Below, piece by piece: positions 1 through 64,000 of a stretch of DNA of 64,000 nucleotides. The translations under genes and the position numbers were made by a program. Under the pieces are notes generated by a model. That model made no database searches, was not told the DNA's origin, and was given only the letters and a program-made list of their open reading frames with translations. Source of the DNA: a virus (Duplodnaviria; Caudoviricetes); IMG/VR virus record IMGVR_UViG_3300022173_000041, positions 9,678-73,677 of that record; one strand, 5' to 3'. The number at the start of each line of letters is the position of its first letter. Within the stretch, counting starts at the first letter, position 1.

Positions 1-1
1 C

Positions 2-115
2 ATCTGCGATAAGATGATATGCCCAAAGTGCGTTGACTTGGGCTCCTGCACGCCATTTGAAAAGAAGCTTGAGCGCCAAGAGGCCATCTACCACAATAGA
101 AGGTCATATGAGTAA
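2..115 (+). CDS. 3' end of a Cys-rich hypothetical protein (partial)
   Basis: Open frame [37 protein letters not shown]; its TAA overlaps the ATG at 115. Confidence 0.5.
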
Positions 116-1299
116 TGGCCCTTCTATATAATCTCGTCAGGGTAAGAACGGCTACCACTGGTACCGGCACTGTAACGCTTGGCGCCGCAATCCCCGGATA
201 TCTAACGTTCGCTCTTGGTGGCGTCACTGACGGTCAGACCGTTGACTACGCCATCAACGATGGACCCAACAGTGAAATAGGCACAGGCGTTTATACGTCT
301 GCTGGCACCACTCTTTCCCGATCAGTTACCAGCTCTACCAACGGCGGTTCGGCCATATCGCTGTCTGGATCGGCGCAGGTTTTCATTACACCTCGCGCTC
401 AGACGCTTAACGACGCCTCAATCATCACGACTGGCACAATGGCCACTGCCAGACTTGGTTCTGGCTCAGCCGTCTCCACGACTGCTCTGTTTGGTGATCA
501 GACGTACAAGACGCTTGCTACTATTGCTCAGTCGGGTAGCGCCAGCGATCTAAGCACAGGTACTGTCCCGACAGCCAGACTAGGCTCGGGCTCTCCCGGC
601 TCAACGACTGCTTTATTCGGAGACCAGACTTATAAGACTGTCACGCAAACTGGACGGCTCATCAGTCGCCAGACATTCTTCGCGACCAACTCAGCAATCA
701 CCCCGCCAGCAGGCGCAACGTCTGCCATTGTCCGAATGCAGGCGGCAGGCGGTGGCTCTGGTGGCACCTCGGCTGGTATCTGCGCTCCGGGCACTGGAGG
801 CCCGGGTGGCGGCGGGGCGTACCTTGAAGCATACGTCGCGACACTATCTGGCAACTTTAACTACACGCTAGGCGCCGCTGGAGCTGCGGGTACGGCTGGT
901 AATAATGCGGGTGGCGCTGGTACAGCCAGTACGCTGGCAATGACTGGTATTACTACTCTCTCTGCTCCCGGTGGACTTGGTGGCGGTGGATGCTCCTCCA
1001 CTGGTGGCCAAGCAAACATTGGCACTCCCGGTGGTGTCACTGCTGCTCCGACAATAAACAATACAGCCTCAGATTGGGGTACGAAAGGAGGTGGCGGATT
1101 AGTCGGAGTTCTCGGGACTTCTGGTGTTTTTTCCGGCACCGGAGCTTCATTCCGCAGTGCAGGCATAACGCCGTTAGGAGCGTCAGCAACGGCGTCGTTA
1201 TACGGCGGCGGCGGTCCATCAAAAGCGACTATCACAAACAGCACACAAGTCGGCATTATCGGAGCAGTAGGTATGCTCGAAATAGAATGGTACTCATGA
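115..1299 (+). CDS. Tail fibre protein with Gly-rich C-terminal domain
   Basis: N-terminus [15 protein letters not shown] typical of phage tail fibres; internal [19 protein letters not shown] duplication; [16 protein letters not shown] Gly-rich tail. Confidence 0.75.
431..638 (+). repeat. Intragenic 2x repeat ([28 protein letters not shown])
   Basis: Two diverged copies at ~431-512 and ~557-638, 42 codons apart. Confidence 0.85.
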
Positions 1300-1535
1300 T
1301 GGCAAACTTCCTGATGTTGACAATAGATGATGAGCCGATGGGTGTGGCTCAATGGAACGGCGATACCGTTTGGCAATTCCCAGAGGGTTGCGCCAAGATC
1401 GTCCAATTCGATGGAGCGTTCTATCCCGGTGGCATTTGGGACAATCGCACACTCACCATCCTAGACCCAGACCGTAAGCCTGATGAGCCAACAACGGCTC
1501 CAGCGGCAGGGGAGGTTATGCGTGTCATTGAGTAG
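1296..1535 (+). CDS. Small hypothetical protein, possibly tail-fibre associated
   Basis: ATGA overlap with fibre stop; 79 aa with [14 protein letters not shown] motif. Confidence 0.6.
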
Positions 1536-1800
1536 CATTGTTATCCCAAACCCCCGTGGAGAACTCTTCACCTTTGAGAAGGCTGGAGATGTGCTTCCTA
1601 TGCACACTCATGACGAGAACGCTCATATCACCATGATCATGCGCGGAAGGTTTCGTATTCATGGTCCCGGTATCGGTGACAAAGAGTACGGAGAGGGGGC
1701 TTTTATTGATTGGGCGCCGGGCGTAACTCATGAGTTTGTGGCGCTGACAGACAACGCAAGAATGGCTAACATATCTAAAATTCGGCAGGTGGAAGACTAA
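1522..1800 (+). CDS. Cupin-domain protein
   Basis: PMHTHDENAHIT...G...WAPGVTHEFVAL cupin motifs; GTG start after GGAGG. Confidence 0.75.
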   Translation: MSLSSIVIPNPRGELFTFEKAGDVLPMHTHDENAHITMIMRGRFRIHGPGIGDKEYGEGAFIDWAPGVTHEFVALTDNARMANISKIRQVED

Positions 1801-1803
1801 ACA

Positions 1804-2796
1804 ATGCTCGGCTTCGACGCACTCGGCAGGGAAGCCATCGGCCAACTGCCGATTGAGATCGTCGTTGTCGATTTTATAGCGTCTCTATCTACACCAATAA
1901 GAAGGCGTAACTACACCGCTCAGCAGGAAGACTTCTTCGGCGCCACAGCGCAGACCGGAGAGAATATCTTCGAAGACAAGTGGCACTTTCCTTGGTCTGA
2001 GCCTGTAAGAATAAAGCCCCGCGCTCTGATGGCAGCTTCCGGATACTTCGGAAGCTTGGGCGCTGGCACCTTTGAGATAATTTACGAAGACAAGTGGCAC
2101 TTCGCTTGGTCTGAGCCAATCGTAAAGACCAAGGCTGGTCTTGCTACCAGCCGACAGCAATTTATTGCTTGGCAGCCAAACACCTTCACCAAAATGGATT
2201 GGTTCAATCCATTGCATGATCCTGTCAGGGTCAAGCTGGGTCTTAGGGCTGGATTGCAGACGCCTCTATTCGAAGTCTACCAGCAGTCGGTCCTGCTGGA
2301 ATGGTTTATGAGTTTCAGCGAGCCTGCCCGCAAGAAAAGGGGTGTGGCTTCTCAAGTACAGCCGTTCTTCAACTTCCAGCCTACGCCTATTATTAACGTC
2401 TCTTGGATAGAGAAATTCAGCGAGCCTGTACGCAAGAAGCCAAGGCTTCTGGATGCAAACCAGCAGTTCTTTCAGTTCTTCCCCAACCCGCTGGTTAACT
2501 TCAGTTGGTTCGACAACCTGTCTGACCCAGTTAGGGTAAAGCCGCGCCTTAGAGAGGGCAGTCAGGTCTTCCTGATCAGGGCTGAATTCATCCCGATCAA
2601 CTATGACGTTCGACTGGACGCCACGGAAACTAGGGATTTCCTGCTGGCCGTTCTGTACCAGTTTAATGTCCCCGCGACGGCCTATGTGGACATCATTTCC
2701 AAGGACCCAATGCACCTTGGAAACGTCGGTGTCATTGAGAATACTGCACAATCAATTATAGTGCCCAGAGCAAGGGTAGCGATCATTACTGGGTGA
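1804..2796 (+). CDS. Hypothetical virion-module protein with six W-x-x-x-x-S-[ED]-P-V-R repeats
   Basis: 330 aa ORF with six repeats visible in translation; N-terminus MLGFDALG. Confidence 0.75.
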   Translation: MLGFDALGREAIGQLPIEIVVVDFIASLSTPIRRRNYTAQQEDFFGATAQTGENIFEDKWHFPWSEPVRIKPRALMAASGYFGSLGAGTFEIIYEDKWHFAWSEPIVKTKAGLATSRQQFIAWQPNTFTKMDWFNPLHDPVRVKLGLRAGLQTPLFEVYQQSVLLEWFMSFSEPARKKRGVASQVQPFFNFQPTPIINVSWIEKFSEPVRKKPRLLDANQQFFQFFPNPLVNFSWFDNLSDPVRVKPRLREGSQVFLIRAEFIPINYDVRLDATETRDFLLAVLYQFNVPATAYVDIISKDPMHLGNVGVIENTAQSIIVPRARVAIITG

Positions 2797-2800
2797 CAGG

Positions 2801-3082
2801 ATGCCAACCAATATCGTCTCAGGAAACACAGCTCAATTCGTTGCTGAGTTTATTGACGCTAGTGGCGTTCTGACAGTCCCCTCTGGCGCCACCCTGAATA
2901 TAGATTATCCGGTCGGGATCACGACATCTTCGACCGCTATCTCCATGACCCTCCAGAATAGCTTCTTTACCGCTACGTGGTCTTCCAGCGTTTCTGACTT
3001 AGGGTTGGCGCCGTGGTATATAACCTCAGTCGGCAGCACTGCTGCGGCGGCTAGTGGCGAATTGAGGATCATCACTCCATGA
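2801..3082 (+). CDS. Hypothetical protein (beta-rich, structural module)
   Basis: 93 aa ORF coupled to the next gene by ATGA overlap. Confidence 0.65.
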   Translation: MPTNIVSGNTAQFVAEFIDASGVLTVPSGATLNIDYPVGITTSSTAISMTLQNSFFTATWSSSVSDLGLAPWYITSVGSTAAAASGELRIITP

Positions 3083-3768
3083 CCCAAGTAACATCAGGCA
3101 CGTACAATTTCGCACCCAGTTTGGGTGAGGTTGTTCTGAATGCCTTCGCCAGAATTGGCGTTCGCCGCACTGAGGTTCTGCAAACCCATCTCGCGGACGC
3201 GAGAATGGAAGCCAACCTTTTGCTTGCCAGAATGTCTGATCTGCAACCCAATTTGTGGACAGTTGATCTTCAGACGCTTCCGCTTCTTCAGGGGTCAGCC
3301 ACCTATACTGTGCCTGCTGAGACCGCCATGATCTTGGACGTGTTCATTAGGTATGGGAGCCCAGCCACTGATAGATCGATTTACCCCATAAGCCGTTCTG
3401 AGTACGCAACGTACCCAAACAAAGACCAGCAGGGCTTCCCCACGGTCTACTGGTTCGACAGGCTTATCTCCCCAACCATTACGCTGTGGGCCGTTCCTGA
3501 CGGGAATGGACCCTATACGCTCAACTATTACAGGGTCAGGCAGATACAGGATGCTGACTTCTCTAATGGTCAGAACGTAGAAATCCCGTACCTGTGGCTG
3601 GATGCCTTTACGGCTGGTTTGGCTGCCAGATTAGCCAAGATTTACGCTCCCCAGCTTGAGCAAATCCGCAAAATGGACGCTCAAGAGGCTTGGGATATTG
3701 CTGCAAAGCAGGATGTCGAGAATGTAAACCTAGTCATCAGCCCCGGATTGTCGTCTTACTTCAGATGA
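3079..3768 (+). CDS. Putative head-tail adaptor / tail tubular protein A-like
   Basis: TSGTYNF..GEV..AF.RIG start, NK.QQGFPT.YWFDR, PYLWLDAF.AGLA.RLA pattern; position in tail module. Confidence 0.6.
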   Translation: MTQVTSGTYNFAPSLGEVVLNAFARIGVRRTEVLQTHLADARMEANLLLARMSDLQPNLWTVDLQTLPLLQGSATYTVPAETAMILDVFIRYGSPATDRSIYPISRSEYATYPNKDQQGFPTVYWFDRLISPTITLWAVPDGNGPYTLNYYRVRQIQDADFSNGQNVEIPYLWLDAFTAGLAARLAKIYAPQLEQIRKMDAQEAWDIAAKQDVENVNLVISPGLSSYFR

Positions 3769-4481
3769 GCTATCGCCCGCACGGAAGAGCAAAAGTATCG
3801 TCCCGAAATCCTCGGGCATGGGGAGTTTGTGACTTTTGCGGAGCTATCTACAACAGGGATGAACTTCAGTGGCAGTACGAGTGGGCCGGTCCAAGGATCG
3901 TTAACCAGAACATGCTGGTATGCGAGAGCTGCTATGACACACCTCAAGAACAGCTCCGTTCAATCGTTCTTCCTACCGATCCTGTTCCGATAGATGATCC
4001 TAGGATAGAGCGATATGTCCTGAATGATAACCCCGTTTCCCCGTTGGGCACCAACATTGGCAGCCTCTTACAGGGTGCTGGATTGCAAGCAGCGTTTGAT
4101 AGCAATGCTAACAAACCATTCGGAATGTCAGCAGTTTTATTCACTTCCACGCTTCTTGATACCAATTACGTTGGCAAAAGCTGGGTAGGAATGGACCCAA
4201 ACAACCCAACCCAAGGGGTCACAGCCAGACGGTTTGTGGCAACGGCGCCGAATAACGCCAGTTTCCTTGGTGCTGGCACTACTGTTTATGCTTTTCAGGG
4301 GTCTGATCTGCCGGTCGGTTGGACCACGCTTTACACAGGAACAACTACTGGTGTCGTTGGTGAGATCATTGATGTCACACTTACGCCAACTGACGGATAC
4401 CTATACCATCGGTTCGTTATCACTGGGGATGGTATCACTTCAGCATCCGTCGCTCAGTTAATCATAGACAATACGGGTTAG
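3765..4481 (+). CDS. Hypothetical protein with N-terminal CxxC...CxxC and beta-sandwich C-terminus
   Basis: MSYRPHGRAKV...CDFCG...VCESCYD; ATGA overlap at 3765. Confidence 0.65.
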   Translation: MSYRPHGRAKVSSRNPRAWGVCDFCGAIYNRDELQWQYEWAGPRIVNQNMLVCESCYDTPQEQLRSIVLPTDPVPIDDPRIERYVLNDNPVSPLGTNIGSLLQGAGLQAAFDSNANKPFGMSAVLFTSTLLDTNYVGKSWVGMDPNNPTQGVTARRFVATAPNNASFLGAGTTVYAFQGSDLPVGWTTLYTGTTTGVVGEIIDVTLTPTDGYLYHRFVITGDGITSASVAQLIIDNTG

Positions 4482-4485
4482 GCTC

Positions 4486-5205
4486 ATGGCATCCACCCTA
4501 AACTACACCACCTACGTCAGTCAGCTCGCGAACTTGACCGTGATCTCGTCTAATGACGCCAGCTTTCAGACCATGCTGCCCGGCGCCATTGATTACGCTG
4601 AGCAGCGCATTTACCGCGAGGGAGACTTCCTTTCTACCTATGTTTACGACATAGGAAACTTCGGAACCAATGATGCCACTCTTACGTACCCGACAAATTT
4701 CGGGACCTATTTGGTTGTAGATCAGGTCTTCGTAAGCACCAGTATAAGCACGGCTGGATACGCCTCAAAGTACACTCCGCTGTCTGTGGTTTCCCAGCCA
4801 TACATAGCAAACCTGTACCCGGGCGCTTTAACTGACGTTGGCTTTCCGAAATACTTCTGCCAAGCCACAAACACTTATGGTTTGGTCGGCCCCGTTCCTG
4901 ATCAAGCCTATAGCTTTTACGTCTACGGAACTCAAAGGCCGCTGGCTTTGTCAGCAGCTAACTCCAGCACGTTCTTGACGCAGACGCTTCCTGATCTGCT
5001 CATAGCGGCGTCCATGGTCTTCATATCTGGGTACATGCGTAACTTCGGCTCTCAGGCTGACGATGCTCCCATGGCCACTTCTTGGAGCAAGCAATATGAC
5101 ATTCTGTTTGCGTCTGCCGGAATGGAAGAGCAGAGAAAGAAATTCGGCTCTCAGGGTTGGCAGTCTCAGGTACCTAATCCGATTGCTACGCCTACGAGGG
5201 TCTAA
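4486..5205 (+). CDS. Putative head-tail adaptor protein
   Basis: NYTTYV...IDYAEQRIYRE, G.PKY, GP.PDQAY, PDLLIAASM pattern seen in podovirus adaptors. Confidence 0.55.
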   Translation: MASTLNYTTYVSQLANLTVISSNDASFQTMLPGAIDYAEQRIYREGDFLSTYVYDIGNFGTNDATLTYPTNFGTYLVVDQVFVSTSISTAGYASKYTPLSVVSQPYIANLYPGALTDVGFPKYFCQATNTYGLVGPVPDQAYSFYVYGTQRPLALSAANSSTFLTQTLPDLLIAASMVFISGYMRNFGSQADDAPMATSWSKQYDILFASAGMEEQRKKFGSQGWQSQVPNPIATPTRV

Positions 5206-5209
5206 ATAA

Positions 5210-7231
5210 ATGCCTATGACTTCTGTCACATTGCGTCCGGGTGTTAACACCATGATGACGCTATCGCAGAACGAGGCTGGCGTATCCGCGTCTAATCTTG
5301 TGCGCTATCAGCAAGGAATGATCCAGAAGAATGGCGGCTGGACGCTGTTCTATCCGGTTGCGATTGGCTCAACCATCAAGGAGATATTCGGCTGGGAAGG
5401 TCTTCTCAGCAACGAGTATCTTGGTATTGGGGCAACTCAGTCTCTCAGCGTGATCGTTTCTGGCGCCAATACAGACATCACCCCTCAAACCAGAACTACC
5501 AATCCTGCCATTAACTTCTCTATCTCAAGCGGCAGCCAGATAGTCACGATTATCGACCCTAATTCCAGCGCTACAGTGTTCACCACGGTGTATCTCAACA
5601 CCCCTGTGGCTATTGGAAATCTGCTTCTGAATGGAGCTTATCCGGTCAACTCAGTCATCGGATCGAGTTCATACACCATTCTTTCCAGCGTATCAGCCAG
5701 CACTACTATTGCCAGCAGCGGCGTAGTCCCTCTGTTTGCTGTGTCGTCTGGTAGCGCCAGCATCACTGTTACGCTTCCGAACAACAACTACGCAGCCACG
5801 ACTGGTCTGTATCAGCAGTTTATCGCTCCTACTAACGTTGGCGGCATAAACGTGCAGGGCGCCTATAGCATCCAGACAGTCATTGACTCCACCAGCTTCA
5901 AAATCAGCGGAAACGTGCAGTCATCTGCGGCGGCTTCAGTGTATATGAACACTGGTCTTGCCCAGATCGTGTACTACTACACTCTTGGCCCTCCCGCGCT
6001 TCTTGGTTTCGGTGGTGGCGGCTTCGGTGATGGTGGTTTTGGTACTGGTACAGCGGCGCCATCAGGCTCTGGTACGCCTATCACAGCAACAGATTGGAGC
6101 CTCACTAATTGGGGTGAAGCGCTTCTGGCTTGTCCGTCAGGTGGACCTATTTATGTCTGGTCTGCAAACAGCGGCTACCAGAACGCTTCAGTGATACCTA
6201 CGGCGCCGTTCTTTAATGGAGGCATCTTTGTATCTCAGCCACAGCAGATTTTGGTGGCGTGGGGCTCTGTGCTTAGCACCGGTGTTCATGATCCGCTTGT
6301 TGTTAGGTGGTCTGATGCTCTGGATTACACTGTCTGGACGGTAAGTTCGCAGACTTCTGCTGGCTCTTATCACATTCCAACCGGTTCACTTATCAAGGGT
6401 GGAATTCAGTCAGCTCAGCAGGGTATCATTTGGACTGATATTGACTGCTACGTCATGCAGTACATTGGCGATCCACTTATCTTTGGCTTCAATAGAGTTG
6501 GTTCTGGCTGCGGACTTGTAGGTCAGCACGCCTGCGGAATTCTGAATGGTAACGTTTACTGGATGGGTCCTAACAACTTCTTTGTTATGGCCGATAGTGG
6601 CGTTAAGCCAATTCCATGCTCAGTTTGGAACTTTGTCTTTCAGAACATTGATACCAGCAATCTAAGCAAAGTAAGATGTGCTGTTAACAGCATGTTCAAT
6701 GAAGTGTCTTGGTTCTTCCCTGCCCTAAACGGCACTGGAGAGAACACGCTTTATGTAAAGATGAATACCATTGAGAACGAATGGGATTACGGCTCTCTTG
6801 GTCGATCTGCTTGGATCGATGTTACCGCTCTGGGCAATCCTATTGGCACCGATCTTGGCGGCTTCATCTACCAGCACGAACTCGGTTATGACGCTGGTAC
6901 GGTTGCCATGGATAGCTCATTCCAGACTGGTTACTGGTCTATCGCTGACGGCAACGAAATGGCCATTGTGGACTGGGTTCTTCCGGACATGCAGTTCACG
7001 ACATACCCGGGCGGAACCAGCGCTGGGCTGTCCCTGACATTTTATTCTGCTGATTACCCCGGGGATACCCCTAGGTCATATGGTCCATTTAGCTTTACAC
7101 AAAGCACGGAGTACATAAACACTCGCATCCGTGGTAGGCTCATGAGCATGAAGGTCGAGGGGATGGATTTAGCGTCCTTTTGGCGAATTGGGCGTATTCG
7201 CTACCGTTTTGCTCCAGATGGAAGACGATAA
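5210..7231 (+). CDS. Tail tubular protein B / packaged-DNA stabilisation-like protein
   Basis: 673 aa; LRPGVN start, WSL.NWGE.LLA, VRWSD, FGFNRVG.GCG, WRIGRIRY...DGRR end. Confidence 0.65.
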   Translation: MPMTSVTLRPGVNTMMTLSQNEAGVSASNLVRYQQGMIQKNGGWTLFYPVAIGSTIKEIFGWEGLLSNEYLGIGATQSLSVIVSGANTDITPQTRTTNPAINFSISSGSQIVTIIDPNSSATVFTTVYLNTPVAIGNLLLNGAYPVNSVIGSSSYTILSSVSASTTIASSGVVPLFAVSSGSASITVTLPNNNYAATTGLYQQFIAPTNVGGINVQGAYSIQTVIDSTSFKISGNVQSSAAASVYMNTGLAQIVYYYTLGPPALLGFGGGGFGDGGFGTGTAAPSGSGTPITATDWSLTNWGEALLACPSGGPIYVWSANSGYQNASVIPTAPFFNGGIFVSQPQQILVAWGSVLSTGVHDPLVVRWSDALDYTVWTVSSQTSAGSYHIPTGSLIKGGIQSAQQGIIWTDIDCYVMQYIGDPLIFGFNRVGSGCGLVGQHACGILNGNVYWMGPNNFFVMADSGVKPIPCSVWNFVFQNIDTSNLSKVRCAVNSMFNEVSWFFPALNGTGENTLYVKMNTIENEWDYGSLGRSAWIDVTALGNPIGTDLGGFIYQHELGYDAGTVAMDSSFQTGYWSIADGNEMAIVDWVLPDMQFTTYPGGTSAGLSLTFYSADYPGDTPRSYGPFSFTQSTEYINTRIRGRLMSMKVEGMDLASFWRIGRIRYRFAPDGRR

Positions 7232-7449
7232 TGGCCGGTTTAACCGATATCCTGTCCGCTCTGCAAAACGGCGTGACGGCTATAAACTCATTAAACACCA
7301 CTCTCGGGCTGGTATTCCCGGGGGCGACCACGGTCTCTACCACGGCGCCATCTTCGGCTGGCACAATAACCTTTAGCTCAAGTCAGGCTAAAGGCTACAT
7401 GAGCGTCATCAGCTCATCTGGTGGCACCTTCAAGATACCGCTTTATTGA
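7231..7449 (+). CDS. Small hypothetical structural protein
   Basis: 72 aa MAGLTDILSALQNGV..; TAATG overlap with upstream stop. Confidence 0.6.
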   Translation: MAGLTDILSALQNGVTAINSLNTTLGLVFPGATTVSTTAPSSAGTITFSSSQAKGYMSVISSSGGTFKIPLY

Positions 7450-7456
7450 GGAAGCC

Positions 7457-9595
7457 ATGATTGTAAACGGCAAAAAGGTCTCATCCCAGATCGGCGGGCT
7501 GTCCTCCAAGAAGCCTTGGAAGGGCTACAAGCGCGGTGGCAAGGTCAAGAAGGCTGACGGCGGTCCTGTGAAGTTCGACAAGTCAGAGCTTCCGCCTGAG
7601 GTCCTTATGAGCCTCATGCATCCCGACAAGAACTACAAGGACGCGGACAAGAAGGCGCTGGTTGACGTTAACGATCCGGTGCAGTTCCCGCGCGACCGGT
7701 CATGGAATTCTCTCCATGGCAGCCCTGATTATGGCGATACTTACGCAGATGGCGGTGAAATCCCTGACGTTGGCGAGCCTCTTATTGGTAGTGGCGGAAC
7801 GTTCTCGGAAGGCTCTCCATGGGCCAATAAGGCTGCTGATATTGGCGGTAAACTGGGTGGTTCTGCCGCTATTAGCGCGGCCACGCTCCTTCCTCGCTAT
7901 ATCAAGGCCACGGTAGACGCTGCCAAGCAGCCTGCTGGCTCTGAAGAGGCTCATGAAGCCTATGGTGATGTCGGTGATGTCACTGGCGAAATGGGCATGA
8001 ATATGATTGGTCCAAGGGGTGGGCCAAAAACTACCGCTGGTGTGTTTGTTGGTCCTTGGGGCGCTCATATGCTTCGTGACGCGGATCGTGGCGCAGTTAA
8101 GCCTCACCCTGTCATCGGTGAAGAGATTAAGCAGAGAGCTTCCAGCCTTCGTCCAGAATTCCAGAATATCTACAAGAGTGGCGCCCAAGACTTGCGTGAT
8201 GCTCAAGCTCGCGGTGTTCTTGAGGCTAGGCAGGGATCACTAAATCCTCAGACAGATCGTGACGTGTTTAATAAGTCTGGCTGGAGTTATGGTCCTGCTG
8301 GCGATGTTACAAAGGAAATTCCTGATATTGGCGCCAAGCTTGTACCGTTAAAGGGAACCAATAAGTTCGTGCTTGATCACCCCGCAGGTGACTTTCACAA
8401 ATTGTACGAAGTCCCACCGATTGAATTCGACCCTAAGATGAAAGTAGGTAACGGTGGATTTAATCCAGAAACAAACCAGATTACTATTGGCGGATACCCT
8501 TCGGAGAAAAACCTAAAAGCTTCTATCAGCGTAGTTCTTCACGAAATTCAGCATGCTATTCAGAAGAAAGAGGGCATGGCTCATGGCGCCAATCCGTATA
8601 TGGCGCGAGAGCGACCTGAAGTTACTCAAGAATTTTTCCCTGAAAAAGGCGCTCCTGAAGAACTTATCCATAGAGGAGGCGGTACTTCTCTAGCTGAACT
8701 TTTGGGAATTTCTGAAGGGCCAAAGAGAAATGCCCATATACCGTCTTGGCACGAAGAAATGGTATCCAAGCAGGCATCTCGCGGTGAAGACCCGTTTGAT
8801 ATGGACGCTGCCATTAGGCGAGCTGTATTTGAAACGTACAGAAAATCTGCTGGAGAAACGCAGTCAAGGAATGTTCAAGACAGACGCGCCAAGAGCTATC
8901 GATACGGTATGCACCCTGCCGATACTGAAGACGTAACTCGTGGCTTGCAGTGGGTTGACGACCGAAATAAGCCTCGTGCCCGAAAAGATATTCAGATCGA
9001 AGAGTTAAGGGCTGGCGCCATAGATAAAGAGTCGCAGGAGATTTTGAATAATATATATGGCGCTCAAGGCAAGCACTACATCGCCAAGGCTGGTGGTGGT
9101 GAAATTAGCTCCCCGCCTTGGTTTGTGAAAAACGAGGGCCGGTCAACGTCTGGGATGCTTAAATCTTCCATCCCGGGGCGCACTGACAAGATACCGCTTC
9201 AGGTTGGCAGCGGAAGCTATGTGCTGCCTGCTGATATCCCCAGCGCCTTGGGTCAAGGCAATACCATGGCTGGAGGCTCTATTCTGGACAAGATGTTCAA
9301 TAAGGGTCCCTACGGCATGAACCTGCCGCGATCCAAATCAGGCATGTCCACAAAGATGGGGCGCATGTCTTCTCTCACTAAGGTTCGCAAGTCTGGATAC
9401 GCAGATGGTGGTGATGTCGAACCAACCGACATCATCGCTGCTGGTGGTGAGTATGTCTTGACGCCAGAGCAAGTCGCTCATGTCGGCGGCGGCAACATGG
9501 ATGCTGGCCACAACATTCTTGACGCCTTTGTTAAGCAAGTACGAAACGATCACATCAAGACACTTAGAAAATTACCCGGTCCAAAAAAGGATTAA
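7457..9595 (+). CDS. Putative internal virion/ejection protein with LPD23-like and HExxH domain
   Basis: YKRGGKV, YADGG motifs; SGWSYGPAGDVTKEIPD; HEIQHAIQKKEG; AGETQSRNVQDR; C-terminal GRTDKIP...EYVLTPE. Confidence 0.6.
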   Translation: MIVNGKKVSSQIGGLSSKKPWKGYKRGGKVKKADGGPVKFDKSELPPEVLMSLMHPDKNYKDADKKALVDVNDPVQFPRDRSWNSLHGSPDYGDTYADGGEIPDVGEPLIGSGGTFSEGSPWANKAADIGGKLGGSAAISAATLLPRYIKATVDAAKQPAGSEEAHEAYGDVGDVTGEMGMNMIGPRGGPKTTAGVFVGPWGAHMLRDADRGAVKPHPVIGEEIKQRASSLRPEFQNIYKSGAQDLRDAQARGVLEARQGSLNPQTDRDVFNKSGWSYGPAGDVTKEIPDIGAKLVPLKGTNKFVLDHPAGDFHKLYEVPPIEFDPKMKVGNGGFNPETNQITIGGYPSEKNLKASISVVLHEIQHAIQKKEGMAHGANPYMARERPEVTQEFFPEKGAPEELIHRGGGTSLAELLGISEGPKRNAHIPSWHEEMVSKQASRGEDPFDMDAAIRRAVFETYRKSAGETQSRNVQDRRAKSYRYGMHPADTEDVTRGLQWVDDRNKPRARKDIQIEELRAGAIDKESQEILNNIYGAQGKHYIAKAGGGEISSPPWFVKNEGRSTSGMLKSSIPGRTDKIPLQVGSGSYVLPADIPSALGQGNTMAGGSILDKMFNKGPYGMNLPRSKSGMSTKMGRMSSLTKVRKSGYADGGDVEPTDIIAAGGEYVLTPEQVAHVGGGNMDAGHNILDAFVKQVRNDHIKTLRKLPGPKKD

Positions 9596-9596
9596 A

Positions 9597-10145
9597 ATGA
9601 CCGCTACTATATCAACAGTTCGAACAGCTACTCCTGCTGACGAGGCTGAGATTTGGCGCCTATTCATGATGGCGCATAGGGAAAATGGAATATTCAGGCT
9701 TTCACCGCATAAAGTATCTTACTTCCTGCAAAGAGCCTTACACCCAGAAAGTATCCTGCCTACTGATCTTGGCCCCAGAGGCCAGATCGGAGTTATTGGC
9801 GTCCCCGGTAAAATCGAGGCCATTGTATTCCTGATCCTTGGAGAATTCTGGTACTCGGACGAAATCCATCTGGAAGAGCTTCTGGTTTATGTAGACCCAG
9901 AATGTAGGAAGTCTGTCCACGCGAGAAGCTGCGTGGCGTGGATGAAGAAGAAATCTGACGATCTGGGTATTAAATTGGTGACTGGTATCATTTCCAAGCA
10001 CCGTACCCAGAGCAAGATCAAGCTTTACGATTTGCTTCTTCCGCGAGCTGGAGCTTTCTATATTTATCCTCTGGATGATCCAGACATTAAACGCATGAAC
10101 CACAGCATGGAAAAACAAGCGTGGCTTGATGCGAAGAGGGCATAA
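9597..10145 (+). CDS. GNAT-fold acetyltransferase-like protein
   Basis: VRTATPAD start, EELLVYVDPECRKS motif; position between ejection proteins. Confidence 0.55.
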   Translation: MTATISTVRTATPADEAEIWRLFMMAHRENGIFRLSPHKVSYFLQRALHPESILPTDLGPRGQIGVIGVPGKIEAIVFLILGEFWYSDEIHLEELLVYVDPECRKSVHARSCVAWMKKKSDDLGIKLVTGIISKHRTQSKIKLYDLLLPRAGAFYIYPLDDPDIKRMNHSMEKQAWLDAKRA

Positions 10146-10185
10146 CTGTATAGAGATAGCGGGGAATTATTGAAGGACGCCTGAA

Positions 10186-13100
10186 GTGGGCTCTAAAGGC
10201 AGCCAAACCACAACCAACCAAACGCAGACATATACTCCCAATGCTGCGATTGGTGGGGCGGGTAATCAGGCCATTAGCATGGCCCAAAGTGCTGCCAGTC
10301 AGCCTTTTAATCTGCCTCAGGCTCCTGTTGCTGGATTTCAGGGGGATCAAACCCAAGCTTTCCAGCAATATCGCGATCTTCAGGGCATGGCTCAGCCCTA
10401 TTACAATCAGGCCAGCGGCTACATCAACAATAGCGCCCAGCCAATTACTGGGGCCGATGTAAACCAGTATTACAATCCAATGGCGTCCAGTGTGCTTGCC
10501 AACCTGCACGAAAGTCAGGGTCAGCAAATGCATGACCTTACTGGCAGGATGACACAGGCCGCTGGTGGTGTTGGCGCTGATCGTATTGCTGTGGGTCAGG
10601 GCGAACTTGGGCGCCAGCAGAGCTTGGCAGAGGGCCAGACACTTTCTGGGTTGTACCAGAACGCTCTTAACGCAGCGCAGCAGAACAAACAGATGCAGGC
10701 CAATGCCGGGTACGGCTTGACCAACCTTGGTACGACCGCGCAGGGCGCGGCTATCCAAGGCGCTGGAATTCTCAACCAGTCAGGCAACCAGCAGCAGGCT
10801 CAGCAGCAGAACGTCCTGAATTCGCCATACCAGAACCAGCTCGCCCAACTGGCCTATCCGTTCCAGACCGCTCAGTACCTCGCTGGGATCACTGGAGGGC
10901 TATCTGGCGCCATGGGTGGCACCACGACAGGCACCGGTACAAGTCAAGGGCCAGCTCCCAGCATATGGAGCCAAATTCTTGGTGGCGGGACGGCCATTGC
11001 TGGCGGTCTGGGGGCCAGTGGTGCGTTTGGCAACAATGGCTGGCTTGGGAATGCCATGGGCACCAACGCAGCCTACGGCAACGGTAATGGCGAGTACGGC
11101 GGTAGCTCCTCCAATCCTCTTCCCGGTCTTGACGCTGGTGACTACGGCGCTGGGTACGCTGACGGCGGCGGCGTCATGGGTAGCACACCATCGTGGATGG
11201 ATGCTGCCGACATGATCGTGCCTGACATGAAGGTGCAGTCTCAGGCCAGCCCCGGCGCTCATCTTGACCTAAACCCCAATAAGGGTGGCGGTGGTGGGGG
11301 TGGCGGCGGTAGCGAGCTGGGTGACATCGCCAAGATTGCCAGCACTGTAGCGACCATCGCTCCTATGCTTTCTGACAGGCGCGCAAAGGAAAACATCAAG
11401 GAAGTCGGCAAGACCCACGATGGTCAGAAAATCTATCGCTACAATCTAAAGGGCTCTCCTCAGACCCAGATGGGGCTGATGGCGCAGGAAGTAGAGAAGG
11501 TTCATCCGGAGGCTGTTGGTAAGCGCGGTGGGTACAAAACCGTCGATTACGCAAAAGCTCTGTCCAGTGGTGGGATCGTCAACGGCCCCGGCGCCTATGC
11601 TTTTGGTGGCTCAACCTTCGATGAAAGGTTCAACGGCGGTGAAGACAATAGCGGGCCTTCTTTTGACGATAGGTTTAGTGGCTCCAATCCTCTCACTGGT
11701 ATGTTTGCTGCTGATGGGGGCGATGGCTCTTTCAATACTCCTCTTGGTGATCCTCCATCTGATTTTGCAAACCGGTTCGCTGGCGACGGCGGCGGCTCAA
11801 TGGGTGATATGTCGCGCGGAACGGCTCTGGCGCACTATCTGAATGATCCTAACGCCAGCAAAGGCACTAACGACTTTGAGACCGCTGGATCGATCAACCC
11901 TGATGATCCGGTTCGTCTTGACCCGTCAGCTACTGATAAGTGGCGTCAGGACAATCCTCTTCCTGTTGTGGCAGCCTCTGATGTTAATCCTGCATCGCCA
12001 TCTTCTCCAATGAAGAACCCTGCTGCTGCGGCTGCACCTCGCGCTGGCGCTCCAACGTCTTTGGCTGCGCCTCAGGTAAAACCAGACGACTACACCAGCT
12101 TGGATAAGGGTCTCCCGTATCCCGATCTTGATCCCAAGAACGATGTGTCGCGCAACTTTGCCAAATCGCCTTGGATGGCGCTGATCAGTGCTGGCGCCGG
12201 AATGATGTCTGGCACTTCTCCGTATGCTGGCATCAACATCGGCAAGGGTCTTCAGTCTGGCGTAAAGACGCTTGAGGAACAGCGTAGCGCATTGGCCACG
12301 GAGGAAGGCGTCAATCAGCGTGCCAAGCAGTTGATGCAACAGGCTCAATTCCATCTTGATCAGTACACCAAGATGACGCCTTACCAGCAGGCTGAGATCG
12401 CTAACCGCAAAGAGATGACTGAGATCGCCAAAGCCAACGCCAACCTTAAGGGGTGGGTGGCTGGCCCTGAGAATATGGTTAACGGCGAAAAGACTTTTAT
12501 GAAGCCTTCTACCGGCGAGGTTCGCATCATTAAGTCTGATGGGTCGGTCATCAGCGGCAACATTGATGATCCCTCCAGCTTCACCAAAACTGGTAAGTCA
12601 GGCGCGGCTGTTCCTGTCTCAAAAGAAGAACAACCCCCGCCGCCTATGGGTCAGAAAGAGCTGTCTAGCGACCTTAAGCCGCCTGAGAACGCCATCAACC
12701 CTTCGATCTATCGCAAGGGCTCTCCTGCTTTGGCTCAAGCCACTCAGGAAATGAAGAACGTTACACAGCTTCACACCAAGGAAGCCAACAACCTTGGTAA
12801 CGAGAAGTTGCTGGTCGATAACAGTAAGCAGGCTTACGGCGTGCTTATGAAGGATCAGGATCAGGACGGCTTCCTGACGAAACTGGCTACCATGCGCGGC
12901 AACAACGTCGATGAGCGCGTAAGATATGCTAGGTCATTGAACGAAGCGGCTCGCGCTGCTGGCAAGCCTCCTGTGATTAATCCTGAGAAGATCGCGGCGA
13001 TGGAAGTCATCTCCAAGGATCAGAAGACCCTTGGTATGTTGTTCGCCTCCAATCTGTCTTCCCGTGAGGCTTTCGCTGGTCAGCAAGTAGGTATTGAAAG

Positions 13101-13458
13101 CACTCCCGGCTTGACACAAAGCCCGTTGGGTATGCTGCGGTTGCTGGCCGGTTATGACGCGCAACTTCAGTACACCACTGACAAGCACGCCTTCTTCACC
13201 AACTACATCAAGAAGTACGGCGTTGCGACCGGCTGGGAACAAGCGTTCGACAAGCAGAACCCGCCTGATCGCTATGTCGTGCGCTCAATGATGGAGAACC
13301 TGCCCAACCGCAGAGCTGCTGAGAAGCTTCCTGAGGCCGTTAAAATCCTGCGCGAACACAGGAATAACCCTGACGTTGTTAAGGGCTTCAACAAGAACTA
13401 CGGCAACACTGCAAGCTTCTGGTTGAACGGCAAATTGGACCTTCTGGGGGCGCAGTAA
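10186..13458 (+). CDS. Large DNA-ejection protein with internal peptidase S74-like (intramolecular chaperone) domain
   Basis: MGSKGSQTTT start, Gln/Gly-rich N-part, SDRRAKENIKEVG...IYRYNLKG..QMGLMAQEVEKVHPEAV...TVDYAKA. Confidence 0.7.
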   Translation: MGSKGSQTTTNQTQTYTPNAAIGGAGNQAISMAQSAASQPFNLPQAPVAGFQGDQTQAFQQYRDLQGMAQPYYNQASGYINNSAQPITGADVNQYYNPMASSVLANLHESQGQQMHDLTGRMTQAAGGVGADRIAVGQGELGRQQSLAEGQTLSGLYQNALNAAQQNKQMQANAGYGLTNLGTTAQGAAIQGAGILNQSGNQQQAQQQNVLNSPYQNQLAQLAYPFQTAQYLAGITGGLSGAMGGTTTGTGTSQGPAPSIWSQILGGGTAIAGGLGASGAFGNNGWLGNAMGTNAAYGNGNGEYGGSSSNPLPGLDAGDYGAGYADGGGVMGSTPSWMDAADMIVPDMKVQSQASPGAHLDLNPNKGGGGGGGGGSELGDIAKIASTVATIAPMLSDRRAKENIKEVGKTHDGQKIYRYNLKGSPQTQMGLMAQEVEKVHPEAVGKRGGYKTVDYAKALSSGGIVNGPGAYAFGGSTFDERFNGGEDNSGPSFDDRFSGSNPLTGMFAADGGDGSFNTPLGDPPSDFANRFAGDGGGSMGDMSRGTALAHYLNDPNASKGTNDFETAGSINPDDPVRLDPSATDKWRQDNPLPVVAASDVNPASPSSPMKNPAAAAAPRAGAPTSLAAPQVKPDDYTSLDKGLPYPDLDPKNDVSRNFAKSPWMALISAGAGMMSGTSPYAGINIGKGLQSGVKTLEEQRSALATEEGVNQRAKQLMQQAQFHLDQYTKMTPYQQAEIANRKEMTEIAKANANLKGWVAGPENMVNGEKTFMKPSTGEVRIIKSDGSVISGNIDDPSSFTKTGKSGAAVPVSKEEQPPPPMGQKELSSDLKPPENAINPSIYRKGSPALAQATQEMKNVTQLHTKEANNLGNEKLLVDNSKQAYGVLMKDQDQDGFLTKLATMRGNNVDERVRYARSLNEAARAAGKPPVINPEKIAAMEVISKDQKTLGMLFASNLSSREAFAGQQVGIESTPGLTQSPLGMLRLLAGYDAQLQYTTDKHAFFTNYIKKYGVATGWEQAFDKQNPPDRYVVRSMMENLPNRRAAEKLPEAVKILREHRNNPDVVKGFNKNYGNTASFWLNGKLDLLGAQ

Positions 13459-15482
13459 TGGCTGAGCCCACTGATTTCTTCAACGAACTATCAATGCCTC
13501 CAGCACAGGCTATTCCGCCTGAGGTTAAGCGCGTTCCTGTCACCAAGCAGGATAACCCGGCTGACTTCTTTCAGACCCTAGAACCTCCTCCTCCTGAAGG
13601 TCCTCAGTACGGTGGTCTTGAGACTGCTGCTCGTCATGGTTTCCAAGGCGTCACCATGGGGTTTGGTGACGAGCTGAAGGGATTGGCCGCAGCCAGCGGC
13701 AAGGAGCATTCGCTACCTATTCCCACAGATATCGCTCATGGTCTGGCTAGACTTGGCTGGCAGAAGCTTACTGGTGGAACAGATGCCTCTGAGGCTTACA
13801 CCAAGGCTCGCGACGAAGATCGCCAGACGCTTGAGCAATCTCACATTCAACATCCTATTATCGGCACTGGCGCTGATGTTCTTGGCTCTATGGCTGTTCC
13901 GGGCGGCTCCATGCTTAAGGGAGCGACGATGGGCGCCAGAGCGCTTCGTGGCGCCGGTCTTGGTATCCTTCAGGGTGGCGCGCGTGGTGCTGGTGACGCG
14001 CCTGAGATGGAAGACGTTCCGAAGAGTACAGCCACGGGGTCCATTATAGGTGGTGTTCTTGGCGGTCCAATGAATGCTGTGCTGGGTCCTCGCGTCATGA
14101 GCCCGGCACGCAAAGCCCTAATGGATGTGGCAGACAAATATGGTGTTCAACTTCCTCACTACATGGTCTCTGATAGCCCCATCGTGCAATTCTACGGCAA
14201 GGGTATGGATCAACTGCCATTCGTCGGCGGCGCCATCACCAGAGCGGGAGATAAAGCCAAGGCTGGGATCAAGGACATCAGAGATGAGTTCGTGGACAGC
14301 GCGACTGGTTTGTCGGGCACCGCTCCCACTGAAGCCAGAGAAATAGCCTCTACGGCAGCCACTAAAGCTCGCGATCAGTTTGTTGAGGACGCCAAGAAGG
14401 TATCGACGCAAAACTATGACGACATTACTAATCTTATGGCTAATCCAAGAGCGCGCATCTCTCCTTCCAATCTACAGAATGAGATTGCCGATCAAGCCGC
14501 GAAACTAACCACTTACGCTGGTGATGCAGGACCTATCCTGCGTCAGGCCCATGAAGCCGCCCAAATGCAGGGTGGCATGACCTATGAAGGTATGAAGAAC
14601 CTTCGCACCAGACTTTATAACAAGTGGAAGACCATGGAAGGGCGGTCTGACACAGATCGTGCTGACTACATCGGCATTATCGGCGCTGTATCCAAGGATA
14701 TGGAAGACGTTATTAATAAGGCTGGTGGCCCTAGGGCTGTTGCCGCTTGGAAGAAAGCCAACGTCCAGCATGGCGCTGGCAAGGATATGGCTGAAGAGCT
14801 TGGAACAGCTATCGGCAAAGGGACTGGAGATACGTCTGCCGCAGACGCGATCTTTAGAAATGTCGGCGCCACACGTCCTAATATCTCTGAGATCAACACT
14901 CTAAGAAATACAATGCGTCCTGCTGATTGGGACAAGGTGCAGGCTTCAGTTGTCGCCAGAATGGGTGCTGACGATGCTGGAAACTTCAGCATGCAGAAGT
15001 TCATTTCGGCCAACAACAAGATGGCTGATGCTGGCAGGGATGCACTTTTTGGGATGGCCGGAACACCACGTCGTGATGCTTACGATGCTATCCTGAAGTT
15101 GGGACAATCTGTGCAAAACGTGGAGCGCTTCAACAACGCCTCCAAGACTGCGCCTGTATTGCTTGGCGCTGGCGCTGCACTGCAAGCATATAACGACTTT
15201 CGCGAAGGTTCTTACCTTAGAACCCCGATGGAGCTTGGCGCCGGTCTAACTCTGGCAGCCATTCTTGCTAGGCCAGCTACAGCGCGTTCCGCGACGAGGT
15301 TTGCGAACGCTATGGACAAATACATCAACAACCCAACCGCTTGGGCTGCTGGTAAAGTTCCGCAAGCCGTAGAGGTTGCCGCTCGCAACTTTGCAATTTC
15401 ACTAGCGAATTCCTCAGGTTTGGATAAAGATAAGTTAGTGAATTCATTCATTGCCCCAACCCCCATCTGGGAACAGAAGTAA
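13458..15482 (+). CDS. Putative DNA-ejection/internal virion protein
   Basis: 674 aa Ala/Gly-rich helical protein coupled to neighbours; QGVTMGFGDEL motif. Confidence 0.55.
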   Translation: MAEPTDFFNELSMPPAQAIPPEVKRVPVTKQDNPADFFQTLEPPPPEGPQYGGLETAARHGFQGVTMGFGDELKGLAAASGKEHSLPIPTDIAHGLARLGWQKLTGGTDASEAYTKARDEDRQTLEQSHIQHPIIGTGADVLGSMAVPGGSMLKGATMGARALRGAGLGILQGGARGAGDAPEMEDVPKSTATGSIIGGVLGGPMNAVLGPRVMSPARKALMDVADKYGVQLPHYMVSDSPIVQFYGKGMDQLPFVGGAITRAGDKAKAGIKDIRDEFVDSATGLSGTAPTEAREIASTAATKARDQFVEDAKKVSTQNYDDITNLMANPRARISPSNLQNEIADQAAKLTTYAGDAGPILRQAHEAAQMQGGMTYEGMKNLRTRLYNKWKTMEGRSDTDRADYIGIIGAVSKDMEDVINKAGGPRAVAAWKKANVQHGAGKDMAEELGTAIGKGTGDTSAADAIFRNVGATRPNISEINTLRNTMRPADWDKVQASVVARMGADDAGNFSMQKFISANNKMADAGRDALFGMAGTPRRDAYDAILKLGQSVQNVERFNNASKTAPVLLGAGAALQAYNDFREGSYLRTPMELGAGLTLAAILARPATARSATRFANAMDKYINNPTAWAAGKVPQAVEVAARNFAISLANSSGLDKDKLVNSFIAPTPIWEQK

Positions 15483-16429
15483 TGGTAGACCCAACCACCA
15501 CGAACCTGATCATGGCCCAACCGATACGCGCGAGCGATGTAGGTACGTGGGACGTTCCCGTCAATGGAAATACAGGCATTCTGGATCAAGCCTTTGGCGG
15601 CGTCACCACTCTGGCGCTGACCAATTCGCCAGTTACCTTAACAACCTCTCAAGCTCAGAACTCGGTCATCAGGCTTACTGGGACGCTCACTGGTAACGTC
15701 GCTATTACCATGGCGTCTATCTATAAGTTCTGGACGGTAGACAACCAACTGGTGAATAGCCCATCAAGCTATTGCGCTACAATTCTGTCTACTGGTGGCT
15801 CTGTGATCATTGGTTGCCCTCCGGGCAACACGGATATCTACTATGACGGAACCAGCGTCAAATATCGCAACCTAGACAAATTGGGTGAGTATTGGGATTA
15901 CGTTGGAAGCACAGTCCCAAGTTGGGTAACTGCATGCACGAACAAACCGTATCTCAACTGCGACGGCACTGTAATCAGCTCCGCTACTTATCCGCAGCTT
16001 GTGAACCTGTTGGGCACGACTACTCTTCCTGATAGTCGCGGCAGATATCGCGCTGCTCTTAACCAAACCACTGGTCGAATAACCTCGTCTGGTGGTGTTG
16101 ACGGCAACACGGCTTACGCTGCTGGCGGAATACAAAATCAAAGTGTCACTATCGGAACAAGTAATCTTCCAGCAAGCATCCCGTACAAAGACCCGGGGCA
16201 CACTCACGCACTAACTGGTGCCTCTAACAGTCTGAACGCCAGTATTTCAGGTGTTACTTGGCCGGGCGGCACTGGCGGCGGCACCCTTACTATTGGTATC
16301 TCGTCTGCCACTGTTGGCATTACCATCAACCCAAGCACGTCAGCAGTGGGTACTGGTAACGCTGTGTTCCTTGCCTCACTGCCTCCGTCATACGTTGGTG
16401 GTATCACCATGGTCAGGACCGGTTTGTGA
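15482..16429 (+). CDS. Tail fibre protein with tail-collar-like domain
   Basis: GTWDVPVNGN N-terminus; YLNCDGTVISSATYPQL...LPDSRGRY; DPGHTH. Confidence 0.7.
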   Translation: MVDPTTTNLIMAQPIRASDVGTWDVPVNGNTGILDQAFGGVTTLALTNSPVTLTTSQAQNSVIRLTGTLTGNVAITMASIYKFWTVDNQLVNSPSSYCATILSTGGSVIIGCPPGNTDIYYDGTSVKYRNLDKLGEYWDYVGSTVPSWVTACTNKPYLNCDGTVISSATYPQLVNLLGTTTLPDSRGRYRAALNQTTGRITSSGGVDGNTAYAAGGIQNQSVTIGTSNLPASIPYKDPGHTHALTGASNSLNASISGVTWPGGTGGGTLTIGISSATVGITINPSTSAVGTGNAVFLASLPPSYVGGITMVRTGL

Positions 16430-16854
16430 TGATGGAAATGGTTGTAGTAAAACCAACGCCATATCCGACCGGATTTATGTGGTGGTTTCGAAACGGTGAT
16501 AGCTGGCATGCGCCTGACTACAATCAGGCGAACGATGGTCCGCAGCCGTATCTTCCTAATATCAAGAACCAGTTTCTTCGGGACTTCTTGTGGTTTTGTA
16601 GAAATCCAATTGGCAACTTCATGGGATTTGTTATTGGATTTGAAGGTTCCGGTTACACAGTAAGGGGGCCGTCGCCGGTCCTTATGACAACTCTATATGA
16701 CGCCTCTCCTCGCCAATATGGCTGGAAGTGGACTTTGATAAATGGCTGGGCGCCATTTGTATCCTACTCGGGGAAGTTTGTGCTTTGGTACCTTGGCTGG
16801 CGTCCTGCCAGTGGAGGTTTTGGCTTCAAACTCAACTTCCACACGGGTGGCTAA
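16426..16854 (+). CDS. Hypothetical Trp-rich phage protein
   Basis: 142 aa, WWFRN / LWFCRNP / WYLGWR; overlaps both neighbours. Confidence 0.65.
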   Translation: MMMEMVVVKPTPYPTGFMWWFRNGDSWHAPDYNQANDGPQPYLPNIKNQFLRDFLWFCRNPIGNFMGFVIGFEGSGYTVRGPSPVLMTTLYDASPRQYGWKWTLINGWAPFVSYSGKFVLWYLGWRPASGGFGFKLNFHTGG

Positions 16855-18017
16855 TGGTTACTTGGCCTAAGGATAATCAATCCTCGCGCAACGCCTTCTA
16901 TGGTGATCCCGGTAAGGGAGAGATCGGCCCTCAGATGGTGCCGGTAGTTCCTCCGTTTGCCATGTACTATGAAGGCAAGCGCATCAAGAACATTCAGTTT
17001 CATCGCAAGGCAGCTTCTTCATTGCTGGCAGCCCTGAATGAGATTTGGGACTACTATGGTCGAGATCAGAAGAAGATCGATGCTGCTGGTCTGTCCAGAT
17101 ACAATGGCGCCTACAACCATCGCATGGTTCGTGGATCATCTACCAAGTGGTCCAACCATGCATACGCTGCCGCGATAGATATCAACGCAGATGAGAATGG
17201 TCTGTTCGCACAAGGCAATATACCTCAACCAGCAATCGACGCTTTCTTAAGACAGGGGTGGATGTGGGGCGGTTACTATTCAGGACGCAAAGACCCTATG
17301 CATTTCGAGGCTGTAGACAATGGAGGACGAAAGCCAAAGTCTCCTCCTCCTGCTTGGCCAGCCGCAATTACTCCTGTTGCTTTCATGGAAACGACATCGG
17401 CGCCGGAAGACGAGTTCGAAGACGAAGAAGCTCCTCATCCGTCCTCGTCTCAGATCAATGATCAGGGCATCAACGTCCAGCCTAAGAACAGCACCTATGA
17501 CGTTGACATTGAAATCCTACAGCACAAGCTGATCAAACTTAACTACCACGAAGTTGGTGATCCTGACGGGTACTGGGGCGGCAAGACGCGCGGCGCCGTC
17601 ACCGCTTTCATGAGTGACCGTGGGCTAACCACTGACGGTGCATTCACTACGGCGGTATCCTCTGAGCTTAACAAGGCGCTTGCTGAGAACTGGTCTCGTC
17701 CGATATCTCCGCAACGGGCGAATGCTACCGCTAGAGATATCGCTCCGAAGGTGGATGTTGTAAGGCAGACGCTGCTGCAAAAGTTCTGGGCCAAGATCGC
17801 TGCTGGTTTCGCTGCAATTGGTTTTACCGGATCATCGATCAGTAGCTGGTTTCACGAAGCAAATGAGAAGTTGGCGCCGGTCAGGGATTTCCTTAAAGGG
17901 GTTCCTCCGGAAGTCTGGTTTATCATTATTGGCGCTGTAGCTGGTCTTGCTTGGTATGCGTCTAGCCGCGCTACCAAGGCAGCCGTGCAGGATTACAACA
18001 CAGGAAAGATCAACTAA
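16854..18017 (+). CDS. Endolysin: M15-family peptidase + peptidoglycan-binding domain + C-terminal hydrophobic segments
   Basis: R...WSNHAYAAAIDIN and DPMHFE (M15 Zn ligands); LQHKL...DGYWGGKTRGAVTAF PG-binding motif; two hydrophobic helices at the end. Confidence 0.8.
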   Translation: MVTWPKDNQSSRNAFYGDPGKGEIGPQMVPVVPPFAMYYEGKRIKNIQFHRKAASSLLAALNEIWDYYGRDQKKIDAAGLSRYNGAYNHRMVRGSSTKWSNHAYAAAIDINADENGLFAQGNIPQPAIDAFLRQGWMWGGYYSGRKDPMHFEAVDNGGRKPKSPPPAWPAAITPVAFMETTSAPEDEFEDEEAPHPSSSQINDQGINVQPKNSTYDVDIEILQHKLIKLNYHEVGDPDGYWGGKTRGAVTAFMSDRGLTTDGAFTTAVSSELNKALAENWSRPISPQRANATARDIAPKVDVVRQTLLQKFWAKIAAGFAAIGFTGSSISSWFHEANEKLAPVRDFLKGVPPEVWFIIIGAVAGLAWYASSRATKAAVQDYNTGKIN

Positions 18018-18295
18018 TGCCAGTGATCCTGTTCATAGCCAACCTATTCGGCATTAGCGTCATTCGCCTAGCGATCTACGCTGCCATCGCTGTAGCTGTG
18101 GTGACTGGCGCATTGGTTATTCGGCAGCACTACGTCAATCTTGGCTGGGCTAAGCACAAAGCCGCTGTTGAAAAGCAAGACAACAAAGCCGTCGAGGCTG
18201 GCAAGGAAGTTGAGCGCAAGGTCAAAGCTTGCCTTGATAACAGCTACTGGGATGTGATTACGCAGAGCTGCAAACTGGATGAGGAAATTCAATGA
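18017..18295 (+). CDS. Putative i-spanin (Rz-like)
   Basis: N-terminal TM helix then charged periplasmic part; follows endolysin. Confidence 0.6.
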   Translation: MPVILFIANLFGISVIRLAIYAAIAVAVVTGALVIRQHYVNLGWAKHKAAVEKQDNKAVEAGKEVERKVKACLDNSYWDVITQSCKLDEEIQ

Positions 18296-18522
18296 AAAAT
18301 CTTGGGTGTATTGTCCCGGTATCAATGATCTTTTTGATTGCTGTTTTGTTGTCAGGATGTGCTGGGCACGGTCCCGGCAGCGTTATGGGCGGCGAGTGCA
18401 AGGTTTTTAATGACCCCGGTTTCGCTGTTCAAGGCAAGCGTCACAAGGACAAAGCTTGGATAGGAGAGACCCAAGAGAAGGGTATTGATGTCTGCAAGTG
18501 GAAGAGGCCGACGCACATCTAG
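18292..18522 (+). CDS. Putative o-spanin lipoprotein (Rz1-like)
   Basis: Hydrophobic leader with lipobox LSGC; ATGA overlap with i-spanin. Confidence 0.65.
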   Translation: MKNLGCIVPVSMIFLIAVLLSGCAGHGPGSVMGGECKVFNDPGFAVQGKRHKDKAWIGETQEKGIDVCKWKRPTHI

Positions 18523-18553
18523 TGTGGTCGGCTTTGAAGATTGGATTTCGGAC

Positions 18554-18820
18554 ATGCCCGGAGCATCAGGCGGCGGATCACCACCAGAGTACGGGTATCA
18601 CCCTGTAAAGACGATGCCAGAGCGTCTCGCGGCGATGGAAGTCCGCGTGGACGTTATCCGTGAAGACGTGTCCGAAATGAAGGAAACTCTTGCGGAGATA
18701 CATGAGATTATCCTGCAAGGAAAAGGCGCCAAGTGGGCGATCATTACCTTTGTAGGCGTCGTGGCCAGCATGGTAGGCGGTGCTATACAAAAGTTTTTCC
18801 CCGGTTTTCCGAAGTTATAA
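18554..18820 (+). CDS. Small coiled-coil + single-TM protein (holin/XhlA-like)
   Basis: ERLAAMEVRVDVIREDV coiled coil then GAKWAIITFVGVVASMVGG. Confidence 0.55.
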   Translation: MPGASGGGSPPEYGYHPVKTMPERLAAMEVRVDVIREDVSEMKETLAEIHEIILQGKGAKWAIITFVGVVASMVGGAIQKFFPGFPKL

Positions 18821-18892
18821 AAACTTCCATGTCAAGACTACAATCTCGGTTTAGTGGATGCTAACTGCCCTATATCAATTGGGGCAGATACA

Positions 18893-19291
18893 ATGAAACG
18901 CATCACACTAACTCTAGTTGCCGCACTTACTGTGTTTTTTATTTCTTCCAATGCGGAAGCCAAAAGGTACCACCAAAGCTACTCAAGCGGAACAGTTGTT
19001 TCGCATCCACCGGGATGTCCGCGTAGAGCCTTCTGTGGCTGCGGTGCCTCCGTAAAGGTGTTTGGAAGGCCCGTGAGGGACCTTTATCTGGCAGCCAACT
19101 GGATGAGGAAGTTTCCAAGAACTCACCCAGCGCCCGGTATGGTTGCTGCACGGCGCCATCATGTTTTCGTCCTCCAAAGCCATGTCGGCGGCTCCGTATG
19201 GATCGTCTATGACGCCAACTCTGGGGGCGGTCGCACAAGGGTCCACGCGCGAGATATCTCGCCCTATGTAGTTGTTAATCCTCATGCTTAA
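18893..19291 (+). CDS. Secreted CHAP/NlpC-like (Cys-His) putative amidase
   Basis: Signal peptide ending AEA; FCGCGA, LAANW, GMVAARRHHVF, DANSG motifs. Confidence 0.55.
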   Translation: MKRITLTLVAALTVFFISSNAEAKRYHQSYSSGTVVSHPPGCPRRAFCGCGASVKVFGRPVRDLYLAANWMRKFPRTHPAPGMVAARRHHVFVLQSHVGGSVWIVYDANSGGGRTRVHARDISPYVVVNPHA

Positions 19292-19616
19292 GATATTTGT
19301 AGCAATCCTTTTGCTGGGCATAACGCCTGCTTCAGCAAGTTCCGGCCTCGCAAGTTTCTATGGAAATGAGAGCGGAAACAAGACTGCATCCGGTGAGCGT
19401 TTCAACCAGTACGCCATGACGGCAGCCCACAGGACGCTACCTTTTGGTACGCATCTTCTGGTCAGCTATCAGCACAAGACAGTTTGTGTAAAGGTCAATG
19501 ACCGTGGCCCTTTCATAAAGGGAAGGGTTCTTGACCTATCTCTTGGCGCCGCAAGAAATTTAGGTCTCATACATAAGGGAGTTGGAATTGTTACTTATCA
19601 TGTTGGCTGCGAGTAG
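19284..19616 (+). CDS. rlpA: RlpA-like lytic transglycosylase (DPBB)
   Basis: GLASFYG...TASGERFN..AMTAAHRTLPFGT...VKVNDRGPFIKGRVLDLS.GAA. Confidence 0.9.
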   Translation: MLKIFVAILLLGITPASASSGLASFYGNESGNKTASGERFNQYAMTAAHRTLPFGTHLLVSYQHKTVCVKVNDRGPFIKGRVLDLSLGAARNLGLIHKGVGIVTYHVGCE

Positions 19617-19797
19617 CCTGCTGGCTGCTGATATCGAAGAGCCCAAGATACCGTCGCGGTTTACATGCGCTGTGGTGCGGTCGCTCTATAAGCAATACGC
19701 CAAGCATTACTCTCAGGCAGACATGGAAGCCTACCTGAGAAGTAAGGGTATCAATGAGGGAAGGATAGAGAGAGCAAAGCTCTGTCTGGTTACTTGA
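19600..19797 (+). CDS. Small hypothetical protein
   Basis: 65 aa ORF with hydrophobic N-terminus and two Cys. Confidence 0.45.
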   Translation: MLAASSLLAADIEEPKIPSRFTCAVVRSLYKQYAKHYSQADMEAYLRSKGINEGRIERAKLCLVT

Positions 19798-20176
19798 GAA
19801 AAGCCTTGGCTACTTGCTCTGCGTAATCCAGCTTTCTATCAAGTTCTTTGACGTGGCGCTCATGGCCAATCAAAGCGTCATCCTTGGTGGAGTATCTTTC
19901 GCACTCCATCTCGGCGCCAATAGAAGCAACAGAGTTACCGCCATCGCCCGGCTTTTCCCAGCGCTGATCATCGAACACCATTGTTTCAAACAGAACCGGT
20001 GGACCACCACAGCCAAATCTTTGGTCTATGCCCAAAAATACAGTTGATACGAGATACCCGGCACGCTCGTACTTAGCTATGAACCTGTTTTTCTTCTCAT
20101 AGAACTCAGCCCAAACAAGCGGATCACTAACCTCAACCGGGATACCATCCTTATCCAGTATCCAGTACATGCTCAT
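19790..20176 (-). CDS. Hypothetical phage protein
   Basis: 128 aa; VSTVFLGID..FG.GGPPVLFETMVF motif; coupled to the AAA gene. Confidence 0.7.
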   Translation of the reverse strand: MSMYWILDKDGIPVEVSDPLVWAEFYEKKNRFIAKYERAGYLVSTVFLGIDQRFGCGGPPVLFETMVFDDQRWEKPGDGGNSVASIGAEMECERYSTKDDALIGHERHVKELDRKLDYAEQVAKAFLK

Positions 20177-21237
20177 CCCCTTGTTCCAAATCCAATTGTT
20201 CTGAGTTGTATATTCTTGCCCTGATTGAACAGCTCGGCAACGGTGTATTCGCGCTTCTCAATAGGGATCGGCAGCTTCGCTACCTTGGCAGCCGCTTGTG
20301 CCTCGGTCAGGTTCAATGGTCTGGTGTGCATGACGCCAAAGCACCTACCCGGTCGGATCAACGCATGATCCACGCGACCAAAGTCAGTGATATTGGTTGT
20401 GAACACCATCTTCTTGTTCGGTAGTTTAATCAGGCCGTCAGACACGTTCAAGAAGCGAGACATCAGCTTGTTCCCGTCCTTCTCTCGGTCAGACAAGATG
20501 GTGTCAGCGTCTTCGATGATCATGATATCGCTATCGTCATCGAACAAGAAGTCCTGAAAGATGCTGTCCTTCTGCATCAGGCTCTCGTCATAGATCACAT
20601 GCGCGGTCAGCTTATGGTCGCTGATCAGATGCCGCAGCAACGTGGTCTTCCCAGTGCCGGGGGGGCCAGCAAGCATCAGCACAGCCTCGTCTGAGGCCAT
20701 GAAGTCTGCCAGATACTTCCTTGGGTCCCCAAGGTCGGGGTAATACTCAGGATGGATATCTGTACGAAGCGGCGGCAGGTAGACATCCTTGCTGTCCAGC
20801 CCGTGCTTGCCAACGAACCACCACTTCACAGAGCCAATCTTCTGGGCTTCGAAGTCCGCGCTGATCGCCTTCTTGAGGAACTCAGCAACGTCAGGCCGGG
20901 AGACAATATCGATCTTGATTTCCCAGACTTCCTTATGCTCCTCGGCATTTAGGAACATAATCACAGGGGCGCCAGTGATCTCACCACCGGTAAAGACCAT
21001 CTCATATAGGTCAACGCGATGGCTAACGATGGATACGGCGCGCGGAGACCCAGCCAAGTGGGATTTAGTCCTAGAGATAATATCAGCGATGGACATGGTT
21101 TTAGCGATAACGACTTCAATCTTAGCGTTGAAGAGATCGCCCGGGGTTTCAGCAATGAACTGTGTAGTAAGCTGATGGTTAAGACTGGTATCGACCGCAG
21201 ACATATGCTGCATGTCGAAGAAATTCTTGCCTGACAT
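20173..21237 (-). CDS. AAA+ ATPase
   Basis: Walker A GPPGTGKT, Walker B IMIIEDAD, VFTTN, DHALIRPGR; start at 21237 after AAGAGGG. Confidence 0.85.
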   Translation of the reverse strand: MSGKNFFDMQHMSAVDTSLNHQLTTQFIAETPGDLFNAKIEVVIAKTMSIADIISRTKSHLAGSPRAVSIVSHRVDLYEMVFTGGEITGAPVIMFLNAEEHKEVWEIKIDIVSRPDVAEFLKKAISADFEAQKIGSVKWWFVGKHGLDSKDVYLPPLRTDIHPEYYPDLGDPRKYLADFMASDEAVLMLAGPPGTGKTTLLRHLISDHKLTAHVIYDESLMQKDSIFQDFLFDDDSDIMIIEDADTILSDREKDGNKLMSRFLNVSDGLIKLPNKKMVFTTNITDFGRVDHALIRPGRCFGVMHTRPLNLTEAQAAAKVAKLPIPIEKREYTVAELFNQGKNIQLRTIGFGTRG

Positions 21238-21335
21238 TTTCCCTCTTACGTATTTTAGAGAATGCCAACGATCCCTGTAACGCCCCTTAGGACGTATCGT
21301 GGCTGGATCAATATTGTACTCTTCCCCAAGAAGCT

Positions 21336-21692
21336 CTATTGCCTCTTCTTGACTTCCCCGTTCATCATCTTCTTCCATCCTGAAGCCTTTGATCCCGGGA
21401 ACGGTTTCTTTGCTTTAGCGATACCGTATGTCTTTTTTAAGACCCGATCAGCTTTCTGCATTCGAGGGTTATCTTCGGTGAAGGTCTTCTTGTTGTGGCA
21501 AATCTTTATACAAAGCACCTTGCAGTTCTCAAGCGTGTTATCCCCGCCAAGACCGTCAGGTGTGTCGTGATCGTAATGGATGTTCCCAGCGGTAAGCTCT
21601 ATCCCGCAACCTTCACAGTGCGGGATACCCTTCTCGTTGCAGCAGCGCTTGAAGGCTAAGAACTTAACCCTTTTGGGGAATTCTTTCCGCAT
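21336..21692 (-). CDS. HNH endonuclease
   Basis: CEGCG...YDHD...GGDNTLENCKVLC..CHNKKT. Confidence 0.85.
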   Translation of the reverse strand: MRKEFPKRVKFLAFKRCCNEKGIPHCEGCGIELTAGNIHYDHDTPDGLGGDNTLENCKVLCIKICHNKKTFTEDNPRMQKADRVLKKTYGIAKAKKPFPGSKASGWKKMMNGEVKKRQ

Positions 21693-21855
21693 CGCGATAC
21701 ACCGGCACCGTTTCTAGAAAGAACTCCTTAGAGCTTTGAGAAAAAACAAGAAGGTCCATATCCTCACTAGCTCTACCAATGTCGGTATACGCGCGGATCA
21801 CCCCGCAAGATGAACCGTCGCCTTCTTTCCACCAAAGGACATGAACATCTTCCAT
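21664..21855 (-). CDS. Hypothetical protein
   Basis: 63 aa ORF tiling the operon. Confidence 0.5.
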   Translation of the reverse strand: MEDVHVLWWKEGDGSSCGVIRAYTDIGRASEDMDLLVFSQSSKEFFLETVPVYRDAERIPQKG

Positions 21856-21856
21856 G

Positions 21857-22171
21857 TCACTTCTTCCAGAATTTGCTGCGCTTCGTGTACTTGCGCTTCT
21901 TCTTGGCGCCAGTCTTTGCTGGTTTCGCTACAGAGCTAAACGGCTTCGCAGCAATCTTCTTGACGGGCTCCTCAGTCTTCAGGCCAGTCTCAATGAACGA
22001 ACAAATCCGGTCGGTTTCTTCCAAAAGCGGACTGCCAAGAACGTGCCCGCTTCTGATCAAGTCGGTGATTACCTGATGACGATAGGATCGCTGAGTGCCA
22101 GCAAGTTTGTTTTGAAGTTCATCGATCTGGCTAAACAGCTCATCGATGAGATTTTGATTTTGTCCGCTCAT
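21857..22171 (-). CDS. Hypothetical protein with basic C-terminus
   Basis: 104 aa, coupled by overlap. Confidence 0.6.
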   Translation of the reverse strand: MSGQNQNLIDELFSQIDELQNKLAGTQRSYRHQVITDLIRSGHVLGSPLLEETDRICSFIETGLKTEEPVKKIAAKPFSSVAKPAKTGAKKKRKYTKRSKFWKK

Positions 22172-22497
22172 AACCTACTCTCCGCTCTGTGTGTTGCCTC
22201 TATGGATTGCTGCTCGGAATGTCTCATTCGAAGGTATTCCATTTCCACCTTGAACCTGTTGGCTTGGCGCCGGGCCTCAACCATACTGGTTACGTGGGTC
22301 TTCCATTGTGGCGAAGACTTAACCAAAACTTCAGCGCGATTTACAGCAAGCCTCATGTTGTCGCTGAGAAGCGCACTGGTCATCTCAGCGAATACGGCGC
22401 TCTTGGTCTCTTCCAGTATCGAAGCAGCCGCGTCAGCGTCAACCCACTGGTTGGCGGCAACGCGGTACTGTTCGGATATGGGGCGGTTGTCTATCAA
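22168..22497 (-). CDS. Helical protein, possibly recombination-mediator (UvsY-like)
   Basis: WVDADAAASILEETKS...ARRQANRFKVEMEYLRM; lies in the recombination module. Confidence 0.5.
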   Translation of the reverse strand: MIDNRPISEQYRVAANQWVDADAAASILEETKSAVFAEMTSALLSDNMRLAVNRAEVLVKSSPQWKTHVTSMVEARRQANRFKVEMEYLRMRHSEQQSIEATHRAESRL

Positions 22498-22958
22498 CCC
22501 TTGTTCGCCAAATATTTGTCGATCTGGTCGGCAACCATATCAGGTGTTATCGCGCTATGGTTTGCTTGACGGGTAGTCTTCTTCCACCAGAGATACCCAT
22601 TGGTAATCTCAGTGGTTGGCTGCCATTTACCATGGCCCATAAAGATGTTTTGAGCTTCACTGTAAGGCATTGCAAAAGTTTGCGCCATAAATGAGGCTCC
22701 ATTGTCTTGATTGGCTACCGGTACTTCATCCCAGAGCTTTCTGGCAAGCCCCATCGCGCAGTGTTTGCAATCCCCGTAGTCCCAAACAAAGCCTTTCGGC
22801 CAAAACTCAGGGTGCCTCAGGGCATAAGAAAGAGCCCGCAAGGATGGCTTGGAAGCCGCATCCAAAAAGTTCGTGTTGGAAGCCTCTTCTGGAGTGGTCT
22901 TTGCAGCAAGCTCATTGGCTTCCCGCAACATCTTATCGATAGTGTCCTGATTACTCAT
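22494..22958 (-). CDS. Hypothetical protein
   Basis: 154 aa; WDYGDCKHCAMGLA motif. Confidence 0.65.
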   Translation of the reverse strand: MSNQDTIDKMLREANELAAKTTPEEASNTNFLDAASKPSLRALSYALRHPEFWPKGFVWDYGDCKHCAMGLARKLWDEVPVANQDNGASFMAQTFAMPYSEAQNIFMGHGKWQPTTEITNGYLWWKKTTRQANHSAITPDMVADQIDKYLANKG

Positions 22959-22973
22959 GGTGTTCCCTCTTGG

Positions 22974-23261
22974 TCAAAACGGAATGTCGTCGTCCATATC
23001 CGCGTTGGGCTTTGGTTGAGGTACATTTGGGGTCGGACGCTTGAATTTGCTAGCCCCACCCCCACCACCACCGCCATCTATTTTCTCTTGGCCGCGCTTA
23101 TCCTCTGAGATTTGTAGATATTGGTTTCCTGCGGCAGAAGTCTTCTCCCAGATCGAGATAGCGGTCTTGACGCCATCGATCTCAATCACGCCAGAATAGA
23201 CAGGCCCATTCTGAGCTGTCTTTGCGAATAGCGCTCCGCTTACGCGATAGTTACCCGGCAT
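22974..23261 (-). CDS. Small SSB-like protein
   Basis: OB-like N-half, Gly linker, acidic tail MDDDIPF. Confidence 0.65.
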   Translation of the reverse strand: MPGNYRVSGALFAKTAQNGPVYSGVIEIDGVKTAISIWEKTSAAGNQYLQISEDKRGQEKIDGGGGGGGASKFKRPTPNVPQPKPNADMDDDIPF

Positions 23262-24048
23262 TTACATTCTCCAGTTTCGGCAACTCGTTGATGGCCTTTG
23301 TCATTGAGGCATTGAGATTGGACGAAATCTTCGGCGCCGCCTTTTGCAACTCATCAAGAGCTAGCGCGTTCTTTCGAACCCACTCCCGCCCGATAGCATC
23401 GTTCTTGCTCGCCTTTACATAGGCGATGAGGATTTTACCGAAATCCACCCAGTCGCTACCGGTACCGTCTGCCGTCAGGTTCACAGGAACCTGATATGGA
23501 GCAATATCCTTAACCTGCGCCGATGGCTGGACATTGGTGGTGATGACATCGGGCTTTGGAGATACTGGCTTGCGGTCAACTGCCTGTTCCACCGCATTCC
23601 CGTCAGCGACATTGGCGTCATCGTCTTCCTCGGCTGCGATACCCAAGAGGCTCGTCAGCGAGTACCGCCGCATGAAGGTCAGCGCAGACCCGAATTGCTG
23701 GTTGCTACCGCCTTCCACGATCAGCGGCACCTGACAGGCCAGCCACTGCCCTGAGGAGTGCATCAGGCGCGTATCCAGAATGTACGTCCCCTGATCGTCC
23801 TTCATGATCTGAGTGAACCAGAGGCCATTGCTGGTAAGCGGACCACGGATGATATCGATGATGTGATCCAGCGTAGCGTATTTGAAGGAATACGAAGTCT
23901 TGCTTTGGTCGCGCGGCGATACCTTGACGGTACGATTGCGCTCTGGCGCCTTGATCTCTGACTGGGCCATAGCGAGTGCGGAGACCAACTCAGCGATCTC
24001 TTCGCTTCGAGTTGTATCAGTCCAGCGGGGTGATACGGATTGATCCAT
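23251..24048 (-). CDS. erf: ERF-family ssDNA annealing protein (alternative start 24099)
   Basis: YSFKYATLD, LTSNGLWFTQ, HSSGQW, QQFGSALTFMRRYSLTSLLGIAAEEDDDAN. Confidence 0.9.
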   Translation of the reverse strand: MDQSVSPRWTDTTRSEEIAELVSALAMAQSEIKAPERNRTVKVSPRDQSKTSYSFKYATLDHIIDIIRGPLTSNGLWFTQIMKDDQGTYILDTRLMHSSGQWLACQVPLIVEGGSNQQFGSALTFMRRYSLTSLLGIAAEEDDDANVADGNAVEQAVDRKPVSPKPDVITTNVQPSAQVKDIAPYQVPVNLTADGTGSDWVDFGKILIAYVKASKNDAIGREWVRKNALALDELQKAAPKISSNLNASMTKAINELPKLENVNAG

Positions 24049-24817
24049 TTTTGGCTCGCTTGATTTGTAAGAAGTGTCCGTAGATGCGTCTTGCGTCATG
24101 TGGCATCATTTCCTTTAGGGCAGCCTGTGCTTCATCGAAGTCCTTGGCTCCCTTCTTGTTGGCAATCCATTGTGACGCCATTGCGGCGTAATGGTTGTTT
24201 CCTGAGAAGTTTACCTCAATCATTTTGTCATGAGGTAGGTACACTGGCGCCGGTTCTATCACAACGGGCTCAGTCATATCCCAGACGTGGGTCATGAACC
24301 TGTTGGCTCTGGCCATCAGCTCGTCTGCGTAGTCTCTGTTGTAGTTGATGTATTCGATGTATGGTTCGGCGGCGCCAGCAATAATGGAGATGGCGCACTG
24401 CTTTGTTGCGGTGCATTCCATTTGCCAATGCATCTGCGGCATATAGCGCTGAATGATTGTATCAGTCTTCTCCCATCCACCAACGTGCTTAGTCTCCACA
24501 GGACACGCCAGCACATTATCGAAGCCATCAAGAGTAGCAGCGGCCCACCCATAATCAGGATGAACCACAACTGCCCCTCGGTTAACGAGTATGTTACCTG
24601 TCTTCTTCTCGTACCAGTCAAGGTTTAGTTGCTCCGTGGTTTCGCCAAGACGCACAGGCCAATTGTCTGAGAAGTCTGGCTCGACATAATCAGGACTACC
24701 AATCATCTCGCGCCAGAGATTGAGAATGCGATCCTTGTCGCCACTGACCAATGAGCCAATGGCGCTTGCGGTTAGCTTCCCTTCTCTGGCGGTCTTTTGT
24801 TCAGGAGTAAGAGCCAC
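24017..24817 (-). CDS. YqaJ-like viral recombinase exonuclease
   Basis: R..KLTAS, G...E, AATLDG, VETKH, RYMPQMHWQM motifs; adjacent to erf. Confidence 0.8.
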   Translation of the reverse strand: MALTPEQKTAREGKLTASAIGSLVSGDKDRILNLWREMIGSPDYVEPDFSDNWPVRLGETTEQLNLDWYEKKTGNILVNRGAVVVHPDYGWAAATLDGFDNVLACPVETKHVGGWEKTDTIIQRYMPQMHWQMECTATKQCAISIIAGAAEPYIEYINYNRDYADELMARANRFMTHVWDMTEPVVIEPAPVYLPHDKMIEVNFSGNNHYAAMASQWIANKKGAKDFDEAQAALKEMMPHDARRIYGHFLQIKRAKNGSIRITPLD

Positions 24818-25013
24818 GGAGTTTCTTCACCTTGTCCAAGATGTTGTTGGCGAACTGTTCGGCGCCTTCTGCATTCATCCCAACCCAAGCGACCTTCTCA
24901 CCAAAGTGGATGATCACATTGCCCTGATCAATGCCTACAGCAATGACCAAAGCCCCCTCATCGTGTTCGCTGATCTTCCCCTCGGGGAAAGTCCCCGTCT
25001 TTCCAATCTTCAT
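24801..25013 (-). CDS. Hypothetical protein
   Basis: 70 aa, FPEGKI..DEGAL motif. Confidence 0.65.
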   Translation of the reverse strand: MKIGKTGTFPEGKISEHDEGALVIAVGIDQGNVIIHFGEKVAWVGMNAEGAEQFANNILDKVKKLRGSYS

Positions 25014-25492
25014 GATCCCCTCTCCATTGCAAGCTTTGGTAGCTTAAAGTCTTTCTTTTCTCGGTCCCTCACTTTTATGTCCAAGGCATACCAGAACAGA
25101 ATATCTGATATGTCGCCCATGATCCTGAGGTAGCTAGTAACGTCCTTCAATACGGTAACGTGAACCATAAAAAAGAACACGGCCATCGTGACAAAAACGG
25201 CACGAAAGGTAGGTATCGCTGGCTGCGCGAGAACGAACTTGTTGAACACCTCAGGACCAATTGACTGAAGGTAGTATCTCATCCCGGCTATGATAATCAG
25301 CAGCAACATAACAAAAGCTGCTGGCCACATATTTCCTTGCTGGATCAGGAACGTGATACTCCAGAGACCATTCAGGAATATCAGTGTCCCAACGTAGACG
25401 CCAGTCCAGTCGAACGCCCAAAGATACAGATCATTCAGGCGCGCGACTAGATAGTCATCCAGCTTTCTGTAAAGCTCGAAGGGGCTTTTCAT
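25010..25492 (-). CDS. Multi-pass membrane protein
   Basis: Three to four hydrophobic helices in 160 aa. Confidence 0.65.
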   Translation of the reverse strand: MKSPFELYRKLDDYLVARLNDLYLWAFDWTGVYVGTLIFLNGLWSITFLIQQGNMWPAAFVMLLLIIIAGMRYYLQSIGPEVFNKFVLAQPAIPTFRAVFVTMAVFFFMVHVTVLKDVTSYLRIMGDISDILFWYALDIKVRDREKKDFKLPKLAMERGS

Positions 25493-25495
25493 GCA

Positions 25496-26623
25496 TCACC
25501 CGGTCTTCTTCAGGGCAGCCCTTTGAGCCTTGCCACGCGCAATGTTGTGCTTGATGATCAGCTCTGACTTGGTGGGCATCTTCCTCGGTTCCAACCGATG
25601 AATTTTCTGACCCTTGTCCATGTGGTCAACTATCAGCCTATACAGCAAGTCTCTTGCGCTTCCACCAGACGCCGCAAGCTTCTGGATGTTCGGATCATTG
25701 ATGGCGAACGTCTTGAGCTTCTGGCGCGATCTGGCGTCCACGACCAGCCGCTTACCATCCCAGAAGTTCTCATGGGAGACAAACAGGCGGGCGAGACTTT
25801 CGAGGAAGTTGCCGCGAAGATGCGTGGTCATATCCACGTACTTGACGCCCTTGATACCCCAGATTTCATCCATCACTTCGAAGAAGCGATAGGTGTTGTC
25901 GCGCATGGTCTGGATACCGATTTCTTCAGCCGTGCGCTGAAGGACGCCGGGCACACCAGCAACACCACCGCTATGGGCTGAACCCCGGTTGAGCATGATC
26001 GCTGCCTTGCAATAGACAAGCGCCGTCATCAGTTCGTTGCGGCTCATCTTCTGGTTCCAGCTCACGCGATTATACAGCGCGAAACTGGGATCGTTGTGGG
26101 TCAGTCCGTACAGGGTGAGCAGACCGTTGCTTTCCTCGCGAGCGTTTCGCAGGATCACATTGGGAGACATGGCTGTGCGGTTAAGGTTCATGGCGGTAAA
26201 CAACAGCTTCTCGCTTTCGCGATCAGTGTTGAAGCGAACCTCGGCGCCAAGGCGGATTGACGCGGCACGTTCCGGGTTCTCTACCGCGAACTTCCGAAAG
26301 TGGCTGACGCGCTGAAGGCCGTCAATGATGTAAACATCATCTTCCAGATGGAAGGAACCGCCGCGCGTAGTGAAGTGCTGTCCACGCATACCAAGCATAA
26401 TGTCTGGAATGCGCTCATTCTGTTCGATGGCGGCATAGAGTTTGGACTTTCGACCACGCCCGTGAATATCCAGAACTTCGCGCTGATAGTCGCCAACGCG
26501 CAATTCCAGAAGTGCAGGCAGATCAAGCCAGCCGTGTGCAACGATTGATCCGTCCGCACTCTTTTCATCCAGAGTAGCGTTCTGAAGGCGAACGGAAATG
26601 ATATCCCTATCAGGCTTAACCAT
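25496..26623 (-). CDS. ParB/Srx- or DGQHR-like domain protein
   Basis: IIDGLQRV motif, E..LF..MN; AAGAGGG RBS. Confidence 0.55.
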   Translation of the reverse strand: MVKPDRDIISVRLQNATLDEKSADGSIVAHGWLDLPALLELRVGDYQREVLDIHGRGRKSKLYAAIEQNERIPDIMLGMRGQHFTTRGGSFHLEDDVYIIDGLQRVSHFRKFAVENPERAASIRLGAEVRFNTDRESEKLLFTAMNLNRTAMSPNVILRNAREESNGLLTLYGLTHNDPSFALYNRVSWNQKMSRNELMTALVYCKAAIMLNRGSAHSGGVAGVPGVLQRTAEEIGIQTMRDNTYRFFEVMDEIWGIKGVKYVDMTTHLRGNFLESLARLFVSHENFWDGKRLVVDARSRQKLKTFAINDPNIQKLAASGGSARDLLYRLIVDHMDKGQKIHRLEPRKMPTKSELIIKHNIARGKAQRAALKKTG

Positions 26624-26650
26624 AGTATTTCCCTCTTGTTAGATTGTAGC

Positions 26651-26728
26651 GGTGGAGAAGGATGGGTACGACCCATCTATGGCGCCATCCTCGGTTATGG
26701 CACGGCTGTTATCCCAAGCGGCTCCCCC
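26651..26728 (-). ncRNA. Non-canonical tRNA-like cloverleaf
   Basis: 7-bp acceptor, 3-bp D arm with GG loop, 7-bp arm with 8-nt loop, 4-nt linker, 5-bp arm with 7-nt loop GUCGUAC. Confidence 0.5.
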
Positions 26729-26751
26729 CGCTTCGGCTTCCCCGTAAATGA

Positions 26752-27186
26752 TTACTCCATAGTGAATTCGCGAACGCCTTCGATGATGTGGTACGGAGAA
26801 CGCTTCTTGGCGGGACCCGGCTTAACTTTCTTCTTGGCAATTGACTTGCTCTGCGACTTTCCACTTGCCCGATGGGAAGGCTGCATTGGAGCAAGAACGT
26901 AAACGCCCGGGAGAAAATTCGCGCCGCGATCAAAGGCGACGACTTCAAGTCGCATAGATGGAGGAGTGTGATAACGAAACCACTTTGCGCCAACTTTCAG
27001 ATAGGTGCGGCTCTTAAAAACACGAACTGAAGTACACTTTGGTACTTGTCGCAAACAGGCTCGCGCAGCAGCACAACTGGAAGGGTCTTTAGTTTTTCCG
27101 CCAGAGATATCCTGACGGCTGACTTCGATCACAAGGCGAGACTTAGCGTCATGAACCGGCATTCCGTCGATCTTCAAATTCCGCAT
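26752..27186 (-). CDS. Hypothetical basic protein
   Basis: 144 aa after GAGGG RBS; SCAAARAC motif. Confidence 0.65.
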   Translation of the reverse strand: MRNLKIDGMPVHDAKSRLVIEVSRQDISGGKTKDPSSCAAARACLRQVPKCTSVRVFKSRTYLKVGAKWFRYHTPPSMRLEVVAFDRGANFLPGVYVLAPMQPSHRASGKSQSKSIAKKKVKPGPAKKRSPYHIIEGVREFTME

Positions 27187-27217
27187 TTTGAGTTCCCTCA
27201 ATTGGGTTTCGATATCC

Positions 27218-27260
27218 TCAGATACATACTGGGTATCTGACTGTCAAGCACAATCTGTGT
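27218..27260 (-). promoter_or_regulatory. Sigma70-like promoter with palindromic operator
   Basis: Minus-strand TTGACA-17 bp-TATCTG; perfect inverted repeat TCAGATAC-N7-GTATCTGA in the spacer; GCACAATCTGTGT motif adjacent. Confidence 0.5.
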
Positions 27261-27284
27261 GTTTACTATTATGGGACACGATGT

Positions 27285-27497
27285 TTACTTTTCTGGGCCA
27301 TGTCCAAGTAACATTGCGACGACGCTTTCGGCCCATAGGTTCTCACCACCGCGAGACCTTAGCCAGAACATCAGGCTTGGCCGGTCAAGATCAGCAATGT
27401 CCACACTATCCCACTTACCATCGGAGTTGATGGCTCGGACATAAATCCCAGTCTCCATCGCCCCGACGCGATCACCCACCTTCAGATCATCACTCAT
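27285..27497 (-). CDS. Hypothetical protein
   Basis: 70 aa after AAGGGG RBS; GIYVRA...WDSVDIADLD. Confidence 0.6.
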   Translation of the reverse strand: MSDDLKVGDRVGAMETGIYVRAINSDGKWDSVDIADLDRPSLMFWLRSRGGENLWAESVVAMLLGHGPEK

Positions 27498-27542
27498 GGT
27501 TTTTCCCCTTGTGGTCCTTGCCAATATACATTATGGGTATAG

Positions 27543-27764
27543 ATGCAATCTGCAAGGAGGCTGCTAGTGCTTTTACGTGAATGGATGGATCAGAAGAACG
27601 TAGACGTTCTTGCTCTAGCTGGCGCCCTAGGCGTTTCGCCGCATACGGTCAAAAAGTGGCTTAGATGTGGCCAAAAAGACGGAAGAACCCCAAGACCAGT
27701 GATGCAATCCAAGATAAGAGAATACACTGGAGGGGAAGTAATGCCAAATGATTGGGTAGCCTAG
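27543..27764 (+). CDS. Cro-like HTH regulator
   Basis: LAGALGVSPHTVKKW helix-turn-helix; GEVMPNDW end; first gene of a divergent unit. Confidence 0.75.
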   Translation: MQSARRLLVLLREWMDQKNVDVLALAGALGVSPHTVKKWLRCGQKDGRTPRPVMQSKIREYTGGEVMPNDWVA

Positions 27765-27765
27765 A

Positions 27766-28308
27766 ATGTCAGACGTGGAAGTTGGCTTAGTTCCGAAGGT
27801 TAAGAGGATCGGTAACTACAAGAGAATTCAACCAGACAGTCCGTGGGATGAAGGAAGCATGGAGCTTCTTACTAGATGGTGGGAGCTTGGTAGGACCGCT
27901 AAGGAGATAACCGACAAGCTAGTAGAGTTGGGGTATTCTATTACCCGTAACGCCGTTATTGGTAAGGCGAATAGGATGAACATCAAGCAGCCGCCTCGGG
28001 ACTTTTCCCCGAAGGACAAAAAGAACAAACCCCGGAAGCGGATCATTGTCCCCGCCACGGACCCGCGCGCCAAGATTTGGGGCAGGAAGAAGACTGTTCT
28101 CCCGACGTTCATTGAGACCAAGAAGCTTGATCCCAATAACCCGGGCATTCCGATCACGGAGCTGACTGACGGGAAGTGCAAGGCCATCGTTCGGGACGGC
28201 ACGTTCAATTCGCTTGCTACATATTGTGGTGAGCCGGTTGACCGACGCTCGTTCTGTGCTGGCCATGCTGAGATTTACTACCAGCCGCCAATGCTACGGC
28301 GCCGGTAA
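27766..28308 (+). CDS. gcrA: GcrA-family regulator
   Basis: W......L..WWE.G.TAKEI...ITRNAVIGKANR; C-terminal TELTDGKCK...YCG...FCAGH..YYQP. Confidence 0.85.
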   Translation: MSDVEVGLVPKVKRIGNYKRIQPDSPWDEGSMELLTRWWELGRTAKEITDKLVELGYSITRNAVIGKANRMNIKQPPRDFSPKDKKNKPRKRIIVPATDPRAKIWGRKKTVLPTFIETKKLDPNNPGIPITELTDGKCKAIVRDGTFNSLATYCGEPVDRRSFCAGHAEIYYQPPMLRRR

Positions 28309-28475
28309 TGAAACTGATCAGAGTTGTTGCACCGCACTTCGTCGCTGGTTTTGAGAGTGACGGCACCATCAAACGCGCGGCTCCTATCATGAGCTATATG
28401 GTTGGATGGTCGGACGACAAAGCCCGCGAGTACATCCTTTCAAAAGGATGGAAAGCCAGTGTTATAGAGAATTAA
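28308..28475 (+). CDS. Small hypothetical protein (55 aa)
   Basis: TAATG overlap; MKLIRVVAPHFVAGF...AAPIMSYMVGW; below the ORF-track cutoff. Confidence 0.6.
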   Translation: MKLIRVVAPHFVAGFESDGTIKRAAPIMSYMVGWSDDKAREYILSKGWKASVIEN

Positions 28476-28631
28476 CGAGGCAGACGAACTGGCACGTCGT
28501 TCACGGTGAGACCTTAACCCTCCTAGGTGAGAGCTTAGGAGGAAGGGCCTACACCATGTCAGTGACAACTCGGGAGAGACCGGGAGAACCCGGCTGGAGG
28601 GCCTAACTCACTCCCCTCAAAGCCGGGAACT

Positions 28632-28719
28632 GGAAGGGTGGCAGAGCGGCTTATCGCAGCGGTCCTGAAAACCGAAGTGGGGCAACCCACCGGGGGTTCA
28701 AATCCCTCCCCTTCCGCCA
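28632..28719 (+). tRNA. tRNA-Ser(UGA), atypical C33
   Basis: GGAAGGG/CCCTTCC acceptor, G73, encoded CCA, long variable arm, TTCAAAT T-loop, anticodon loop CC-TGA-AA. Confidence 0.9.
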
Positions 28720-28720
28720 A

Positions 28721-28927
28721 TTACTTCCAGTGTGGAAACGCCGTGGCTGGCAAGAACCCAGTCAGTATCTGGATGAGCCATAAGCACACGATCACGATCA
28801 GGATCACCTTGACCACGGTCATGAAGGGCTCTGGGATGGGCAAGACACCCAAGATGGTAGTCACAGCCCAATAGAGAAGCCCGCAGACAAGTATCGCAAT
28901 CAGTAGGGAAATTAGCGAACTGGCCAT
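28721..28927 (-). CDS. Small two-TM membrane protein
   Basis: LISLLIAILVCGLLYWAV...LPIPEPF..VVKVILIVIVCLWLI. Confidence 0.7.
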   Translation of the reverse strand: MASSLISLLIAILVCGLLYWAVTTILGVLPIPEPFMTVVKVILIVIVCLWLIQILTGFLPATAFPHWK

Positions 28928-28961
28928 TCCAAAACCCTCCATTGGATATATGTTAAGGGGC

Positions 28962-29366
28962 ATGGCACCAAGAAGTTCCATTACCCTAGACCTACCCTTA
29001 CCACCAAGCGTGAACCGTTTGTGGAAAATCGGCAAGAACAGAGCGACCGGCAAAAGCCAGATGTATCGCTCTCCAGAGTACGTGGAGTGGGTTCTGGAGG
29101 CCGGGCTGGAGATTATGGCCCAGAAGCCAAAACTCACCACGAAGGCTCTCAGCGGCTCCTACAGCATGATTATCAAGATGGCGCCCAGAAGTAGCTTGGC
29201 AGACGCTGATAACTTCCTGAAGGCCATCTCTGATCTGTTGCAAAAGCACAACATCATCGAAAACGACAAGCTTTGCAGAAAGCTTCTTGTGGTTTGGGAC
29301 GAGAAGCTACCGGTAGCGTGCCGGGTAACGGTGAGGTCTACATCTAGCAGCTTGACGATTGCATGA
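28962..29366 (+). CDS. rusA: RusA-family Holliday junction resolvase
   Basis: LPLPPSVNRLW, DADNFLKAISDLL, IENDK. Confidence 0.8.
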   Translation: MAPRSSITLDLPLPPSVNRLWKIGKNRATGKSQMYRSPEYVEWVLEAGLEIMAQKPKLTTKALSGSYSMIIKMAPRSSLADADNFLKAISDLLQKHNIIENDKLCRKLLVVWDEKLPVACRVTVRSTSSSLTIA

Positions 29367-29512
29367 CAGCCATGCAGAAATGAAGAGGCCCCAGCGCGAG
29401 AGGGAACACACGCTGGGGCCAGAAACACGTCGCTAACTCTTGGAAGGCAGCGCCATGCTTGATTTCCAATATACATACGGTCTTTTCGTTCCGCAAGCCA
29501 TGCGTGAATTGC

Positions 29513-30280
29513 ATGCTTGATCCCTCATCCATTGATGCTCTCGTCGCCGCTGGTGTCACCACTGAGCAGCTCGCCGCTGTGATCAAAGCGGAGATGGCGG
29601 CTGACCATGAAAAGCTGCTGGAACGGAGAGTGTATGAGAGAAATCGTAAGCGAATTCAACGATCACGTCCCCGGGACATCGCGGGACAACCGGGGACAAC
29701 CCTCCCCCCTTGTCCCCCCCTTGATAAAGAAAAGGTCCCCACACCCCTAAAAGAAATTAATCCCCCCCTTAATCCCCCCACCCCTATAAATTTAACTATC
29801 ACCGAATTTTCGGAATTCTGGGAAGCCTACCCGCTCAAAACCGGCAAGAAAGCTGCTTGGAAAGCCTTCGACAAGGCTAGAAAGTTCGCAAAGACACCCC
29901 AGATGCTGGATGGTTTGCATCGGTACATCGCCAACAAACCGCCTGACCAAGCCTTCTGCCACGCCTCGACTTGGCTCAACGGGCATCGCTGGGAGGATGA
30001 AAATCCGCCACTGGTGCAGACCACCAACCACATTTCTGCCAAGCCACTTACACCCCGACAGCAGATACTGCTCAACAACATGGAGATAACCCGTGCCCTC
30101 CAGAACGGAACCCTCAAGCCAAGCGCTTACCACCCTTCAGCAGAGCGCGACCTTGGAGGCCAAGAGGAAATCCTGCGCCCACTGGGCCTCCCAGCTCCAA
30201 AAGATGTTTCCCCAGACGGAAAGTCCGATTACCCCAGAATTCATGCTGGCAATGGCAGCGACCATGGAGAGCTATTCTGA
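29513..30280 (+). CDS. Replication initiator-like protein
   Basis: ERNRKRIQR, low-complexity linker, FSEFWEAYP.K.GKKAAWKAF, HASTWLNGHRWEDE. Confidence 0.75.
   Translation: MLDPSSIDALVAAGVTTEQLAAVIKAEMAADHEKLLERRVYERNRKRIQRSRPRDIAGQPGTTLPPCPPLDKEKVPTPLKEINPPLNPPTPINLTITEFSEFWEAYPLKTGKKAAWKAFDKARKFAKTPQMLDGLHRYIANKPPDQAFCHASTWLNGHRWEDENPPLVQTTNHISAKPLTPRQQILLNNMEITRALQNGTLKPSAYHPSAERDLGGQEEILRPLGLPAPKDVSPDGKSDYPRIHAGNGSDHGELF
29666..29716 (+). repeat. Iteron-like GGGACA repeats in the initiator gene (putative origin)
   Basis: GGGACA at 29673, 29683, 29693 (10-bp spacing) plus inverted TGTCCC at 29711, followed by an A-rich tract. Confidence 0.55.
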
Positions 30281-30707
30281 GAAGGTCTTGGCAGAGGTTT
30301 GCGGCTACCACGGCATCGTAACCAAGCAGAAGTTCCTCCCGACAGTCTCTGAGCTGAAAGCCGCCTTGGACGAAGCAGCTAGACCGGAAGTCGAAGAGGC
30401 TGCCAGACTAAAGGTCCGGGTTGAGGCAGCTCAAATCAGAGCAGAGGTTAACCGGATTGCAACTGAGAGGGAAACCAGACCGACTTACGAAGAGCTGATT
30501 GCCACTTTGCCGCCGTCCCTGCGATTGAATAAAAACAATCACGTAGTTCCTATGACGCGGGATGAATTCTTCACAAAATTCCCGCATGTGACATCAGAAC
30601 AATTAGACGCTGTACCTGACGCAAAGGACTTTGACTGGAAGACATACCGATCAACATTGCCGACATTGCCAGCGCCAGAAGAAAAAAATCCATTCGAGGA
30701 CTTGTAA
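30093..30707 (+). CDS. Putative helicase loader/inhibitor-like replication protein
   Basis: FLPTVSEL motif; directly follows and overlaps the initiator; start uncertain. Confidence 0.5.
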   Translation: MPSRTEPSSQALTTLQQSATLEAKRKSCAHWASQLQKMFPQTESPITPEFMLAMAATMESYSEKVLAEVCGYHGIVTKQKFLPTVSELKAALDEAARPEVEEAARLKVRVEAAQIRAEVNRIATERETRPTYEELIATLPPSLRLNKNNHVVPMTRDEFFTKFPHVTSEQLDAVPDAKDFDWKTYRSTLPTLPAPEEKNPFEDL

Positions 30708-30717
30708 CATTCCACCC

Positions 30718-30736
30718 CAGACACAATCTGTGTCTG
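30718..30736. promoter_or_regulatory. Palindromic operator candidate CAGACACA-ATC-TGTGTCTG
   Basis: Perfect 8-bp inverted repeat upstream of the AAA gene; related copies at 27248, 33536, 46597. Confidence 0.55.
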
Positions 30737-30762
30737 ACTGGAAATGTTACAAAAGAGGGAAA

Positions 30763-32583
30763 ATGACAACCGCAAAGAATACAATTGTCAGCATTGAGCT
30801 GGAAACTTCTCTTCACAATGAGAAGCTCTTCACCAAAGATGGTGTAAACAAGCTTCTCGTTGAGAAGGATATCCCGGGATCGTTCGAATACTTTCGTCAT
30901 GGTGGCGTCGAGGGTATCGACATCTCTCGCGGCGATGCTCACTTTCGGAATGCACTTTCGAGGGTAATGCAAGAATGTATTGGCCACGCCAAGAATTCTG
31001 CACTGGGTCATCGCTACCCTCTGGACCTTCTTGCCAGAAACAAGAACCGCTGGGTTTCTTCATTGGCTCAGTATGGTTATGGCTACATCGAAGGTGGCTA
31101 TGATCATGATGGTGATCCGGTCGATGAGAACAAGGCTCCTCAGATTGAAGTCATCCTGAAGCTTCTGGAAACTCGCCTAAAGGAAATCGAAAGCGCGGTC
31201 GCAAGACAGGTTGCCAACGGGCAAATCTCTTTTGACGATCTTCCGTTCTTCTATTCTCGCGGCAAGGAAGTGTATATCTCTGACGATGATGGAGAAGTCA
31301 TCGCCGGTACGGTAGACGCTGCAAGCATCCAGAAGACTTGGTTCGGCTCTCAGTATCTGGCTGTTTCTCTGAATATCATCCATGGCGTCAATGGAGCGTT
31401 GGCGCCGGGCAAGTATCAGGCAACACTGCCTGAATACAACGGAACCATCAGCCTCAATGAACTTGCTATCAAGCCTATGTCAGATGAGCTTCGCTTGAGG
31501 CTTATTGAGCGTGGCAAGTTGGCAAAGCGTTGTGCCATTGGCCCGACTTATCTGTCTTACTCTGGACATCTCTCTCGCTCTACGTGGTGGAGTAATGAGA
31601 CATTCAGGGCAGACGGTCGCGTCATGGTCGATGTCGGCTCATTCAAGCGAGTGGACAACGATCAGTTCTCCAAGGAACAGCGCGCGACTGGTATCGCTGG
31701 AATGCGAGACAGTGACGGGAATGTTGGAGCTTCTCTCAACTTCAATCCTTCCGATGCTGATCTGTGGAGGTGCTATCCGTATGTTTACGGGTTTAGCTTC
31801 CGCGCCAAGCGCTGGGGCCGGTTGGCTCTAAGTGGCTTGACAGATATCGCATGGCGATCCGACAGCTTCGACAAACTGGTTCTGCCTGAAGACGAGAAGG
31901 CCATGGTCAGGGCTCTGGTCGAGCATAACGATGGCTCGTTCGAAGACTTGATCGATGGTAAGGGTGGCGGCTGCATCTTCTTGCTGCACGGTCCTCCCGG
32001 TCAGGGCAAGACGCTTACTGCTGAGACAATTGCAGAGCTTCTCAAGAAGCCCCTGTATGCGATCTCGGTGGGTGAGCTTGGGGTTACGCCAGACCAACTG
32101 GAAGAGCGCCTGAGAGCGATCTTGGACGTGGCTACAGTCTGGGACGCTGTGATCCTGCTGGATGAGGCAGACATCTATCTGGAAGCCAGAGACGAGAAAG
32201 ACATCACGCGAAATGCCATGGTTGGCGTATTCCTGCGGTTGCTTGAATACCATCACGGCGTTCTGTTCCTGACCACGAACCGGGTGAAGAACATCGATAC
32301 GGCATTCTATTCCCGTATCTCGGTTGCGCTTCACTTCGCTCATGGTGACAACAGCAAGCGTGAGAAAATCTGGAACAACCTTCTGGATAGTGCTGGTATT
32401 CAGGGGATCAACGCGAAAGAGCTTTCGTTGATCGACATCAACGGGCGCCAGATCAAGAACGCTATCCGATTGAGCCAGACACTGGCTAAGTCTGAAAGCA
32501 AAAAGGTTGACATCAAGACCTTGGAAAAGGTAATAGAATTGATGACGGCTTTCGACAGAGAGCGGTCACAGGGCAGCGTATAA
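30763..32583 (+). CDS. AAA+ ATPase of the type expanded in fungi (long N-domain + AAA)
   Basis: FDKLVLP, DLIDGKGGGCIFLLHGPPGQGKTLTAE, VILLDEAD, FLRLLEY, LFLTTNRV, INGRQIKNA; AAGAGGG RBS. Confidence 0.9.
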   Translation: MTTAKNTIVSIELETSLHNEKLFTKDGVNKLLVEKDIPGSFEYFRHGGVEGIDISRGDAHFRNALSRVMQECIGHAKNSALGHRYPLDLLARNKNRWVSSLAQYGYGYIEGGYDHDGDPVDENKAPQIEVILKLLETRLKEIESAVARQVANGQISFDDLPFFYSRGKEVYISDDDGEVIAGTVDAASIQKTWFGSQYLAVSLNIIHGVNGALAPGKYQATLPEYNGTISLNELAIKPMSDELRLRLIERGKLAKRCAIGPTYLSYSGHLSRSTWWSNETFRADGRVMVDVGSFKRVDNDQFSKEQRATGIAGMRDSDGNVGASLNFNPSDADLWRCYPYVYGFSFRAKRWGRLALSGLTDIAWRSDSFDKLVLPEDEKAMVRALVEHNDGSFEDLIDGKGGGCIFLLHGPPGQGKTLTAETIAELLKKPLYAISVGELGVTPDQLEERLRAILDVATVWDAVILLDEADIYLEARDEKDITRNAMVGVFLRLLEYHHGVLFLTTNRVKNIDTAFYSRISVALHFAHGDNSKREKIWNNLLDSAGIQGINAKELSLIDINGRQIKNAIRLSQTLAKSESKKVDIKTLEKVIELMTAFDRERSQGSV

Positions 32584-32610
32584 CTTCTCCGGGTACGCAA
32601 CCCAAACTTC

Positions 32611-32648
32611 AGAGCCCGACGCTGTTATGGCGCCGGGCTCTTTCTTTA
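32611..32648 (+). terminator. Rho-independent terminator
   Basis: AGAGCCCG...CGGGCTCT stem then TTCTTT, between convergent genes. Confidence 0.75.
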
Positions 32649-32909
32649 TGAGTTTATGATCTCTTCAGCTTTGCATATATCTTCTTCTGAGAATTCATCA
32701 TCGCTCATCCTGTTACTTTCAAACCAAGATGGCCTCTCGTAAATTTTATCCCAGCCGGTATTGTCGATATCCAGCCAATGATCTTTCGTTCCTGTGTGAT
32801 ATGCATATAGCTGCTTACAATCAGGGGATACATACAAGGAGTAGATGTTTCCGTCCATGCATGCTATTCTGTGAGCAATCCAACTCGGGTAGCTTTTTAG
32901 AATATTCAT
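32646..32909 (-). CDS. Small protein with acidic C-terminal tag (EFSEEDICKAEEIINS)
   Basis: 87 aa, coupled to upstream gene. Confidence 0.7.
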   Translation of the reverse strand: MNILKSYPSWIAHRIACMDGNIYSLYVSPDCKQLYAYHTGTKDHWLDIDNTGWDKIYERPSWFESNRMSDDEFSEEDICKAEEIINS

Positions 32910-33199
32910 TTGAACGGGTTCTCCTCTTCAGCGCTGATCATGCTCATGGCGGCTTCCACTTCCTCCAAAGAGAAATCGCCTCCCGGGTCACGCTTGATCG
33001 GCTGGCGATAGACCATGACACTTCCCATGACTTGCTTACGGATATCTGCCAAGCGAGAAACAATGGTCCTGACGCTCTCAACGTTCTTGGCATTAGGATA
33101 TGCAGCAAGCTTATTGATAAGCTCTTCCTCGTAAGCCTTGATGATATTGCTGGCGCGGGTCCGTTCAAAAGAACGGATCATGTCTTTAGTCGTGCCCAT
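32906..33199 (-). CDS. Small protein with acidic C-terminal tag (DFSLEEVEAAMSMI)
   Basis: 97 aa. Confidence 0.7.
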   Translation of the reverse strand: MGTTKDMIRSFERTRASNIIKAYEEELINKLAAYPNAKNVESVRTIVSRLADIRKQVMGSVMVYRQPIKRDPGGDFSLEEVEAAMSMISAEEENPFK

Positions 33200-33500
33200 A
33201 GATAATCTCCTCCGCGCTCATCATGTCCTCATCAGAGAATTCAGGCTTGGGAAGCCTGCCAACCTTATCCAGATCGACCATTAGATGAGGGTCAAGCCAT
33301 TCAGGGATGGACTTACTGTGGTCCCAGTATTTCTTTTTTTTTGCACTGGCTTCTCGCCAGATAAACGCAGCGACCCTCCCATACATGACGTGCTTCCCTT
33401 TAATTGGGATAGAGACGATTGTGTCCCTTTCTGGGAAATAGGCGCATTTGGCACCGTCCAGTTCATCATCAACGATGGTGTCGATCTCATCTCTAGTCAT
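33186..33500 (-). CDS. Small protein with acidic C-terminal tag (EFSDEDMMSAEEII)
   Basis: 104 aa; AAGAGGG RBS. Confidence 0.7.
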   Translation of the reverse strand: MTRDEIDTIVDDELDGAKCAYFPERDTIVSIPIKGKHVMYGRVAAFIWREASAKKKKYWDHSKSIPEWLDPHLMVDLDKVGRLPKPEFSDEDMMSAEEIIYGHD

Positions 33501-33562
33501 GGTTTCCCTCTTACGTTCTTTGTGTTAAATAAACCCAGATTGTGTCACTCTCAAGGGGTCAA

Positions 33563-34069
33563 ATGGGCGTCCTTCGCAACATCAACGATGAGCGGTTTTG
33601 TCAGTTAGTGGTCTCGGGCATGGAACCGGGAGAGGCTTACAAGACGGTCGGGTATACTGCCAAGAACCCGGGTTATGCAGCCAGCCGCAAGATGGCCAAG
33701 CCCGTGGTTAGGAAGCGCATGGAGGAGCTTCTGGACGTTGGCGCCAGAAAGGCCATGCTAAGCCGCTCCATGATCCTACAGCGCATTTATGAGGACTGGG
33801 AGCTATCCCGAAAGCTGGGCCAGATGGCCAGCGCCATCTCTGCTGGCAAGCTTATGGGCATGGAGCTGCATAAGATGTTCATTGAGCGCAAGGAGATTGG
33901 CGGGCCGGGAGACTTCGACGCCAAGAGCCCTGAAGAGCTTCTTGAGTATATCAAGAAGGAACTAGGGGAGTTGGGGATGGACGCGAAGGACGTAACCAAG
34001 ACACTTGGTATAAATCTGGATGATCATCAAGCGCTTACACTAATACCGCCAGAGAAATCCAAGGTCTAA
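33563..34069 (+). CDS. terS: Terminase small subunit
   Basis: ERFCQLVV.G....EAYK.VGY......AASR....PVV.KR.EEL N-terminal HTH; AISAGKLMG; KSPEELLEYI. Confidence 0.7.
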   Translation: MGVLRNINDERFCQLVVSGMEPGEAYKTVGYTAKNPGYAASRKMAKPVVRKRMEELLDVGARKAMLSRSMILQRIYEDWELSRKLGQMASAISAGKLMGMELHKMFIERKEIGGPGDFDAKSPEELLEYIKKELGELGMDAKDVTKTLGINLDDHQALTLIPPEKSKV

Positions 34070-34386
34070 CTTTGTATAAATTCAATTGCTTTGGTTATTT
34101 CGTCTTCTTCGAAATCAATATTCCTGAGTTCTCTCAGTCTGGTTGGGTCAATATCACCACTTTCCCAACGTGGAATGAGTTCGCCAAACTCATTGATTGA
34201 TGAGCTGGTGGAAAACCAAGTCTGTATCCTTCCTGTTGGATGATCATAATCCTTTGTCACGCAGAGTTTGCCGCGAAGAGTATTATGCCAAGTTTGTTTC
34301 TGGTTAATCCAGCTTTGCATATTCTCCTGACCGGTCAAATTCCAGACACGATCAGGATCAAGCAAGAGTTCATTTTTGTAACCCAT
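34066..34386 (-). CDS. Small protein with acidic C-terminal tag (DFEEDEITKAIEFIQS)
   Basis: 106 aa. Confidence 0.7.
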   Translation of the reverse strand: MGYKNELLLDPDRVWNLTGQENMQSWINQKQTWHNTLRGKLCVTKDYDHPTGRIQTWFSTSSSINEFGELIPRWESGDIDPTRLRELRNIDFEEDEITKAIEFIQS

Positions 34387-34780
34387 TTCTCTCCTCCTCT
34401 ATTTCATCCATGATGATCTGAGCCAGCTCAATGTCGTCACCATCTAGCTCACCTTCCATGTCGATCATGGTATTGGAACTAAGGTACGGCGCTACATACA
34501 AATCCCATTCTTCTTGGGACGTAATTCTATACTGCCAGAGAGGAAGCCCAGATATCATTCCGTGTGATATGTGGATATCCCTAACTGAGCCATCAACGAA
34601 ATGTCTTACCATCTTTGCAAACCAACCCCTTTTGGTTTGGTAGAAAGATATTCCTACAAGTCCCTGATCATCACCATTGGCGCCCCAATGTTCCTCGCAC
34701 CGACGAATTAAGTAGTCGGAAGGCTCAAGGTCCCATATGCGCTCACTATCTGTACCAAACTCCTCTATATTTAACATCAT
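34370..34780 (-). CDS. Small protein with acidic C-terminal tag (ELDGDDIELAQIIMDEI)
   Basis: 136 aa; GAGGG RBS. Confidence 0.7.
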   Translation of the reverse strand: MMLNIEEFGTDSERIWDLEPSDYLIRRCEEHWGANGDDQGLVGISFYQTKRGWFAKMVRHFVDGSVRDIHISHGMISGLPLWQYRITSQEEWDLYVAPYLSSNTMIDMEGELDGDDIELAQIIMDEIEEERNGLQK

Positions 34781-34798
34781 AAGTTTCTCCCTCGTTGT

Positions 34799-34837
34799 CG
34801 CTTATCACTAGCGCTCGAAAGCGCTAGGACATAAGCG
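34799..34837 (-). promoter_or_regulatory. Intergenic hairpin element E1 (3x2 internal loop)
   Basis: CGCUUAU-GUC-[CUAGCGCU UUCG AGCGCUAG]-UG-AUAAGCG. Confidence 0.75.
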
Positions 34838-35095
34838 TCAAGTCTTTAGCTTAGCCTCAATTCGATCCAGTTCTGCTCTGGCACCAGCAATGCTGTAGTG
34901 ATTGCTGTACTGGCTGAAACCACGCTGGATAATGCTGCATACGAACAGCACTCCAGCGATCCACTGCAACGCAGAGCTATCCAAAAGATAACCAATGTAG
35001 CAGGAGGCTATCAGACATCCGAAAGTGAAAAAGTCGCAGACTATACTTTCTGCGACTGTCTCATGCAGGATCATGATCTTAATTTTCTCACTCAT
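34838..35095 (-). CDS. Small two-TM membrane protein
   Basis: 85 aa, two hydrophobic helices; GGAGGG RBS. Confidence 0.65.
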   Translation of the reverse strand: MSEKIKIMILHETVAESIVCDFFTFGCLIASCYIGYLLDSSALQWIAGVLFVCSIIQRGFSQYSNHYSIAGARAELDRIEAKLKT

Positions 35096-35105
35096 TTTTC
35101 CCTCC

Positions 35106-35154
35106 TTGAGCAAAGGCGCTCAATGCTAGGGCTCGTAAGCCCTAGTGTTTGAAC
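35106..35154 (-). promoter_or_regulatory. Intergenic hairpin element E2
   Basis: GUUCAA-ACA-[CUAGGGCU UACG AGCCCUAG]-CA-UUGAGC-N6-GCUCAA-GGAGGG. Confidence 0.8.
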
Positions 35155-35237
35155 GTCTGCGACGAATGCGGGGCGGCAAGTTCGCAAGACCGTGAGGATT
35201 TATATGCTGTTCTCACCGCCCCTACCTCGCGCGAGGA

Positions 35238-36515
35238 TTACTTGTAGGGAACAGTCCTGCCATATGGCGCCTTAGCGCCACTGCCAGCCCAGTCCACCCA
35301 CACCACCGGAAAGTCAGGCTGTGGCCCAAAGCTTGAGGTATACATATCGGTCAGGAAGATACAGCCGATAACGTCTTCCATCTTGCCGATTTCTGTCATG
35401 GCGGAATTGAAATCGGTTCCACCACCACCACCAGCATTCCAGCCAATGATGTCCTCTTCTGACTTCGCTTCCAGAGTGTTCTGGATTTGTGTATCGACCG
35501 AAATCAGAGTGACGTGCGATACCAAGTCCTGATTGAGAAGGCTTGCAGCCTCTTCGCACATTTCTTGGATCATCTTCTGGCTAACTGAGCCAGACACGTC
35601 CAGACACATCACAAGCTTGTATACGTTATCGTTGCCATAACCGGGCATGTATTCGTCATTGCCCAGTCGGCGTCGATTAGGACGGGTCCACGTTCGCGTT
35701 GCCTTAGACTTGGCATCGCGAGACATATCGCGGATAAGGTCCTTCCAGTCGATCTTCTCCTTGGGGAAAAGATCACCGATCAGACGCTGGAGATTGCCCG
35801 GCAATGTACCGGGAGGAGACTTCTCCAGAGCGCTTGCGACAGTTCGCTTCCACTGCCGGTCGGCAGCTTCGCGTTCTTCGGGCGTGGTTTCGAACATGGT
35901 GCCGGGAGCTTCCCCATCACCTTCTTCGTCGCCATTGCCCTCGCCTTCACCCTCACCATCCTGATCTTCTTCTTCGTCACCTTCACCATCCTGAGGCTGG
36001 CCTTTCCCCTTTCCTTTCTGGGGTTTGCCTTTGCCTTTCTCGGACTTTCCTTTGCCGCCGTCCTTGCCTTCCTTGTCTTCCTTTTTCTGCTGCTTTTCCT
36101 CCTGCTGTTGCAGGATTTCATAGACAGCTTCGGCAGAAAGTTCGGCAAGCTTGTTATCGCGCAATGCATCACGTGGCATTGGGAAATAGTCTTCGACCAC
36201 CTTGTTGACAGGGAAGTCGCAGGCTTCATTCCACATCTTATTGTCGCGATATCGGCGCCGGGCAGGATGCATCATAGCGCAATGCAGGACGGTATGCAGA
36301 AGCACACCTTCCATGTATTTATCGTTCGCGGCATCGTCCACATATGCGGGATTGAAGAAGATATCGACCCCATCGGACCATACCGTCTTGTGAGATTTAC
36401 TCTCAACAAGATTTGCGCCAAACAGAATGGATGCAAAGAACGGATTGCGCTTTGCTACACGTTCCCGTGCAGTAAGCATTCGTCGCATTGCAGTTGGTTT
36501 CGTTATTCCAAACAT
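35238..36515 (-). CDS. DUF2201-type HExxH-like metallopeptidase + VWA domain protein
   Basis: LLHTVLHCAMMH, WNEACDFPVN, acidic linker, MIDAS-like DVSGS, GGGGTDF. Confidence 0.85.
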   Translation of the reverse strand: MFGITKPTAMRRMLTARERVAKRNPFFASILFGANLVESKSHKTVWSDGVDIFFNPAYVDDAANDKYMEGVLLHTVLHCAMMHPARRRYRDNKMWNEACDFPVNKVVEDYFPMPRDALRDNKLAELSAEAVYEILQQQEEKQQKKEDKEGKDGGKGKSEKGKGKPQKGKGKGQPQDGEGDEEEDQDGEGEGEGNGDEEGDGEAPGTMFETTPEEREAADRQWKRTVASALEKSPPGTLPGNLQRLIGDLFPKEKIDWKDLIRDMSRDAKSKATRTWTRPNRRRLGNDEYMPGYGNDNVYKLVMCLDVSGSVSQKMIQEMCEEAASLLNQDLVSHVTLISVDTQIQNTLEAKSEEDIIGWNAGGGGGTDFNSAMTEIGKMEDVIGCIFLTDMYTSSFGPQPDFPVVWVDWAGSGAKAPYGRTVPYK

Positions 36516-36533
36516 GAATTCTCCCTCTTGTTG

Positions 36534-36595
36534 TGAAGCAGATGTATTGGCGCTTCGTGCTGGGGGCGTGGGAAATCCGCCCCCAGTGTCGAAAC
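36534..36595 (-). promoter_or_regulatory. Intergenic hairpin element E3
   Basis: GUUUCG-ACA-[CUGGGGGCG..CGCCCCCAG]-CA-CGAAGC-N12-GCUUCA before AAGAGGG. Confidence 0.8.
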
Positions 36596-36609
36596 GTCAA
36601 GAGGTACCG

Positions 36610-37656
36610 TCAGACACCCTTGGACGCCTGCCCTTCGATCAGCAAAGCGGCGAGCGCTTCGTTGGTCTTCAGGGACTTGTCGCGACCCATGGCATCGGTA
36701 ACGCACATGGAGGCAACATCCGGTGACATACGTCCCAGATACTTTGCGAACGCGGCGGCATTCTTGGCCGTCAGGTTGCGCGCGATGGTACCAGCCATCA
36801 GATACTGGAAGTGAGCGTCACCGGGCATTTTGGCCTTCATCGGGTCAGCCAAGATGTCTGCGATCTTCGGCAGACCAGCCGCAAGCCGGTCCAAGAAAGC
36901 CGCAAACTGCCTTGAGAAGCCCTCACCCAGAATAGCCAGCGCGGCATTCTCCAAGACACCCTTCAGTGCCTTCGGGTCCATACCAGACGCCTCGGTGTCG
37001 CGCAGAACCTTGTTGAAGTTCTCCAGCGAGCGGGGCGTAGGAAAGGACGGATGATTGACATCGACCTTGTGGATCAGTTCAGGACGCAACTGGAGAAACG
37101 CAATCAGGCGCTTGTCCCAGCCCCACAGCTTGGTCTTTTCAGTGAAGCCGATTTCATCGACCTCGACCGTAATGTGGGCCATGCGGTTTTCCAGAGGCTT
37201 CAACATCTTGTTGTCGCCGCCTCCATCCTCACGGGTGTTTGAGCCCAGAATGATCCGGTTTTTCTTCGGAAGCGGATACCCACCGCACGAACGGTCCAGA
37301 ACCAACTGATAAGACATCTGCTGGAGCTGTACGTTCGCATGACCGAATTCGTCAAAGAACATGACGTGCATTTCGTCATCGTCCTTCGGAACGAACGCGG
37401 GCCGGGTCCAATGGGTAGACATTTCCTCGCGGTTGATCAGCGGCATACCGGTGCCGTCCACAATATCCTTTGTAGAAAGCCGGATGTCGTGCAACTGAGA
37501 TTTGGCGCCAAAGTCCGTTCGGATTTTGGTCATGATCTCAGAGTTGATCACCGCTGACTTGCCGACGCCGGTCGGTCCCTTGATCATGACCGGAATATCC
37601 GCATGGATCAGGGGATAGACAACGTTAGCAAGTTGGGTAATTTTGCACTTCAACAT
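36610..37656 (-). CDS. MoxR-like AAA+ ATPase
   Basis: GPTGVGKS, DIRLS, FFDEFG, NTREDGG, LENRM, FPTPRS. Confidence 0.85.
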   Translation of the reverse strand: MLKCKITQLANVVYPLIHADIPVMIKGPTGVGKSAVINSEIMTKIRTDFGAKSQLHDIRLSTKDIVDGTGMPLINREEMSTHWTRPAFVPKDDDEMHVMFFDEFGHANVQLQQMSYQLVLDRSCGGYPLPKKNRIILGSNTREDGGGDNKMLKPLENRMAHITVEVDEIGFTEKTKLWGWDKRLIAFLQLRPELIHKVDVNHPSFPTPRSLENFNKVLRDTEASGMDPKALKGVLENAALAILGEGFSRQFAAFLDRLAAGLPKIADILADPMKAKMPGDAHFQYLMAGTIARNLTAKNAAAFAKYLGRMSPDVASMCVTDAMGRDKSLKTNEALAALLIEGQASKGV

Positions 37657-37726
37657 AAATAGGTCTCCCTCTTAGAGCAGGATTGCTCAATCATGGACAG
37701 AAGTTACTCTGCCCATGGGTCAACAA

Positions 37727-37822
37727 TCAGTGGCCTTCATCTGGTAGTTTGGCTAGACGCGATATAGAAGCGATTAAACATACCGCTACCCATAAAGCGT
37801 ATAGGATAAAGAATATTTCCAA
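37727..37822 (-). CDS. 31-aa membrane peptide
   Basis: TTG start after AGAGGG; MEIFFILYALWVAVCLIASISRLAKLPDEGH*. Confidence 0.5.
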   Translation of the reverse strand: MEIFFILYALWVAVCLIASISRLAKLPDEGH

Positions 37823-37860
37823 TTTCCCTCTCTTACTCGCGCCTTTGTAGAAAGCACGAT

Positions 37861-37889
37861 TATGGGGCGTTTTTTAGGCGCCCCATAGG
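37861..37889 (-). terminator. Hairpin after the DUF3150-like gene (terminator-like)
   Basis: TATGGGGCG...CGCCCCATA inverted repeat just past the stop; weak U-tract. Confidence 0.45.
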
Positions 37890-37896
37890 CTTGCTC

Positions 37897-38820
37897 TCAG
37901 AAGTCGGCGTATTCGCCTGCATCTGCAACCATATCAGCCACTTGCAAGTCCAAGTGATCTAGCTCAATTGTCTTTGCAAGTATTTTCTTGCCCATTCTGA
38001 TATAGTCCTTGCGGTCAATCTCAGAATTTCGCAATTGATCGGCGGTTATCCATGACAGTCTGGCAATTTGGTTAGCCATCTCATTGATCTCTTTATTGTT
38101 GGTCACGTTCATGGCAAAGAGTATCGTGGATATCTCACTTAGATTGATGAGAAGACTGTCACGAATGATTTTGCCGTCTGCCTTGGTTTTGAAAGCTTCA
38201 AGGCGTTCGACAAAGTTTTCGACCATGCCTCTGGCACGTTGGACCGCATCATGAGCGGCGCCTTTTAGGCGCGTTTCAATCTCCAGCCTCATTGTGTCAG
38301 TGGCTCTTTTGACCGCATCTTCTGCAATGTTTGCTACGAAGTTGGAAGTTTGCGGAATAGGCCAATAGGTCAACTTGTAGGAAAACATCTCGCGAGCCCT
38401 CTTGATTGAGGGATATTCCTGACGATCAAACAAATCGCCAAGTTCTCGCTCACTGTCTGCGACAAGCCCGGGATAGACCTGTAGATATTCTTCCCATGCT
38501 GCACGCAATTCCGCTTCAGCATCGATCATTTTCGTGCGGAACATTTCTTCCAAGTCAGTTGGCAGCAATCGTGACTTATCGTCACCCCATGGCATGGTGT
38601 ACTTATACAGTACCTCACGAACACGCTGGGACGCGGCCACAACCGCTTTGACCTTTGGCTGTTTACGGTCAATCAAGAACTTGCTGGCTTTGGCGCGATT
38701 GGTATTAAGCTTGAACTTTCTTTCCACATATCCTGTGGCTGTCTTATCGCGCCTTTCACCTAGCAAGCCGCCGTTAACAATGGTTACAGATACAAGCATT
38801 GCGGATTTGGCTAGGTCCAT
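37897..38820 (-). CDS. DUF3150-like protein (accompanies MoxR/VWA)
   Basis: AMLVSV, KASKFLID, YKYTMPWGDDKSRLLP, YP..VADSERELGDLFDR.EYPS. Confidence 0.6.
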   Translation of the reverse strand: MDLAKSAMLVSVTIVNGGLLGERRDKTATGYVERKFKLNTNRAKASKFLIDRKQPKVKAVVAASQRVREVLYKYTMPWGDDKSRLLPTDLEEMFRTKMIDAEAELRAAWEEYLQVYPGLVADSERELGDLFDRQEYPSIKRAREMFSYKLTYWPIPQTSNFVANIAEDAVKRATDTMRLEIETRLKGAAHDAVQRARGMVENFVERLEAFKTKADGKIIRDSLLINLSEISTILFAMNVTNNKEINEMANQIARLSWITADQLRNSEIDRKDYIRMGKKILAKTIELDHLDLQVADMVADAGEYADF

Positions 38821-38835
38821 TTGTATTCTCCCTCT

Positions 38836-38883
38836 TGAGCGTAGGCGCTCATCACTGAGGCTTGTAAGCCTCAGGACATGAAC
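38836..38883 (-). promoter_or_regulatory. Intergenic hairpin element E4
   Basis: GUUCAU-GUC-[CUGAGGCU UACA AGCCUCAG]-UG-AUGAGC-N6-GCUCA-AGAGGG. Confidence 0.8.
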
Positions 38884-38884
38884 G

Positions 38885-39049
38885 TCATATTTGAGCAGTC
38901 ATTGCGCCTGCTACGGCGGCAAAGAATACTGTGCTGTAGTATTCTCGTTGATGGGTCCATCCAAATAGGTAGTCAAAACCTAACCAGACAACCATTACAA
39001 AGCCGCCCCAGAACAAGCTTCTGCCTAGTCTTTCAAAGAACGGCGCCAT
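38885..39049 (-). CDS. Small two-TM membrane protein
   Basis: 54 aa MAPFFERLGRSLFWGGF..; TAATG coupling. Confidence 0.6.
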   Translation of the reverse strand: MAPFFERLGRSLFWGGFVMVVWLGFDYLFGWTHQREYYSTVFFAAVAGAMTAQI

Positions 39050-39450
39050 TAGTGCAACGTTCGCGCTGCTACTGGGGATTTCTTTTTCCCGCATTTGCAG
39101 ATTGCGTCGTGGCACTGGAGCGCGATGTCTCCAGCGTCTTCCTCATCCAGATTGCCCAGTTGGGCAGCCATGGCCATGAATGCAGGTATTGCATCATGGG
39201 GAAGCTTGAGGCTTTCCAGCAAGCGCTTTGATTTGGCGATTGCGTAATTGCCTACCTTGGTAGGAGCGTCACCGATTTCCTTGGTTTCTGCAAAGAACGG
39301 CATGATAACAAGGAAGCGATAGAAACTCTCATCAGTGGCGCCCCAGATAGGGAACAACTCTGCGAGACAACGCTTTGAAAACGTCACGCCATTAAGGCGA
39401 AACGCATGCGCTGTTTCGTGAATATCAACCTTGATTGCACTTGTAGTCAT
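39049..39450 (-). CDS. Hypothetical protein
   Basis: 133 aa; AAGAGGG RBS. Confidence 0.7.
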   Translation of the reverse strand: MTTSAIKVDIHETAHAFRLNGVTFSKRCLAELFPIWGATDESFYRFLVIMPFFAETKEIGDAPTKVGNYAIAKSKRLLESLKLPHDAIPAFMAMAAQLGNLDEEDAGDIALQCHDAICKCGKKKSPVAARTLH

Positions 39451-39466
39451 GATATCTCCCTCTTAT

Positions 39467-39513
39467 TGAGCAAAATGCTCACCATTACAGCCCGTAGGCT
39501 GTAAGCCGTGAAC
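39467..39513 (-). promoter_or_regulatory. Intergenic hairpin element E5
   Basis: GUUCAC-GGC-[UUACAGCC UACG GGCUGUAA]-UG-GUGAGC-N5-GCUCA. Confidence 0.8.
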
Positions 39514-39514
39514 A

Positions 39515-39952
39515 CTAGCGAAACTTTGAGCGGCCCTTGATGAGCTTCTCAATGGTTTCTTTGGCGTAGTATGGATCAAGTAACCCATAATAACCGTTGA
39601 GCAGTGTGGCCCGCTTCAGGTAGCGAGTAGAGAATTCAACTCCGAAATAGTCAGAGTGAATTCGCTTCTCTGGATTTGTTTCTGACCATGTTGGGTCAAT
39701 GATAAATCCATTTTCATCAACGACCCAAGCATGCTGCAAAGCCACGCCATGAACGCACGCATAGCCTTCAACGTATTTGAGCTTACTATTGTCGATAGCC
39801 ATTAGCGTTGCATTCATGAAGCATAACCCCGCTTCCATGCGCTTGCCCTCATACGTCTTTGGGCCAATTTCAAATGGCCTTCCGTGTTTGAGGACAAAAC
39901 GATCTATAGGGGAATGCTGTGCAGTGAACGCAAGATATTCTTTCGTGTTCAT
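39515..39952 (-). CDS. Putative transglutaminase/papain-fold protein
   Basis: CFMNA...YVEGYA...QHAWVV...IIDPTW: Cys-His-Asp in triad order. Confidence 0.55.
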
Positions 39953-40118
39953 CTATGGATTGCTCCAATCTTGATGAGTTCATTCGCGCGCCGTCCATAC
40001 ATACCCTGTAGAGACCACGCTAGGCCGGTATCGACAAGCTTCTGGAAGAACGTTTCTTCACGTTCCTCGTGTCCATCTCGCCGTTTTCCCAAGCCATGAT
40101 ATCGTCAATGTCAGGCAT
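39949..40118 (-). pseudogene. Small phage gene split by a 1-nt frameshift
   Basis: [16 protein letters not shown] in one frame, [40 protein letters not shown] in another; 170 nt; both ends coupled to neighbours. Confidence 0.65.
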
Positions 40119-40317
40119 CGGCCTTCTCCTCAGGAACGCCACTTGCTTCAAGGAAGCGAGCGCGATCAAAGTTGGAGTTGGTCAATTCCAGTGCATCAGC
40201 GAATGCGCGTGCAACAACTGGGGTTAAGCCTTCCATATCTTCATATGTAGAAAGCTTCGCTAGGACATCCGCGATTATTTCGAAATGCCCGCGCTGCATA
40301 TTTACACTTCTTGCCAT
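40111..40317 (-). CDS. Hypothetical protein
   Basis: MARSVNMQRGHFEIIADVL...FADALELTNSNFDRARFLEASG. Confidence 0.7.
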   Translation of the reverse strand: MARSVNMQRGHFEIIADVLAKLSTYEDMEGLTPVVARAFADALELTNSNFDRARFLEASGVPEEKADA

Positions 40318-40335
40318 AATGGTTTTCCCTCTCAT

Positions 40336-40390
40336 TGAAGCATAAGCGCTTCGTGCTGGCGCCGGGATTATTCGGCGCCAGTGTCGAAAT
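40336..40390 (-). promoter_or_regulatory. Intergenic hairpin element E6
   Basis: AUUUCG-ACA-[CUGGCGCCG..CGGCGCCAG]-CA-CGAAGC-N6-GCUUCA. Confidence 0.8.
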
Positions 40391-40392
40391 GC

Positions 40393-40563
40393 TTACTTGT
40401 GATTTGGTTCCCAAAGCCAAATCAGGTTTGTTAGAGCATTCAAAATTCCAGCCTCAATCATAAGACTGGGATTATGAATGCTGATAATCGTGGTCGATGT
40501 TATTCCAATCGTAACGAGCAACTGGAATGCACGATGCTTGCGAACAACCATGAGAAAGCGCAT
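40393..40563 (-). CDS. Small membrane protein (56 aa)
   Basis: TGAATG coupling; two hydrophobic stretches. Confidence 0.5.
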   Translation of the reverse strand: MRFLMVVRKHRAFQLLVTIGITSTTIISIHNPSLMIEAGILNALTNLIWLWEPNHK

Positions 40564-40773
40564 TCATGCCTCCCCACCATCGCCTAGCACGACCATTGCA
40601 ATACCCATGATGAGCAGAATTCCGCCCATACCAGAGTAAAAGCCGTGGCCCTCGTAAAACACCCCGCCGAAATAGGCGAGATGAGCATAGCTGTGGCCTT
40701 CATGAAGCCACTTATGGGCATGGTGCCGATAGGCCCTGATCCTTGCCCGGGCGCGATCAATGAGCATGCTCAT
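40564..40773 (-). CDS. His-rich small membrane protein
   Basis: MSMLIDRARAR...HHAHKWLHEGHSYAHL...C-terminal TM. Confidence 0.55.
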   Translation of the reverse strand: MSMLIDRARARIRAYRHHAHKWLHEGHSYAHLAYFGGVFYEGHGFYSGMGGILLIMGIAMVVLGDGGEA

Positions 40774-40859
40774 TTGATAGCCTCCAGAACAAACATCAGG
40801 ACAATGAAAGCGAACCATGCGGGCGCAAGACGCCAGCTCAAGTCCATCAAATCATCCAT
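40770..40859 (-). CDS. 29-aa membrane peptide
   Basis: AAGAGGG RBS; MDDLMDLSWRLAPAWFAFIVLMFVLEAIK*; ATGA overlap downstream. Confidence 0.55.
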   Translation of the reverse strand: MDDLMDLSWRLAPAWFAFIVLMFVLEAIK

Positions 40860-40877
40860 GACAAGTTTCCCTCTTGT

Positions 40878-41010
40878 GGAGCACTAGCGCTCCTTGATGC
40901 AATCCAGAATGTTACAAGTCCTCGCCTGCCATTTCGTTGGCCATACTGAGAAACTAGAAAAATCAGCATGTTGACTATGCACATTGCGTCTAGTTGACAC
41001 TGGATTGCAC
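40878..41010 (-). ncRNA. Structured intergenic RNA closed by a long-range 10-bp stem
   Basis: TGCAATCCAG (40898-40907) is complementary to CTGGATTGCA (41000-41009); internal hairpins; GGAGC/GCTCC hairpin before the RBS. Confidence 0.5.
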
Positions 41011-41019
41011 TTAGGAAAG

Positions 41020-41241
41020 CTATGCGGCGCGACCGTTCGCTAAAACGGTGCGGCGCGTGGTATCGCCTTCCAAAGCTTCGATTTCCGCTGCAAACTTTTC
41101 AGCCTGCAATTCAGCCTCTGATACAGGCCGGTATCCATTGGGCGCACCATTGACAATGTTGCGTCGGGATACACGCGCGCCGTGTTCTGCCTGTTGAGCA
41201 TTCACAACGTCACGATATGAAGCATTGGTATTGACGGTCAT
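41020..41241 (-). CDS. Hypothetical protein
   Basis: 73 aa; AGAGGG RBS. Confidence 0.65.
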   Translation of the reverse strand: MTVNTNASYRDVVNAQQAEHGARVSRRNIVNGAPNGYRPVSEAELQAEKFAAEIEALEGDTTRRTVLANGRAA

Positions 41242-41257
41242 AACGGTTTTCCCTCTA

Positions 41258-41307
41258 TGAAGCTTAATTGCTTCATGCTGGGGCTTATTAGGCCCCAGTG
41301 TTGAAAC
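41258..41307 (-). promoter_or_regulatory. Intergenic hairpin element E7
   Basis: GUUUCA-ACA-[CUGGGGC..GCCCCAG]-CA-UGAAGC-N6-GCUUCA-UAGAGGG. Confidence 0.8.
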
Positions 41308-41309
41308 AA

Positions 41310-41579
41310 TCAGATTGCAGCGCTAGTCCCTGTGACTTCAGGGGCATTAGCTTTTGCAAGCTTTCTGACCTTTGCGCGTGCGGTGTTGAGCATGCTGAAA
41401 ATCCGTCGTTTGGTCTCAGCATGTCCAACTGCATTTGCGTGCGGTAGCGCCAATTCGAGCGCTAGCTTTGACGCGCGCCAATCTTCATTGGCTGCCAGAC
41501 GATCAGCCGTAGAAAGATGAATTTGCATCGTCATGCGGTGACTGTCTCGCATTGCGTCAGTGAGCAGTGGCTTGGACAT
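41310..41579 (-). CDS. Hypothetical helical protein
   Basis: 89 aa; AGAGGG RBS. Confidence 0.65.
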   Translation of the reverse strand: MSKPLLTDAMRDSHRMTMQIHLSTADRLAANEDWRASKLALELALPHANAVGHAETKRRIFSMLNTARAKVRKLAKANAPEVTGTSAAI

Positions 41580-41596
41580 GATATTTCCCTCTCTAG

Positions 41597-41645
41597 TGAA
41601 GCGTAAATGCTTCGTGCAGCGCTATTGCTAGCGCTGTGTCGAAAC
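41597..41645 (-). promoter_or_regulatory. Intergenic hairpin element E8
   Basis: GUUUCG-ACA-[CAGCGCUA GCAA UAGCGCUG]-CA-CGAAGC-N6-GCUUCA. Confidence 0.8.
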
Positions 41646-41647
41646 AT

Positions 41648-41839
41648 TCAGGAATGAGTGTAACCGTCCAGCTCAATTCCAAGCCACATGCCTGCCCATT
41701 TAATCATGGCGTAGTCGCGCCCGATTTGAACAGACTTGCGGAATTCGCGGTATGAAATGCGCTTATCGTTTTCGATGATAGGCGCACGGTCAAACACTCG
41801 TTTGAGCGCTTGTTGCTGGGGTTTGTTGAGGGTTGCCAT
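41648..41839 (-). CDS. Small conserved-looking phage protein
   Basis: QQQALKRVFDR...SYREFRK...W.GMWLGIELDGYTHS. Confidence 0.7.
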   Translation of the reverse strand: MATLNKPQQQALKRVFDRAPIIENDKRISYREFRKSVQIGRDYAMIKWAGMWLGIELDGYTHS

Positions 41840-41934
41840 TAGTGCAACGCCATAACCAGAGCAACGAGAGCGCCCAGATAGAGCGCCAGCGCAAACCAGT
41901 GCGTGCGTTCGGTGGGTATCTCTGAGATTTTCAT
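41839..41934 (-). CDS. 31-aa membrane peptide
   Basis: AAGAGGGG RBS; TAATG coupling; C-terminal TM. Confidence 0.55.
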   Translation of the reverse strand: MKISEIPTERTHWFALALYLGALVALVMALH

Positions 41935-41947
41935 GGTTTTCCCCTCT

Positions 41948-42000
41948 TGAAGCGTAAATGCTTCGTTCTGGCGCCCATAATTGAGCGCCAGCGTCGAAAC
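41948..42000 (-). promoter_or_regulatory. Intergenic hairpin element E9
   Basis: GUUUCG-ACG-[CUGGCGCUCA AUUA UGGGCGCCAG]-AA-CGAAGC-N6-GCUUCA-AGAGGGG. Confidence 0.8.
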
Positions 42001-42001
42001 A

Positions 42002-42109
42002 TTAGCTTGGGAGATTGTTACCAATGCGCGGATTAGTTGGCTGATTGAGCCAATAAAGCACGCGATTAGTCGCCTTAATGCGGCGTTTGGTTTGTTCCTT
42101 GCGCGTCAT
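42002..42109 (-). CDS. 35-aa basic peptide
   Basis: MTRKEQTKRRIKATNRVLYWL..; its stop directly precedes E9. Confidence 0.45.
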   Translation of the reverse strand: MTRKEQTKRRIKATNRVLYWLNQPTNPRIGNNLPS

Positions 42110-42113
42110 GGTA

Positions 42114-42299
42114 TCAAACCGCGTAGTCTGACGCGGTAAGCTGCCATGCATTCCGCAAGGCGTTGGGCTGACGGTATACCGTCACGCTACCGTGACGGTG
42201 CAACACTTCCTTAGCGCCGTATGTCCTGACGGGATTGTGAAACGTCCTGCCATGATCAGAAGCGCTAGAAAGGTTCGCTAAGCCGTTGTCCGTTGTCAT
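42114..42299 (-). CDS. Hypothetical protein, first leftward early gene
   Basis: 61 aa; AAGAGGG RBS. Confidence 0.6.
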   Translation of the reverse strand: MTTDNGLANLSSASDHGRTFHNPVRTYGAKEVLHRHGSVTVYRQPNALRNAWQLTASDYAV

Positions 42300-42390
42300 G
42301 ATAAGTTTCCCTCTTATCGGCAAAATTGCCTAATAGCTTGCCCTGCTAGCCCCTTGTGAGGGCTAATCAGAGCAAGCCAATTGGTAGTTT

Positions 42391-42428
42391 AGAAGAGGAA
42401 AAGGAAATGAGGGGCCGCTAAGCCCCTC
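42391..42428 (-). terminator. Rho-independent terminator upstream of the leftward early genes
   Basis: GAGGGG/CCCCTC stem followed on the minus strand by ATTTCCTTTTCCTCTTCT. Confidence 0.6.
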
Positions 42429-43190
42429 CCATGTTATGCCAAGTGCAATGCTTGATAATCATCCTAGACTATCAACGAAGCGATGGTTTGCCCCGCCCGG
42501 CTTACAAGCTATTGTCTGGTTAGCGTCACGCCTTAAGCGCTAAGCCTGCCATATCGTCGCCTTGCGGCTGATAATCAGGAGAAGGTCGCGCCCGCCATGG
42601 TTACTTTCGGACCGCTACACTGGGACGCTATGCCCATATCGCGAAAGGCTTGATGCCTGTCCTATCCTAGCCACGGTCCAGAGTTGGCACGTTGCTTGCG
42701 AAATTATGGTAAGTCTCAAACGGTTATCTGTCCCATTTGTCCGGTCCTCCGGATATCAGTAGCCACTCGCTATGGCCCCGATTTGCCAGCGCCTTGTCAG
42801 GCTGGCGGCGTATTCTCAGAAGCGTCTATCTCAGTACCTCAGTTCGTTTCAGTCCTCAGAACATAAGGCTTGGTACCAATCCAGTTAGTGGGTCTAACGC
42901 ATGGCTGATATGCATTCCCGCATACCTCCATTGCCAAGCCTCTATCCATGCCAAATGAAAAACCGCAACGTTCCCCAATGGATAGACGCGCTCCACAAGC
43001 CCCTAGGAAGCCCATAGAGAGGGATAAACAAGACAGACTGACCTAGATCGCCCTAAAGAAATATCGCCCTCACAGCCTTACGCCCGCCATATGCACGATA
43101 CCGGGCAGATGGACCATAATCCTAGCGATAGGAATACAAGGCAGAAAGGCTAGGAAAACCGCCTCTCGTCGCACGTTCCCCTGATACCCA

Positions 43191-43608
43191 CATGCGAACC
43201 ATTCGCATGTGGAACAGCCCCTAGAACGCGATACGACGCGCGCCCATGAGCGATCATGTCGGCGCTACCTAGCATCGCCCGAAATGCCCAACTCACCCAT
43301 GGCCACGCCACGCAATGTTGCACCGCAACACCTATGCACCTAGCGCATAGCTCTGCCTAGATTGTGCCACAGTTCCAATGCGTTAGACGCATAGCTCTGG
43401 TATGCATAAACCGCATGGCTACCTGCGAACCACTCGCAACAAGGACCATGCCAAGCCCCCCTCCCCCCATGCATAGCTGGTATGCGTATATGCATGGCTC
43501 ATCCACATGCGAACCATTCGCATCAAGCATCGTGCCACTAGCTATGCACTGCACGCACTGCACCTATGCGCTCCACGCATGGCTAGGTGCTAATGAGAAT
43601 CATTCGCA
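43191..43608. repeat. Four copies of a 7-1-7 inverted repeat TG(C/A)GAAY-C-AYTCGCA
   Basis: Copies at 43193, 43424, 43508, 43594. Confidence 0.65.
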
Positions 43609-43718
43609 AGAAGGGACCCGACCGGGTGGGGGGCCGCTATCGGAGAGGCCGGGCCGGGGCTGAGCCTTCTCTGCCCTCTCTCCTTTATGAGAAATTTTAG
43701 ATCAACCCCCATTGTATT

Positions 43719-43777
43719 GTAACGCCATGTAACACATCTTGTAACGCAACGTAACGCAAACTGTAACGCGGTGTAAC
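43719..43777 (+). repeat. Six helically phased GTAAC repeats
   Basis: Starts at 43719, 43729, 43741, 43751, 43763, 43773. Confidence 0.85.
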
Positions 43778-43792
43778 AGGGGTTTAGAGGTA

Positions 43793-44032
43793 ATGGATTA
43801 CGAGAAGGAAGTGGAGCTTATAGCTCAGCTACGAAGGGATATGCCTCGTAATGGGGTGGTGATGTCGTTGTGTGATTTTGCGGAAAAATGTTTGGGGTCG
43901 AAACCCAAGATGTCTGAGGTTGAGCGGCGCCAGAAGAATGCTGAGCGGGTGAAGCGGTGGCGACGGAGTAAGGGTCTTGTCGGGGGAGAGGTTATTGAGA
44001 TTTCTACAAATCCGTTTGAGGGGGACACGTAA
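43793..44032 (+). CDS. Small basic protein, possibly DNA-binding
   Basis: RRQKNAERVKRWRR; first rightward gene. Confidence 0.65.
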   Translation: MDYEKEVELIAQLRRDMPRNGVVMSLCDFAEKCLGSKPKMSEVERRQKNAERVKRWRRSKGLVGGEVIEISTNPFEGDT

Positions 44033-44298
44033 TGTCTTTGGCTTCACCGCCTGAGATTTGGGGTCAGGTTCATGGGCGGTTTCAGGAGATTTATGCTGCT
44101 GACAATGTTGCTGGGAACCGTATTGCGGAATTGTTTAGGGCTGCTGTGCTGGCTGACAAGAAGAACGAGCGTTACCATCATGAGATTATGTTGGAGGCGA
44201 TAGAGGCTGTGTGCCCGATCCGGGATGGGTTGGCTGATGCAGCTGACGAGTACGAGGAGTATTTGCGGGATGCAGAGGTAATGGAGGGGTTGGACTGA
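44032..44298 (+). CDS. Tagged small protein (EYEEYLRDAEVMEGL)
   Basis: 88 aa; YHHEIMLEA; coupled at both ends. Confidence 0.75.
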   Translation: MSLASPPEIWGQVHGRFQEIYAADNVAGNRIAELFRAAVLADKKNERYHHEIMLEAIEAVCPIRDGLADAADEYEEYLRDAEVMEGLD

Positions 44299-44564
44299 TG
44301 CCAGTGTTATCACCACCGGGGGACTGGAGGAGGGCATACAACCGTTTTATGGAGCTGCCTGATGATGTCCGTGAAGAGGTCTCGGCTTGTTATCGCGAGT
44401 TAACGGATACTCCAGCGAACCTTCAGAGGATGAACCATGAGCTGATGCTGGAGGCTCTGAGCCTTGTTATTATTCCGCCCGAAAATATCAGTGGGCTGGA
44501 TGCTGCGGCGATTGAGTACGATGCAGCGATGCTGGAGCTTGAGGTAATGGAGGGGTTGGGCTGA
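44298..44564 (+). CDS. Tagged small protein (EYDAAMLELEVMEGL)
   Basis: 88 aa; NHELMLEAL. Confidence 0.75.
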   Translation: MPVLSPPGDWRRAYNRFMELPDDVREEVSACYRELTDTPANLQRMNHELMLEALSLVIIPPENISGLDAAAIEYDAAMLELEVMEGLG

Positions 44565-44848
44565 TGATTAGTGACGATCTAGCCGATATCCGGAAGCGGA
44601 TACTCAACAGCAACGAATATATAAAAATTGTTAGGAAGTTGGTTGAGGACGCGGATAAAGCGAACAGCCTTCATGGGGGAATTACCGCGTCTGAGGTTAA
44701 CGACATTATGGAAAAGGCGCTGACCGGGTTTATGGCAGCCGCTTTTAACAGATCGTCTGCGGAGGAGAGGGCTGTGGAATACGACGAGGCGATGCGAGCG
44801 CAGGATATTATAGAGGGATTAGGCAATGCCGAGAACATCAAGTCCTAG
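44564..44848 (+). CDS. Tagged small protein (EYDEAMRAQDIIEGL)
   Basis: 94 aa. Confidence 0.75.
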   Translation: MISDDLADIRKRILNSNEYIKIVRKLVEDADKANSLHGGITASEVNDIMEKALTGFMAAAFNRSSAEERAVEYDEAMRAQDIIEGLGNAENIKS

Positions 44849-45092
44849 TGACTGGGAGCCGCCGTTTCAGGCAGCGATGGCTATCCGGAGGGATGATTTC
44901 AATACGTGGGTTAAGATCAGGGACGCCTACGCAGCTAAGTGCCGGTTGGATGTAAACAACGAAAAATACCATCACGAGCTGATGTGGGAGACATTGAACG
45001 AATATTCGGCTGGGGTTCCGACCGGGTTTGAAGTAGCCGCGCTGGAATATGACGAAGCCATGCGCGCTGAGAAGATCATGGATGGGTTGTGA
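44826..45092 (+). CDS. Tagged small protein (EYDEAMRAEKIMDGL)
   Basis: 88 aa; YHHELMWETL. Confidence 0.75.
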   Translation: MPRTSSPSDWEPPFQAAMAIRRDDFNTWVKIRDAYAAKCRLDVNNEKYHHELMWETLNEYSAGVPTGFEVAALEYDEAMRAEKIMDGL

Positions 45093-45307
45093 TGACGGAG
45101 ACATGGAACTGCGATGGATGCGGTACCCATCGCAAGAGATTGGGGAGCGGGGATTATTGCCGGGATTGCGTGAAGAGGTTCAGCGCTGCCAGACGATACA
45201 ATCGGCGCCAAGAGCAGTTTGAGACTGAGCTTCTTACAAAGCAGATTGATACGAGGGATTACGAGGACGCGATGCGAGCCGAAGAAATCATGGAGGGGCT
45301 GAAATGA
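45089..45307 (+). CDS. Tagged small Zn-ribbon protein (DYEDAMRAEEIMEGL)
   Basis: CDGC...CRDC; 72 aa. Confidence 0.75.
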   Translation: MMTETWNCDGCGTHRKRLGSGDYCRDCVKRFSAARRYNRRQEQFETELLTKQIDTRDYEDAMRAEEIMEGLK

Positions 45308-45426
45308 AATTAGATGTGGTTGGCGTCTTGATGGTCTTAACCGCGCTACTCGCCAGCGCCTACATAATTACCTTGGCAGATAGATCGTATTCAGAACGAC
45401 GCATGGAGATAAGTAAATGCCGTTAG
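45304..45426 (+). CDS. 40-aa membrane peptide
   Basis: ATGA overlap; N-terminal TM. Confidence 0.5.
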   Translation: MKLDVVGVLMVLTALLASAYIITLADRSYSERRMEISKCR

Positions 45427-45482
45427 TGGCGTCGGCGGGAACAAAGCCAAATAATAAACACAATTAAGGGGGAGTGTGCGTG

Positions 45483-45767
45483 ATGAATGGAATGTCTGAT
45501 CGCTGGTTTACCCTGTGCAAACAGTACAAGAACTATTCGGTCGAAATCAGGAACCGAATAGACGATATCTATGAACCGGAACGCGAGGAAATTCACAAAC
45601 TCTATGAGACCGGCGGAAGAAGCGCGAGGTTCGATCTGTACTCAAATGCTTTGGAGAAAGCCATCTGGTCAGTAACCGGTACTGGACCTGAAGCCGTATT
45701 CGGTACTTCTCATGAAGAATACGAAGAAGCAATGCGAGCTGAAGAACTCATGGAGGGCTTGAAGTGA
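45483..45767 (+). CDS. Tagged small protein (EYEEAMRAEELMEGL)
   Basis: 94 aa; GGGGAG RBS. Confidence 0.75.
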   Translation: MNGMSDRWFTLCKQYKNYSVEIRNRIDDIYEPEREEIHKLYETGGRSARFDLYSNALEKAIWSVTGTGPEAVFGTSHEEYEEAMRAEELMEGLK

Positions 45768-46027
45768 CAGTGAGAGAGCCAAGCGAGAAGTGGGGGCGGG
45801 CAGTGACCCGGTACAGCGCCCTACCTACAATTCTCCAGCACAAAATTGCAGATGCATACAAGCCATACCATGACGGCAATGATGATCATTTCTATGACAA
45901 GTGCGCCGACAATCTGGAAGCCGCAATCAATGCTCACTTTGGCGAGCTGATAGTATCTTTAACGCAAGAAGCCGACGCATACGATGAAGCTATGCGAGCT
46001 GACACCATCATGGAAGAACTAGGGTGA
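45764..46027 (+). CDS. Tagged small protein (AYDEAMRADTIMEEL)
   Basis: 87 aa; GTGA overlap. Confidence 0.75.
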   Translation: MTVREPSEKWGRAVTRYSALPTILQHKIADAYKPYHDGNDDHFYDKCADNLEAAINAHFGELIVSLTQEADAYDEAMRADTIMEELG

Positions 46028-46031
46028 TACC

Positions 46032-46268
46032 GTGGCTAACGAGGGACTGAGTAGGTGGTATCTGGACGGATACCGCGCCCGCATGAAGAGAACCCCAAGA
46101 GAGAACAATCCAAGACATAGATACCGTGGAAAACCTAACTCAGTGAAGGCTGTTCGTTGGGATCAGGGCTGGCAAGCCGCTGACGATCATCTCCAGCCAG
46201 TTATTAAGTGGGATCAAGAACAGGATATTATCGATGCCCTCCAAGAAGAAGCGACTTCCTATACTTGA
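46032..46268 (+). CDS. Small protein with ribosome-modulation-factor-like GY...NP...W.QGW pattern and acidic tail
   Basis: YLDGYRAR...NP...RWDQGWQAA. Confidence 0.55.
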   Translation: MANEGLSRWYLDGYRARMKRTPRENNPRHRYRGKPNSVKAVRWDQGWQAADDHLQPVIKWDQEQDIIDALQEEATSYT

Positions 46269-46587
46269 ACCAATTCCGGCGCCGGATGGAAAGACCAAAG
46301 CTTTCTTGAAGGGATGGGATGCCAGAATGGCTAACAAGCCACGTTCTGTCGCGCCTGAATCAACTATTTACAAAAGGGTCAGGGTGGGTGGAATGTTAAC
46401 TTGGGAATTTAATAATGATACTAGGGTGAGGTCATCCCGCGTCAGGAAACAATGGATCACTGGATACACCTCTGCATCCCGCGAGATAGGCAAGCAGCAC
46501 AGAGCAATCGCTCATGCCGCTGAAACCAAGCGCATGAATGAAGAGAACGATATCTTTGCCGAGCTTGGAGAGGAATTCGCTGCCTGA
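46234..46587 (+). CDS. Small protein with GW.AR...QWITGY pattern and acidic tail
   Basis: 117 aa; resembles the upstream ORF in pattern. Confidence 0.55.
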   Translation: MPSKKKRLPILEPIPAPDGKTKAFLKGWDARMANKPRSVAPESTIYKRVRVGGMLTWEFNNDTRVRSSRVRKQWITGYTSASREIGKQHRAIAHAAETKRMNEENDIFAELGEEFAA

Positions 46588-46647
46588 TCCTTGAATAGAC
46601 ACAAATTGTGTTTACGTAACTTAATACGCCAATCAAGAGGGAACACC

Positions 46648-46917
46648 ATGTCGAAAGAAGAAGAGAAGAAGATCATCACGCTCAAGCTGGATCAGGCTGA
46701 GCTGGCTGTTCGTATTGTCGAGGCCATGACGGATACCGCGCGACCGGAGGGACGTACCCCGGAAGAGTGTCTTGAAGACATCTCCGAGGAAGGAAGACAG
46801 TCTGCCCTGAATGCTGCCTTCGCGGCTGCCACTTACTTTGTGGAAGTCATGAAGGGGGAAATCCCCAACGTCACCAGCGAGAAGATCAAAAAGAGCGACG
46901 GTCGTTGGTCTAACTGA
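46648..46917 (+). CDS. Hypothetical protein
   Basis: 89 aa; AAGAGGG RBS. Confidence 0.7.
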   Translation: MSKEEEKKIITLKLDQAELAVRIVEAMTDTARPEGRTPEECLEDISEEGRQSALNAAFAAATYFVEVMKGEIPNVTSEKIKKSDGRWSN

Positions 46918-47189
46918 TGGGCTCCAAGGGATCATCTTCCGCTGTGTCCACTAGCAATGCTCAAAGCCTATTCCAGACAGTGGAAGGCTGGCGCGAATAC
47001 TGCCGTCGTGTGGAGCTGCTACACAACATGCCAACTGATGGCCAGAGGCAGGCCATCATCAATGAAATACACCAGCAGGAAAACGGCCATCTTTCTGGCC
47101 TTATTAACGCGCAAGAATACCAAGACATCATGAAAGCCAACGAGCTTTATGAAAAGCTCATTAACGAGGGAAACGAAAATGACGAGTAA
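46917..47189 (+). CDS. Tagged small protein (EYQDIMKANELYEKL)
   Basis: 90 aa; TGATG coupling. Confidence 0.65.
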   Translation: MGSKGSSSAVSTSNAQSLFQTVEGWREYCRRVELLHNMPTDGQRQAIINEIHQQENGHLSGLINAQEYQDIMKANELYEKLINEGNENDE

Positions 47190-47487
47190 GGAAGAATTCG
47201 AAGCGATGGCGAAGCTTGGTGGCCTTTGTGATCCCAAGGTCCCGCAGAGCGCGCGGGACGCCACCTTCGCGATGATGAAGATCATCCAAGACAGCCAGAA
47301 CCCGGCAGATGTCTCTTTGGCCGTCTGTATGGGTCTGTCTTATGCCTTGGCGGTATCCAAGGACGAAACCAAGACCATGGAGGTAATCGTAGCGACTGCC
47401 CTCCAGATGAAAGAGGAACTTCTGAAACTGAAGCCCACCATCGACAAGCTCTTCTCTGAGATGGTCAAGAAGGGAGAAGTCCAGTGA
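47179..47487 (+). CDS. Hypothetical helical protein
   Basis: 102 aa; GAGGG RBS. Confidence 0.65.
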   Translation: MTSKEEFEAMAKLGGLCDPKVPQSARDATFAMMKIIQDSQNPADVSLAVCMGLSYALAVSKDETKTMEVIVATALQMKEELLKLKPTIDKLFSEMVKKGEVQ

Positions 47488-47960
47488 AAAGCGCAAAGCA
47501 AATGCTGGATCACATGGCTGGTTTCGCCAAGCACATCTTCGATAGCACTTCAGATCATGAAGTGATCCCGATGTGGGTGGTCGAAAGCGAAACCGAAGTG
47601 GTGCCGATACTGGCGCCATTCTCCGGTGATGACGAGAAGAACGCTTCAATTGCATTCGTCCGCGAGAAGGCCAAAAGCATGAATGCCAATGTCGTTGGCT
47701 TCATGTGCGAGGCTTGGGTGGTCGAGAAGATCGGCGCCGATATCGATGAGGCTGAGAAGATCATCCCAAGTGAACACGATGACCGACGTGAGATTATCCA
47801 AATCCACGCGGAAGATCGTGACGGCAACGTGGCGATTGGTTCCTATTACATTCTTCGCCCCGAGCATGGAACGCCAAAGCTTTCTCCCTTCAGGTTATAC
47901 GATGATGACATGAAGATTGGTGGCCGCTTCACGTCAATTCTGGAAAAGGTAAAGCATTAA
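47484..47960 (+). CDS. Hypothetical protein
   Basis: 158 aa; GFMCEAWVV...PSEHDDRREII. Confidence 0.7.
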   Translation: MKSAKQMLDHMAGFAKHIFDSTSDHEVIPMWVVESETEVVPILAPFSGDDEKNASIAFVREKAKSMNANVVGFMCEAWVVEKIGADIDEAEKIIPSEHDDRREIIQIHAEDRDGNVAIGSYYILRPEHGTPKLSPFRLYDDDMKIGGRFTSILEKVKH

Positions 47961-47961
47961 C

Positions 47962-48249
47962 ATGGCCGACAAAGTGGACGTGAAAGAAAGCGTTTTGCAT
48001 ATTCTGGAAGACCTGAAGGGAGGGCCGGGGGCTTCCGGTCTCATCAATGATGTCTCCAGTCTATTTGATAATCTTCCAATGGATTACGTTCAAGATACGT
48101 TGAGTGTGCTGCTCGCATTTGCCATCGACAACGCGGAGGACAAGCAAGCCGCCTACGCGAGGGTCAAGGAAGTCATTGAGACACTGGCTCACTTTGGCGA
48201 GCCTTCTTTCAGGGAAACGTTGAGGAAAATCAAGGAAAGGCCGCACTAA
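47962..48249 (+). CDS. Hypothetical protein
   Basis: 95 aa. Confidence 0.6.
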   Translation: MADKVDVKESVLHILEDLKGGPGASGLINDVSSLFDNLPMDYVQDTLSVLLAFAIDNAEDKQAAYARVKEVIETLAHFGEPSFRETLRKIKERPH

Positions 48250-48530
48250 TGAAAGCTGGACCACAACAGGACCTGAAGGCGTTCTCCTGCCCTGTGTGCG
48301 AGAAGGTGCTGGACGCTTGCTCCGTTATCAACGAAGATGGCAGTAAGGCGTTGCCAGCCAAGGGTGACGTGTCGGTGTGCGCCTACTGCGGCAACCTGAT
48401 GATCTTTGATGGCAAAAGCCTCGAACCGAGAGAGCTGACCCAGAAAGAACACGCCACCGTCATGGCCGATCCTTACTTTCACAAGAGCATGGAAGTGATC
48501 GATGTTTTCAAAAAAAGGTTTCGGCATTGA
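48249..48530 (+). CDS. Zn-ribbon protein
   Basis: CPVC...SVCAYCG. Confidence 0.7.
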   Translation: MKAGPQQDLKAFSCPVCEKVLDACSVINEDGSKALPAKGDVSVCAYCGNLMIFDGKSLEPRELTQKEHATVMADPYFHKSMEVIDVFKKRFRH

Positions 48531-48546
48531 TTATAAAATTCAATCA

Positions 48547-48759
48547 ATGGAAGATAAGCAAAGAATTCAGCGCATCCTGATCGAAATCGAGCAAGATCGC
48601 GCAAGGAATAAAAAAGAAACCGCCGCCAAGATGGAGATTGAGCTTAAGCTTTCTCTTCTGGAAAAAGAGTATCGCGAGGCTCTAAAGGCTCAAGAGATCA
48701 TGGACGGACTTGATGAAGAAGAAACCACGCCGCCTAGCCCCTCCGAAACTCCCAAGTAA
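48547..48759 (+). CDS. Tagged coiled-coil protein (EYREALKAQEIMDGL)
   Basis: 70 aa; start uncertain. Confidence 0.6.
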   Translation: MEDKQRIQRILIEIEQDRARNKKETAAKMEIELKLSLLEKEYREALKAQEIMDGLDEEETTPPSPSETPK

Positions 48760-48961
48760 AGAATACCGAGCGATCTGGAGGGTGGTGGATGGCGCCATCA
48801 GAAATGCGCTTGACATGCATCCTGACTACCTTACGAAGAAAGGGTCGGACCGATCCGCCGCGCGTATGTCTATCGCGAAGCGTGTTGTCGGTGCGGTACT
48901 GGGCTTCCAAGCCGAAAGGCTTAAGAAGGGTCGCTCTGGGGGAGCCTCCAGCGACCAATAG
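48710..48961 (+). CDS. Hypothetical protein
   Basis: WRVVDGAIRNALDMHPDYLT..G...SIAKRVVGAVLG. Confidence 0.55.
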   Translation: MMKKKPRRLAPPKLPSKEYRAIWRVVDGAIRNALDMHPDYLTKKGSDRSAARMSIAKRVVGAVLGFQAERLKKGRSGGASSDQ

Positions 48962-49169
48962 GAGTGTTGGGTTAGTTACGGCCCCACCTCCAGTCGTCGT
49001 GGTCTATACACCCATGACGGGCAGTCGTGTTTTGCTATGGACGCATGACTGCCAAGCCATCGCTACGCTAAATGGCGATGACGATTGCCATCTGCGACGA
49101 TGGCGATAAAGAGAGCGGAGGGGGCGTTGTAAGGCGCCCCCTCTACCTTGAGAGAAAGGATCAGAGGGA

Positions 49170-49619
49170 ATGCCCGAGAGTTACCTCCAGCAGCTTCAAA
49201 AAGAGCGCAAAGCCAGACTTAAACGCTTCTCAGATGCCTCAGTCGAAAAGCCACCACCGCCCAAGCAGGTTGTTACAAATCCTACAATCGAAGAAGAGAA
49301 CCCCACCGAAAGCATCGAACAGGTTCTGACCCGGCTAGAGGGGAACTTCAAAACTATCTTCAAGGAGGTTTGTAGATATTACAATATCTCCATGCTGGAC
49401 GTGATGTCTTCGCGCCGCACACTAAAGATAGCCATGGCCCGCCATGTTGTTGCCTACATCGCCAGTCAACATACCAACCTGTCCCTGTCTCAAATCGCAC
49501 TTAGATTGGGTCGGGACCGCAGCACCGTAAGCCACGCGATATCGCGGGTGAAGGAGCTGATGCATACTGATAGGTTGCCAGCAGACATCGCCACCATCAA
49601 GCAAAGGCTTGGGATATGA
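49170..49619 (+). CDS. Protein with DnaA domain-IV (C-terminal HTH) only
   Basis: VCRYYNIS..DVMSSRR....ARHVVAY...TNLSLSQIA..LGRDRSTVSHA. Confidence 0.85.
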   Translation: MPESYLQQLQKERKARLKRFSDASVEKPPPPKQVVTNPTIEEENPTESIEQVLTRLEGNFKTIFKEVCRYYNISMLDVMSSRRTLKIAMARHVVAYIASQHTNLSLSQIALRLGRDRSTVSHAISRVKELMHTDRLPADIATIKQRLGI

Positions 49620-49927
49620 GCGCCTTTCAAATCGTCGTATGGGGATTTTTTGCTCTAGGAATTCTTGGCGTATGCATTGCCTTTACTAAACTGGCGATAG
49701 ACTATCGGCGCCATCTCAGGGAAGAGCAAGAACATGAACGCATTATGTCTGAGATGCGAGACCGTGTTTTCGAGCAGCATGAAGCCAAGAGAATAAAGAA
49801 AGAAGAGAGCGACCGGCTGATAGCCAAACGTCAGTTGGATAGAATGAACTACCGAGAATACACAGACGCCATAAAAGCAGAAGAGATTATGGCAGCTTTA
49901 GAGAGGGAACAAAATGTCAAAGGATAA
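49616..49927 (+). CDS. TM-anchored tagged protein (EYTDAIKAEEIMAAL)
   Basis: N-terminal TM, coiled coil. Confidence 0.7.
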   Translation: MSAFQIVVWGFFALGILGVCIAFTKLAIDYRRHLREEQEHERIMSEMRDRVFEQHEAKRIKKEESDRLIAKRQLDRMNYREYTDAIKAEEIMAALEREQNVKG

Positions 49928-50276
49928 CTGGAAAGCCGGGATCGAAAACATCGAACAGATGGAGCGCGATGGTCTGGCCCAACTAACAGACGACGAGAGC
50001 GTTCTGGATCAATGCTCACATCATGTTTGCCTGCGCGTTTCGCCAGAAGCTCTGGCTCGTATCCCAGATGCGTGGGTAGACCAGACAGCATTCGGAGAAT
50101 GCTCAGAGTGCGGAGAGAAGATATTCTTCCGCAACAACGCTCCAAAGAACGCGGTCAGAATATGTTATGACTGCGCTGGCGACTTATTGTCGGCAGATGA
50201 GAACCCGATACTGATATCACGCAAAAGCGCTGTTGATGAGATCAAAGGCTTTATCAAGAAGAAGGAGCAACACTAA
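49914..50276 (+). CDS. Zn-ribbon protein
   Basis: CSECG...ICYDCA. Confidence 0.65.
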   Translation: MSKDNWKAGIENIEQMERDGLAQLTDDESVLDQCSHHVCLRVSPEALARIPDAWVDQTAFGECSECGEKIFFRNNAPKNAVRICYDCAGDLLSADENPILISRKSAVDEIKGFIKKKEQH

Positions 50277-50803
50277 TGCAGACGTTCGATCTTTTGGGAC
50301 AATTGTTCCTGTACTTCACTGCTGGCGTCTTCTGGGGATGGAAGACTTATGACTTCGCCACGGACTTTCTGGAGAAGCGCCGCGTCAAGAACAACATGAC
50401 TGCTTTCATCAATAGGATGAGGACTGACGCCGCGCCTACTCTTGATAGGCTGATCAAGGAAGCCAGAGAGCAAGTCAAAAAGCCGAAAGGTGAGCCTGTG
50501 GTCCAGACTTTCAAATGGCGCCATGGAGGGAAGATCAACGAAGTCAAGATCGTGATCGACCCTGACCTTGATAGCTCCATCCCGGGCACCAGCGATGAGT
50601 TTGAGGAGCTGATAAAGAACGGGGACGCTGGTAAGCTGGAGGACCTTCTAAACAACATTGCCCAGCCTTCCGAGAAGAAGAAGATGGCAGAGGTTGATCA
50701 GTTTACCTTCTCGCCTCATTCTGTGGCCCAGATGAAGCTAGTTGGGATGTCCCCTGACGAGCTGGTGGTCAAGATGCTGAAAGCTGCCGGGAGAATGGAT
50801 TGA
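50276..50803 (+). CDS. TM-anchored hypothetical protein
   Basis: 175 aa, N-terminal TM. Confidence 0.7.
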   Translation: MQTFDLLGQLFLYFTAGVFWGWKTYDFATDFLEKRRVKNNMTAFINRMRTDAAPTLDRLIKEAREQVKKPKGEPVVQTFKWRHGGKINEVKIVIDPDLDSSIPGTSDEFEELIKNGDAGKLEDLLNNIAQPSEKKKMAEVDQFTFSPHSVAQMKLVGMSPDELVVKMLKAAGRMD

Positions 50804-50979
50804 GAGACCCACAAGGACGCCCGATTAGGCGACCAGAGCTGAAGCGATATAGCCGCGCCAAATTCGTGGAGAGCGGCTATATCATTCCTCGCCTGCAAGA
50901 CAAGAAGGTAGATACCCATGCTGTTGGCTTCACGGCTGAACTTCTCGCCCAGTCATATGAAGAGGGCGAGGGGGATTAA
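50800..50979 (+). CDS. Small hypothetical protein (59 aa)
   Basis: TTGA overlap with the upstream stop; open frame to TAA. Confidence 0.35.
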   Translation: MRDPQGRPIRRPELKRYSRAKFVESGYIIPRLQDKKVDTHAVGFTAELLAQSYEEGEGD

Positions 50980-51436
50980 GGGGCTCTACAGGGCCAAGGC
51001 TCTGGAGCCCCTCACTTCCGGTAATGGTATTGACCAAACACCCAGCCCGGGTACAGTAGCCTCCAGTAGTCCATATGGAGGCTTAGTGACCATGAGCAAC
51101 AACGCCTATACCGGGTACACCGCAACTCTTCAAAACCTTCAGGCTGTTTATCCCTACAATGGGTCCGTCGCCACCGCTGGGTATCAGCAGGCATATGTGA
51201 CTGGAACTACCGCCGCTGGAACCGTAGGAGGGCCGTTCCCTGCCACATGGAGCGGCTGGGTTACGGCGCCTAATACCAACGCGGTACTGGGCCAAGCCGG
51301 AAGTTTCCCCGGGGCATACATTCTGCCAGCAGAGCCTATCTACACCATGAACCCGCCCTCCCGCGAGGACTTCACGGAAGACGAGATTAACCGGGCGCTG
51401 GAAATCATTGACGAGCTGGAAGTCCGGTATGCCTAA
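50918..51436 (+). CDS. Low-complexity protein with F-type tag (DFTEDEINRALEIIDEL); true start probably downstream
   Basis: Thr/Gly/Ala-rich body. Confidence 0.55.
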   Translation: MLLASRLNFSPSHMKRARGIKGLYRAKALEPLTSGNGIDQTPSPGTVASSSPYGGLVTMSNNAYTGYTATLQNLQAVYPYNGSVATAGYQQAYVTGTTAAGTVGGPFPATWSGWVTAPNTNAVLGQAGSFPGAYILPAEPIYTMNPPSREDFTEDEINRALEIIDELEVRYA

Positions 51437-51839
51437 AGGCGTCCCCGGTCCTGTCTACACCAACGAGCATCAGGCGCTTCACCAGCGCCTGCGTTGGCTC
51501 CGACAGAACATGCAGCCCTACATGACCCAAGAACAGCTCGCCACAGCCTCTGGGGTGAGCCTCTCATTCATTAAATCGTATGAGGTTGGCGGTGTCGCCC
51601 ATATGAGTACCGACACCATCAGGAAGCTCGCCCACGGCCTTGGCTGCAAGATGACTATTCGCCTGATGCGAGTAAGTGATCGAGAGATAATCGACTGCCT
51701 GACGGAAGGTCCACCTTTGCCCGCCGTCCCAAAACGTCCGGATAAAATTTCGGTGGAAGCCCGAACGCGGGCCTTATCACGCGAACGTTCTCCTTGGTCA
51801 GAAGCTCGCCAGCAGCGATTGGCGCGACGACGTAAATAG
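51429..51839 (+). CDS. XRE-family HTH regulator
   Basis: LRWLR...MTQEQLATASGVSLSFIKSYEVG...STDTIRKLAHGLG. Confidence 0.8.
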   Translation: MPKGVPGPVYTNEHQALHQRLRWLRQNMQPYMTQEQLATASGVSLSFIKSYEVGGVAHMSTDTIRKLAHGLGCKMTIRLMRVSDREIIDCLTEGPPLPAVPKRPDKISVEARTRALSRERSPWSEARQQRLARRRK

Positions 51840-52707
51840 AACGCCGGAACTTCAAATTAGGCTCTTGGACTTTGGAGAAAGATGGTTGGGTAGCTTGCCA
51901 AGCTGCTTTGCAGGAAGCTGCTAGTTCAGCAAATTCCAAGGGCTCAAGGCTAAAAGCACTATCAGGACCCCCATCAGACCGACGTAGCGTAAGATGCTTT
52001 TCAATGATAGTGGCTCCAAACGCCACGGCAGCAACGCTAACCCCCACACCAAGAGTATGATCGCTAAGGCCGACCACATGCCTACCTCCCATCAGTTCGC
52101 TGAGTGGACCCAAGGCCGGTAAGTTGGACTGGTCTGCTGGCGCCGGATAGGCGCTGACGCAATGCAACAGAGCGATATCCTCGTTGCCTGCGCGCCCCCT
52201 AACAGTCCTTACCGCCGTGCAAATCTCCGTCGTGTTTGCCATCCCGGTGGATATGATGACGGGACGCTTCGTTTCGGCAATTCGTGCGAGTAGAGGAACA
52301 TCAGTAATTTCAAAGCTCGCCACCTTGTAAGCGTTAGGAGAAAGATGCTCCAAGAGGCTGACCGAGCTTTCATCGAATACGGATGCGAATATTTCCAGCC
52401 CGCGAACAGTACGAGCATAATCAAATACTCGCTCCATCCACTCAAAAGGAGTATGCGCTTCCGCATAGAGATCATAAAGCGTTCGCCCAGCCCACGGTCC
52501 TTCCTTGATGAGAAAGTCATCGCTATCGCTCTTCATGGTCATGGTATCAGGCGTGTAGCACTGAAGTTTTACAGCGTCGGCGCCAGCGAACTTGGCTTCG
52601 TCAATCAGCCTGAAGACATTGTTGATGTCGCCAAGATGATTACCGCTCAGCTCCGCTATCAGGTACGGCGGCTGACTTATCGAGATTTCGCGGTTTCCAA
52701 TCTTCAT
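51655..52707 (-). CDS. pseI: Nonulosonic acid synthase (NeuB/PseI family) with SAF domain
   Basis: LIAELSGNHLG, ADAVKLQCYTPDT, YKVASFE, LHCVSAYP, GLSDHT, IIEKH, FRRSIYV, RVIRPAFGLPP. Confidence 0.9.
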   Translation of the reverse strand: MKIGNREISISQPPYLIAELSGNHLGDINNVFRLIDEAKFAGADAVKLQCYTPDTMTMKSDSDDFLIKEGPWAGRTLYDLYAEAHTPFEWMERVFDYARTVRGLEIFASVFDESSVSLLEHLSPNAYKVASFEITDVPLLARIAETKRPVIISTGMANTTEICTAVRTVRGRAGNEDIALLHCVSAYPAPADQSNLPALGPLSELMGGRHVVGLSDHTLGVGVSVAAVAFGATIIEKHLTLRRSDGGPDSAFSLEPLEFAELAASCKAAWQATQPSFSKVQEPNLKFRRSIYVVAPIAAGELLTKENVRVIRPAFGLPPKFYPDVLGRRAKVDLPSGSRLSLDHLLASGE

Positions 52708-52885
52708 CTGCCATAGCCCTCATCAGTCTGGACACTTCAAGGTCCATTATTAAAATCTTGCCCAGCGCCTCTTTGGTGGCCTTGGGATTAGCCTTCATGG
52801 CTATCTTCAGGATATCCATCCAGTTCTGGTTATTGTGAGCGCGAACGCGACCTATCTGGTCAAGAATTTGATCGTCTGTTGTCAT
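52640..52885 (-). CDS. Small helical protein in the sugar locus
   Basis: ILDQIGRVRAHNNQNWMDILKIA; ATGA coupling. Confidence 0.6.
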   Translation of the reverse strand: MTTDDQILDQIGRVRAHNNQNWMDILKIAMKANPKATKEALGKILIMDLEVSRLMRAMADEDWKPRNLDKSAAVPDSGAER

Positions 52886-54000
52886 CTGAAGATTTTCCTT
52901 AATCTTGCTATGTGTTCTGGCTTGATGTCGTATGAGCAAACCTCAATCATAATAAGTCTATTCAGCGACTTGTATGCTTCACCCTCAATTAGCTCATACA
53001 TTCTGTCTTGAGTTAACCAAGTATTTGAAAGTGGCTTATCCAGAAGATTGCCATCGTATCCAACCTCAACAGGTATGGTGAGGTTCTGATTTCTGAACAT
53101 CTGGACCATTGATGTCGCTGAGTAGTCTATATTAACAATAAGAGGAAGAGCGTAGTAGGAATGCTCGCAGTCAGTCCTGACTTCCATCTTTTTGAAATAG
53201 GTTCCCTCAACAGCTTCTATAATACCGCGAGCCACTTCCTGCCTGCCAGCAACAATCTTCGGAAGCTTCTTGAGCTGCTCGCGAGCGATGGCTGCGGTAA
53301 TCTCGGTCATTCTTAGATTAAGCCCCGGCGCTGCCTGCCCACGGCACTCACCATGGTTAATGGCGCCTGCCAGCTTTACATAAAGCCCTTCATCATTGTC
53401 GTTAACAACGCAGACGCCACCTTCACCGGTCTGGATGTGCTTGTGGACATTAAGGGAGAACACCCCGATATGACCGATGGTCCCGGTGTATTTACCGTTC
53501 TCCTTAGCCATGATGGCTTGAGCGTTGTCTTCGATCAGGTAGATGCCGCGACTATCGCAGATGCTGCGTAGCTGATGCAGCTTGGCTGGATGCCCGAACA
53601 TATTGGTAGCAATGACCGCCTTGGTGCTTTCTGTGATCTGATTAGCCACGTCAGAAGGAGATAGACAGAAAGTATCAGGCTCAATGTCTGCCAGAATGAT
53701 GGTGGCGCCAAGAACGGCAGGAGCGCATGCAGTGGCCGACATGGTGAAGTAAGGGACAATCACTTCGTCCCCGGGACCAACGCCAATAGCCATACAGGCA
53801 GCCAGAAGACCTGAGGTAGCCGAGTTGCATGGTATGGCGTTGTCTACCTTGAAAAACTTCTCCCACTCAGTCTGCAAACCGCGAACCTCAGGGCCAGCAC
53901 CCATCTTGCTTGCTACATATCCAGATAGGTTGCCGCTGCGGATAACCCGCAAAACAGCCGCCTCTTCTTCTTTCCCGATAGTGTTGAATTTACCGATCAT
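52882..54000 (-). CDS. DegT/DnrJ/EryC1/StrS PLP aminotransferase (PseC-like)
   Basis: NSATSGL, FTMSATA, IEDNAQA, FSLNVHKHIQTGEGG, GLNLRMTE. Confidence 0.9.
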   Translation of the reverse strand: MIGKFNTIGKEEEAAVLRVIRSGNLSGYVASKMGAGPEVRGLQTEWEKFFKVDNAIPCNSATSGLLAACMAIGVGPGDEVIVPYFTMSATACAPAVLGATIILADIEPDTFCLSPSDVANQITESTKAVIATNMFGHPAKLHQLRSICDSRGIYLIEDNAQAIMAKENGKYTGTIGHIGVFSLNVHKHIQTGEGGVCVVNDNDEGLYVKLAGAINHGECRGQAAPGLNLRMTEITAAIAREQLKKLPKIVAGRQEVARGIIEAVEGTYFKKMEVRTDCEHSYYALPLIVNIDYSATSMVQMFRNQNLTIPVEVGYDGNLLDKPLSNTWLTQDRMYELIEGEAYKSLNRLIMIEVCSYDIKPEHIARLRKIFR

Positions 54001-54914
54001 AGGTAGCTCTTCAGTTCTTCGACCGTCAGGAATTTGCTGTTGTTGATGCTGGTATACTCTTGTGGATTTGTTATGTTGGACACGCCATCGCTGTTGATTA
54101 TATACCGGTCCCATGCTTCCAGCGCTCCTCTAGCTTCTTCCTCCGTCATGAGGATTTCGTGAAGTTTCTCGCCCGGCCTGATGCCAACGATGGTCTGCGG
54201 CAGTGTCGGCGCCATAGCTCTGGCTAGATCGACTACGCGCATGGATGGAAGCTTCGGGATGAAAATCTCCCTTCCCTTCATCATTCCTAGCGAGGAAAGA
54301 ACAAGATTTACAGCTTCGTCCATCGTCATCCAGAACCGCGTCATGCGCGGATCAGTGATGGGAATGCTTTCGCCTAGCTCAACAAGTTCACGGAATAGAG
54401 GAACAACAGAGCCACGGCTTCCGACGACATTACCGTACCGGCAAACGCTGTAAATACAGCGCCCAGCACTAACGTTATTGGCTGCAACAAAGATTTTCTC
54501 TGCGGCCAACTTTGTAGCGCCATATAGGTTAAGTGGAGAGACAGCCTTATCAGTGCTAAGCCCAATAACCCGAGTAACACCAGCAGCAAGGCTAGCACGA
54601 CAGACATTTTCGGCTCCATGAATATTGGTAAGCACACACTCAAACGGATTGTACTCAGCCGTAGGAACGATCTTAAGCGCCGCAGCGTGGATGACCGTAT
54701 CCACACCATGCATAGCCATTTCAAGCCTAGCCTGATCCCGCACGTCACCGATGAAGAACCGCAAGCGATCATCCCCGAACTTGCGCGCCATCTCCTCTTG
54801 AAGATGTTCTCCGCGAGAGAAGATGACGATGCGACTTGCCAAGCGTTCTTCCAGAAGAAGCTTAGTCATGGCCTGACCGAATGAGCCAGACCCGCCTGTA
54901 ATCAGGACCTTCAT
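53997..54914 (-). CDS. pseB: UDP-GlcNAc 4,6-dehydratase (inverting)
   Basis: ITGGSGSFG, FSRGE, HAAALKIVPTAEYNPFE, STDKAV, YGATK, RYGNV.GSRGSV, GIRPGEKLHE. Confidence 0.9.
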   Translation of the reverse strand: MKVLITGGSGSFGQAMTKLLLEERLASRIVIFSRGEHLQEEMARKFGDDRLRFFIGDVRDQARLEMAMHGVDTVIHAAALKIVPTAEYNPFECVLTNIHGAENVCRASLAAGVTRVIGLSTDKAVSPLNLYGATKLAAEKIFVAANNVSAGRCIYSVCRYGNVVGSRGSVVPLFRELVELGESIPITDPRMTRFWMTMDEAVNLVLSSLGMMKGREIFIPKLPSMRVVDLARAMAPTLPQTIVGIRPGEKLHEILMTEEEARGALEAWDRYIINSDGVSNITNPQEYTSINNSKFLTVEELKSYL

Positions 54915-56908
54915 CGGACCCCCTTGGTAGTTACCAGCCCGCCATCCAAATGCTCTAGGATGTCGGACCCGACAGCTTCTTTGATAACCTTCAGCGTACT
55001 GTACCAAGCGTTTAGGATGCGACTACACTCAGACCACTTGTGAGCATAACTCAGATTATGACTACCGATGATCAGAACGCCATTCTTGGCCATCTCCTGA
55101 ATGAACAGGGTCTGGATGCCATTGTTCTTGAACTTGATGCGGTTCAACTGAGGTGGGCCATATAGACTAATGTACTCAGACAGACCGGCATCTTCTATTA
55201 GGTTTTCGATATCAACCTCTAGGGTCATACCAATATCTAACAGATGTTCAGGAACATTCTCTCGCTCCAACTTCTCTATAGTGGCAATGGCTGCTACGAT
55301 AGAAAGCGTCTCGCCAAAGAAAGTGCCTGAGTAGCTGATCTCAGTCATCTTGCTCATATACTTCTCAAGCCCAACCAGAGCTGAGATAGGCATGCCGTTA
55401 GCCATGGCTTTGCCAAAGCAAGCCAGATCAGGCACCACGTCATGGACGGCGCCAAGACCGCCAAGACCGCAACGGAAACCGGTTATGATCTCGTCAAAGA
55501 TCAGAATGCTGCCGTTATCAGCAGTGTTCTGCCTGAAGTTTTGAAGCTGTTCCTTGGTGAAGAACTCAGGTTCTATGATGACAGCAGCAATCTCATTCGG
55601 CCTAACATCAAAGATGTTGCCCATCTTGTCTGGCTTAAAGGAAAGATCAGACACGGCGCCGGGGATGCCATTGTTGCGGTCAGTAACGCCCATGCTCCAG
55701 TCGTGCCAGCCGTGATAGCCATAGACAACTACCTTGTCTCGACCAGTTACATGACGCGCGAGGCGCACAGCAGCCGTAGTGACATCGCTACCGTTCTTGC
55801 CGAACCGCACCATCTCCGCGCACGGAATGTGCTTGCTCAGAAGCGCAGATAGCCTTTCCTCAATAGGTGTCGCAAGACTAAAGCTAATACCATTGCTAAG
55901 CTGAGCGCGTATAGCATCGTCCACGTCTGGGTCACGATAACCAAGAATATTAGGTAAAAGCCCACCAACGCAGTCGATATAATCATTCCCATCAACATCA
56001 AATACATAGGCGCCGTCCCCATGGGTAACAAACAGGGGAGCTGCCCCCTTTGGGAACATTAGCTTACTTTTACTGAAAGTCTGAGCCCCAAGAGGAATGA
56101 TATGCTCTGCTTTGTCGAGCATGACCATGGATGAGCTGTAAGACCGCTTCACGTCACCTTCAGCACCGAGAGCTTCATAGAAGCGCTCATTGCGGGAGAA
56201 CTTCTCATTCAGCTTCCTGATCCATGGCTCCTTATCAAGGATTGACAGGATTTGTAGGTATCCGGGTGGCTGGCCACTATCGCCAAGCCTCTTCGCGACT
56301 TCCTGTATGAAGTCATAATCCTCCGGACTATCGAGAACCCATCTCTCCCTAACCAGAGTAGGGACACCGCACACAAGGTTAGCCGCAGGAAAACGTTGAC
56401 GGTTCCGCACCATAAAACGAGTAACAGTATCCCGATCAGTCGGGCGAACAGCTTCGCGGTTTGCAATTTCAAGTGCGTCTTTTGTGAAAACCTCGACATC
56501 CAACCCGTCTGGATATGATGGAGGATCAGTGTTGGTAGCATATGCAGCATCCTTCATAGCGCGCAGTCGTATGACTTCGCCAATAACAGTGGGATCAAGG
56601 AGGGGGCAATCGCCCGTGAGCCTGACAACGATGTCGGCGCCAGTGGCGCTCAGCGCCGCCATATAGCGGGAGAGTACATCCGTCTCCGAGCCTCTGACGA
56701 CACTGATGCCACGCTGCTCGCACCATTGGGCGATCATGTCATCACCTACCTCAGTCGAGGTGGCGACGATAACCTGATCTACACCGGGGGCTCGCCGGGC
56801 AGCCTCTACCACCCATTGGATGGTTGGTCTACCCGCAATATCCATCATTACCTTGCCCGGGAGGCGGGTGGAACCCATACGGGCCTGAACTACTGCAACT
56901 GTCTTCAC
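54911..56908 (-). CDS. Fusion of SpsF/PseF-like cytidylyltransferase and class-III aminotransferase
   Basis: QARMGSTRLPGKV, RLTGDCP; C-half GAQTFSK, RFGKNGSD, FDEIITGFR, CFGKAMANG. Confidence 0.85.
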   Translation of the reverse strand: MKTVAVVQARMGSTRLPGKVMMDIAGRPTIQWVVEAARRAPGVDQVIVATSTEVGDDMIAQWCEQRGISVVRGSETDVLSRYMAALSATGADIVVRLTGDCPLLDPTVIGEVIRLRAMKDAAYATNTDPPSYPDGLDVEVFTKDALEIANREAVRPTDRDTVTRFMVRNRQRFPAANLVCGVPTLVRERWVLDSPEDYDFIQEVAKRLGDSGQPPGYLQILSILDKEPWIRKLNEKFSRNERFYEALGAEGDVKRSYSSSMVMLDKAEHIIPLGAQTFSKSKLMFPKGAAPLFVTHGDGAYVFDVDGNDYIDCVGGLLPNILGYRDPDVDDAIRAQLSNGISFSLATPIEERLSALLSKHIPCAEMVRFGKNGSDVTTAAVRLARHVTGRDKVVVYGYHGWHDWSMGVTDRNNGIPGAVSDLSFKPDKMGNIFDVRPNEIAAVIIEPEFFTKEQLQNFRQNTADNGSILIFDEIITGFRCGLGGLGAVHDVVPDLACFGKAMANGMPISALVGLEKYMSKMTEISYSGTFFGETLSIVAAIATIEKLERENVPEHLLDIGMTLEVDIENLIEDAGLSEYISLYGPPQLNRIKFKNNGIQTLFIQEMAKNGVLIIGSHNLSYAHKWSECSRILNAWYSTLKVIKEAVGSDILEHLDGGLVTTKGVR

Positions 56909-57117
56909 TGAAGGACACTCCCGGTATCGTTTTCTGCTCGCCAATCCTGAATTTTCTGGTGACACACGTCGCACGTAATCGCGACCTTGGTCATGTCATG
57001 ACCGGGATACAGCCTCTTGAACTCCTTCTCTGCATCCTCGTCAGTCCAAACCTCATCGGGCGGCAACGGGAACTCTTCCTCACACAGTTCGCATTTGAAC
57101 GTCTTCTTCTTAGTCAT
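56905..57117 (-). CDS. Small Zn-ribbon protein
   Basis: CELC...TCDVC; coupled. Confidence 0.6.
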   Translation of the reverse strand: MTKKKTFKCELCEEEFPLPPDEVWTDEDAEKEFKRLYPGHDMTKVAITCDVCHQKIQDWRAENDTGSVLQ

Positions 57118-58027
57118 CTAATCCAGCCTTCTTTCTTGCATCCATAACAATCTGAAGTGCGGCAACACCATCAGAGCCGTCAGCTAGTGGACCACGGTCC
57201 TTGCCTTCTATGGCGTTGATAAACGCCTTCATCTCATCGATGTAGTTCTCATCAAAGGTATCGGTGAATTTTGCTTCATGATCTTCCTTGCCTGAGAAGT
57301 CCCATGCTGGACCCCAAGATACCTCGCGCTTCACCAGATCGCACAGGATCATGTTATCTTCGCTTCTTATGGAAAATCCTCTATCCTCAGGATGTTTAAG
57401 GTAGTCAGCGCTAACTGAGACAGAAGCCTCGTTCATATCAAGAGCGACCATCTGTATGTATGCGGATACGTCCTGCTTGCTTGTGGGTCCAAGCATATTG
57501 ACGTTGCACAATTCTACATGAAGATTTCCAAGTAGATGTCTAGCAAGATCGATCTCATGAGAAGCCCAGTTTCTGATTACCCCGTCTCTGAGATACTCAG
57601 GCTTGTTGTTCTTTTGCAGAACCCTAAAGTCAGCTTCCTTAAGATCACCGATGAAACCACCATCGATCAGTTGCTTGACCTTCTTGACGCAATGATGGAA
57701 GCGAAGATTGAACCCGGTAGCCACCACAAGATCAGGCTTCTCTGATCTGGCGCCCATGATGTATCCAGCTATGTATGGAGGACAATCATAGCCAATAGGC
57801 TTCTCAACAAGCACATGCTTGCGAGCATCCAGCACATCACATAGATCGCGGCCATGCTGTTTGGTTGGCGTGCAGACAATCACAGCATCAGACATCTTGA
57901 TGACCTGATCGCGCTCCATTGAGCCAAGCACAACAGGATCATGAAAGACAACCTGATGCCCAAGGTTCATAAGATTTCGGGCATGACGATCACCGATAGA
58001 CCCAAGACCTAAGACCCCGACAAGCAT
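57110..58027 (-). CDS. Gfo/Idh/MocA oxidoreductase
   Basis: GLGSIGDRH, HVLVEKP, GFNLRF, SHEIDL. Confidence 0.85.
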   Translation of the reverse strand: MLVGVLGLGSIGDRHARNLMNLGHQVVFHDPVVLGSMERDQVIKMSDAVIVCTPTKQHGRDLCDVLDARKHVLVEKPIGYDCPPYIAGYIMGARSEKPDLVVATGFNLRFHHCVKKVKQLIDGGFIGDLKEADFRVLQKNNKPEYLRDGVIRNWASHEIDLARHLLGNLHVELCNVNMLGPTSKQDVSAYIQMVALDMNEASVSVSADYLKHPEDRGFSIRSEDNMILCDLVKREVSWGPAWDFSGKEDHEAKFTDTFDENYIDEMKAFINAIEGKDRGPLADGSDGVAALQIVMDARKKAGLDD

Positions 58028-58647
58028 GGAAAGCCCCTCTCAATATCTTTCTTCAGAACCCAGACAGCCGTCTGATCAGGTAGAGACATTTTGTTGATCA
58101 GCTTGTAGGCAGGATTAGCAAGCCAAAGCTTCGAATAATCCATCTTGTACGTCATGAGCCCCGGGACATGCTTGTTGGGTACCGAGTGCGGGAATTCAGG
58201 ATCAAAGTCATGTATGATCAAGTATCCCTTATCCGCCAATAAATTATCCCCCTGCGTAACGATCTCACACAGCTCTTCAGGATCGCAGACATAAAGACAG
58301 AAGCCATAGATCACCATGTTCATGGAATGTGAGACAAACGGATGACCAGTCATCGTGCCGCGCTGCAATGAGATTTTTGGAAATCTGGCCTGACCGTTTG
58401 CTATGGCGCTGACTGATGGATCGACCCCGAAGCAATACCACTCATACATTTCACGCAGTTTATCCAGCCGCCATCCGTTAGAGCATCCGAACTCCACTAC
58501 TGATGAGTAATGGATAAGATAGACGTTAGACTCTATGGAGGCTATAACAGGATCGTTAGCCTCCTGATCCTTCATCTGCCAGAAGTTACGGGCAAACCAT
58601 GCGTCACCCTCACTTTCGGAGAAGATATCTTCCTGCTTACCCATCAT
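58009..58647 (-). CDS. Class I SAM methyltransferase
   Basis: ESEGDAWFARN, EFGCSNG, GVDPS, YGFCLY. Confidence 0.8.
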   Translation of the reverse strand: MMGKQEDIFSESEGDAWFARNFWQMKDQEANDPVIASIESNVYLIHYSSVVEFGCSNGWRLDKLREMYEWYCFGVDPSVSAIANGQARFPKISLQRGTMTGHPFVSHSMNMVIYGFCLYVCDPEELCEIVTQGDNLLADKGYLIIHDFDPEFPHSVPNKHVPGLMTYKMDYSKLWLANPAYKLINKMSLPDQTAVWVLKKDIERGFPCLSGS

Positions 58648-59456
58648 TACCTCTCAGGGATATTATCCAGCACCATGATATAGTTTGGTGAGCAGGCATA
58701 ATGATCACCGAGATTAGGCAATTTTGAGGCGATCTCATTGATCGGGTGATCGTAAGACGGCTCCTTGCCTTCCATGGCAGCCAGTTTGGCGTAAATCACC
58801 CTAGAAATGATGTAGTAGAGGTTTCCAAGGTTTTCCATGAGAGATACCTTGAAGAGCTTTCCAGAGTTTTCGGTGAAGAACTCGTTGAGCTTGTCTTCTG
58901 GGATGTAGAAGTTGTGCCAGCGCTCTACAATCGGAGGTAAATCAACGATCTCGCGCATGAAATTCAGCTTTTTGAGGCCCTCCTTGGTGTTTTCTACCAA
59001 GATGATTGACCCGGTAGGCGTCAGGAGCTTCCTCATCTGCAAAATCGACAGCTTTTGCTCTTCCCAGTTCGCCAAATTGATCAAACAGCGCTCAGAAAGC
59101 ACTGCATCGAACTTTTGGTGCTGAAGATTGGGGTGTCTGGAGATGGAAAGGACATCCCCAGTGAAGAAAGTGACGTTGGGGACCCCATCGGCAGCCTTCT
59201 TGGCCTCCTCAATCATCTTTTCAGAAAGATCGACGCCAATAACCATTGCGGTTGGGTACGCTTTGGCGATTTCCAGTGTGGAGAAACCATTACCACAACC
59301 AATATCCAAGATAGCGTCCGGTTCGATGATTTTCAGCACATCTAGGATGCGGGATAGCTCCACATTCTTGCGATAGAAGCTATCCGGCGCCGTAGCCTTA
59401 TCAGAGGTGCCGTGGGTTTCGGCCTGCAAGTCCCAAAAATCTCCAATGTTATTCAC
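58647..59456 (-). CDS. Class I SAM methyltransferase
   Basis: ILDIGCGNG, GVDLSEKMI, FDAVLSERCLINL. Confidence 0.85.
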   Translation of the reverse strand: MNNIGDFWDLQAETHGTSDKATAPDSFYRKNVELSRILDVLKIIEPDAILDIGCGNGFSTLEIAKAYPTAMVIGVDLSEKMIEEAKKAADGVPNVTFFTGDVLSISRHPNLQHQKFDAVLSERCLINLANWEEQKLSILQMRKLLTPTGSIILVENTKEGLKKLNFMREIVDLPPIVERWHNFYIPEDKLNEFFTENSGKLFKVSLMENLGNLYYIISRVIYAKLAAMEGKEPSYDHPINEIASKLPNLGDHYACSPNYIMVLDNIPER

Positions 59457-60016
59457 GCAGCTAAATCCTTTTTGTAAATGTACTTGGCGTCAAGACCGGA
59501 ACCGAACTTGAAGTGCCCCGGCATGTTGGCTGCCAATTCCATGCCTGACCTTTCGATCACCTTCCGGATGCCAAGGTTCTTCGCCATACAGCCAGCCTCA
59601 ATCCTCCGTATCTTGTTTTCGACAGCCCACGCCATGACAGCCTGCCAAGCCTCTATCCCGTACTTGCGGCCCCACGCCCACTTCTCCCCGATGAGAATAC
59701 CCATCTGGAGAACATCGTTCTGAGGGTCGTGATGGGTTGTGATGTTGCCGATATGCATGTTGGCGCCGATCACATTGATGGTCCACATGCAGTTCTTGAT
59801 CTGATCGAAGCTCCTCACATAAGCCTGACAGTCCTCATAGGTATGCTGCCGATGGCGCAGCTCAGAGAACTTCACGACATCAGGATCATTCAGCCACCGC
59901 GAGTAATCCGCAATGTCTTCTGAGGCTGGGACTAAGATTAGTCCCTTTGTTGACAGCGGAGAACACTTCGCCACCTGCTGAGCGATCTCGTCATATTCAT
60001 CGATTGGCTTACTCAT
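59453..60016 (-). CDS. GNAT N-acetyltransferase (PseH-like)
   Basis: WLNDPDVVKF, HIGNI, GILIGEKWAWGRKYG, N....KV.E.SG. Confidence 0.8.
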   Translation of the reverse strand: MSKPIDEYDEIAQQVAKCSPLSTKGLILVPASEDIADYSRWLNDPDVVKFSELRHRQHTYEDCQAYVRSFDQIKNCMWTINVIGANMHIGNITTHHDPQNDVLQMGILIGEKWAWGRKYGIEAWQAVMAWAVENKIRRIEAGCMAKNLGIRKVIERSGMELAANMPGHFKFGSGLDAKYIYKKDLAA

Positions 60017-60216
60017 TTCTTCGGCGCTCCCTTTTTGATTTTCGGCACGACAACAAACCGACCATGATCATCGATGGAATGGATGACGGTCTTCATGAGA
60101 CCCTCCAGCAAGACCATGATGTGCTTTGAGTTAGCGTCGAACTCGCCCAGCTTTTGTCGTTCGTGATAGGCTTCCTCTATTTGATAATAGAGGTCGATCA
60201 GCTCTTTCTTTTTCAT
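60013..60216 (-). CDS. Hypothetical protein
   Basis: 67 aa after GAGG RBS; coupled to the GNAT gene. Confidence 0.55.
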   Translation of the reverse strand: MKKKELIDLYYQIEEAYHERQKLGEFDANSKHIMVLLEGLMKTVIHSIDDHGRFVVVPKIKKGAPKK

Positions 60217-60316
60217 ATCGTTCCTCTTCAAGCATCACGTCGTTAATGATCCACTGAGCCCTATCCACTGGAAGGTGCTGTCTCAGGATTTTCCATAATC
60301 TTGCTCTGCTGATCAT
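60131..60316 (-). CDS. Possible small ORF starting right after the tRNA CCA
   Basis: ATG at 60316 abuts the tRNA end; overlaps the next gene by 86 nt. Confidence 0.3.
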   Translation of the reverse strand: MISRARLWKILRQHLPVDRAQWIINDVMLEEERYEKERADRPLLSNRGSLSRTTKAGRVRR

Positions 60317-60392
60317 TGGTGCCCCCGGCACGGAATTGAACCTGCGACCTAAGTCCTACAAAGACCTTGCTCTACCGCTGAGCTACGGGGGC
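60317..60392 (-). tRNA. tRNA-Thr(UGU), bulged T-stem
   Basis: GCCCCCG/CGGGGGC acceptor, GCTC/GAGC D stem, loop TT-TGT-AG, TTCAATT T-loop, encoded CCA. Confidence 0.85.
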
Positions 60393-61076
60393 TTGTTCTC
60401 CTATAACCTCAATGAACCTGACCGGACCCGGCTGAGTGTCATCGAACACGCCAATGACAAGACGGCCCGTGTACCAAGCAAATGTGTCCAGATTGGTGCG
60501 GTTCTCATAAAGCTTTGGACCATCTGCGAATTGATGATGGCCATGGATGACGTGACGCTCTTCATGACCAATATCAGCGCCATCTGGATACAGACCCCAA
60601 AGTAAGGTCTGGTCCTTTTGCTCACCCAACCGCAACGTCGGATCAACCATGGCGTGAACGAACACGCGCTTTTCATCGACGTGCATAAGCGGAAGAGCGT
60701 CCAACCAATCAAGATGCTCCTTCGGAACCACCTTAGGATTGTATTCCCCTTGCCTTGGATGCCCATAAGACATGAGCGTGGCGCCGCCACCATTTCCAAT
60801 CCACCAGTCAGGCTGAAGAGGCTTTTGAAGCGTCTCAACCATCATAGCCTCATGATTTCCCTTCAGGCAGACCACTGGCCAGCCCTTATCTTGAACCTTC
60901 ATAAGGAAGTGAATGATCTGGGCGCTGTTAGGTCCACGGTCCACGTAGTCACCAAGAGTGACTATGCTGTGTTCCTGATCTGGGTACTTGGCCGCGTCAG
61001 CGTCAATCATCCCTATCGCCTTAACCAGAAGATCAAAGCGTCCGTGCAAATCGGCAAAAGCATATGTAATTGTCAT
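60372..61076 (-). CDS. Ser/Thr protein phosphatase (metallophosphoesterase, NinI/PphA-like)
   Basis: DLHG, GDYVDRG, GNHE, FVHA, HGH, LDT. Confidence 0.9.
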   Translation of the reverse strand: MTITYAFADLHGRFDLLVKAIGMIDADAAKYPDQEHSIVTLGDYVDRGPNSAQIIHFLMKVQDKGWPVVCLKGNHEAMMVETLQKPLQPDWWIGNGGGATLMSYGHPRQGEYNPKVVPKEHLDWLDALPLMHVDEKRVFVHAMVDPTLRLGEQKDQTLLWGLYPDGADIGHEERHVIHGHHQFADGPKLYENRTNLDTFAWYTGRLVIGVFDDTQPGPVRFIEVIGEQAPVAQR

Positions 61077-61139
61077 ACCCAAACAGTCTCAATACATTAC
61101 GTCGCAATTATGGTACTTAGTGGGCAGGAGTAAGCCCTT

Positions 61140-62750
61140 ATGGACCAAAGTAAAATTGCCAACATCGCGAAAGCGACTTCCAAACTTCGTGAAAAGATGG
61201 AAGCCGCACTGCACGAAAAGAGCCTAATATCCTTCGTCGGCTATGTTTGGCCAGTGGTAGAGCCCGCAATTCCCTTTGTAAAAGGTTGGGCTATATCGGC
61301 AATTGCTGAGCATTTAGAAGCAGTTACGGATGGGCATATAAAACGCCTACTGATCAACGTTCCGCCCGGCTTCTCCAAGTCCCTTTTGACTGACGTGTTT
61401 TGGCCAGCATGGGAATGGGGTCCTAAGAATAAACCGTGGTATCGCTACGTCTGCGCTTCGTACTCTAACCATCTGACAGAGCGCGATAATATGCGATGCA
61501 GAAACATCGTCATGAGCGACAGATATCAGCGTTTATGGGGCAATAGATTTCACATTTCGAACGATCAGTTTACCAAGGTTAAATTCGCCAACGATCAAAC
61601 AGGCTGGAAACTGGCCACGTCAGTGGGTGGTATCGGCGTCGGTGAGCGCGGTGACAGGTTCATTATCGATGACGCCAACAATACCATGATGATGGAGAGT
61701 GAGGCCGTCCGCTCCAACGTCAATATGTGGTTCACGGAAGTTGTCCCTGACCGTCTGAATAACCCCCAAGAAAGCGCAATTGTTGTTATCCAACAGAGGC
61801 TTCATGAGGAGGACGTGTCAGGCGTAGCCCTCTCCAGAGAGCTTGGATATACGCACTTAATGATCCCCATGCGGTACGAACCGACTCGCCATTGCGTCAC
61901 TGTGATTGGTACAAATCACGTTGGTGAGGAGATTATCTGGGAGGACCCGCGAACTGAGGAAGGTGAGCTGGCTTGGCCAGAACGCTTTGCCAAAGAGAGC
62001 GTGGATGCTCTGGAGCATGCCAAGGGACCATACGCTTGGGCCGGTCAATACCAGCAAACGCCAGAACCACGCGGCGGCGCCATCATTAAGAGGGAATGGT
62101 GGCAGCCATGGAGCCAGAACAATTATCCGCAGATGGACTTCATTCTGGCTTCCCTCGACAGCGCCTACACCGAAAAAGAGGAGAATGACCCCTCCGCGAT
62201 CACGTTCTGGGGGGTCTACAGGGACGACTTGGGCAATCCACGGGTAATGCTGCTTTACGCTTGGGAAGAGCGCCTAGCCCTCAATGACCTTGTTGAGAAG
62301 GTAATTGAATGCTGCACGATAGACCGGAAGACCACGATCTGTGATTACCCACGCTTCAAGGTCGATAAGCTCCTGATTGAGAGCAAGGCCAGCGGTATCT
62401 CGGTATCTCAGGAAATAAGACGAATTGTGGGTTTTTCAGGGCAATTTGGTATCGAACTGATCAACCCAACCCGTCAGGGCGATAAAGTCGCCCGCGCCCA
62501 CAGCGTTGTCCATTTGTTCTCTGACGGCATGATTTTCGCGCCAGACGGGGACCGGGAGTGGGTCCAGAAGGTCATCAACCAATGTGCTTCTTTTCCTAAA
62601 AGCTCCCATGACGACTTGGTGGATAGCACCACTATGGCACTCAGATATTTACGAGATATGGGATTTGTCCTCAGGCGCGAGGAGTGGGAGTTTGAAGCCG
62701 CCGAACAATTAGCGTATAGAAAAAAACCACAAGCACTATACCCGTGCTAG
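61140..62750 (+). CDS. terL: Terminase large subunit
   Basis: INVPPGFSKS, FIIDDAN, VIQQRLHEED, AGQYQQTP, SLDSAY, IESKASG, HDDLVDST. Confidence 0.95.
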   Translation: MDQSKIANIAKATSKLREKMEAALHEKSLISFVGYVWPVVEPAIPFVKGWAISAIAEHLEAVTDGHIKRLLINVPPGFSKSLLTDVFWPAWEWGPKNKPWYRYVCASYSNHLTERDNMRCRNIVMSDRYQRLWGNRFHISNDQFTKVKFANDQTGWKLATSVGGIGVGERGDRFIIDDANNTMMMESEAVRSNVNMWFTEVVPDRLNNPQESAIVVIQQRLHEEDVSGVALSRELGYTHLMIPMRYEPTRHCVTVIGTNHVGEEIIWEDPRTEEGELAWPERFAKESVDALEHAKGPYAWAGQYQQTPEPRGGAIIKREWWQPWSQNNYPQMDFILASLDSAYTEKEENDPSAITFWGVYRDDLGNPRVMLLYAWEERLALNDLVEKVIECCTIDRKTTICDYPRFKVDKLLIESKASGISVSQEIRRIVGFSGQFGIELINPTRQGDKVARAHSVVHLFSDGMIFAPDGDREWVQKVINQCASFPKSSHDDLVDSTTMALRYLRDMGFVLRREEWEFEAAEQLAYRKKPQALYPC

Positions 62751-62764
62751 CGGATACCTACTAA

Positions 62765-64000
62765 ATGGCGGCTGGCCTCACGCATCTCGACCCCATCAAT
62801 GTCACCCAACCTCCGGGTGGAAATCCCTTTGCTGCGCCGTCAACTGTTGATATTTCTCAACAGGATAACCAGCAGAATGATGGAGGTGTAAAAAATCCTG
62901 ATGGATCGGTCACGTTTGACTTCTCCCCGAAGGCGCCAGCCAGCGAAAACAATGACTTTTATAGAAATCTGGCTGACGATATCGATGAAGCTGAGCTGGA
63001 TCGTATTGCCTCTGACCTGTTGGATGGCATCCAGATCGACATCCAGTCCCGCAGGGAATGGCTGGAGAACCGGGCTAGAGGCATCGAATTACTAGGGTTT
63101 AAGCTTGAAATCCCGTCAGGCGAGGTTGGCGCGGAGAGTATATCCAAGGTCAGGCATCCTATTCTGGCAGACGCTGTTCTCCGGTTTCAGGCCAATGCCC
63201 GTGGCGAGCTTCTTCCTGCTGGTGGTCCGGTCAAGGTCAGGAACGACACTACCTTGGGTCCCAAGACCCCGATTGCCCAAGCCCCTCCTCCGACACCGCC
63301 TCCTGCTGCACCGCCTCAAATGGGACATAATGGTGGTCCACCAATGGGGAACCCAGCGATGGGTAACGCAGGCGGTCCACCTCCACCCCCAGCCCCGGCA
63401 GGGCCGCCTGCGCCTCCCCCGGGTATGCCTCCTCAGGGAGGGCCACCGCCCCCGCCTCCCGGTGCAGCCCCGCCGCCTCCTCCCACTGGGATGATGCTGC
63501 CTCCAGCTCCTGCCATTCCTGACGGACAAAATGATCCGGCAGACGAGATGGCGCAGGCGCTTGAGACCGACTTCAACCATTTCTTGACCGACGTAGCGAC
63601 TGAGTACGTCCCAGACACAGATCGTATGCTGTTCTGGATTGGCGCGGGGGGTCAGGGCTTCAAGAAGGTCTACAACTGTCCGATCCGACAAAGACCGGTT
63701 TCGGAGAGTGTTGATGCTGAGCATCTTGTCGTTAATGACGCTTCGACGGATTTGCAGAACTGTGGGCGCATTACCCATGTCATTAAGATGCGTCCTTCCA
63801 GTCTCAAGCGTATGCAGATTTTAGAAGTCTACCGCGACATTGAGCTGCCTACGGCGCCAGCCTTCATTCCTCCCACTCCAGTAGACCAAGAGAAGTCAGA
63901 GATATCTGGCATCAATCCTCAGGCTCAGCGCCCGGCAGATGCTGAGCATGAAATCTATGAATGCTATTGCGAGCTGGATATCTCTGGTTTTGAACATAAG
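62765..64000 (+). CDS. Portal protein (partial, runs off the window) with Pro-rich insert
   Basis: Open frame from ATG 62765: SRREW...GIELLG, VRHPIL..AVLRFQA.ARGELLPAGGPVK, DRMLF....G..FKKVY; follows terL. Confidence 0.85.
   Translation, partial: MAAGLTHLDPINVTQPPGGNPFAAPSTVDISQQDNQQNDGGVKNPDGSVTFDFSPKAPASENNDFYRNLADDIDEAELDRIASDLLDGIQIDIQSRREWLENRARGIELLGFKLEIPSGEVGAESISKVRHPILADAVLRFQANARGELLPAGGPVKVRNDTTLGPKTPIAQAPPPTPPPAAPPQMGHNGGPPMGNPAMGNAGGPPPPPAPAGPPAPPPGMPPQGGPPPPPPGAAPPPPPTGMMLPPAPAIPDGQNDPADEMAQALETDFNHFLTDVATEYVPDTDRMLFWIGAGGQGFKKVYNCPIRQRPVSESVDAEHLVVNDASTDLQNCGRITHVIKMRPSSLKRMQILEVYRDIELPTAPAFIPPTPVDQEKSEISGINPQAQRPADAEHEIYECYCELDISGFEHK

Follow-up and report, generated by a model that had tools for sequence, protein, structure and literature searches.

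Covarying intercistronic hairpins with a built-in alternative fold, candidate T7-type RNA processing sites in an accessory-gene operon of a phage of root-nodule-type bacteria

What function is served by a hairpin that recurs between the genes of one leftward accessory-gene operon is the question raised by IMGVR_UViG_3300022173_000041:9678-73677, a stretch of 64,000 nt (the window) from the 73,677-bp complete genome of an uncultivated phage of root-nodule-type bacteria. Each hairpin comprises a segment A, a 3x2 internal loop enclosing an upper stem, and a segment B that pairs with A in a lower stem; a third segment, A', follows in most copies. An earlier note had listed nine such hairpins on the minus strand, and all nine are present, the coordinates given there being the 3' ends of segment A'.

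Eight copies served as the seed of a covariance model (R1), the ninth (E9) staying outside it. The seed copies scored 47 to 62 bits (E values of 1e-14 to 2e-10), and E9 was recovered at 30.5 bits (E value of 4.5e-6). Over the complete 73,677-bp genome, R1 gave exactly nine matches, every one of them on the minus strand within the interval from 34.8 to 42.0 kb, and plus-strand scores at the same loci were ≤24 bits. All lie between minus-strand ORFs, and the following start codon is usually 54 to 80 nt from A. Every operon gap of >50 nt contains an element or an sRNA-like stretch, and the remaining genes abut or overlap. The elements match no Rfam 15 family, at the gathering threshold over the whole window or at E values of up to 5 over positions 34500 to 42500, and a literature search found no paper on such elements in rhizobiophages; the family is therefore undescribed. 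Elsewhere in the operon, away from the elements, Atu_At1 is the sole Rfam match.

The copies are described here in the direction of the leftward operon, all on the minus strand. E1 (41948..42001; R1 score, 56.9 bits) is canonical, with A, the 3x2 loop, a 10-bp upper stem, B, and A'; an upstream TAA stop lies 1 nt before A, and the next ORF (41934-41839) encodes a membrane-like product of 31 aa. E2 (41597..41646; 58.6 bits), with a GCAA tetraloop, E3 (41258..41308; 60.9 bits), with a B:A' helix of 6 bp, and E4 (40336..40392; 58.4 bits) are also canonical and precede ORFs of 89 aa (41579-41310), 73 aa (41241-41020), and 68 aa (40317-40111), respectively. The lower stem of E4, in which there is a single A/C mismatch, reaches about 11 bp and has a TAA stop inside it. 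E5 (39467..39514; 48.7 bits) has a GGC/UG loop and a UACG tetraloop and precedes an ORF of 133 aa (39450-39049). E6 (38836..38884; 57.3 bits), with a GUC/UG loop, precedes a DUF3150-like gene (38820-37897) and has orthologous copies in L001, L003, and L004. E7 (36534..36596; 46.9 bits), with a 12-nt linker between B and A', precedes a DUF2201 peptidase/VWA gene (36515-35238) and has orthologous copies in all four related phages; its true upstream stop is 14 nt away, and TGAC is retained immediately 5' of A. Like E5 to E7, E8 (35106..35155; 62.4 bits) is canonical; it has no adjacent stop and precedes an ORF of 85 aa (35095-34838). E9 (34799..34838) is a variant with a different, 7-bp lower stem, a UUCG tetraloop, and no A', and its next ORF (34780-34370) encodes 136 aa.

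Three further divergent copies lie within the same operon. E0 (42322..42378), 5' of the first gene of the operon and with no upstream ORF, was found by a generic structure scan and was not picked up by R1; it is two tiered around a 3x2 loop, and a second, small hairpin lies between it and the ribosome-binding site (RBS), adjoining the latter (minimum free energy, -42.7 kcal/mol). The copy at 37675..37726 (8.8 bits), in which B and A' are recognizable and the lower stem has a mismatch, precedes the MoxR-like ATPase gene (37656-36610); a homology block shared with L001 begins here, and orthologues in L001 to L003 score 17 to 39 bits. The third, at 37852..37896, immediately 3' of the DUF3150-like gene, was recognized by reading the sequence as a structural analogue of different sequence, with a stop codon overlapping the lower stem and an upper stem of 8 bp above a 3x3 loop; the next ORF, by translation, encodes a hydrophobic product of 31 aa from a TTG start.

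The pairing is conserved while the sequence changes. In the eight-copy alignment, 98.2% of cells are paired, versus only 32 to 46% in slid registers, and 11 of 14 pairs are altered on both sides, a count reached in 0 of 500 shuffles. A wider set was retrieved by a pattern fixed on the ACA/CA core, which inflates lower-stem conservation in that alignment (A5). Among 91 distinct copies (40 plus 51 further), 98 to 99% of modeled pairs form (33 to 56% in slid registers), and covariation scores are 0.82 and 0.54 in the two sets versus 0.20 and 0.13 in shuffles. The compensatory changes first noticed among the paralogues recur at orthologous positions of related phages, and covariation is present at both levels. 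Loop types ACA/CA, GUC/UG, GGC/UG, and ACG/AA are as originally described and covary as classes, and the internal loop is Watson-Crick paired in no copy. The A:B pairing of 6 to 7 nt proposed earlier is present, although the true lower stem is longer (7 to 12 bp): the pair at positions -1/+1 is formed in 40/40 copies (UA in 23 and CG in 17), and further extension averages 3.0 bp, versus 1.4 ± 0.18 bp in shuffles. With an upper stem of 8 to 12 bp, the whole helix spans 15 to 24 bp around an asymmetric loop.

The lower stem also contains the upstream stop codon. The gap between stop and A is 1 to 2 nt in seven of the nine copies, in agreement with the earlier note; E7 has a gap of 14 nt, and that of E8 is large. 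With the five phages taken together, the stop is 1 to 3 nt from A in about 35 of 45 copies. Sequence conservation peaks near the loop, at C-G, U-A, and G-C at the base of the upper stem and at U.G and U-A in the lower stem, and the apex is free to vary. The lower-stem U.G wobble is nearly fixed (34/40 and 47/51 copies), and 33 of 47 apical tetraloops are UNCG or GNRA. Together with the low antisense scores, the G.U pairs and these caps show that selection acts on the sense-strand RNA.

Segment A' is a better-pairing copy of A located 0 to 10 nt before the Shine-Dalgarno sequence, in the RBS context AGAGGGA. Pairing of B with A' is found in 80 of 90 copies and, as had been reported for the window, in eight of the nine there (5 to 6 Watson-Crick pairs); E9 and about 10% of all copies have no A'. 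The five core pairs of B:A' are 96 to 97% paired, and two of them covary (23 double-change cells versus 7.0 ± 1.9 in shuffles), the covariation running through three classes. The thermodynamics are those of a two-state element: B:A' and A:B are mutually exclusive, and the predicted median probability of B:A' is 0.008 in intact RNA and 0.95 with A removed or blocked, so that the alternative fold is predicted only upon withdrawal of A. Partition-function calculations put the mean unpaired probability of the Shine-Dalgarno sequence at 0.45, and blocking or removing A raises it to 0.56. The change is small and therefore gives no strong gating or clear output, and a Shine-Dalgarno occlusion switch was rejected.

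The best explanation is that the elements act in cis as RNA signals within the operon's polycistronic transcript. Our leading, still tentative reading by analogy is that they may be T7-type RNase III sites, at which processing would give the upstream message a 3' hairpin and the downstream message a 5' hairpin. As in the early transcript of T7, host RNase III, a double-strand-specific endonuclease, would cut at the internal loop on a single strand. This would leave the stable upper hairpin at the end of the upstream cistron, where it would hinder 3' exonucleases, and B, released from A, would pair with A', such that the downstream cistron would open with a hairpin and a 5' overhang of ≤2 nt that could protect it from 5'-end-dependent decay. 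Every hairpin-RBS-gene cassette might in this way become an independent, context-insulated message. Cleavage, the enzyme, the cut site, and the stabilizing effect are what we infer.

RNase III processing had already been suggested in the earlier note, and the 15- to 24-bp helix fits its geometry better than was seen then. Internal loops at target sites allow cutting of a single strand only, creating stabilizing 3' hairpins (review, PMC3867540). One element-bearing host encodes RNase III, and the gene is absent from the phage genome. A Rhizobiales RNase III has been characterized on the T7 substrate R1.1; the S. meliloti enzyme reportedly needs longer double-stranded RNA than that of E. coli and cuts R1.1 atypically (PMC6121014). 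These properties count against RNase III processing, as do an upper stem and an internal loop that are smaller than those of T7 sites. The copies without A' also count against it. The tight spacing between stop codon and A is not needed for RNase III cleavage and would suit a ribosome trigger equally.

The main rival to RNase III processing is a ribosome-triggered switch, which we consider unlikely. A ribosome stopping 1 to 3 nt 5' of A would occupy or melt the lower stem, B would flip to A', and either the refolding or compaction of the spacer into two hairpins would promote initiation at the RBS about 65 nt downstream. The stop codon spacing, within the extended lower stem, is what such a switch would use, blocking of A alone suffices in the predictions to shift B to A', and gaps in the operon are bimodal, with either overlapping genes or one element. 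However, the predicted Shine-Dalgarno accessibility barely shifts, E0 and E8 have no adjacent upstream stop, and neither the conserved mismatched loop nor the extra-stable tetraloops would have a role; moreover, T7 R0.5 (folded here), a known RNase III site, likewise has a stop codon in its lower stem.

The concentration of conservation around the loop, with a variable apex and loop types that change as classes, could also reflect recognition by a phage or host RNA-binding protein, such as a translational regulator or antidecay factor that reads the internal loop together with the pairs flanking it, namely, the upper end of the lower stem and the three basal pairs of the upper stem. This is distinctly less probable than a ribosome trigger: no candidate RNA-binding protein was found, the co-occurring genes being a DUF3150/MoxR ATPase/VWA triad, and A' is left unexplained.

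The elements are not confined to this phage. Four related phages carry 8 to 11 copies each, about 25 further IMG/VR contigs also carry the family, and so do Bradyrhizobium genomes, including a cluster of five in B. elkanii WSM2783; the carriers inside bacterial genomes are probably prophages. A blastn search of GenBank phages with the region gave no match, and protein searches found distant relatives only (ATPase 27 to 34% identical to ATPases of phages from several hosts; DUF3150-like protein 26% identical to cyanophage proteins). For PF00940 (single-subunit RNA polymerase) there was no phage match, and the control genomes were likewise unmatched. At orthologous positions 5' of the DUF3150, ATPase, and VWA genes, the fold is kept with entirely different upper stems. 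The order of the small genes, each flanked by elements, differs among the five phages, nucleotide homology blocks start 0 to 5 nt from the 5' edge of an element, and unrelated cassettes resemble each other in their paralogous elements alone. The elements move with the downstream gene and mark cassette junctions.

Such a distribution would also be expected if the elements were chiefly DNA-level junctions, recombination sequences like PeSLs or attC sites, with an incidental RNA fold. This is improbable, as G.U pairs, UNCG/GNRA caps, sense-only orientation, and A' beside the RBS indicate RNA selection, and the elements have no PeSL promoter or U-tract. The reversed GTT...AAC order and the strong RNA signatures led us to reject an integron attC site. 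The RAYT transposase (PF01797, Y1) has no match in the complete phage genome, although control genomes matched. Shuffling at the elements, raised earlier as a possible function, is indeed seen; we regard it as following from modularity and not as a competing function. A TIGR or CRISPR-like array was rejected because protein-coding genes with their own RBS separate the units.

Stable GC-rich hairpins inside an operon, with an alternative fold, might suggest terminators, attenuators, or nut/put-like antitermination sites, but this is very improbable, and the put-like alternative of the earlier note found no support: no U-run follows the elements or B:A', the terminator scan flags none, there is no Rfam match, and nine to eleven copies per operon are unlike nut or put sites. 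An intrinsic terminator was rejected, as the 2-nt loop side and B come directly after the upper stem. Promoter function was rejected too; the scan found no consensus site at any element and fewer promoter-like sites than in shuffles. A self-cleaving ribozyme is also improbable, with no Rfam ribozyme match and a single small loop that seems too simple.

Whether B is moved from A to A' by RNase III cleavage or by a terminating ribosome, the elements could act as portable expression insulators by strand hand-over, a possibility that we hold with somewhat less confidence than RNase III processing itself. If so, a single structure would be a 3' cap upstream and a 5' cap or launch pad downstream, and shuffled phage gene cassettes would be expressed independently of their neighbors. 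The family occurs widely among phages and probable prophages of Rhizobiales, soybean and legume symbionts among them, its covariation record is unusually clean, and A' predicts cleavage- or ribosome-triggered refolding into a 5' hairpin. To our knowledge, intercistronic processing hairpins are textbook material in T7 and hardly catalogued elsewhere, and we know of no RNase III site with a three-segment design. Confirmation would explain the functional independence of cassettes in mosaic phage operons and supply alphaproteobacterial synthetic biology with an insulator part that is both compact and natural. A cultivable carrier is available in B. elkanii WSM2783.

Several known systems resemble the elements in part. 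REP/BIME sequences of enterobacteria are likewise strand-specific imperfect palindromes past stop codons in operons that stabilize upstream mRNA; Liang, Rudd, and Deutscher reportedly found in 2015 that REPs ≤15 nt from a stop codon influence how the upstream gene is translated. The elements, unlike REPs, have no conserved GTAG head and no associated RAYT, are phage borne, and are tied to a downstream RBS with an A' segment. The PeSLs of T4-type phages are short conserved intergenic motifs flanking small accessory genes at shuffling junctions (PMC4122927), and the elements share with them a position at junctions of cassette exchange between related phages; however, a PeSL combines an early sigma-70 promoter with a terminator-like stem-loop, whereas the elements have neither promoter hexamers nor a U-tract. 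In Cluster K mycobacteriophages, SAS/ESAS occur in 11 to 19 copies per genome, in one orientation and at nonstructural genes only; the ESAS are imperfect inverted repeats with a variable 4- to 13-bp spacer, adjoin a conserved RBS-containing motif downstream, and are conserved at orthologous genes, their function being unknown in that paper (PMC3203893). The elements do not match the 13-bp SAS consensus or the 17-bp inverted repeats, have the RBS context AGAGGGA, and are similar in architecture alone; sequence and host phylum are unrelated, and descriptions of ESAS include neither an internal loop nor an alternative fold nor an analysis of covariation.

The T7 sites R0.3, R0.5, R1, R1.1, and R1.3 likewise form a set of paralogous hairpins between the cistrons of a single polycistronic phage operon, with two coaxial stems around an asymmetric internal loop; the core is conserved and the apex varies. 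T7 sites folded for comparison have the layout of the elements, and in both families stop and start are about 60 to 80 nt apart (PMC3867540; PMC6121014). The best R1 score on the T7 early region was 11.4 bits, away from the RNase III sites, and the likeness is one of analogy, not common descent, because there is no sequence or model homology. The elements differ in a 3x2 loop (4x5 in T7 R1.1), in somewhat shorter stems, and in their Rhizobiales hosts, with some carriers within bacterial genomes. Furthermore, they have a conserved third segment, A', which provides a built-in alternative 5' hairpin of a kind seen in none of the T7 sites folded.

The nine minus-strand intergenic hairpins at 34.8 to 42.0 kb represent a conserved family rather than a peculiarity of one genome. 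A covariance model (R1) seeded with eight of the nine scored 47 to 62 bits on its seed copies, 30.5 bits on the ninth, and ≤24 bits in the rest of the window, where the highest remaining scores came from reading these loci in antisense; over the whole phage genome it returned exactly nine matches. All nine hairpins described in the earlier note are present on the minus-strand reading, and the distances to the stop codon, the types of internal loop, and the A′ segments (alternative partners of B, the 3′ strand of the lower stem, which pairs with A) listed there were all correct. The compensatory changes it reported also hold: in the eight-copy alignment, 98.2% of cells pair and both partners have changed at 11 of the 14 pairs, a result equaled by none of 500 shuffles, and slid registers pair at 32 to 46%. 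Rfam contained no family matching the elements, even at E values of up to 5, and no description of the family was found in the searchable literature.

The phage genome is complete (73,677 bp with direct terminal repeats, the window being its bases 9678 to 73677), has a G+C content of 51%, and carries structural, lysis, and packaging genes on its plus strand. A search of the genome found no RNase III gene, and the single-subunit RNA polymerase family PF00940 had no match in the phage or in the control genomes. The elements sit in a leftward block, a co-directional operon of small open reading frames (ORFs) and three larger genes encoding a DUF3150-like protein (37897 to 38820, minus), a MoxR-like AAA ATPase (36610 to 37656, minus), and a DUF2201 metallopeptidase/VWA protein (35238 to 36515, minus). 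On approximate gene calls, the spacing of genes in the operon is bimodal: neighbors touch or overlap, or else lie 57 to 94 nt apart with a single element between them. Gaps longer than this contain an element together with something more. Three divergent copies also occur in the operon, before the first gene (E0), after the DUF3150-like gene, and before the ATPase gene. Only one canonical element, E8, lacks an adjacent stop codon; between it and the VWA stop lies a GC-rich inverted repeat with 7-bp arms and a long loop (35160 to 35237, minus).

Two hydrophobic 31-amino-acid ORFs (41839 to 41934, minus, and 37727 to 37822, minus, with a TTG start) each have their own element and a strong ribosome binding site (RBS) and appear to encode true micro-membrane proteins instead of serving as spacers. 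The sole long operon gap without a canonical hairpin, 161 nt between two genes, is occupied by a full-length match to the Rhizobiales small RNA family Atu_At1 (RF02496; 40902 to 41009, minus; 83.4 bits versus a gathering score of 60). The match places a member of a plasmid or host small RNA family in the phage and hints at a Rhizobiales host. Between the two diverging blocks of small genes, about 1.4 kb (42400 to 43790) is noncoding and is a candidate origin or regulatory region. An inverted-repeat motif about 19 nt in length occurs in it four times, and about seven GTTAC(A) words are clustered there with two promoter-like sites (43745 to 43694, minus). A hairpin resembling a terminator, complete with a U-run (42428 to 42409, minus), lies directly upstream of E0.

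Four related phages, found via the ATPase (82, 82, 62, and 61% amino acid identity), each have 8 to 11 sense-strand copies in the corresponding operon. Two wider alignments were fitted to the model. In A4 (the window and the four relatives), 40 distinct copies have 98.2% of cells paired and a covariation of 0.82 versus 0.20 when shuffled; in A5 (further contigs), the values for 51 distinct copies are 99.0% and 0.54 versus 0.13. The A5 copies were collected with a pattern for the commonest core, which is fixed in them; at the upper-stem pairs, which that pattern left unconstrained, as many as five pair types occur per position. Orthologous positions retain the fold with a completely different upper stem, as before the VWA gene in all five phages. 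The DUF3150/ATPase/VWA triad is itself conserved (35238 to 38820, minus), with an element before each gene in nearly all relatives, and elements accompany it even at 23 to 29% ATPase identity. The core pattern occurs in 29 stretches on about 25 IMG/VR contigs and in four stretches in GTDB genomes, all from Bradyrhizobium. B. elkanii WSM2783 has five copies clustered within about 3 kb, at about 28.6 to 31.8 kb of genome contig C47, two of them with scores equal to those in one 72-kb IMG/VR record; that record probably contains the same DNA and may be a prophage of this strain. A cultivable system for testing the elements exists.

The selected form is the RNA of the sense strand. The second pair of the lower stem is U·G in 34/40 (A4) and 47/51 (A5) copies, which on the complementary strand becomes an A/C mismatch. 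Apical tetraloops are UNCG in 21 and GNRA in 12 of 47 copies, where equal use of all tetraloops would predict about 5%, and the stabilizing effect of such caps is specific to RNA. Otherwise the apical loop varies freely in both sequence and length (3 to 38 nt). One element in a related phage (L002:7004-7093, plus) has a 38-nt apical insertion able to form its own hairpin; as the remainder is intact (39 bits), the apex evidently tolerates insertions. Conservation is strongest in the internal loop and on either side of it, in the uppermost part of the lower stem and the first three pairs of the upper one. Facing positions in the internal loop (A/A, G/G, A/C, C/U, and similar) are never Watson-Crick pairs, indicating that the mismatch itself is maintained.

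The lower stem exists as first described but is longer. The nucleotide before A pairs with that after B in 40/40 copies (UA in 23, CG in 17), and the helix extends by a mean of 3.0 further pairs versus 1.4 ± 0.18 in shuffles, giving a lower stem of 7 to 12 bp with the upstream stop in its 5′ strand; the stop lies 1 to 3 nt from A in about 35/45 copies. Upper stems are 8 to 12 bp, and the whole helix is 15 to 24 bp. The alternative B:A′ fold proposed in the earlier note is also real. Its five core pairs, of which the alignment fitting took no account, form in 96 to 97% of copies with letters there, two of them covary to give three classes, and at least four Watson-Crick pairs form in 80/90 distinct copies. 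In folding predictions, the median probability of B:A′ rises from 0.008 in the intact RNA to 0.95 when A is blocked or cut away. The element belongs with the downstream gene: nucleotide homology between the window and its relatives often begins 0 to 5 nt from the 5′ edge of an element and continues through the gene that follows, unrelated cassettes resemble each other in nothing but their paralogous elements, and small-gene order varies among the five phages.

The best-fitting account of these features is T7-type RNase III processing, a model already proposed in the earlier note and now strengthened. Structure, selection, two-state thermodynamics, and context are demonstrated; the cleavage itself, its enzyme, its position, and its effect are inferred. 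If the 3×2 loop were cut in its 3′ strand, the upstream message would end in the upper hairpin with its UNCG/GNRA cap and B would be freed; B:A′ would then form a 5′ hairpin on the downstream message with an overhang of ≤2 nt. A 5′ hairpin with a short overhang protects against 5′-end-dependent RNase E attack. Loops and mismatches at target sites restrict RNase III to cutting one strand, such cuts yield stabilizing 3′ hairpins, and the enzyme's substrates in cells usually span less than about 20 bp (PMC3867540).

A terminating ribosome could instead be the trigger by sitting on A, as blocking A predicts the same refolding to B:A′. However, predicted Shine-Dalgarno accessibility is then nearly flat (0.45 to 0.56), E0 and E8 lack an adjacent stop, and the mismatched loop and extra-stable caps are left without explanation. 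The element is possibly a protein-binding site, but there is no evident binder, and A′ would be unexplained. The RNA signatures contradict a reading as purely DNA-level junction repeats. The terminator, promoter, nut, and put readings, including the put-like antiterminator raised in the earlier note, failed when tested by Rfam searches and a promoter/terminator scan. The cleavage model accounts for all conserved features together, and under it modularity would be explained by each cassette carrying its own insulating leader.

Signals of this kind, processing-type hairpins between the cistrons of a phage operon, are already known from T7. Folded T7 early intergenic regions likewise place an asymmetric loop between a lower and an upper stem, with the RBS about 20 nt further on, and at the RNase III site R0.5 the gene 0.4 stop codon lies within the lower stem, as the upstream stop does here; the T7 cleavage coordinates used are those of Dunn and Studier (1983). 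A second T7 site, the 60-nt hairpin R1.1 with its 4/5 loop, served to characterize the RNase III of the Rhizobiales species S. meliloti, which cuts it atypically and prefers longer duplexes (PMC6121014). The SAS/ESAS of Cluster K phages and the PeSLs of T4-type phages are architectural or evolutionary analogues. Distinctive to the present family are A′, a conserved third segment that makes the design cleanly bistable, the fixed G·U wobble with the maintained mismatch loop, and the breadth over Rhizobiales phages, with copies also inside Bradyrhizobium genomes.

Follow-up and report, generated by a model that had tools for sequence, protein, structure and literature searches.

A conserved C-terminal helical tag on diverse small proteins of an alphaproteobacteria phage lineage is a candidate docking signal

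Phage T4 gp43, gp33 and gp55 share C-terminal clamp-binding tails, their chains terminating in short hydrophobic peptides that dock on a ring-shaped hub, and bacterial beta-clamp motifs are alike. That diverse cargoes can share one docking peptide is a known principle, of which the capsid-targeting peptide (CTS) of phage T4, the encapsulin cargo peptides and the MIM/MIT pair are further examples. The T4 CTS is an N-terminal peptide of about 10 residues that marks virion proteins as cargo; it attaches to the scaffolding core and is later removed by the prohead protease (PMC3012670). The MIM helices of ESCRT-III are flexible helices in the C-terminal region of small helical paralogues and recruit a single AAA+ ATPase, Vps4, by way of its N-terminal MIT domain (PMC6393862), while encapsulin cargo peptides are short, C-terminal and carried on a flexible linker, and direct unrelated cargoes to the inner face of a shell whose HK97 fold is also that of tailed-phage capsids (PMC7925596). 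No group of unexplained genes in virology is larger than that of the small early phage proteins, and here we describe a set of small phage proteins that end in one common peptide.

The window analysed is a stretch of 64,000 nucleotides (positions 9,678 to 73,677 of IMG/VR record IMGVR_UViG_3300022173_000041) from a phage of ~73–74 kb that belongs to a lineage of alphaproteobacteria phages. An earlier note made from the sequence had reported seven near-consecutive ORFs ending in variants of one motif. All seven were recovered on the plus strand where it had placed them, each with the motif at its end, and a tag profile run against the complete six-frame ORF set of the 73,677-bp genome detected each of them with independent E-values of 4e-5 to 6e-9. 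The membership of the set was correct for those seven but not as a total, since ten ORFs carry the tag, the other three lying downstream (Table 1). All ten belong to a single operon, beyond which the same profile search of the genome gave no match. The tagged genes form part of a non-structural operon located between replication and regulation genes, and this operon is probably early.

Table 1 Coordinates, in window positions, of the tagged ORFs, their operon neighbours and the second block. L-numbers denote related loci; three-helix, body of the three-helix family.
Feature	Coordinates	Strand	Length (aa)	Tag codons	Remarks
First operon gene, untagged	43793..44032	+	79		basic C-terminal helix; conserved in L006, L007, L008
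ORF 1	44032..44298	+	88	44248-44292	three-helix
ORF 2	44298..44564	+	88	44514-44558	three-helix
ORF 3	44564..44848	+	94	44777-44821	body without detectable kinship to three-helix family; 8-residue tail after tag, overlapping next gene
ORF 4	44826..45092	+	88	45045-45089	three-helix; modelled with AlphaFold
ORF 5	45089..45307	+	72	45257-45301	two CxxC pairs, zinc-ribbon-like body, not three-helix family
Untagged hydrophobic ORF breaking up the array	45304..45426	+	40
ORF 6	45474..45767	+	97 (94 with later start)	45717-45761	three-helix
ORF 7	45764..46027	+	87	45977-46021	three-helix
ORF 8	46917..47189	+	90	47115-47159	beyond the span first reported; diverged tag, then ~10-residue tail; unrelated body; orthologues in L006, L007, L016
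ORF 9	48502..48759	+	85	48667-48711	charged, probably coiled-coil body; 15-residue tail overlapping next gene; orthologues in L006, L007, L008
ORF 10	49616..49927	+	103	49856-49900	N-terminal hydrophobic (membrane) helix, charged helix, tag, 8-residue tail; kept directly after DnaA_C-type gene in L006, L007 (two tags there), L008, L016
Penultimate operon gene	50918..51436	+	172		ends in type-A motif; A/B hybrid forms in orthologues of L007, L008, L016
Second block, four small ORFs ending in type-A motif	32646-32909, 32906-33199, 33186-33500, 34066-34386 (span 32646..34386)	-
ORF inside second-block span, outside type-A set	33542-34069	+			sub-threshold terminase-small-subunit match

The tag follows the consensus A-A-D-E-Y-[DE]-E-A-M-R-A-[EQ]-E-I-M-E-G-L and corresponds to a helix of about 15–18 residues, in which the preceding Asp is read as the N-cap and the terminal Gly-Leu as the C-cap. 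Each copy is acidic (net charge −2 to −5) and is separated from its body by a variable linker of 7–15 residues. The description of the helix as amphipathic found no support in a simple test, as its hydrophobic moment at 100 degrees was not significantly above that of shuffled tags, and the apolar surface (Y2, A5, M6, A8, I11, M12, L15) is broad and not confined to a single clean face. Among the 39 tagged genes compared, the tag always lies 0–18 residues from the C-terminus, with the exception of an extra internal copy in a protein that carries the tag twice (L007 6521-6970). Tails of 4–18 residues follow the tag in 14 of the 39 genes, and 13 of these 14 tails represent overlap with the next gene.

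AlphaFold modelling of ORF 4 with 32 sequences gave its body (residues 1–61) as a three-helix bundle with pLDDT of 94–97, while the linker and tag helix reached only 52–57, with the tag not docked on its own body. On these values the tag is read as unpacked against the body, and the model shows it as detached, although the low pLDDT of the tag may instead reflect a lack of information. This model bears on the possibility that the tag is a self-association helix, in which tags would zip together or insert into the three-helix body of another member, giving mixed assemblies anchored to the membrane by the membrane-helix member. The conserved small residues (A-x-x-A) and broad apolar surface would suit tight helix–helix packing, nature provides a protein with two tags as well as tagged proteins anchored in the membrane, and a three-helix bundle could in principle accept a fourth helix. 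However, the charge on each tag would make tag–tag bundles repel, and AlphaFold left the tag undocked on its own bundle, so that we regard self-association as rather unlikely.

The earlier note had counted three paralogous bodies, but five were found, those of ORFs 1, 2, 4, 6 and 7 (starting at 44032, 44298, 44826, 45474 and 45764), with body-only BLASTP E-values of 1e-8 to 7.5e-4; a body-only profile also detects all five at 1e-16 to 4e-23, values that are not independent because the five are rows of its source alignment, whereas the BLASTP values are. These proteins define a new 'W...YNHE...tag' three-helix family comprising an N-terminal Trp, a central NHE-type helix, a ~60-residue three-helix body, a linker and the tag, an architecture present in these five ORFs and not in ORFs 3, 5, 8, 9 and 10. 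With the tag removed, ORFs 3 and 5 had no detectable kinship to the family (E 0.4), and the two CxxC pairs claimed for ORF 5 were confirmed. The other tagged bodies of the window, which show no detectable kinship to each other, are a zinc ribbon, a membrane-anchored protein, a probable coiled coil and two orphans, one of them helical. Across eight loci, 28 of 49 tagged bodies belong to the three-helix family and the remaining 21, which include membrane-helix proteins and one protein with two CxxC pairs, are not recognised by the body-only family profile. In relatives, the same tag also occurs on beta-rich bodies and on others that, judged by eye, resemble SH3 or Rmf; for one of the beta-rich bodies (L014 899-1150, 5 sequences) the model reached a pLDDT of 40 and was unusable, so that the assignment of this class to an unrelated fold is by sequence features only. 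The proposal that the motif marks different cargoes is half upheld, in that bodies without detectable mutual kinship carry it, both in the window and in relatives, but about half of the tagged proteins form one paralogous family, and part of the tag sharing is therefore plain common descent.

Codon comparisons place the conservation at the level of the peptide. Tag codons have a pN of 0.24 and a pS of 0.84 (pN/pS 0.29) compared with a pN of 0.60 and a pS of 0.77 for the bodies (pN/pS 0.77), and pairwise differences between tag codons amount to 59% at third positions versus 18% at the first two positions. The tag is a separable module under selection at the protein level, and purifying selection acts also on the tags of unrelated bodies, ORFs 9 and 10 having been included in the comparison. 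A nucleic-acid or translation-level signal, whether a ribosome-binding site (RBS) with coupling of the next gene, a recombination junction or a nascent peptide in the ribosome, would agree with the position of the next start codon, which in 31 of 39 tagged genes falls between −10 and +20 nt relative to the tag end, and with last codons that often read GGAGG. The caveat of the earlier note that the end of the tag doubles as the RBS of the next gene is right but minor, as in the last four codons synonymous sites are saturated (pS 0.90) while pN is 0.15. Saturation extends throughout the tag (pS 0.83–0.90) with the amino acids kept, the eleven codons upstream of the RBS are as constrained as the last four, and several tags lack GGAG in their last codons. 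DNA is not conserved better than protein and constraint is not confined to the RBS codons, the two outcomes that the note had named as refuting its proposal; the nucleic-acid reading largely fails and we consider it extremely unlikely.

An exhaustive profile search of 1.84 billion representatives provided 27 credible relatives of the three-helix family (E 1e-9 to 1e-3), all of metagenomic origin, and those looked up sit in syntenic phage arrays. A profile match to a protein of 687 aa (P0010) was judged spurious, being a repetitive sequence without the tag. The tag is conserved across the lineage: it is retained, with Ala-to-Thr and Glu-to-Met/Ile shifts, in the distant relative G001, whose 158-aa operon protein is just 44% identical to that of the window, and orthologues of non-family tagged proteins keep it in four to five loci. 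The tag was not found in the first 50 kb of MW202675, the nearest deposited phage by terminase (46% identity), and the tag profile had no full-length match in three Rhizobiaceae genomes and 301 sampled genomes of their order, where the best match had an E-value of 0.046 over 12 of 20 positions in a fast first look that weak matches may escape. Phage and plasmid collections contained no blastn match to the region, and word-based protein searches led back to the proteins of the window itself or to a few relatives already known. A degenerate DNA pattern of the tag had 3 chance-level matches in IMG/VR, a longer DNA pattern had none in genome or metagenome contigs, and no longer, fused forms were found when looked for.

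The spread of the tag also bears on whether it has any common function, since the helix could be the conserved core of one fast-evolving paralogue family, distributed by gene-fragment shuffling within arrays. The share of the three-helix family among the tagged bodies would agree with such an origin, as would the tandem arrangement of the arrays, which vary from 5 to about 14 tags between relatives. Against it, no part of the model is less well packed than the helix, yet none of the family is better conserved (2.75 vs 1.52 bits per column), and both the purifying selection on tags of unrelated bodies and the retention of the tag by non-family orthologues make an origin of this kind quite unlikely.

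Searches of family and fold databases returned no described relative. None of ten proteins compared with Pfam-A and PHROGs (ORFs 1–8 and the untagged ORFs 46032-46268 and 46234-46587) matched a family at E ≤ 0.01, both collections were uninformative for the untagged operon proteins, a PDB sequence search returned helical noise only, and Foldseek against PDB and BFVD had no match at E ≤ 0.001. The top Z of a wide VIA-align search was 7.0, which is under chance level for helical bundles, and the ESM Atlas held no usable match for ORF 4, while the conserved 158-aa operon protein matched nothing there but phage clusters without a name. The motif, its three-helix carrier family and the lineage are absent from Pfam and PHROGs, unmatched in PDB and were not found in a brief literature search.

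A related second motif (type A, the main tag being type B) with the pattern aromatic, acidic run, I, x, x, A, x, x, I-I is present at the end of five further small proteins. The phage encodes three AAA+-type ATPases, one of which adjoins the second, type-A block, and a 650-aa AAA+ ATPase is conserved with 67% identity in G001. Among the proteins of the phage are also a 401-aa AAA protein and a DUF2201 vWA protein. These ATPases, together with a tag that the model leaves exposed on a flexible linker, would be compatible with a degron or timer, read by a host or phage AAA+ protease or unfoldase that removes or remodels the early set on schedule. However, no protease domain was found beside the three ATPases, the tag does not resemble ssrA-type ends, and tails of 8–18 residues after it are tolerated, unlike in degrons read at a free C-terminus, a position that the motif does not occupy in the 14 of 39 genes with tails; a degron is accordingly an improbable explanation. 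Loading into the procapsid for co-injection has a T4 precedent, in which a conserved short peptide is found on highly diverse internal proteins (PMC3012670), and the capsid interior is multivalent. It fits poorly here, as the operon is non-structural, one of the conserved tagged proteins is anchored in the membrane by its N-terminal helix, and 8 of the 10 tagged proteins are acidic (net charge −3 to −11, pI 4.2–5.1; the zinc-ribbon and membrane-anchored proteins are neutral), which is unfavourable beside packed DNA. We therefore consider capsid targeting very unlikely.

The best explanation, to which we assign a probability of about one half, is that the tag serves as a portable docking helix, recognised in all its carriers by one and the same partner. 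We infer the binding itself: the helix, with which small accessory proteins end after a flexible linker, would most likely fold upon binding and plug many small proteins into one common receptor surface. The set plugged in this way would comprise the diversifying three-helix family, the zinc ribbon, the probable coiled coil and the membrane-anchored protein, together with the beta-rich and Rmf-like-looking bodies of relatives. An address common to a dozen proteins should have a receptor that is multivalent or processive, and candidate partners are the conserved phage AAA+ ATPases, a MoxR-like ATPase with a vWA/metallopeptidase protein, or a host hub. A more specific proposal, tentative and in our estimate unlikely, is that type-B and type-A tags are both ligands of a phage remodelling machine (one of the conserved AAA+ ATPases, or the MoxR-like ATPase and its vWA/metallopeptidase partner), with the small proteins acting as interchangeable adaptors that bring different host targets, for example a defence protein. 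If true, this would represent a MIM/MIT-like or adaptor/unfoldase system so far undescribed in phage, and would point to an overlooked general way for phages to organise their 'dark matter' early proteins. About a fifth of the accessory genes of this phage bear one address label, which selection keeps while the bodies diverge freely, and a single bait, the 15-residue helix, should retrieve the common reader and so provide a shared pathway for ten or more orphan proteins at once.

Like the clamp-binding tails, the tag is a common C-terminal peptide on unrelated proteins; unlike them, it is a 15-residue acidic helix that tolerates tails. Encapsulin peptides are short, extended and rich in Gly, Ser and Leu, whereas the tag is acidic and predicted to be helical. 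The MIM/MIT system shares with this locus small helical paralogues with a flexible, accessible C-terminal helix, and conserved AAA+ ATPases are encoded by the phage, but the tag is also present on non-homologous bodies, a MIT-like receptor in the phage ATPases would be hypothetical, and the MIM1 consensus (acidic, x, x, L, x, x, R, L, x, x, L, basic) is not matched by the tag consensus of 32 family members and 12 tags. The T4 CTS differs in sequence and position, being an N-terminal peptide of ~10 residues removed by the prohead protease, while the tag is a helical, acidic peptide, C-terminal in 39 of 39 genes, that belongs to a non-structural operon and is found also on a membrane-anchored protein. 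What the two have in common is the arrangement, in which one short conserved peptide serves as the address on diverse, fast-changing and clustered small phage accessory proteins that form the payload.

The tag, an acidic helix of ~15 residues at the C-termini of small proteins, ends all seven ORFs listed by the earlier note, and a tag profile searched against all six-frame ORFs of the genome recovered ten copies, each at most 15 residues from a C-terminus and all + strand copies within 44032–49927, with no copy elsewhere in the genome. The tagged genes start directly after a 1.4-kb gene-free stretch (42330–43790) dividing two divergent operons; the flank of such a gap is the usual site of early or accessory genes, and we infer early expression of the tagged operon. 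The gene-free region, possibly an origin or control region, contains palindromic repeats of the ATGCGAACCATTCGCAT type (43190–43537), and a gap of equal length occupies the same place in L006, one of the related metagenomic phage loci. Directly upstream of the operon's first gene, six TGTAAC copies at ~11-bp spacing (43712–43779) resemble the operator or iteron array of some DNA-binding protein.

The target of selection in the tag is the peptide, as both codon-position and pN/pS results indicate, so the possibility that conservation is stronger in DNA than in protein can be set aside. Pairwise differences among the seven tags amount to 18%, 18% and 59% at codon positions 1, 2 and 3, respectively, and 48% of identical residues are encoded by different codons. 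Nei–Gojobori proportions are pS 0.84 and pN 0.24 for nine tags, and pS 0.77 and pN 0.60 for the aligned bodies (proteins minus tag) of five paralogues. The caveat that the ribosome-binding site of the next gene might explain the last four residues is borne out in terms of position, 31 of 39 tagged genes having the next start codon −10 to +20 nt from the end of the tag, but synonymous saturation extends to these four codons (pS 0.90), and the first eleven, outside any ribosome-binding site, give a pN/pS of 0.34. Tails of at least four residues follow the tag in 14 genes, 13 of them being overlaps with the next gene; we read the tag as the protein's functional end and anything after it as a by-product of tight gene packing. 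A degron needing a free C-terminus is ruled out by these tails.

With tags removed, ORFs 44032, 44298, 44826 and 45764 (named by start position) match one another in BLASTP (E 1e-8 to 6e-5) and 45474 is linked to them via 45764 (E 7.5e-4), making five related bodies instead of the three paralogues first proposed. When 1.84 billion representatives were searched exhaustively with an HMMER profile, 28 further hits emerged (69–139 aa, E 1e-9 to 1e-3, the window's own proteins excluded), one of which, P0010, was judged spurious. The credible relatives, all metagenomic, have in common the tag, a Trp near the N-terminus and an NHE helix in the centre; those looked up sit in arrays of the same kind, located before a DnaA_C gene and NeuB wherever the contig is long enough (73.5 kb in one case).

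The suggestion of different cargoes holds in part: a body-only profile recognised 28 of the 49 tagged bodies from eight loci as one family, but 21 fell outside it, including 44564, 45089, 46917, 48502 and 49616 in the window. ORF 45089, the CxxC protein of the array, indeed has two CxxC pairs, and 49616 has an N-terminal membrane helix. In relatives the tag also ends a second membrane-protein family, beta-rich bodies that to our reading look SH3-like, and a body that to our reading looks Rmf-like. Orthologues of the non-family tagged proteins keep the tag in four or five loci. The tag set expands and contracts, since the distant relative G001 (operon protein 44% identical, AAA+ ATPase 67%) has only five tags and L006 about fourteen.

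Within the operon, the 158-aa protein is 46–56% identical in L006–L008 and 44% in G001, and gave no family match. The two small basic proteins, which on our reading recall ribosome modulation factor, end in a degenerate acidic tail, D-I-[IF]-x-x-L; a body of their type carries a full tag in L006 (10293–10544). Another five small proteins terminate in a sister motif (type A: an aromatic residue and an acidic run followed by I-x-x-A-x-x-I-I). Because in relatives the 50918 orthologues are hybrids, with a type A first half and a second half of the main type (B), the two look like variants of a single motif. The position equivalent to the type A block in L014, another related locus, holds main-type tags on beta-rich bodies.

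The 73,677-bp virus record, of which the window covers bases 9678–73677, is classed as complete in IMG/VR, with direct terminal repeats, and encodes tail-fibre and lysis proteins, three AAA+-type ATPases, ERF, YqaJ and RusA recombination proteins, a DnaA_C-type HTH protein and a large terminase, the terminase being only 46% identical to that of the nearest deposited phage. Between this phage and G001 the vWA protein shows 73% identity, a conservation far above that of the accessory operon. Given the established range of the GcrA family, the GcrA homologue points to an alphaproteobacterial host, with which the Rhizobiales sRNA match and the top bacterial NeuB relatives (Ciceribacter and Rhizobium, 38% identity) agree.

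Features of the tagged operon and the wider phage genome (window positions)
Feature	Position	Strand	Evidence or remark
GcrA cell-cycle regulator homologue	27766–28308	+	Pfam E 1.6e-15
Type A motif, four ORFs	32646–34386	−	
DUF2201 metallopeptidase/vWA protein and neighbouring MoxR-like ATPase	35238–37656	−	
Rhizobiales sRNA family Atu_At1	40902–41009	−	Rfam, 83 bits vs gathering score 60; within leftward small-gene cluster
Small basic proteins, W-x-x-G-Y/W-x-A motif	46032–46268, 46234–46587	+	
Tagged ORF beyond first seven	46917–47189	+	tag profile
158-aa protein, mid tagged operon	47484–47960	+	operon's best conserved protein
Tagged ORF beyond first seven	48502–48759	+	tag profile
Tagged ORF beyond first seven	49616–49927	+	tag profile
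Type A motif carrier	50918–51436	+	
Nonulosonic-acid sugar cluster	51655–60016	−	NeuB/PseI-type synthase, DegT aminotransferase, cytidylyltransferase-aminotransferase fusion

In an AlphaFold2 model of ORF 44826 built on a 32-sequence family alignment, residues 1–61 form a three-helix bundle (pLDDT 94–97), for which no informative fold match was found, while the linker (62–69; 7 to 15 residues long in different family members) and tag helix (70–87) reach a pLDDT of only 52–57. The most conserved columns are those of the tag (2.75 bits vs 1.52 bits). Such a combination, a conserved helix that the model leaves undocked from the body, is typical of motifs binding something else, which suggests such a role rather than proving it. 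The helix, previously described as acidic and amphipathic, is acidic (net charge −2 to −5), but its hydrophobic moment is not significant. Its Tyr is invariant, its small residues are spaced A-x-x-A, and we take the preceding Asp and the following Gly-Leu to be helix caps.

We put at about one in two the probability that the tag is a portable docking helix recognised by one common partner, the partner being a proposal; as a dozen proteins bear one address, this reader would be multivalent or processive. Capsid loading through the tag, an example offered by the earlier note, fits poorly with a non-structural operon in which eight of ten tagged proteins are acidic (pI 4.2–5.1, the other two near neutral) and one is membrane-anchored. 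Assembly by tag–tag pairing is a less probable alternative, and the tag charge argues against it; the orthologue of 49616 in L007 (6521–6970), in which a basic linker of ~30 residues lies between two tags, is a natural test case for such pairing. A search of 304 genomes of the order Rhizobiales did not turn up the tag, so nothing there hints at host mimicry or at copies in prophages.

The motif and its carrier family have no match in Pfam, PHROG or PDB, and no description of them turned up in a brief look through the literature. Among phages the nearest precedent is the T4 CTS (PMC3012670), and the ESCRT-III MIM/Vps4 MIT pair (PMC6393862) provides the closest working analogy, although the tag has the defining features of neither system.
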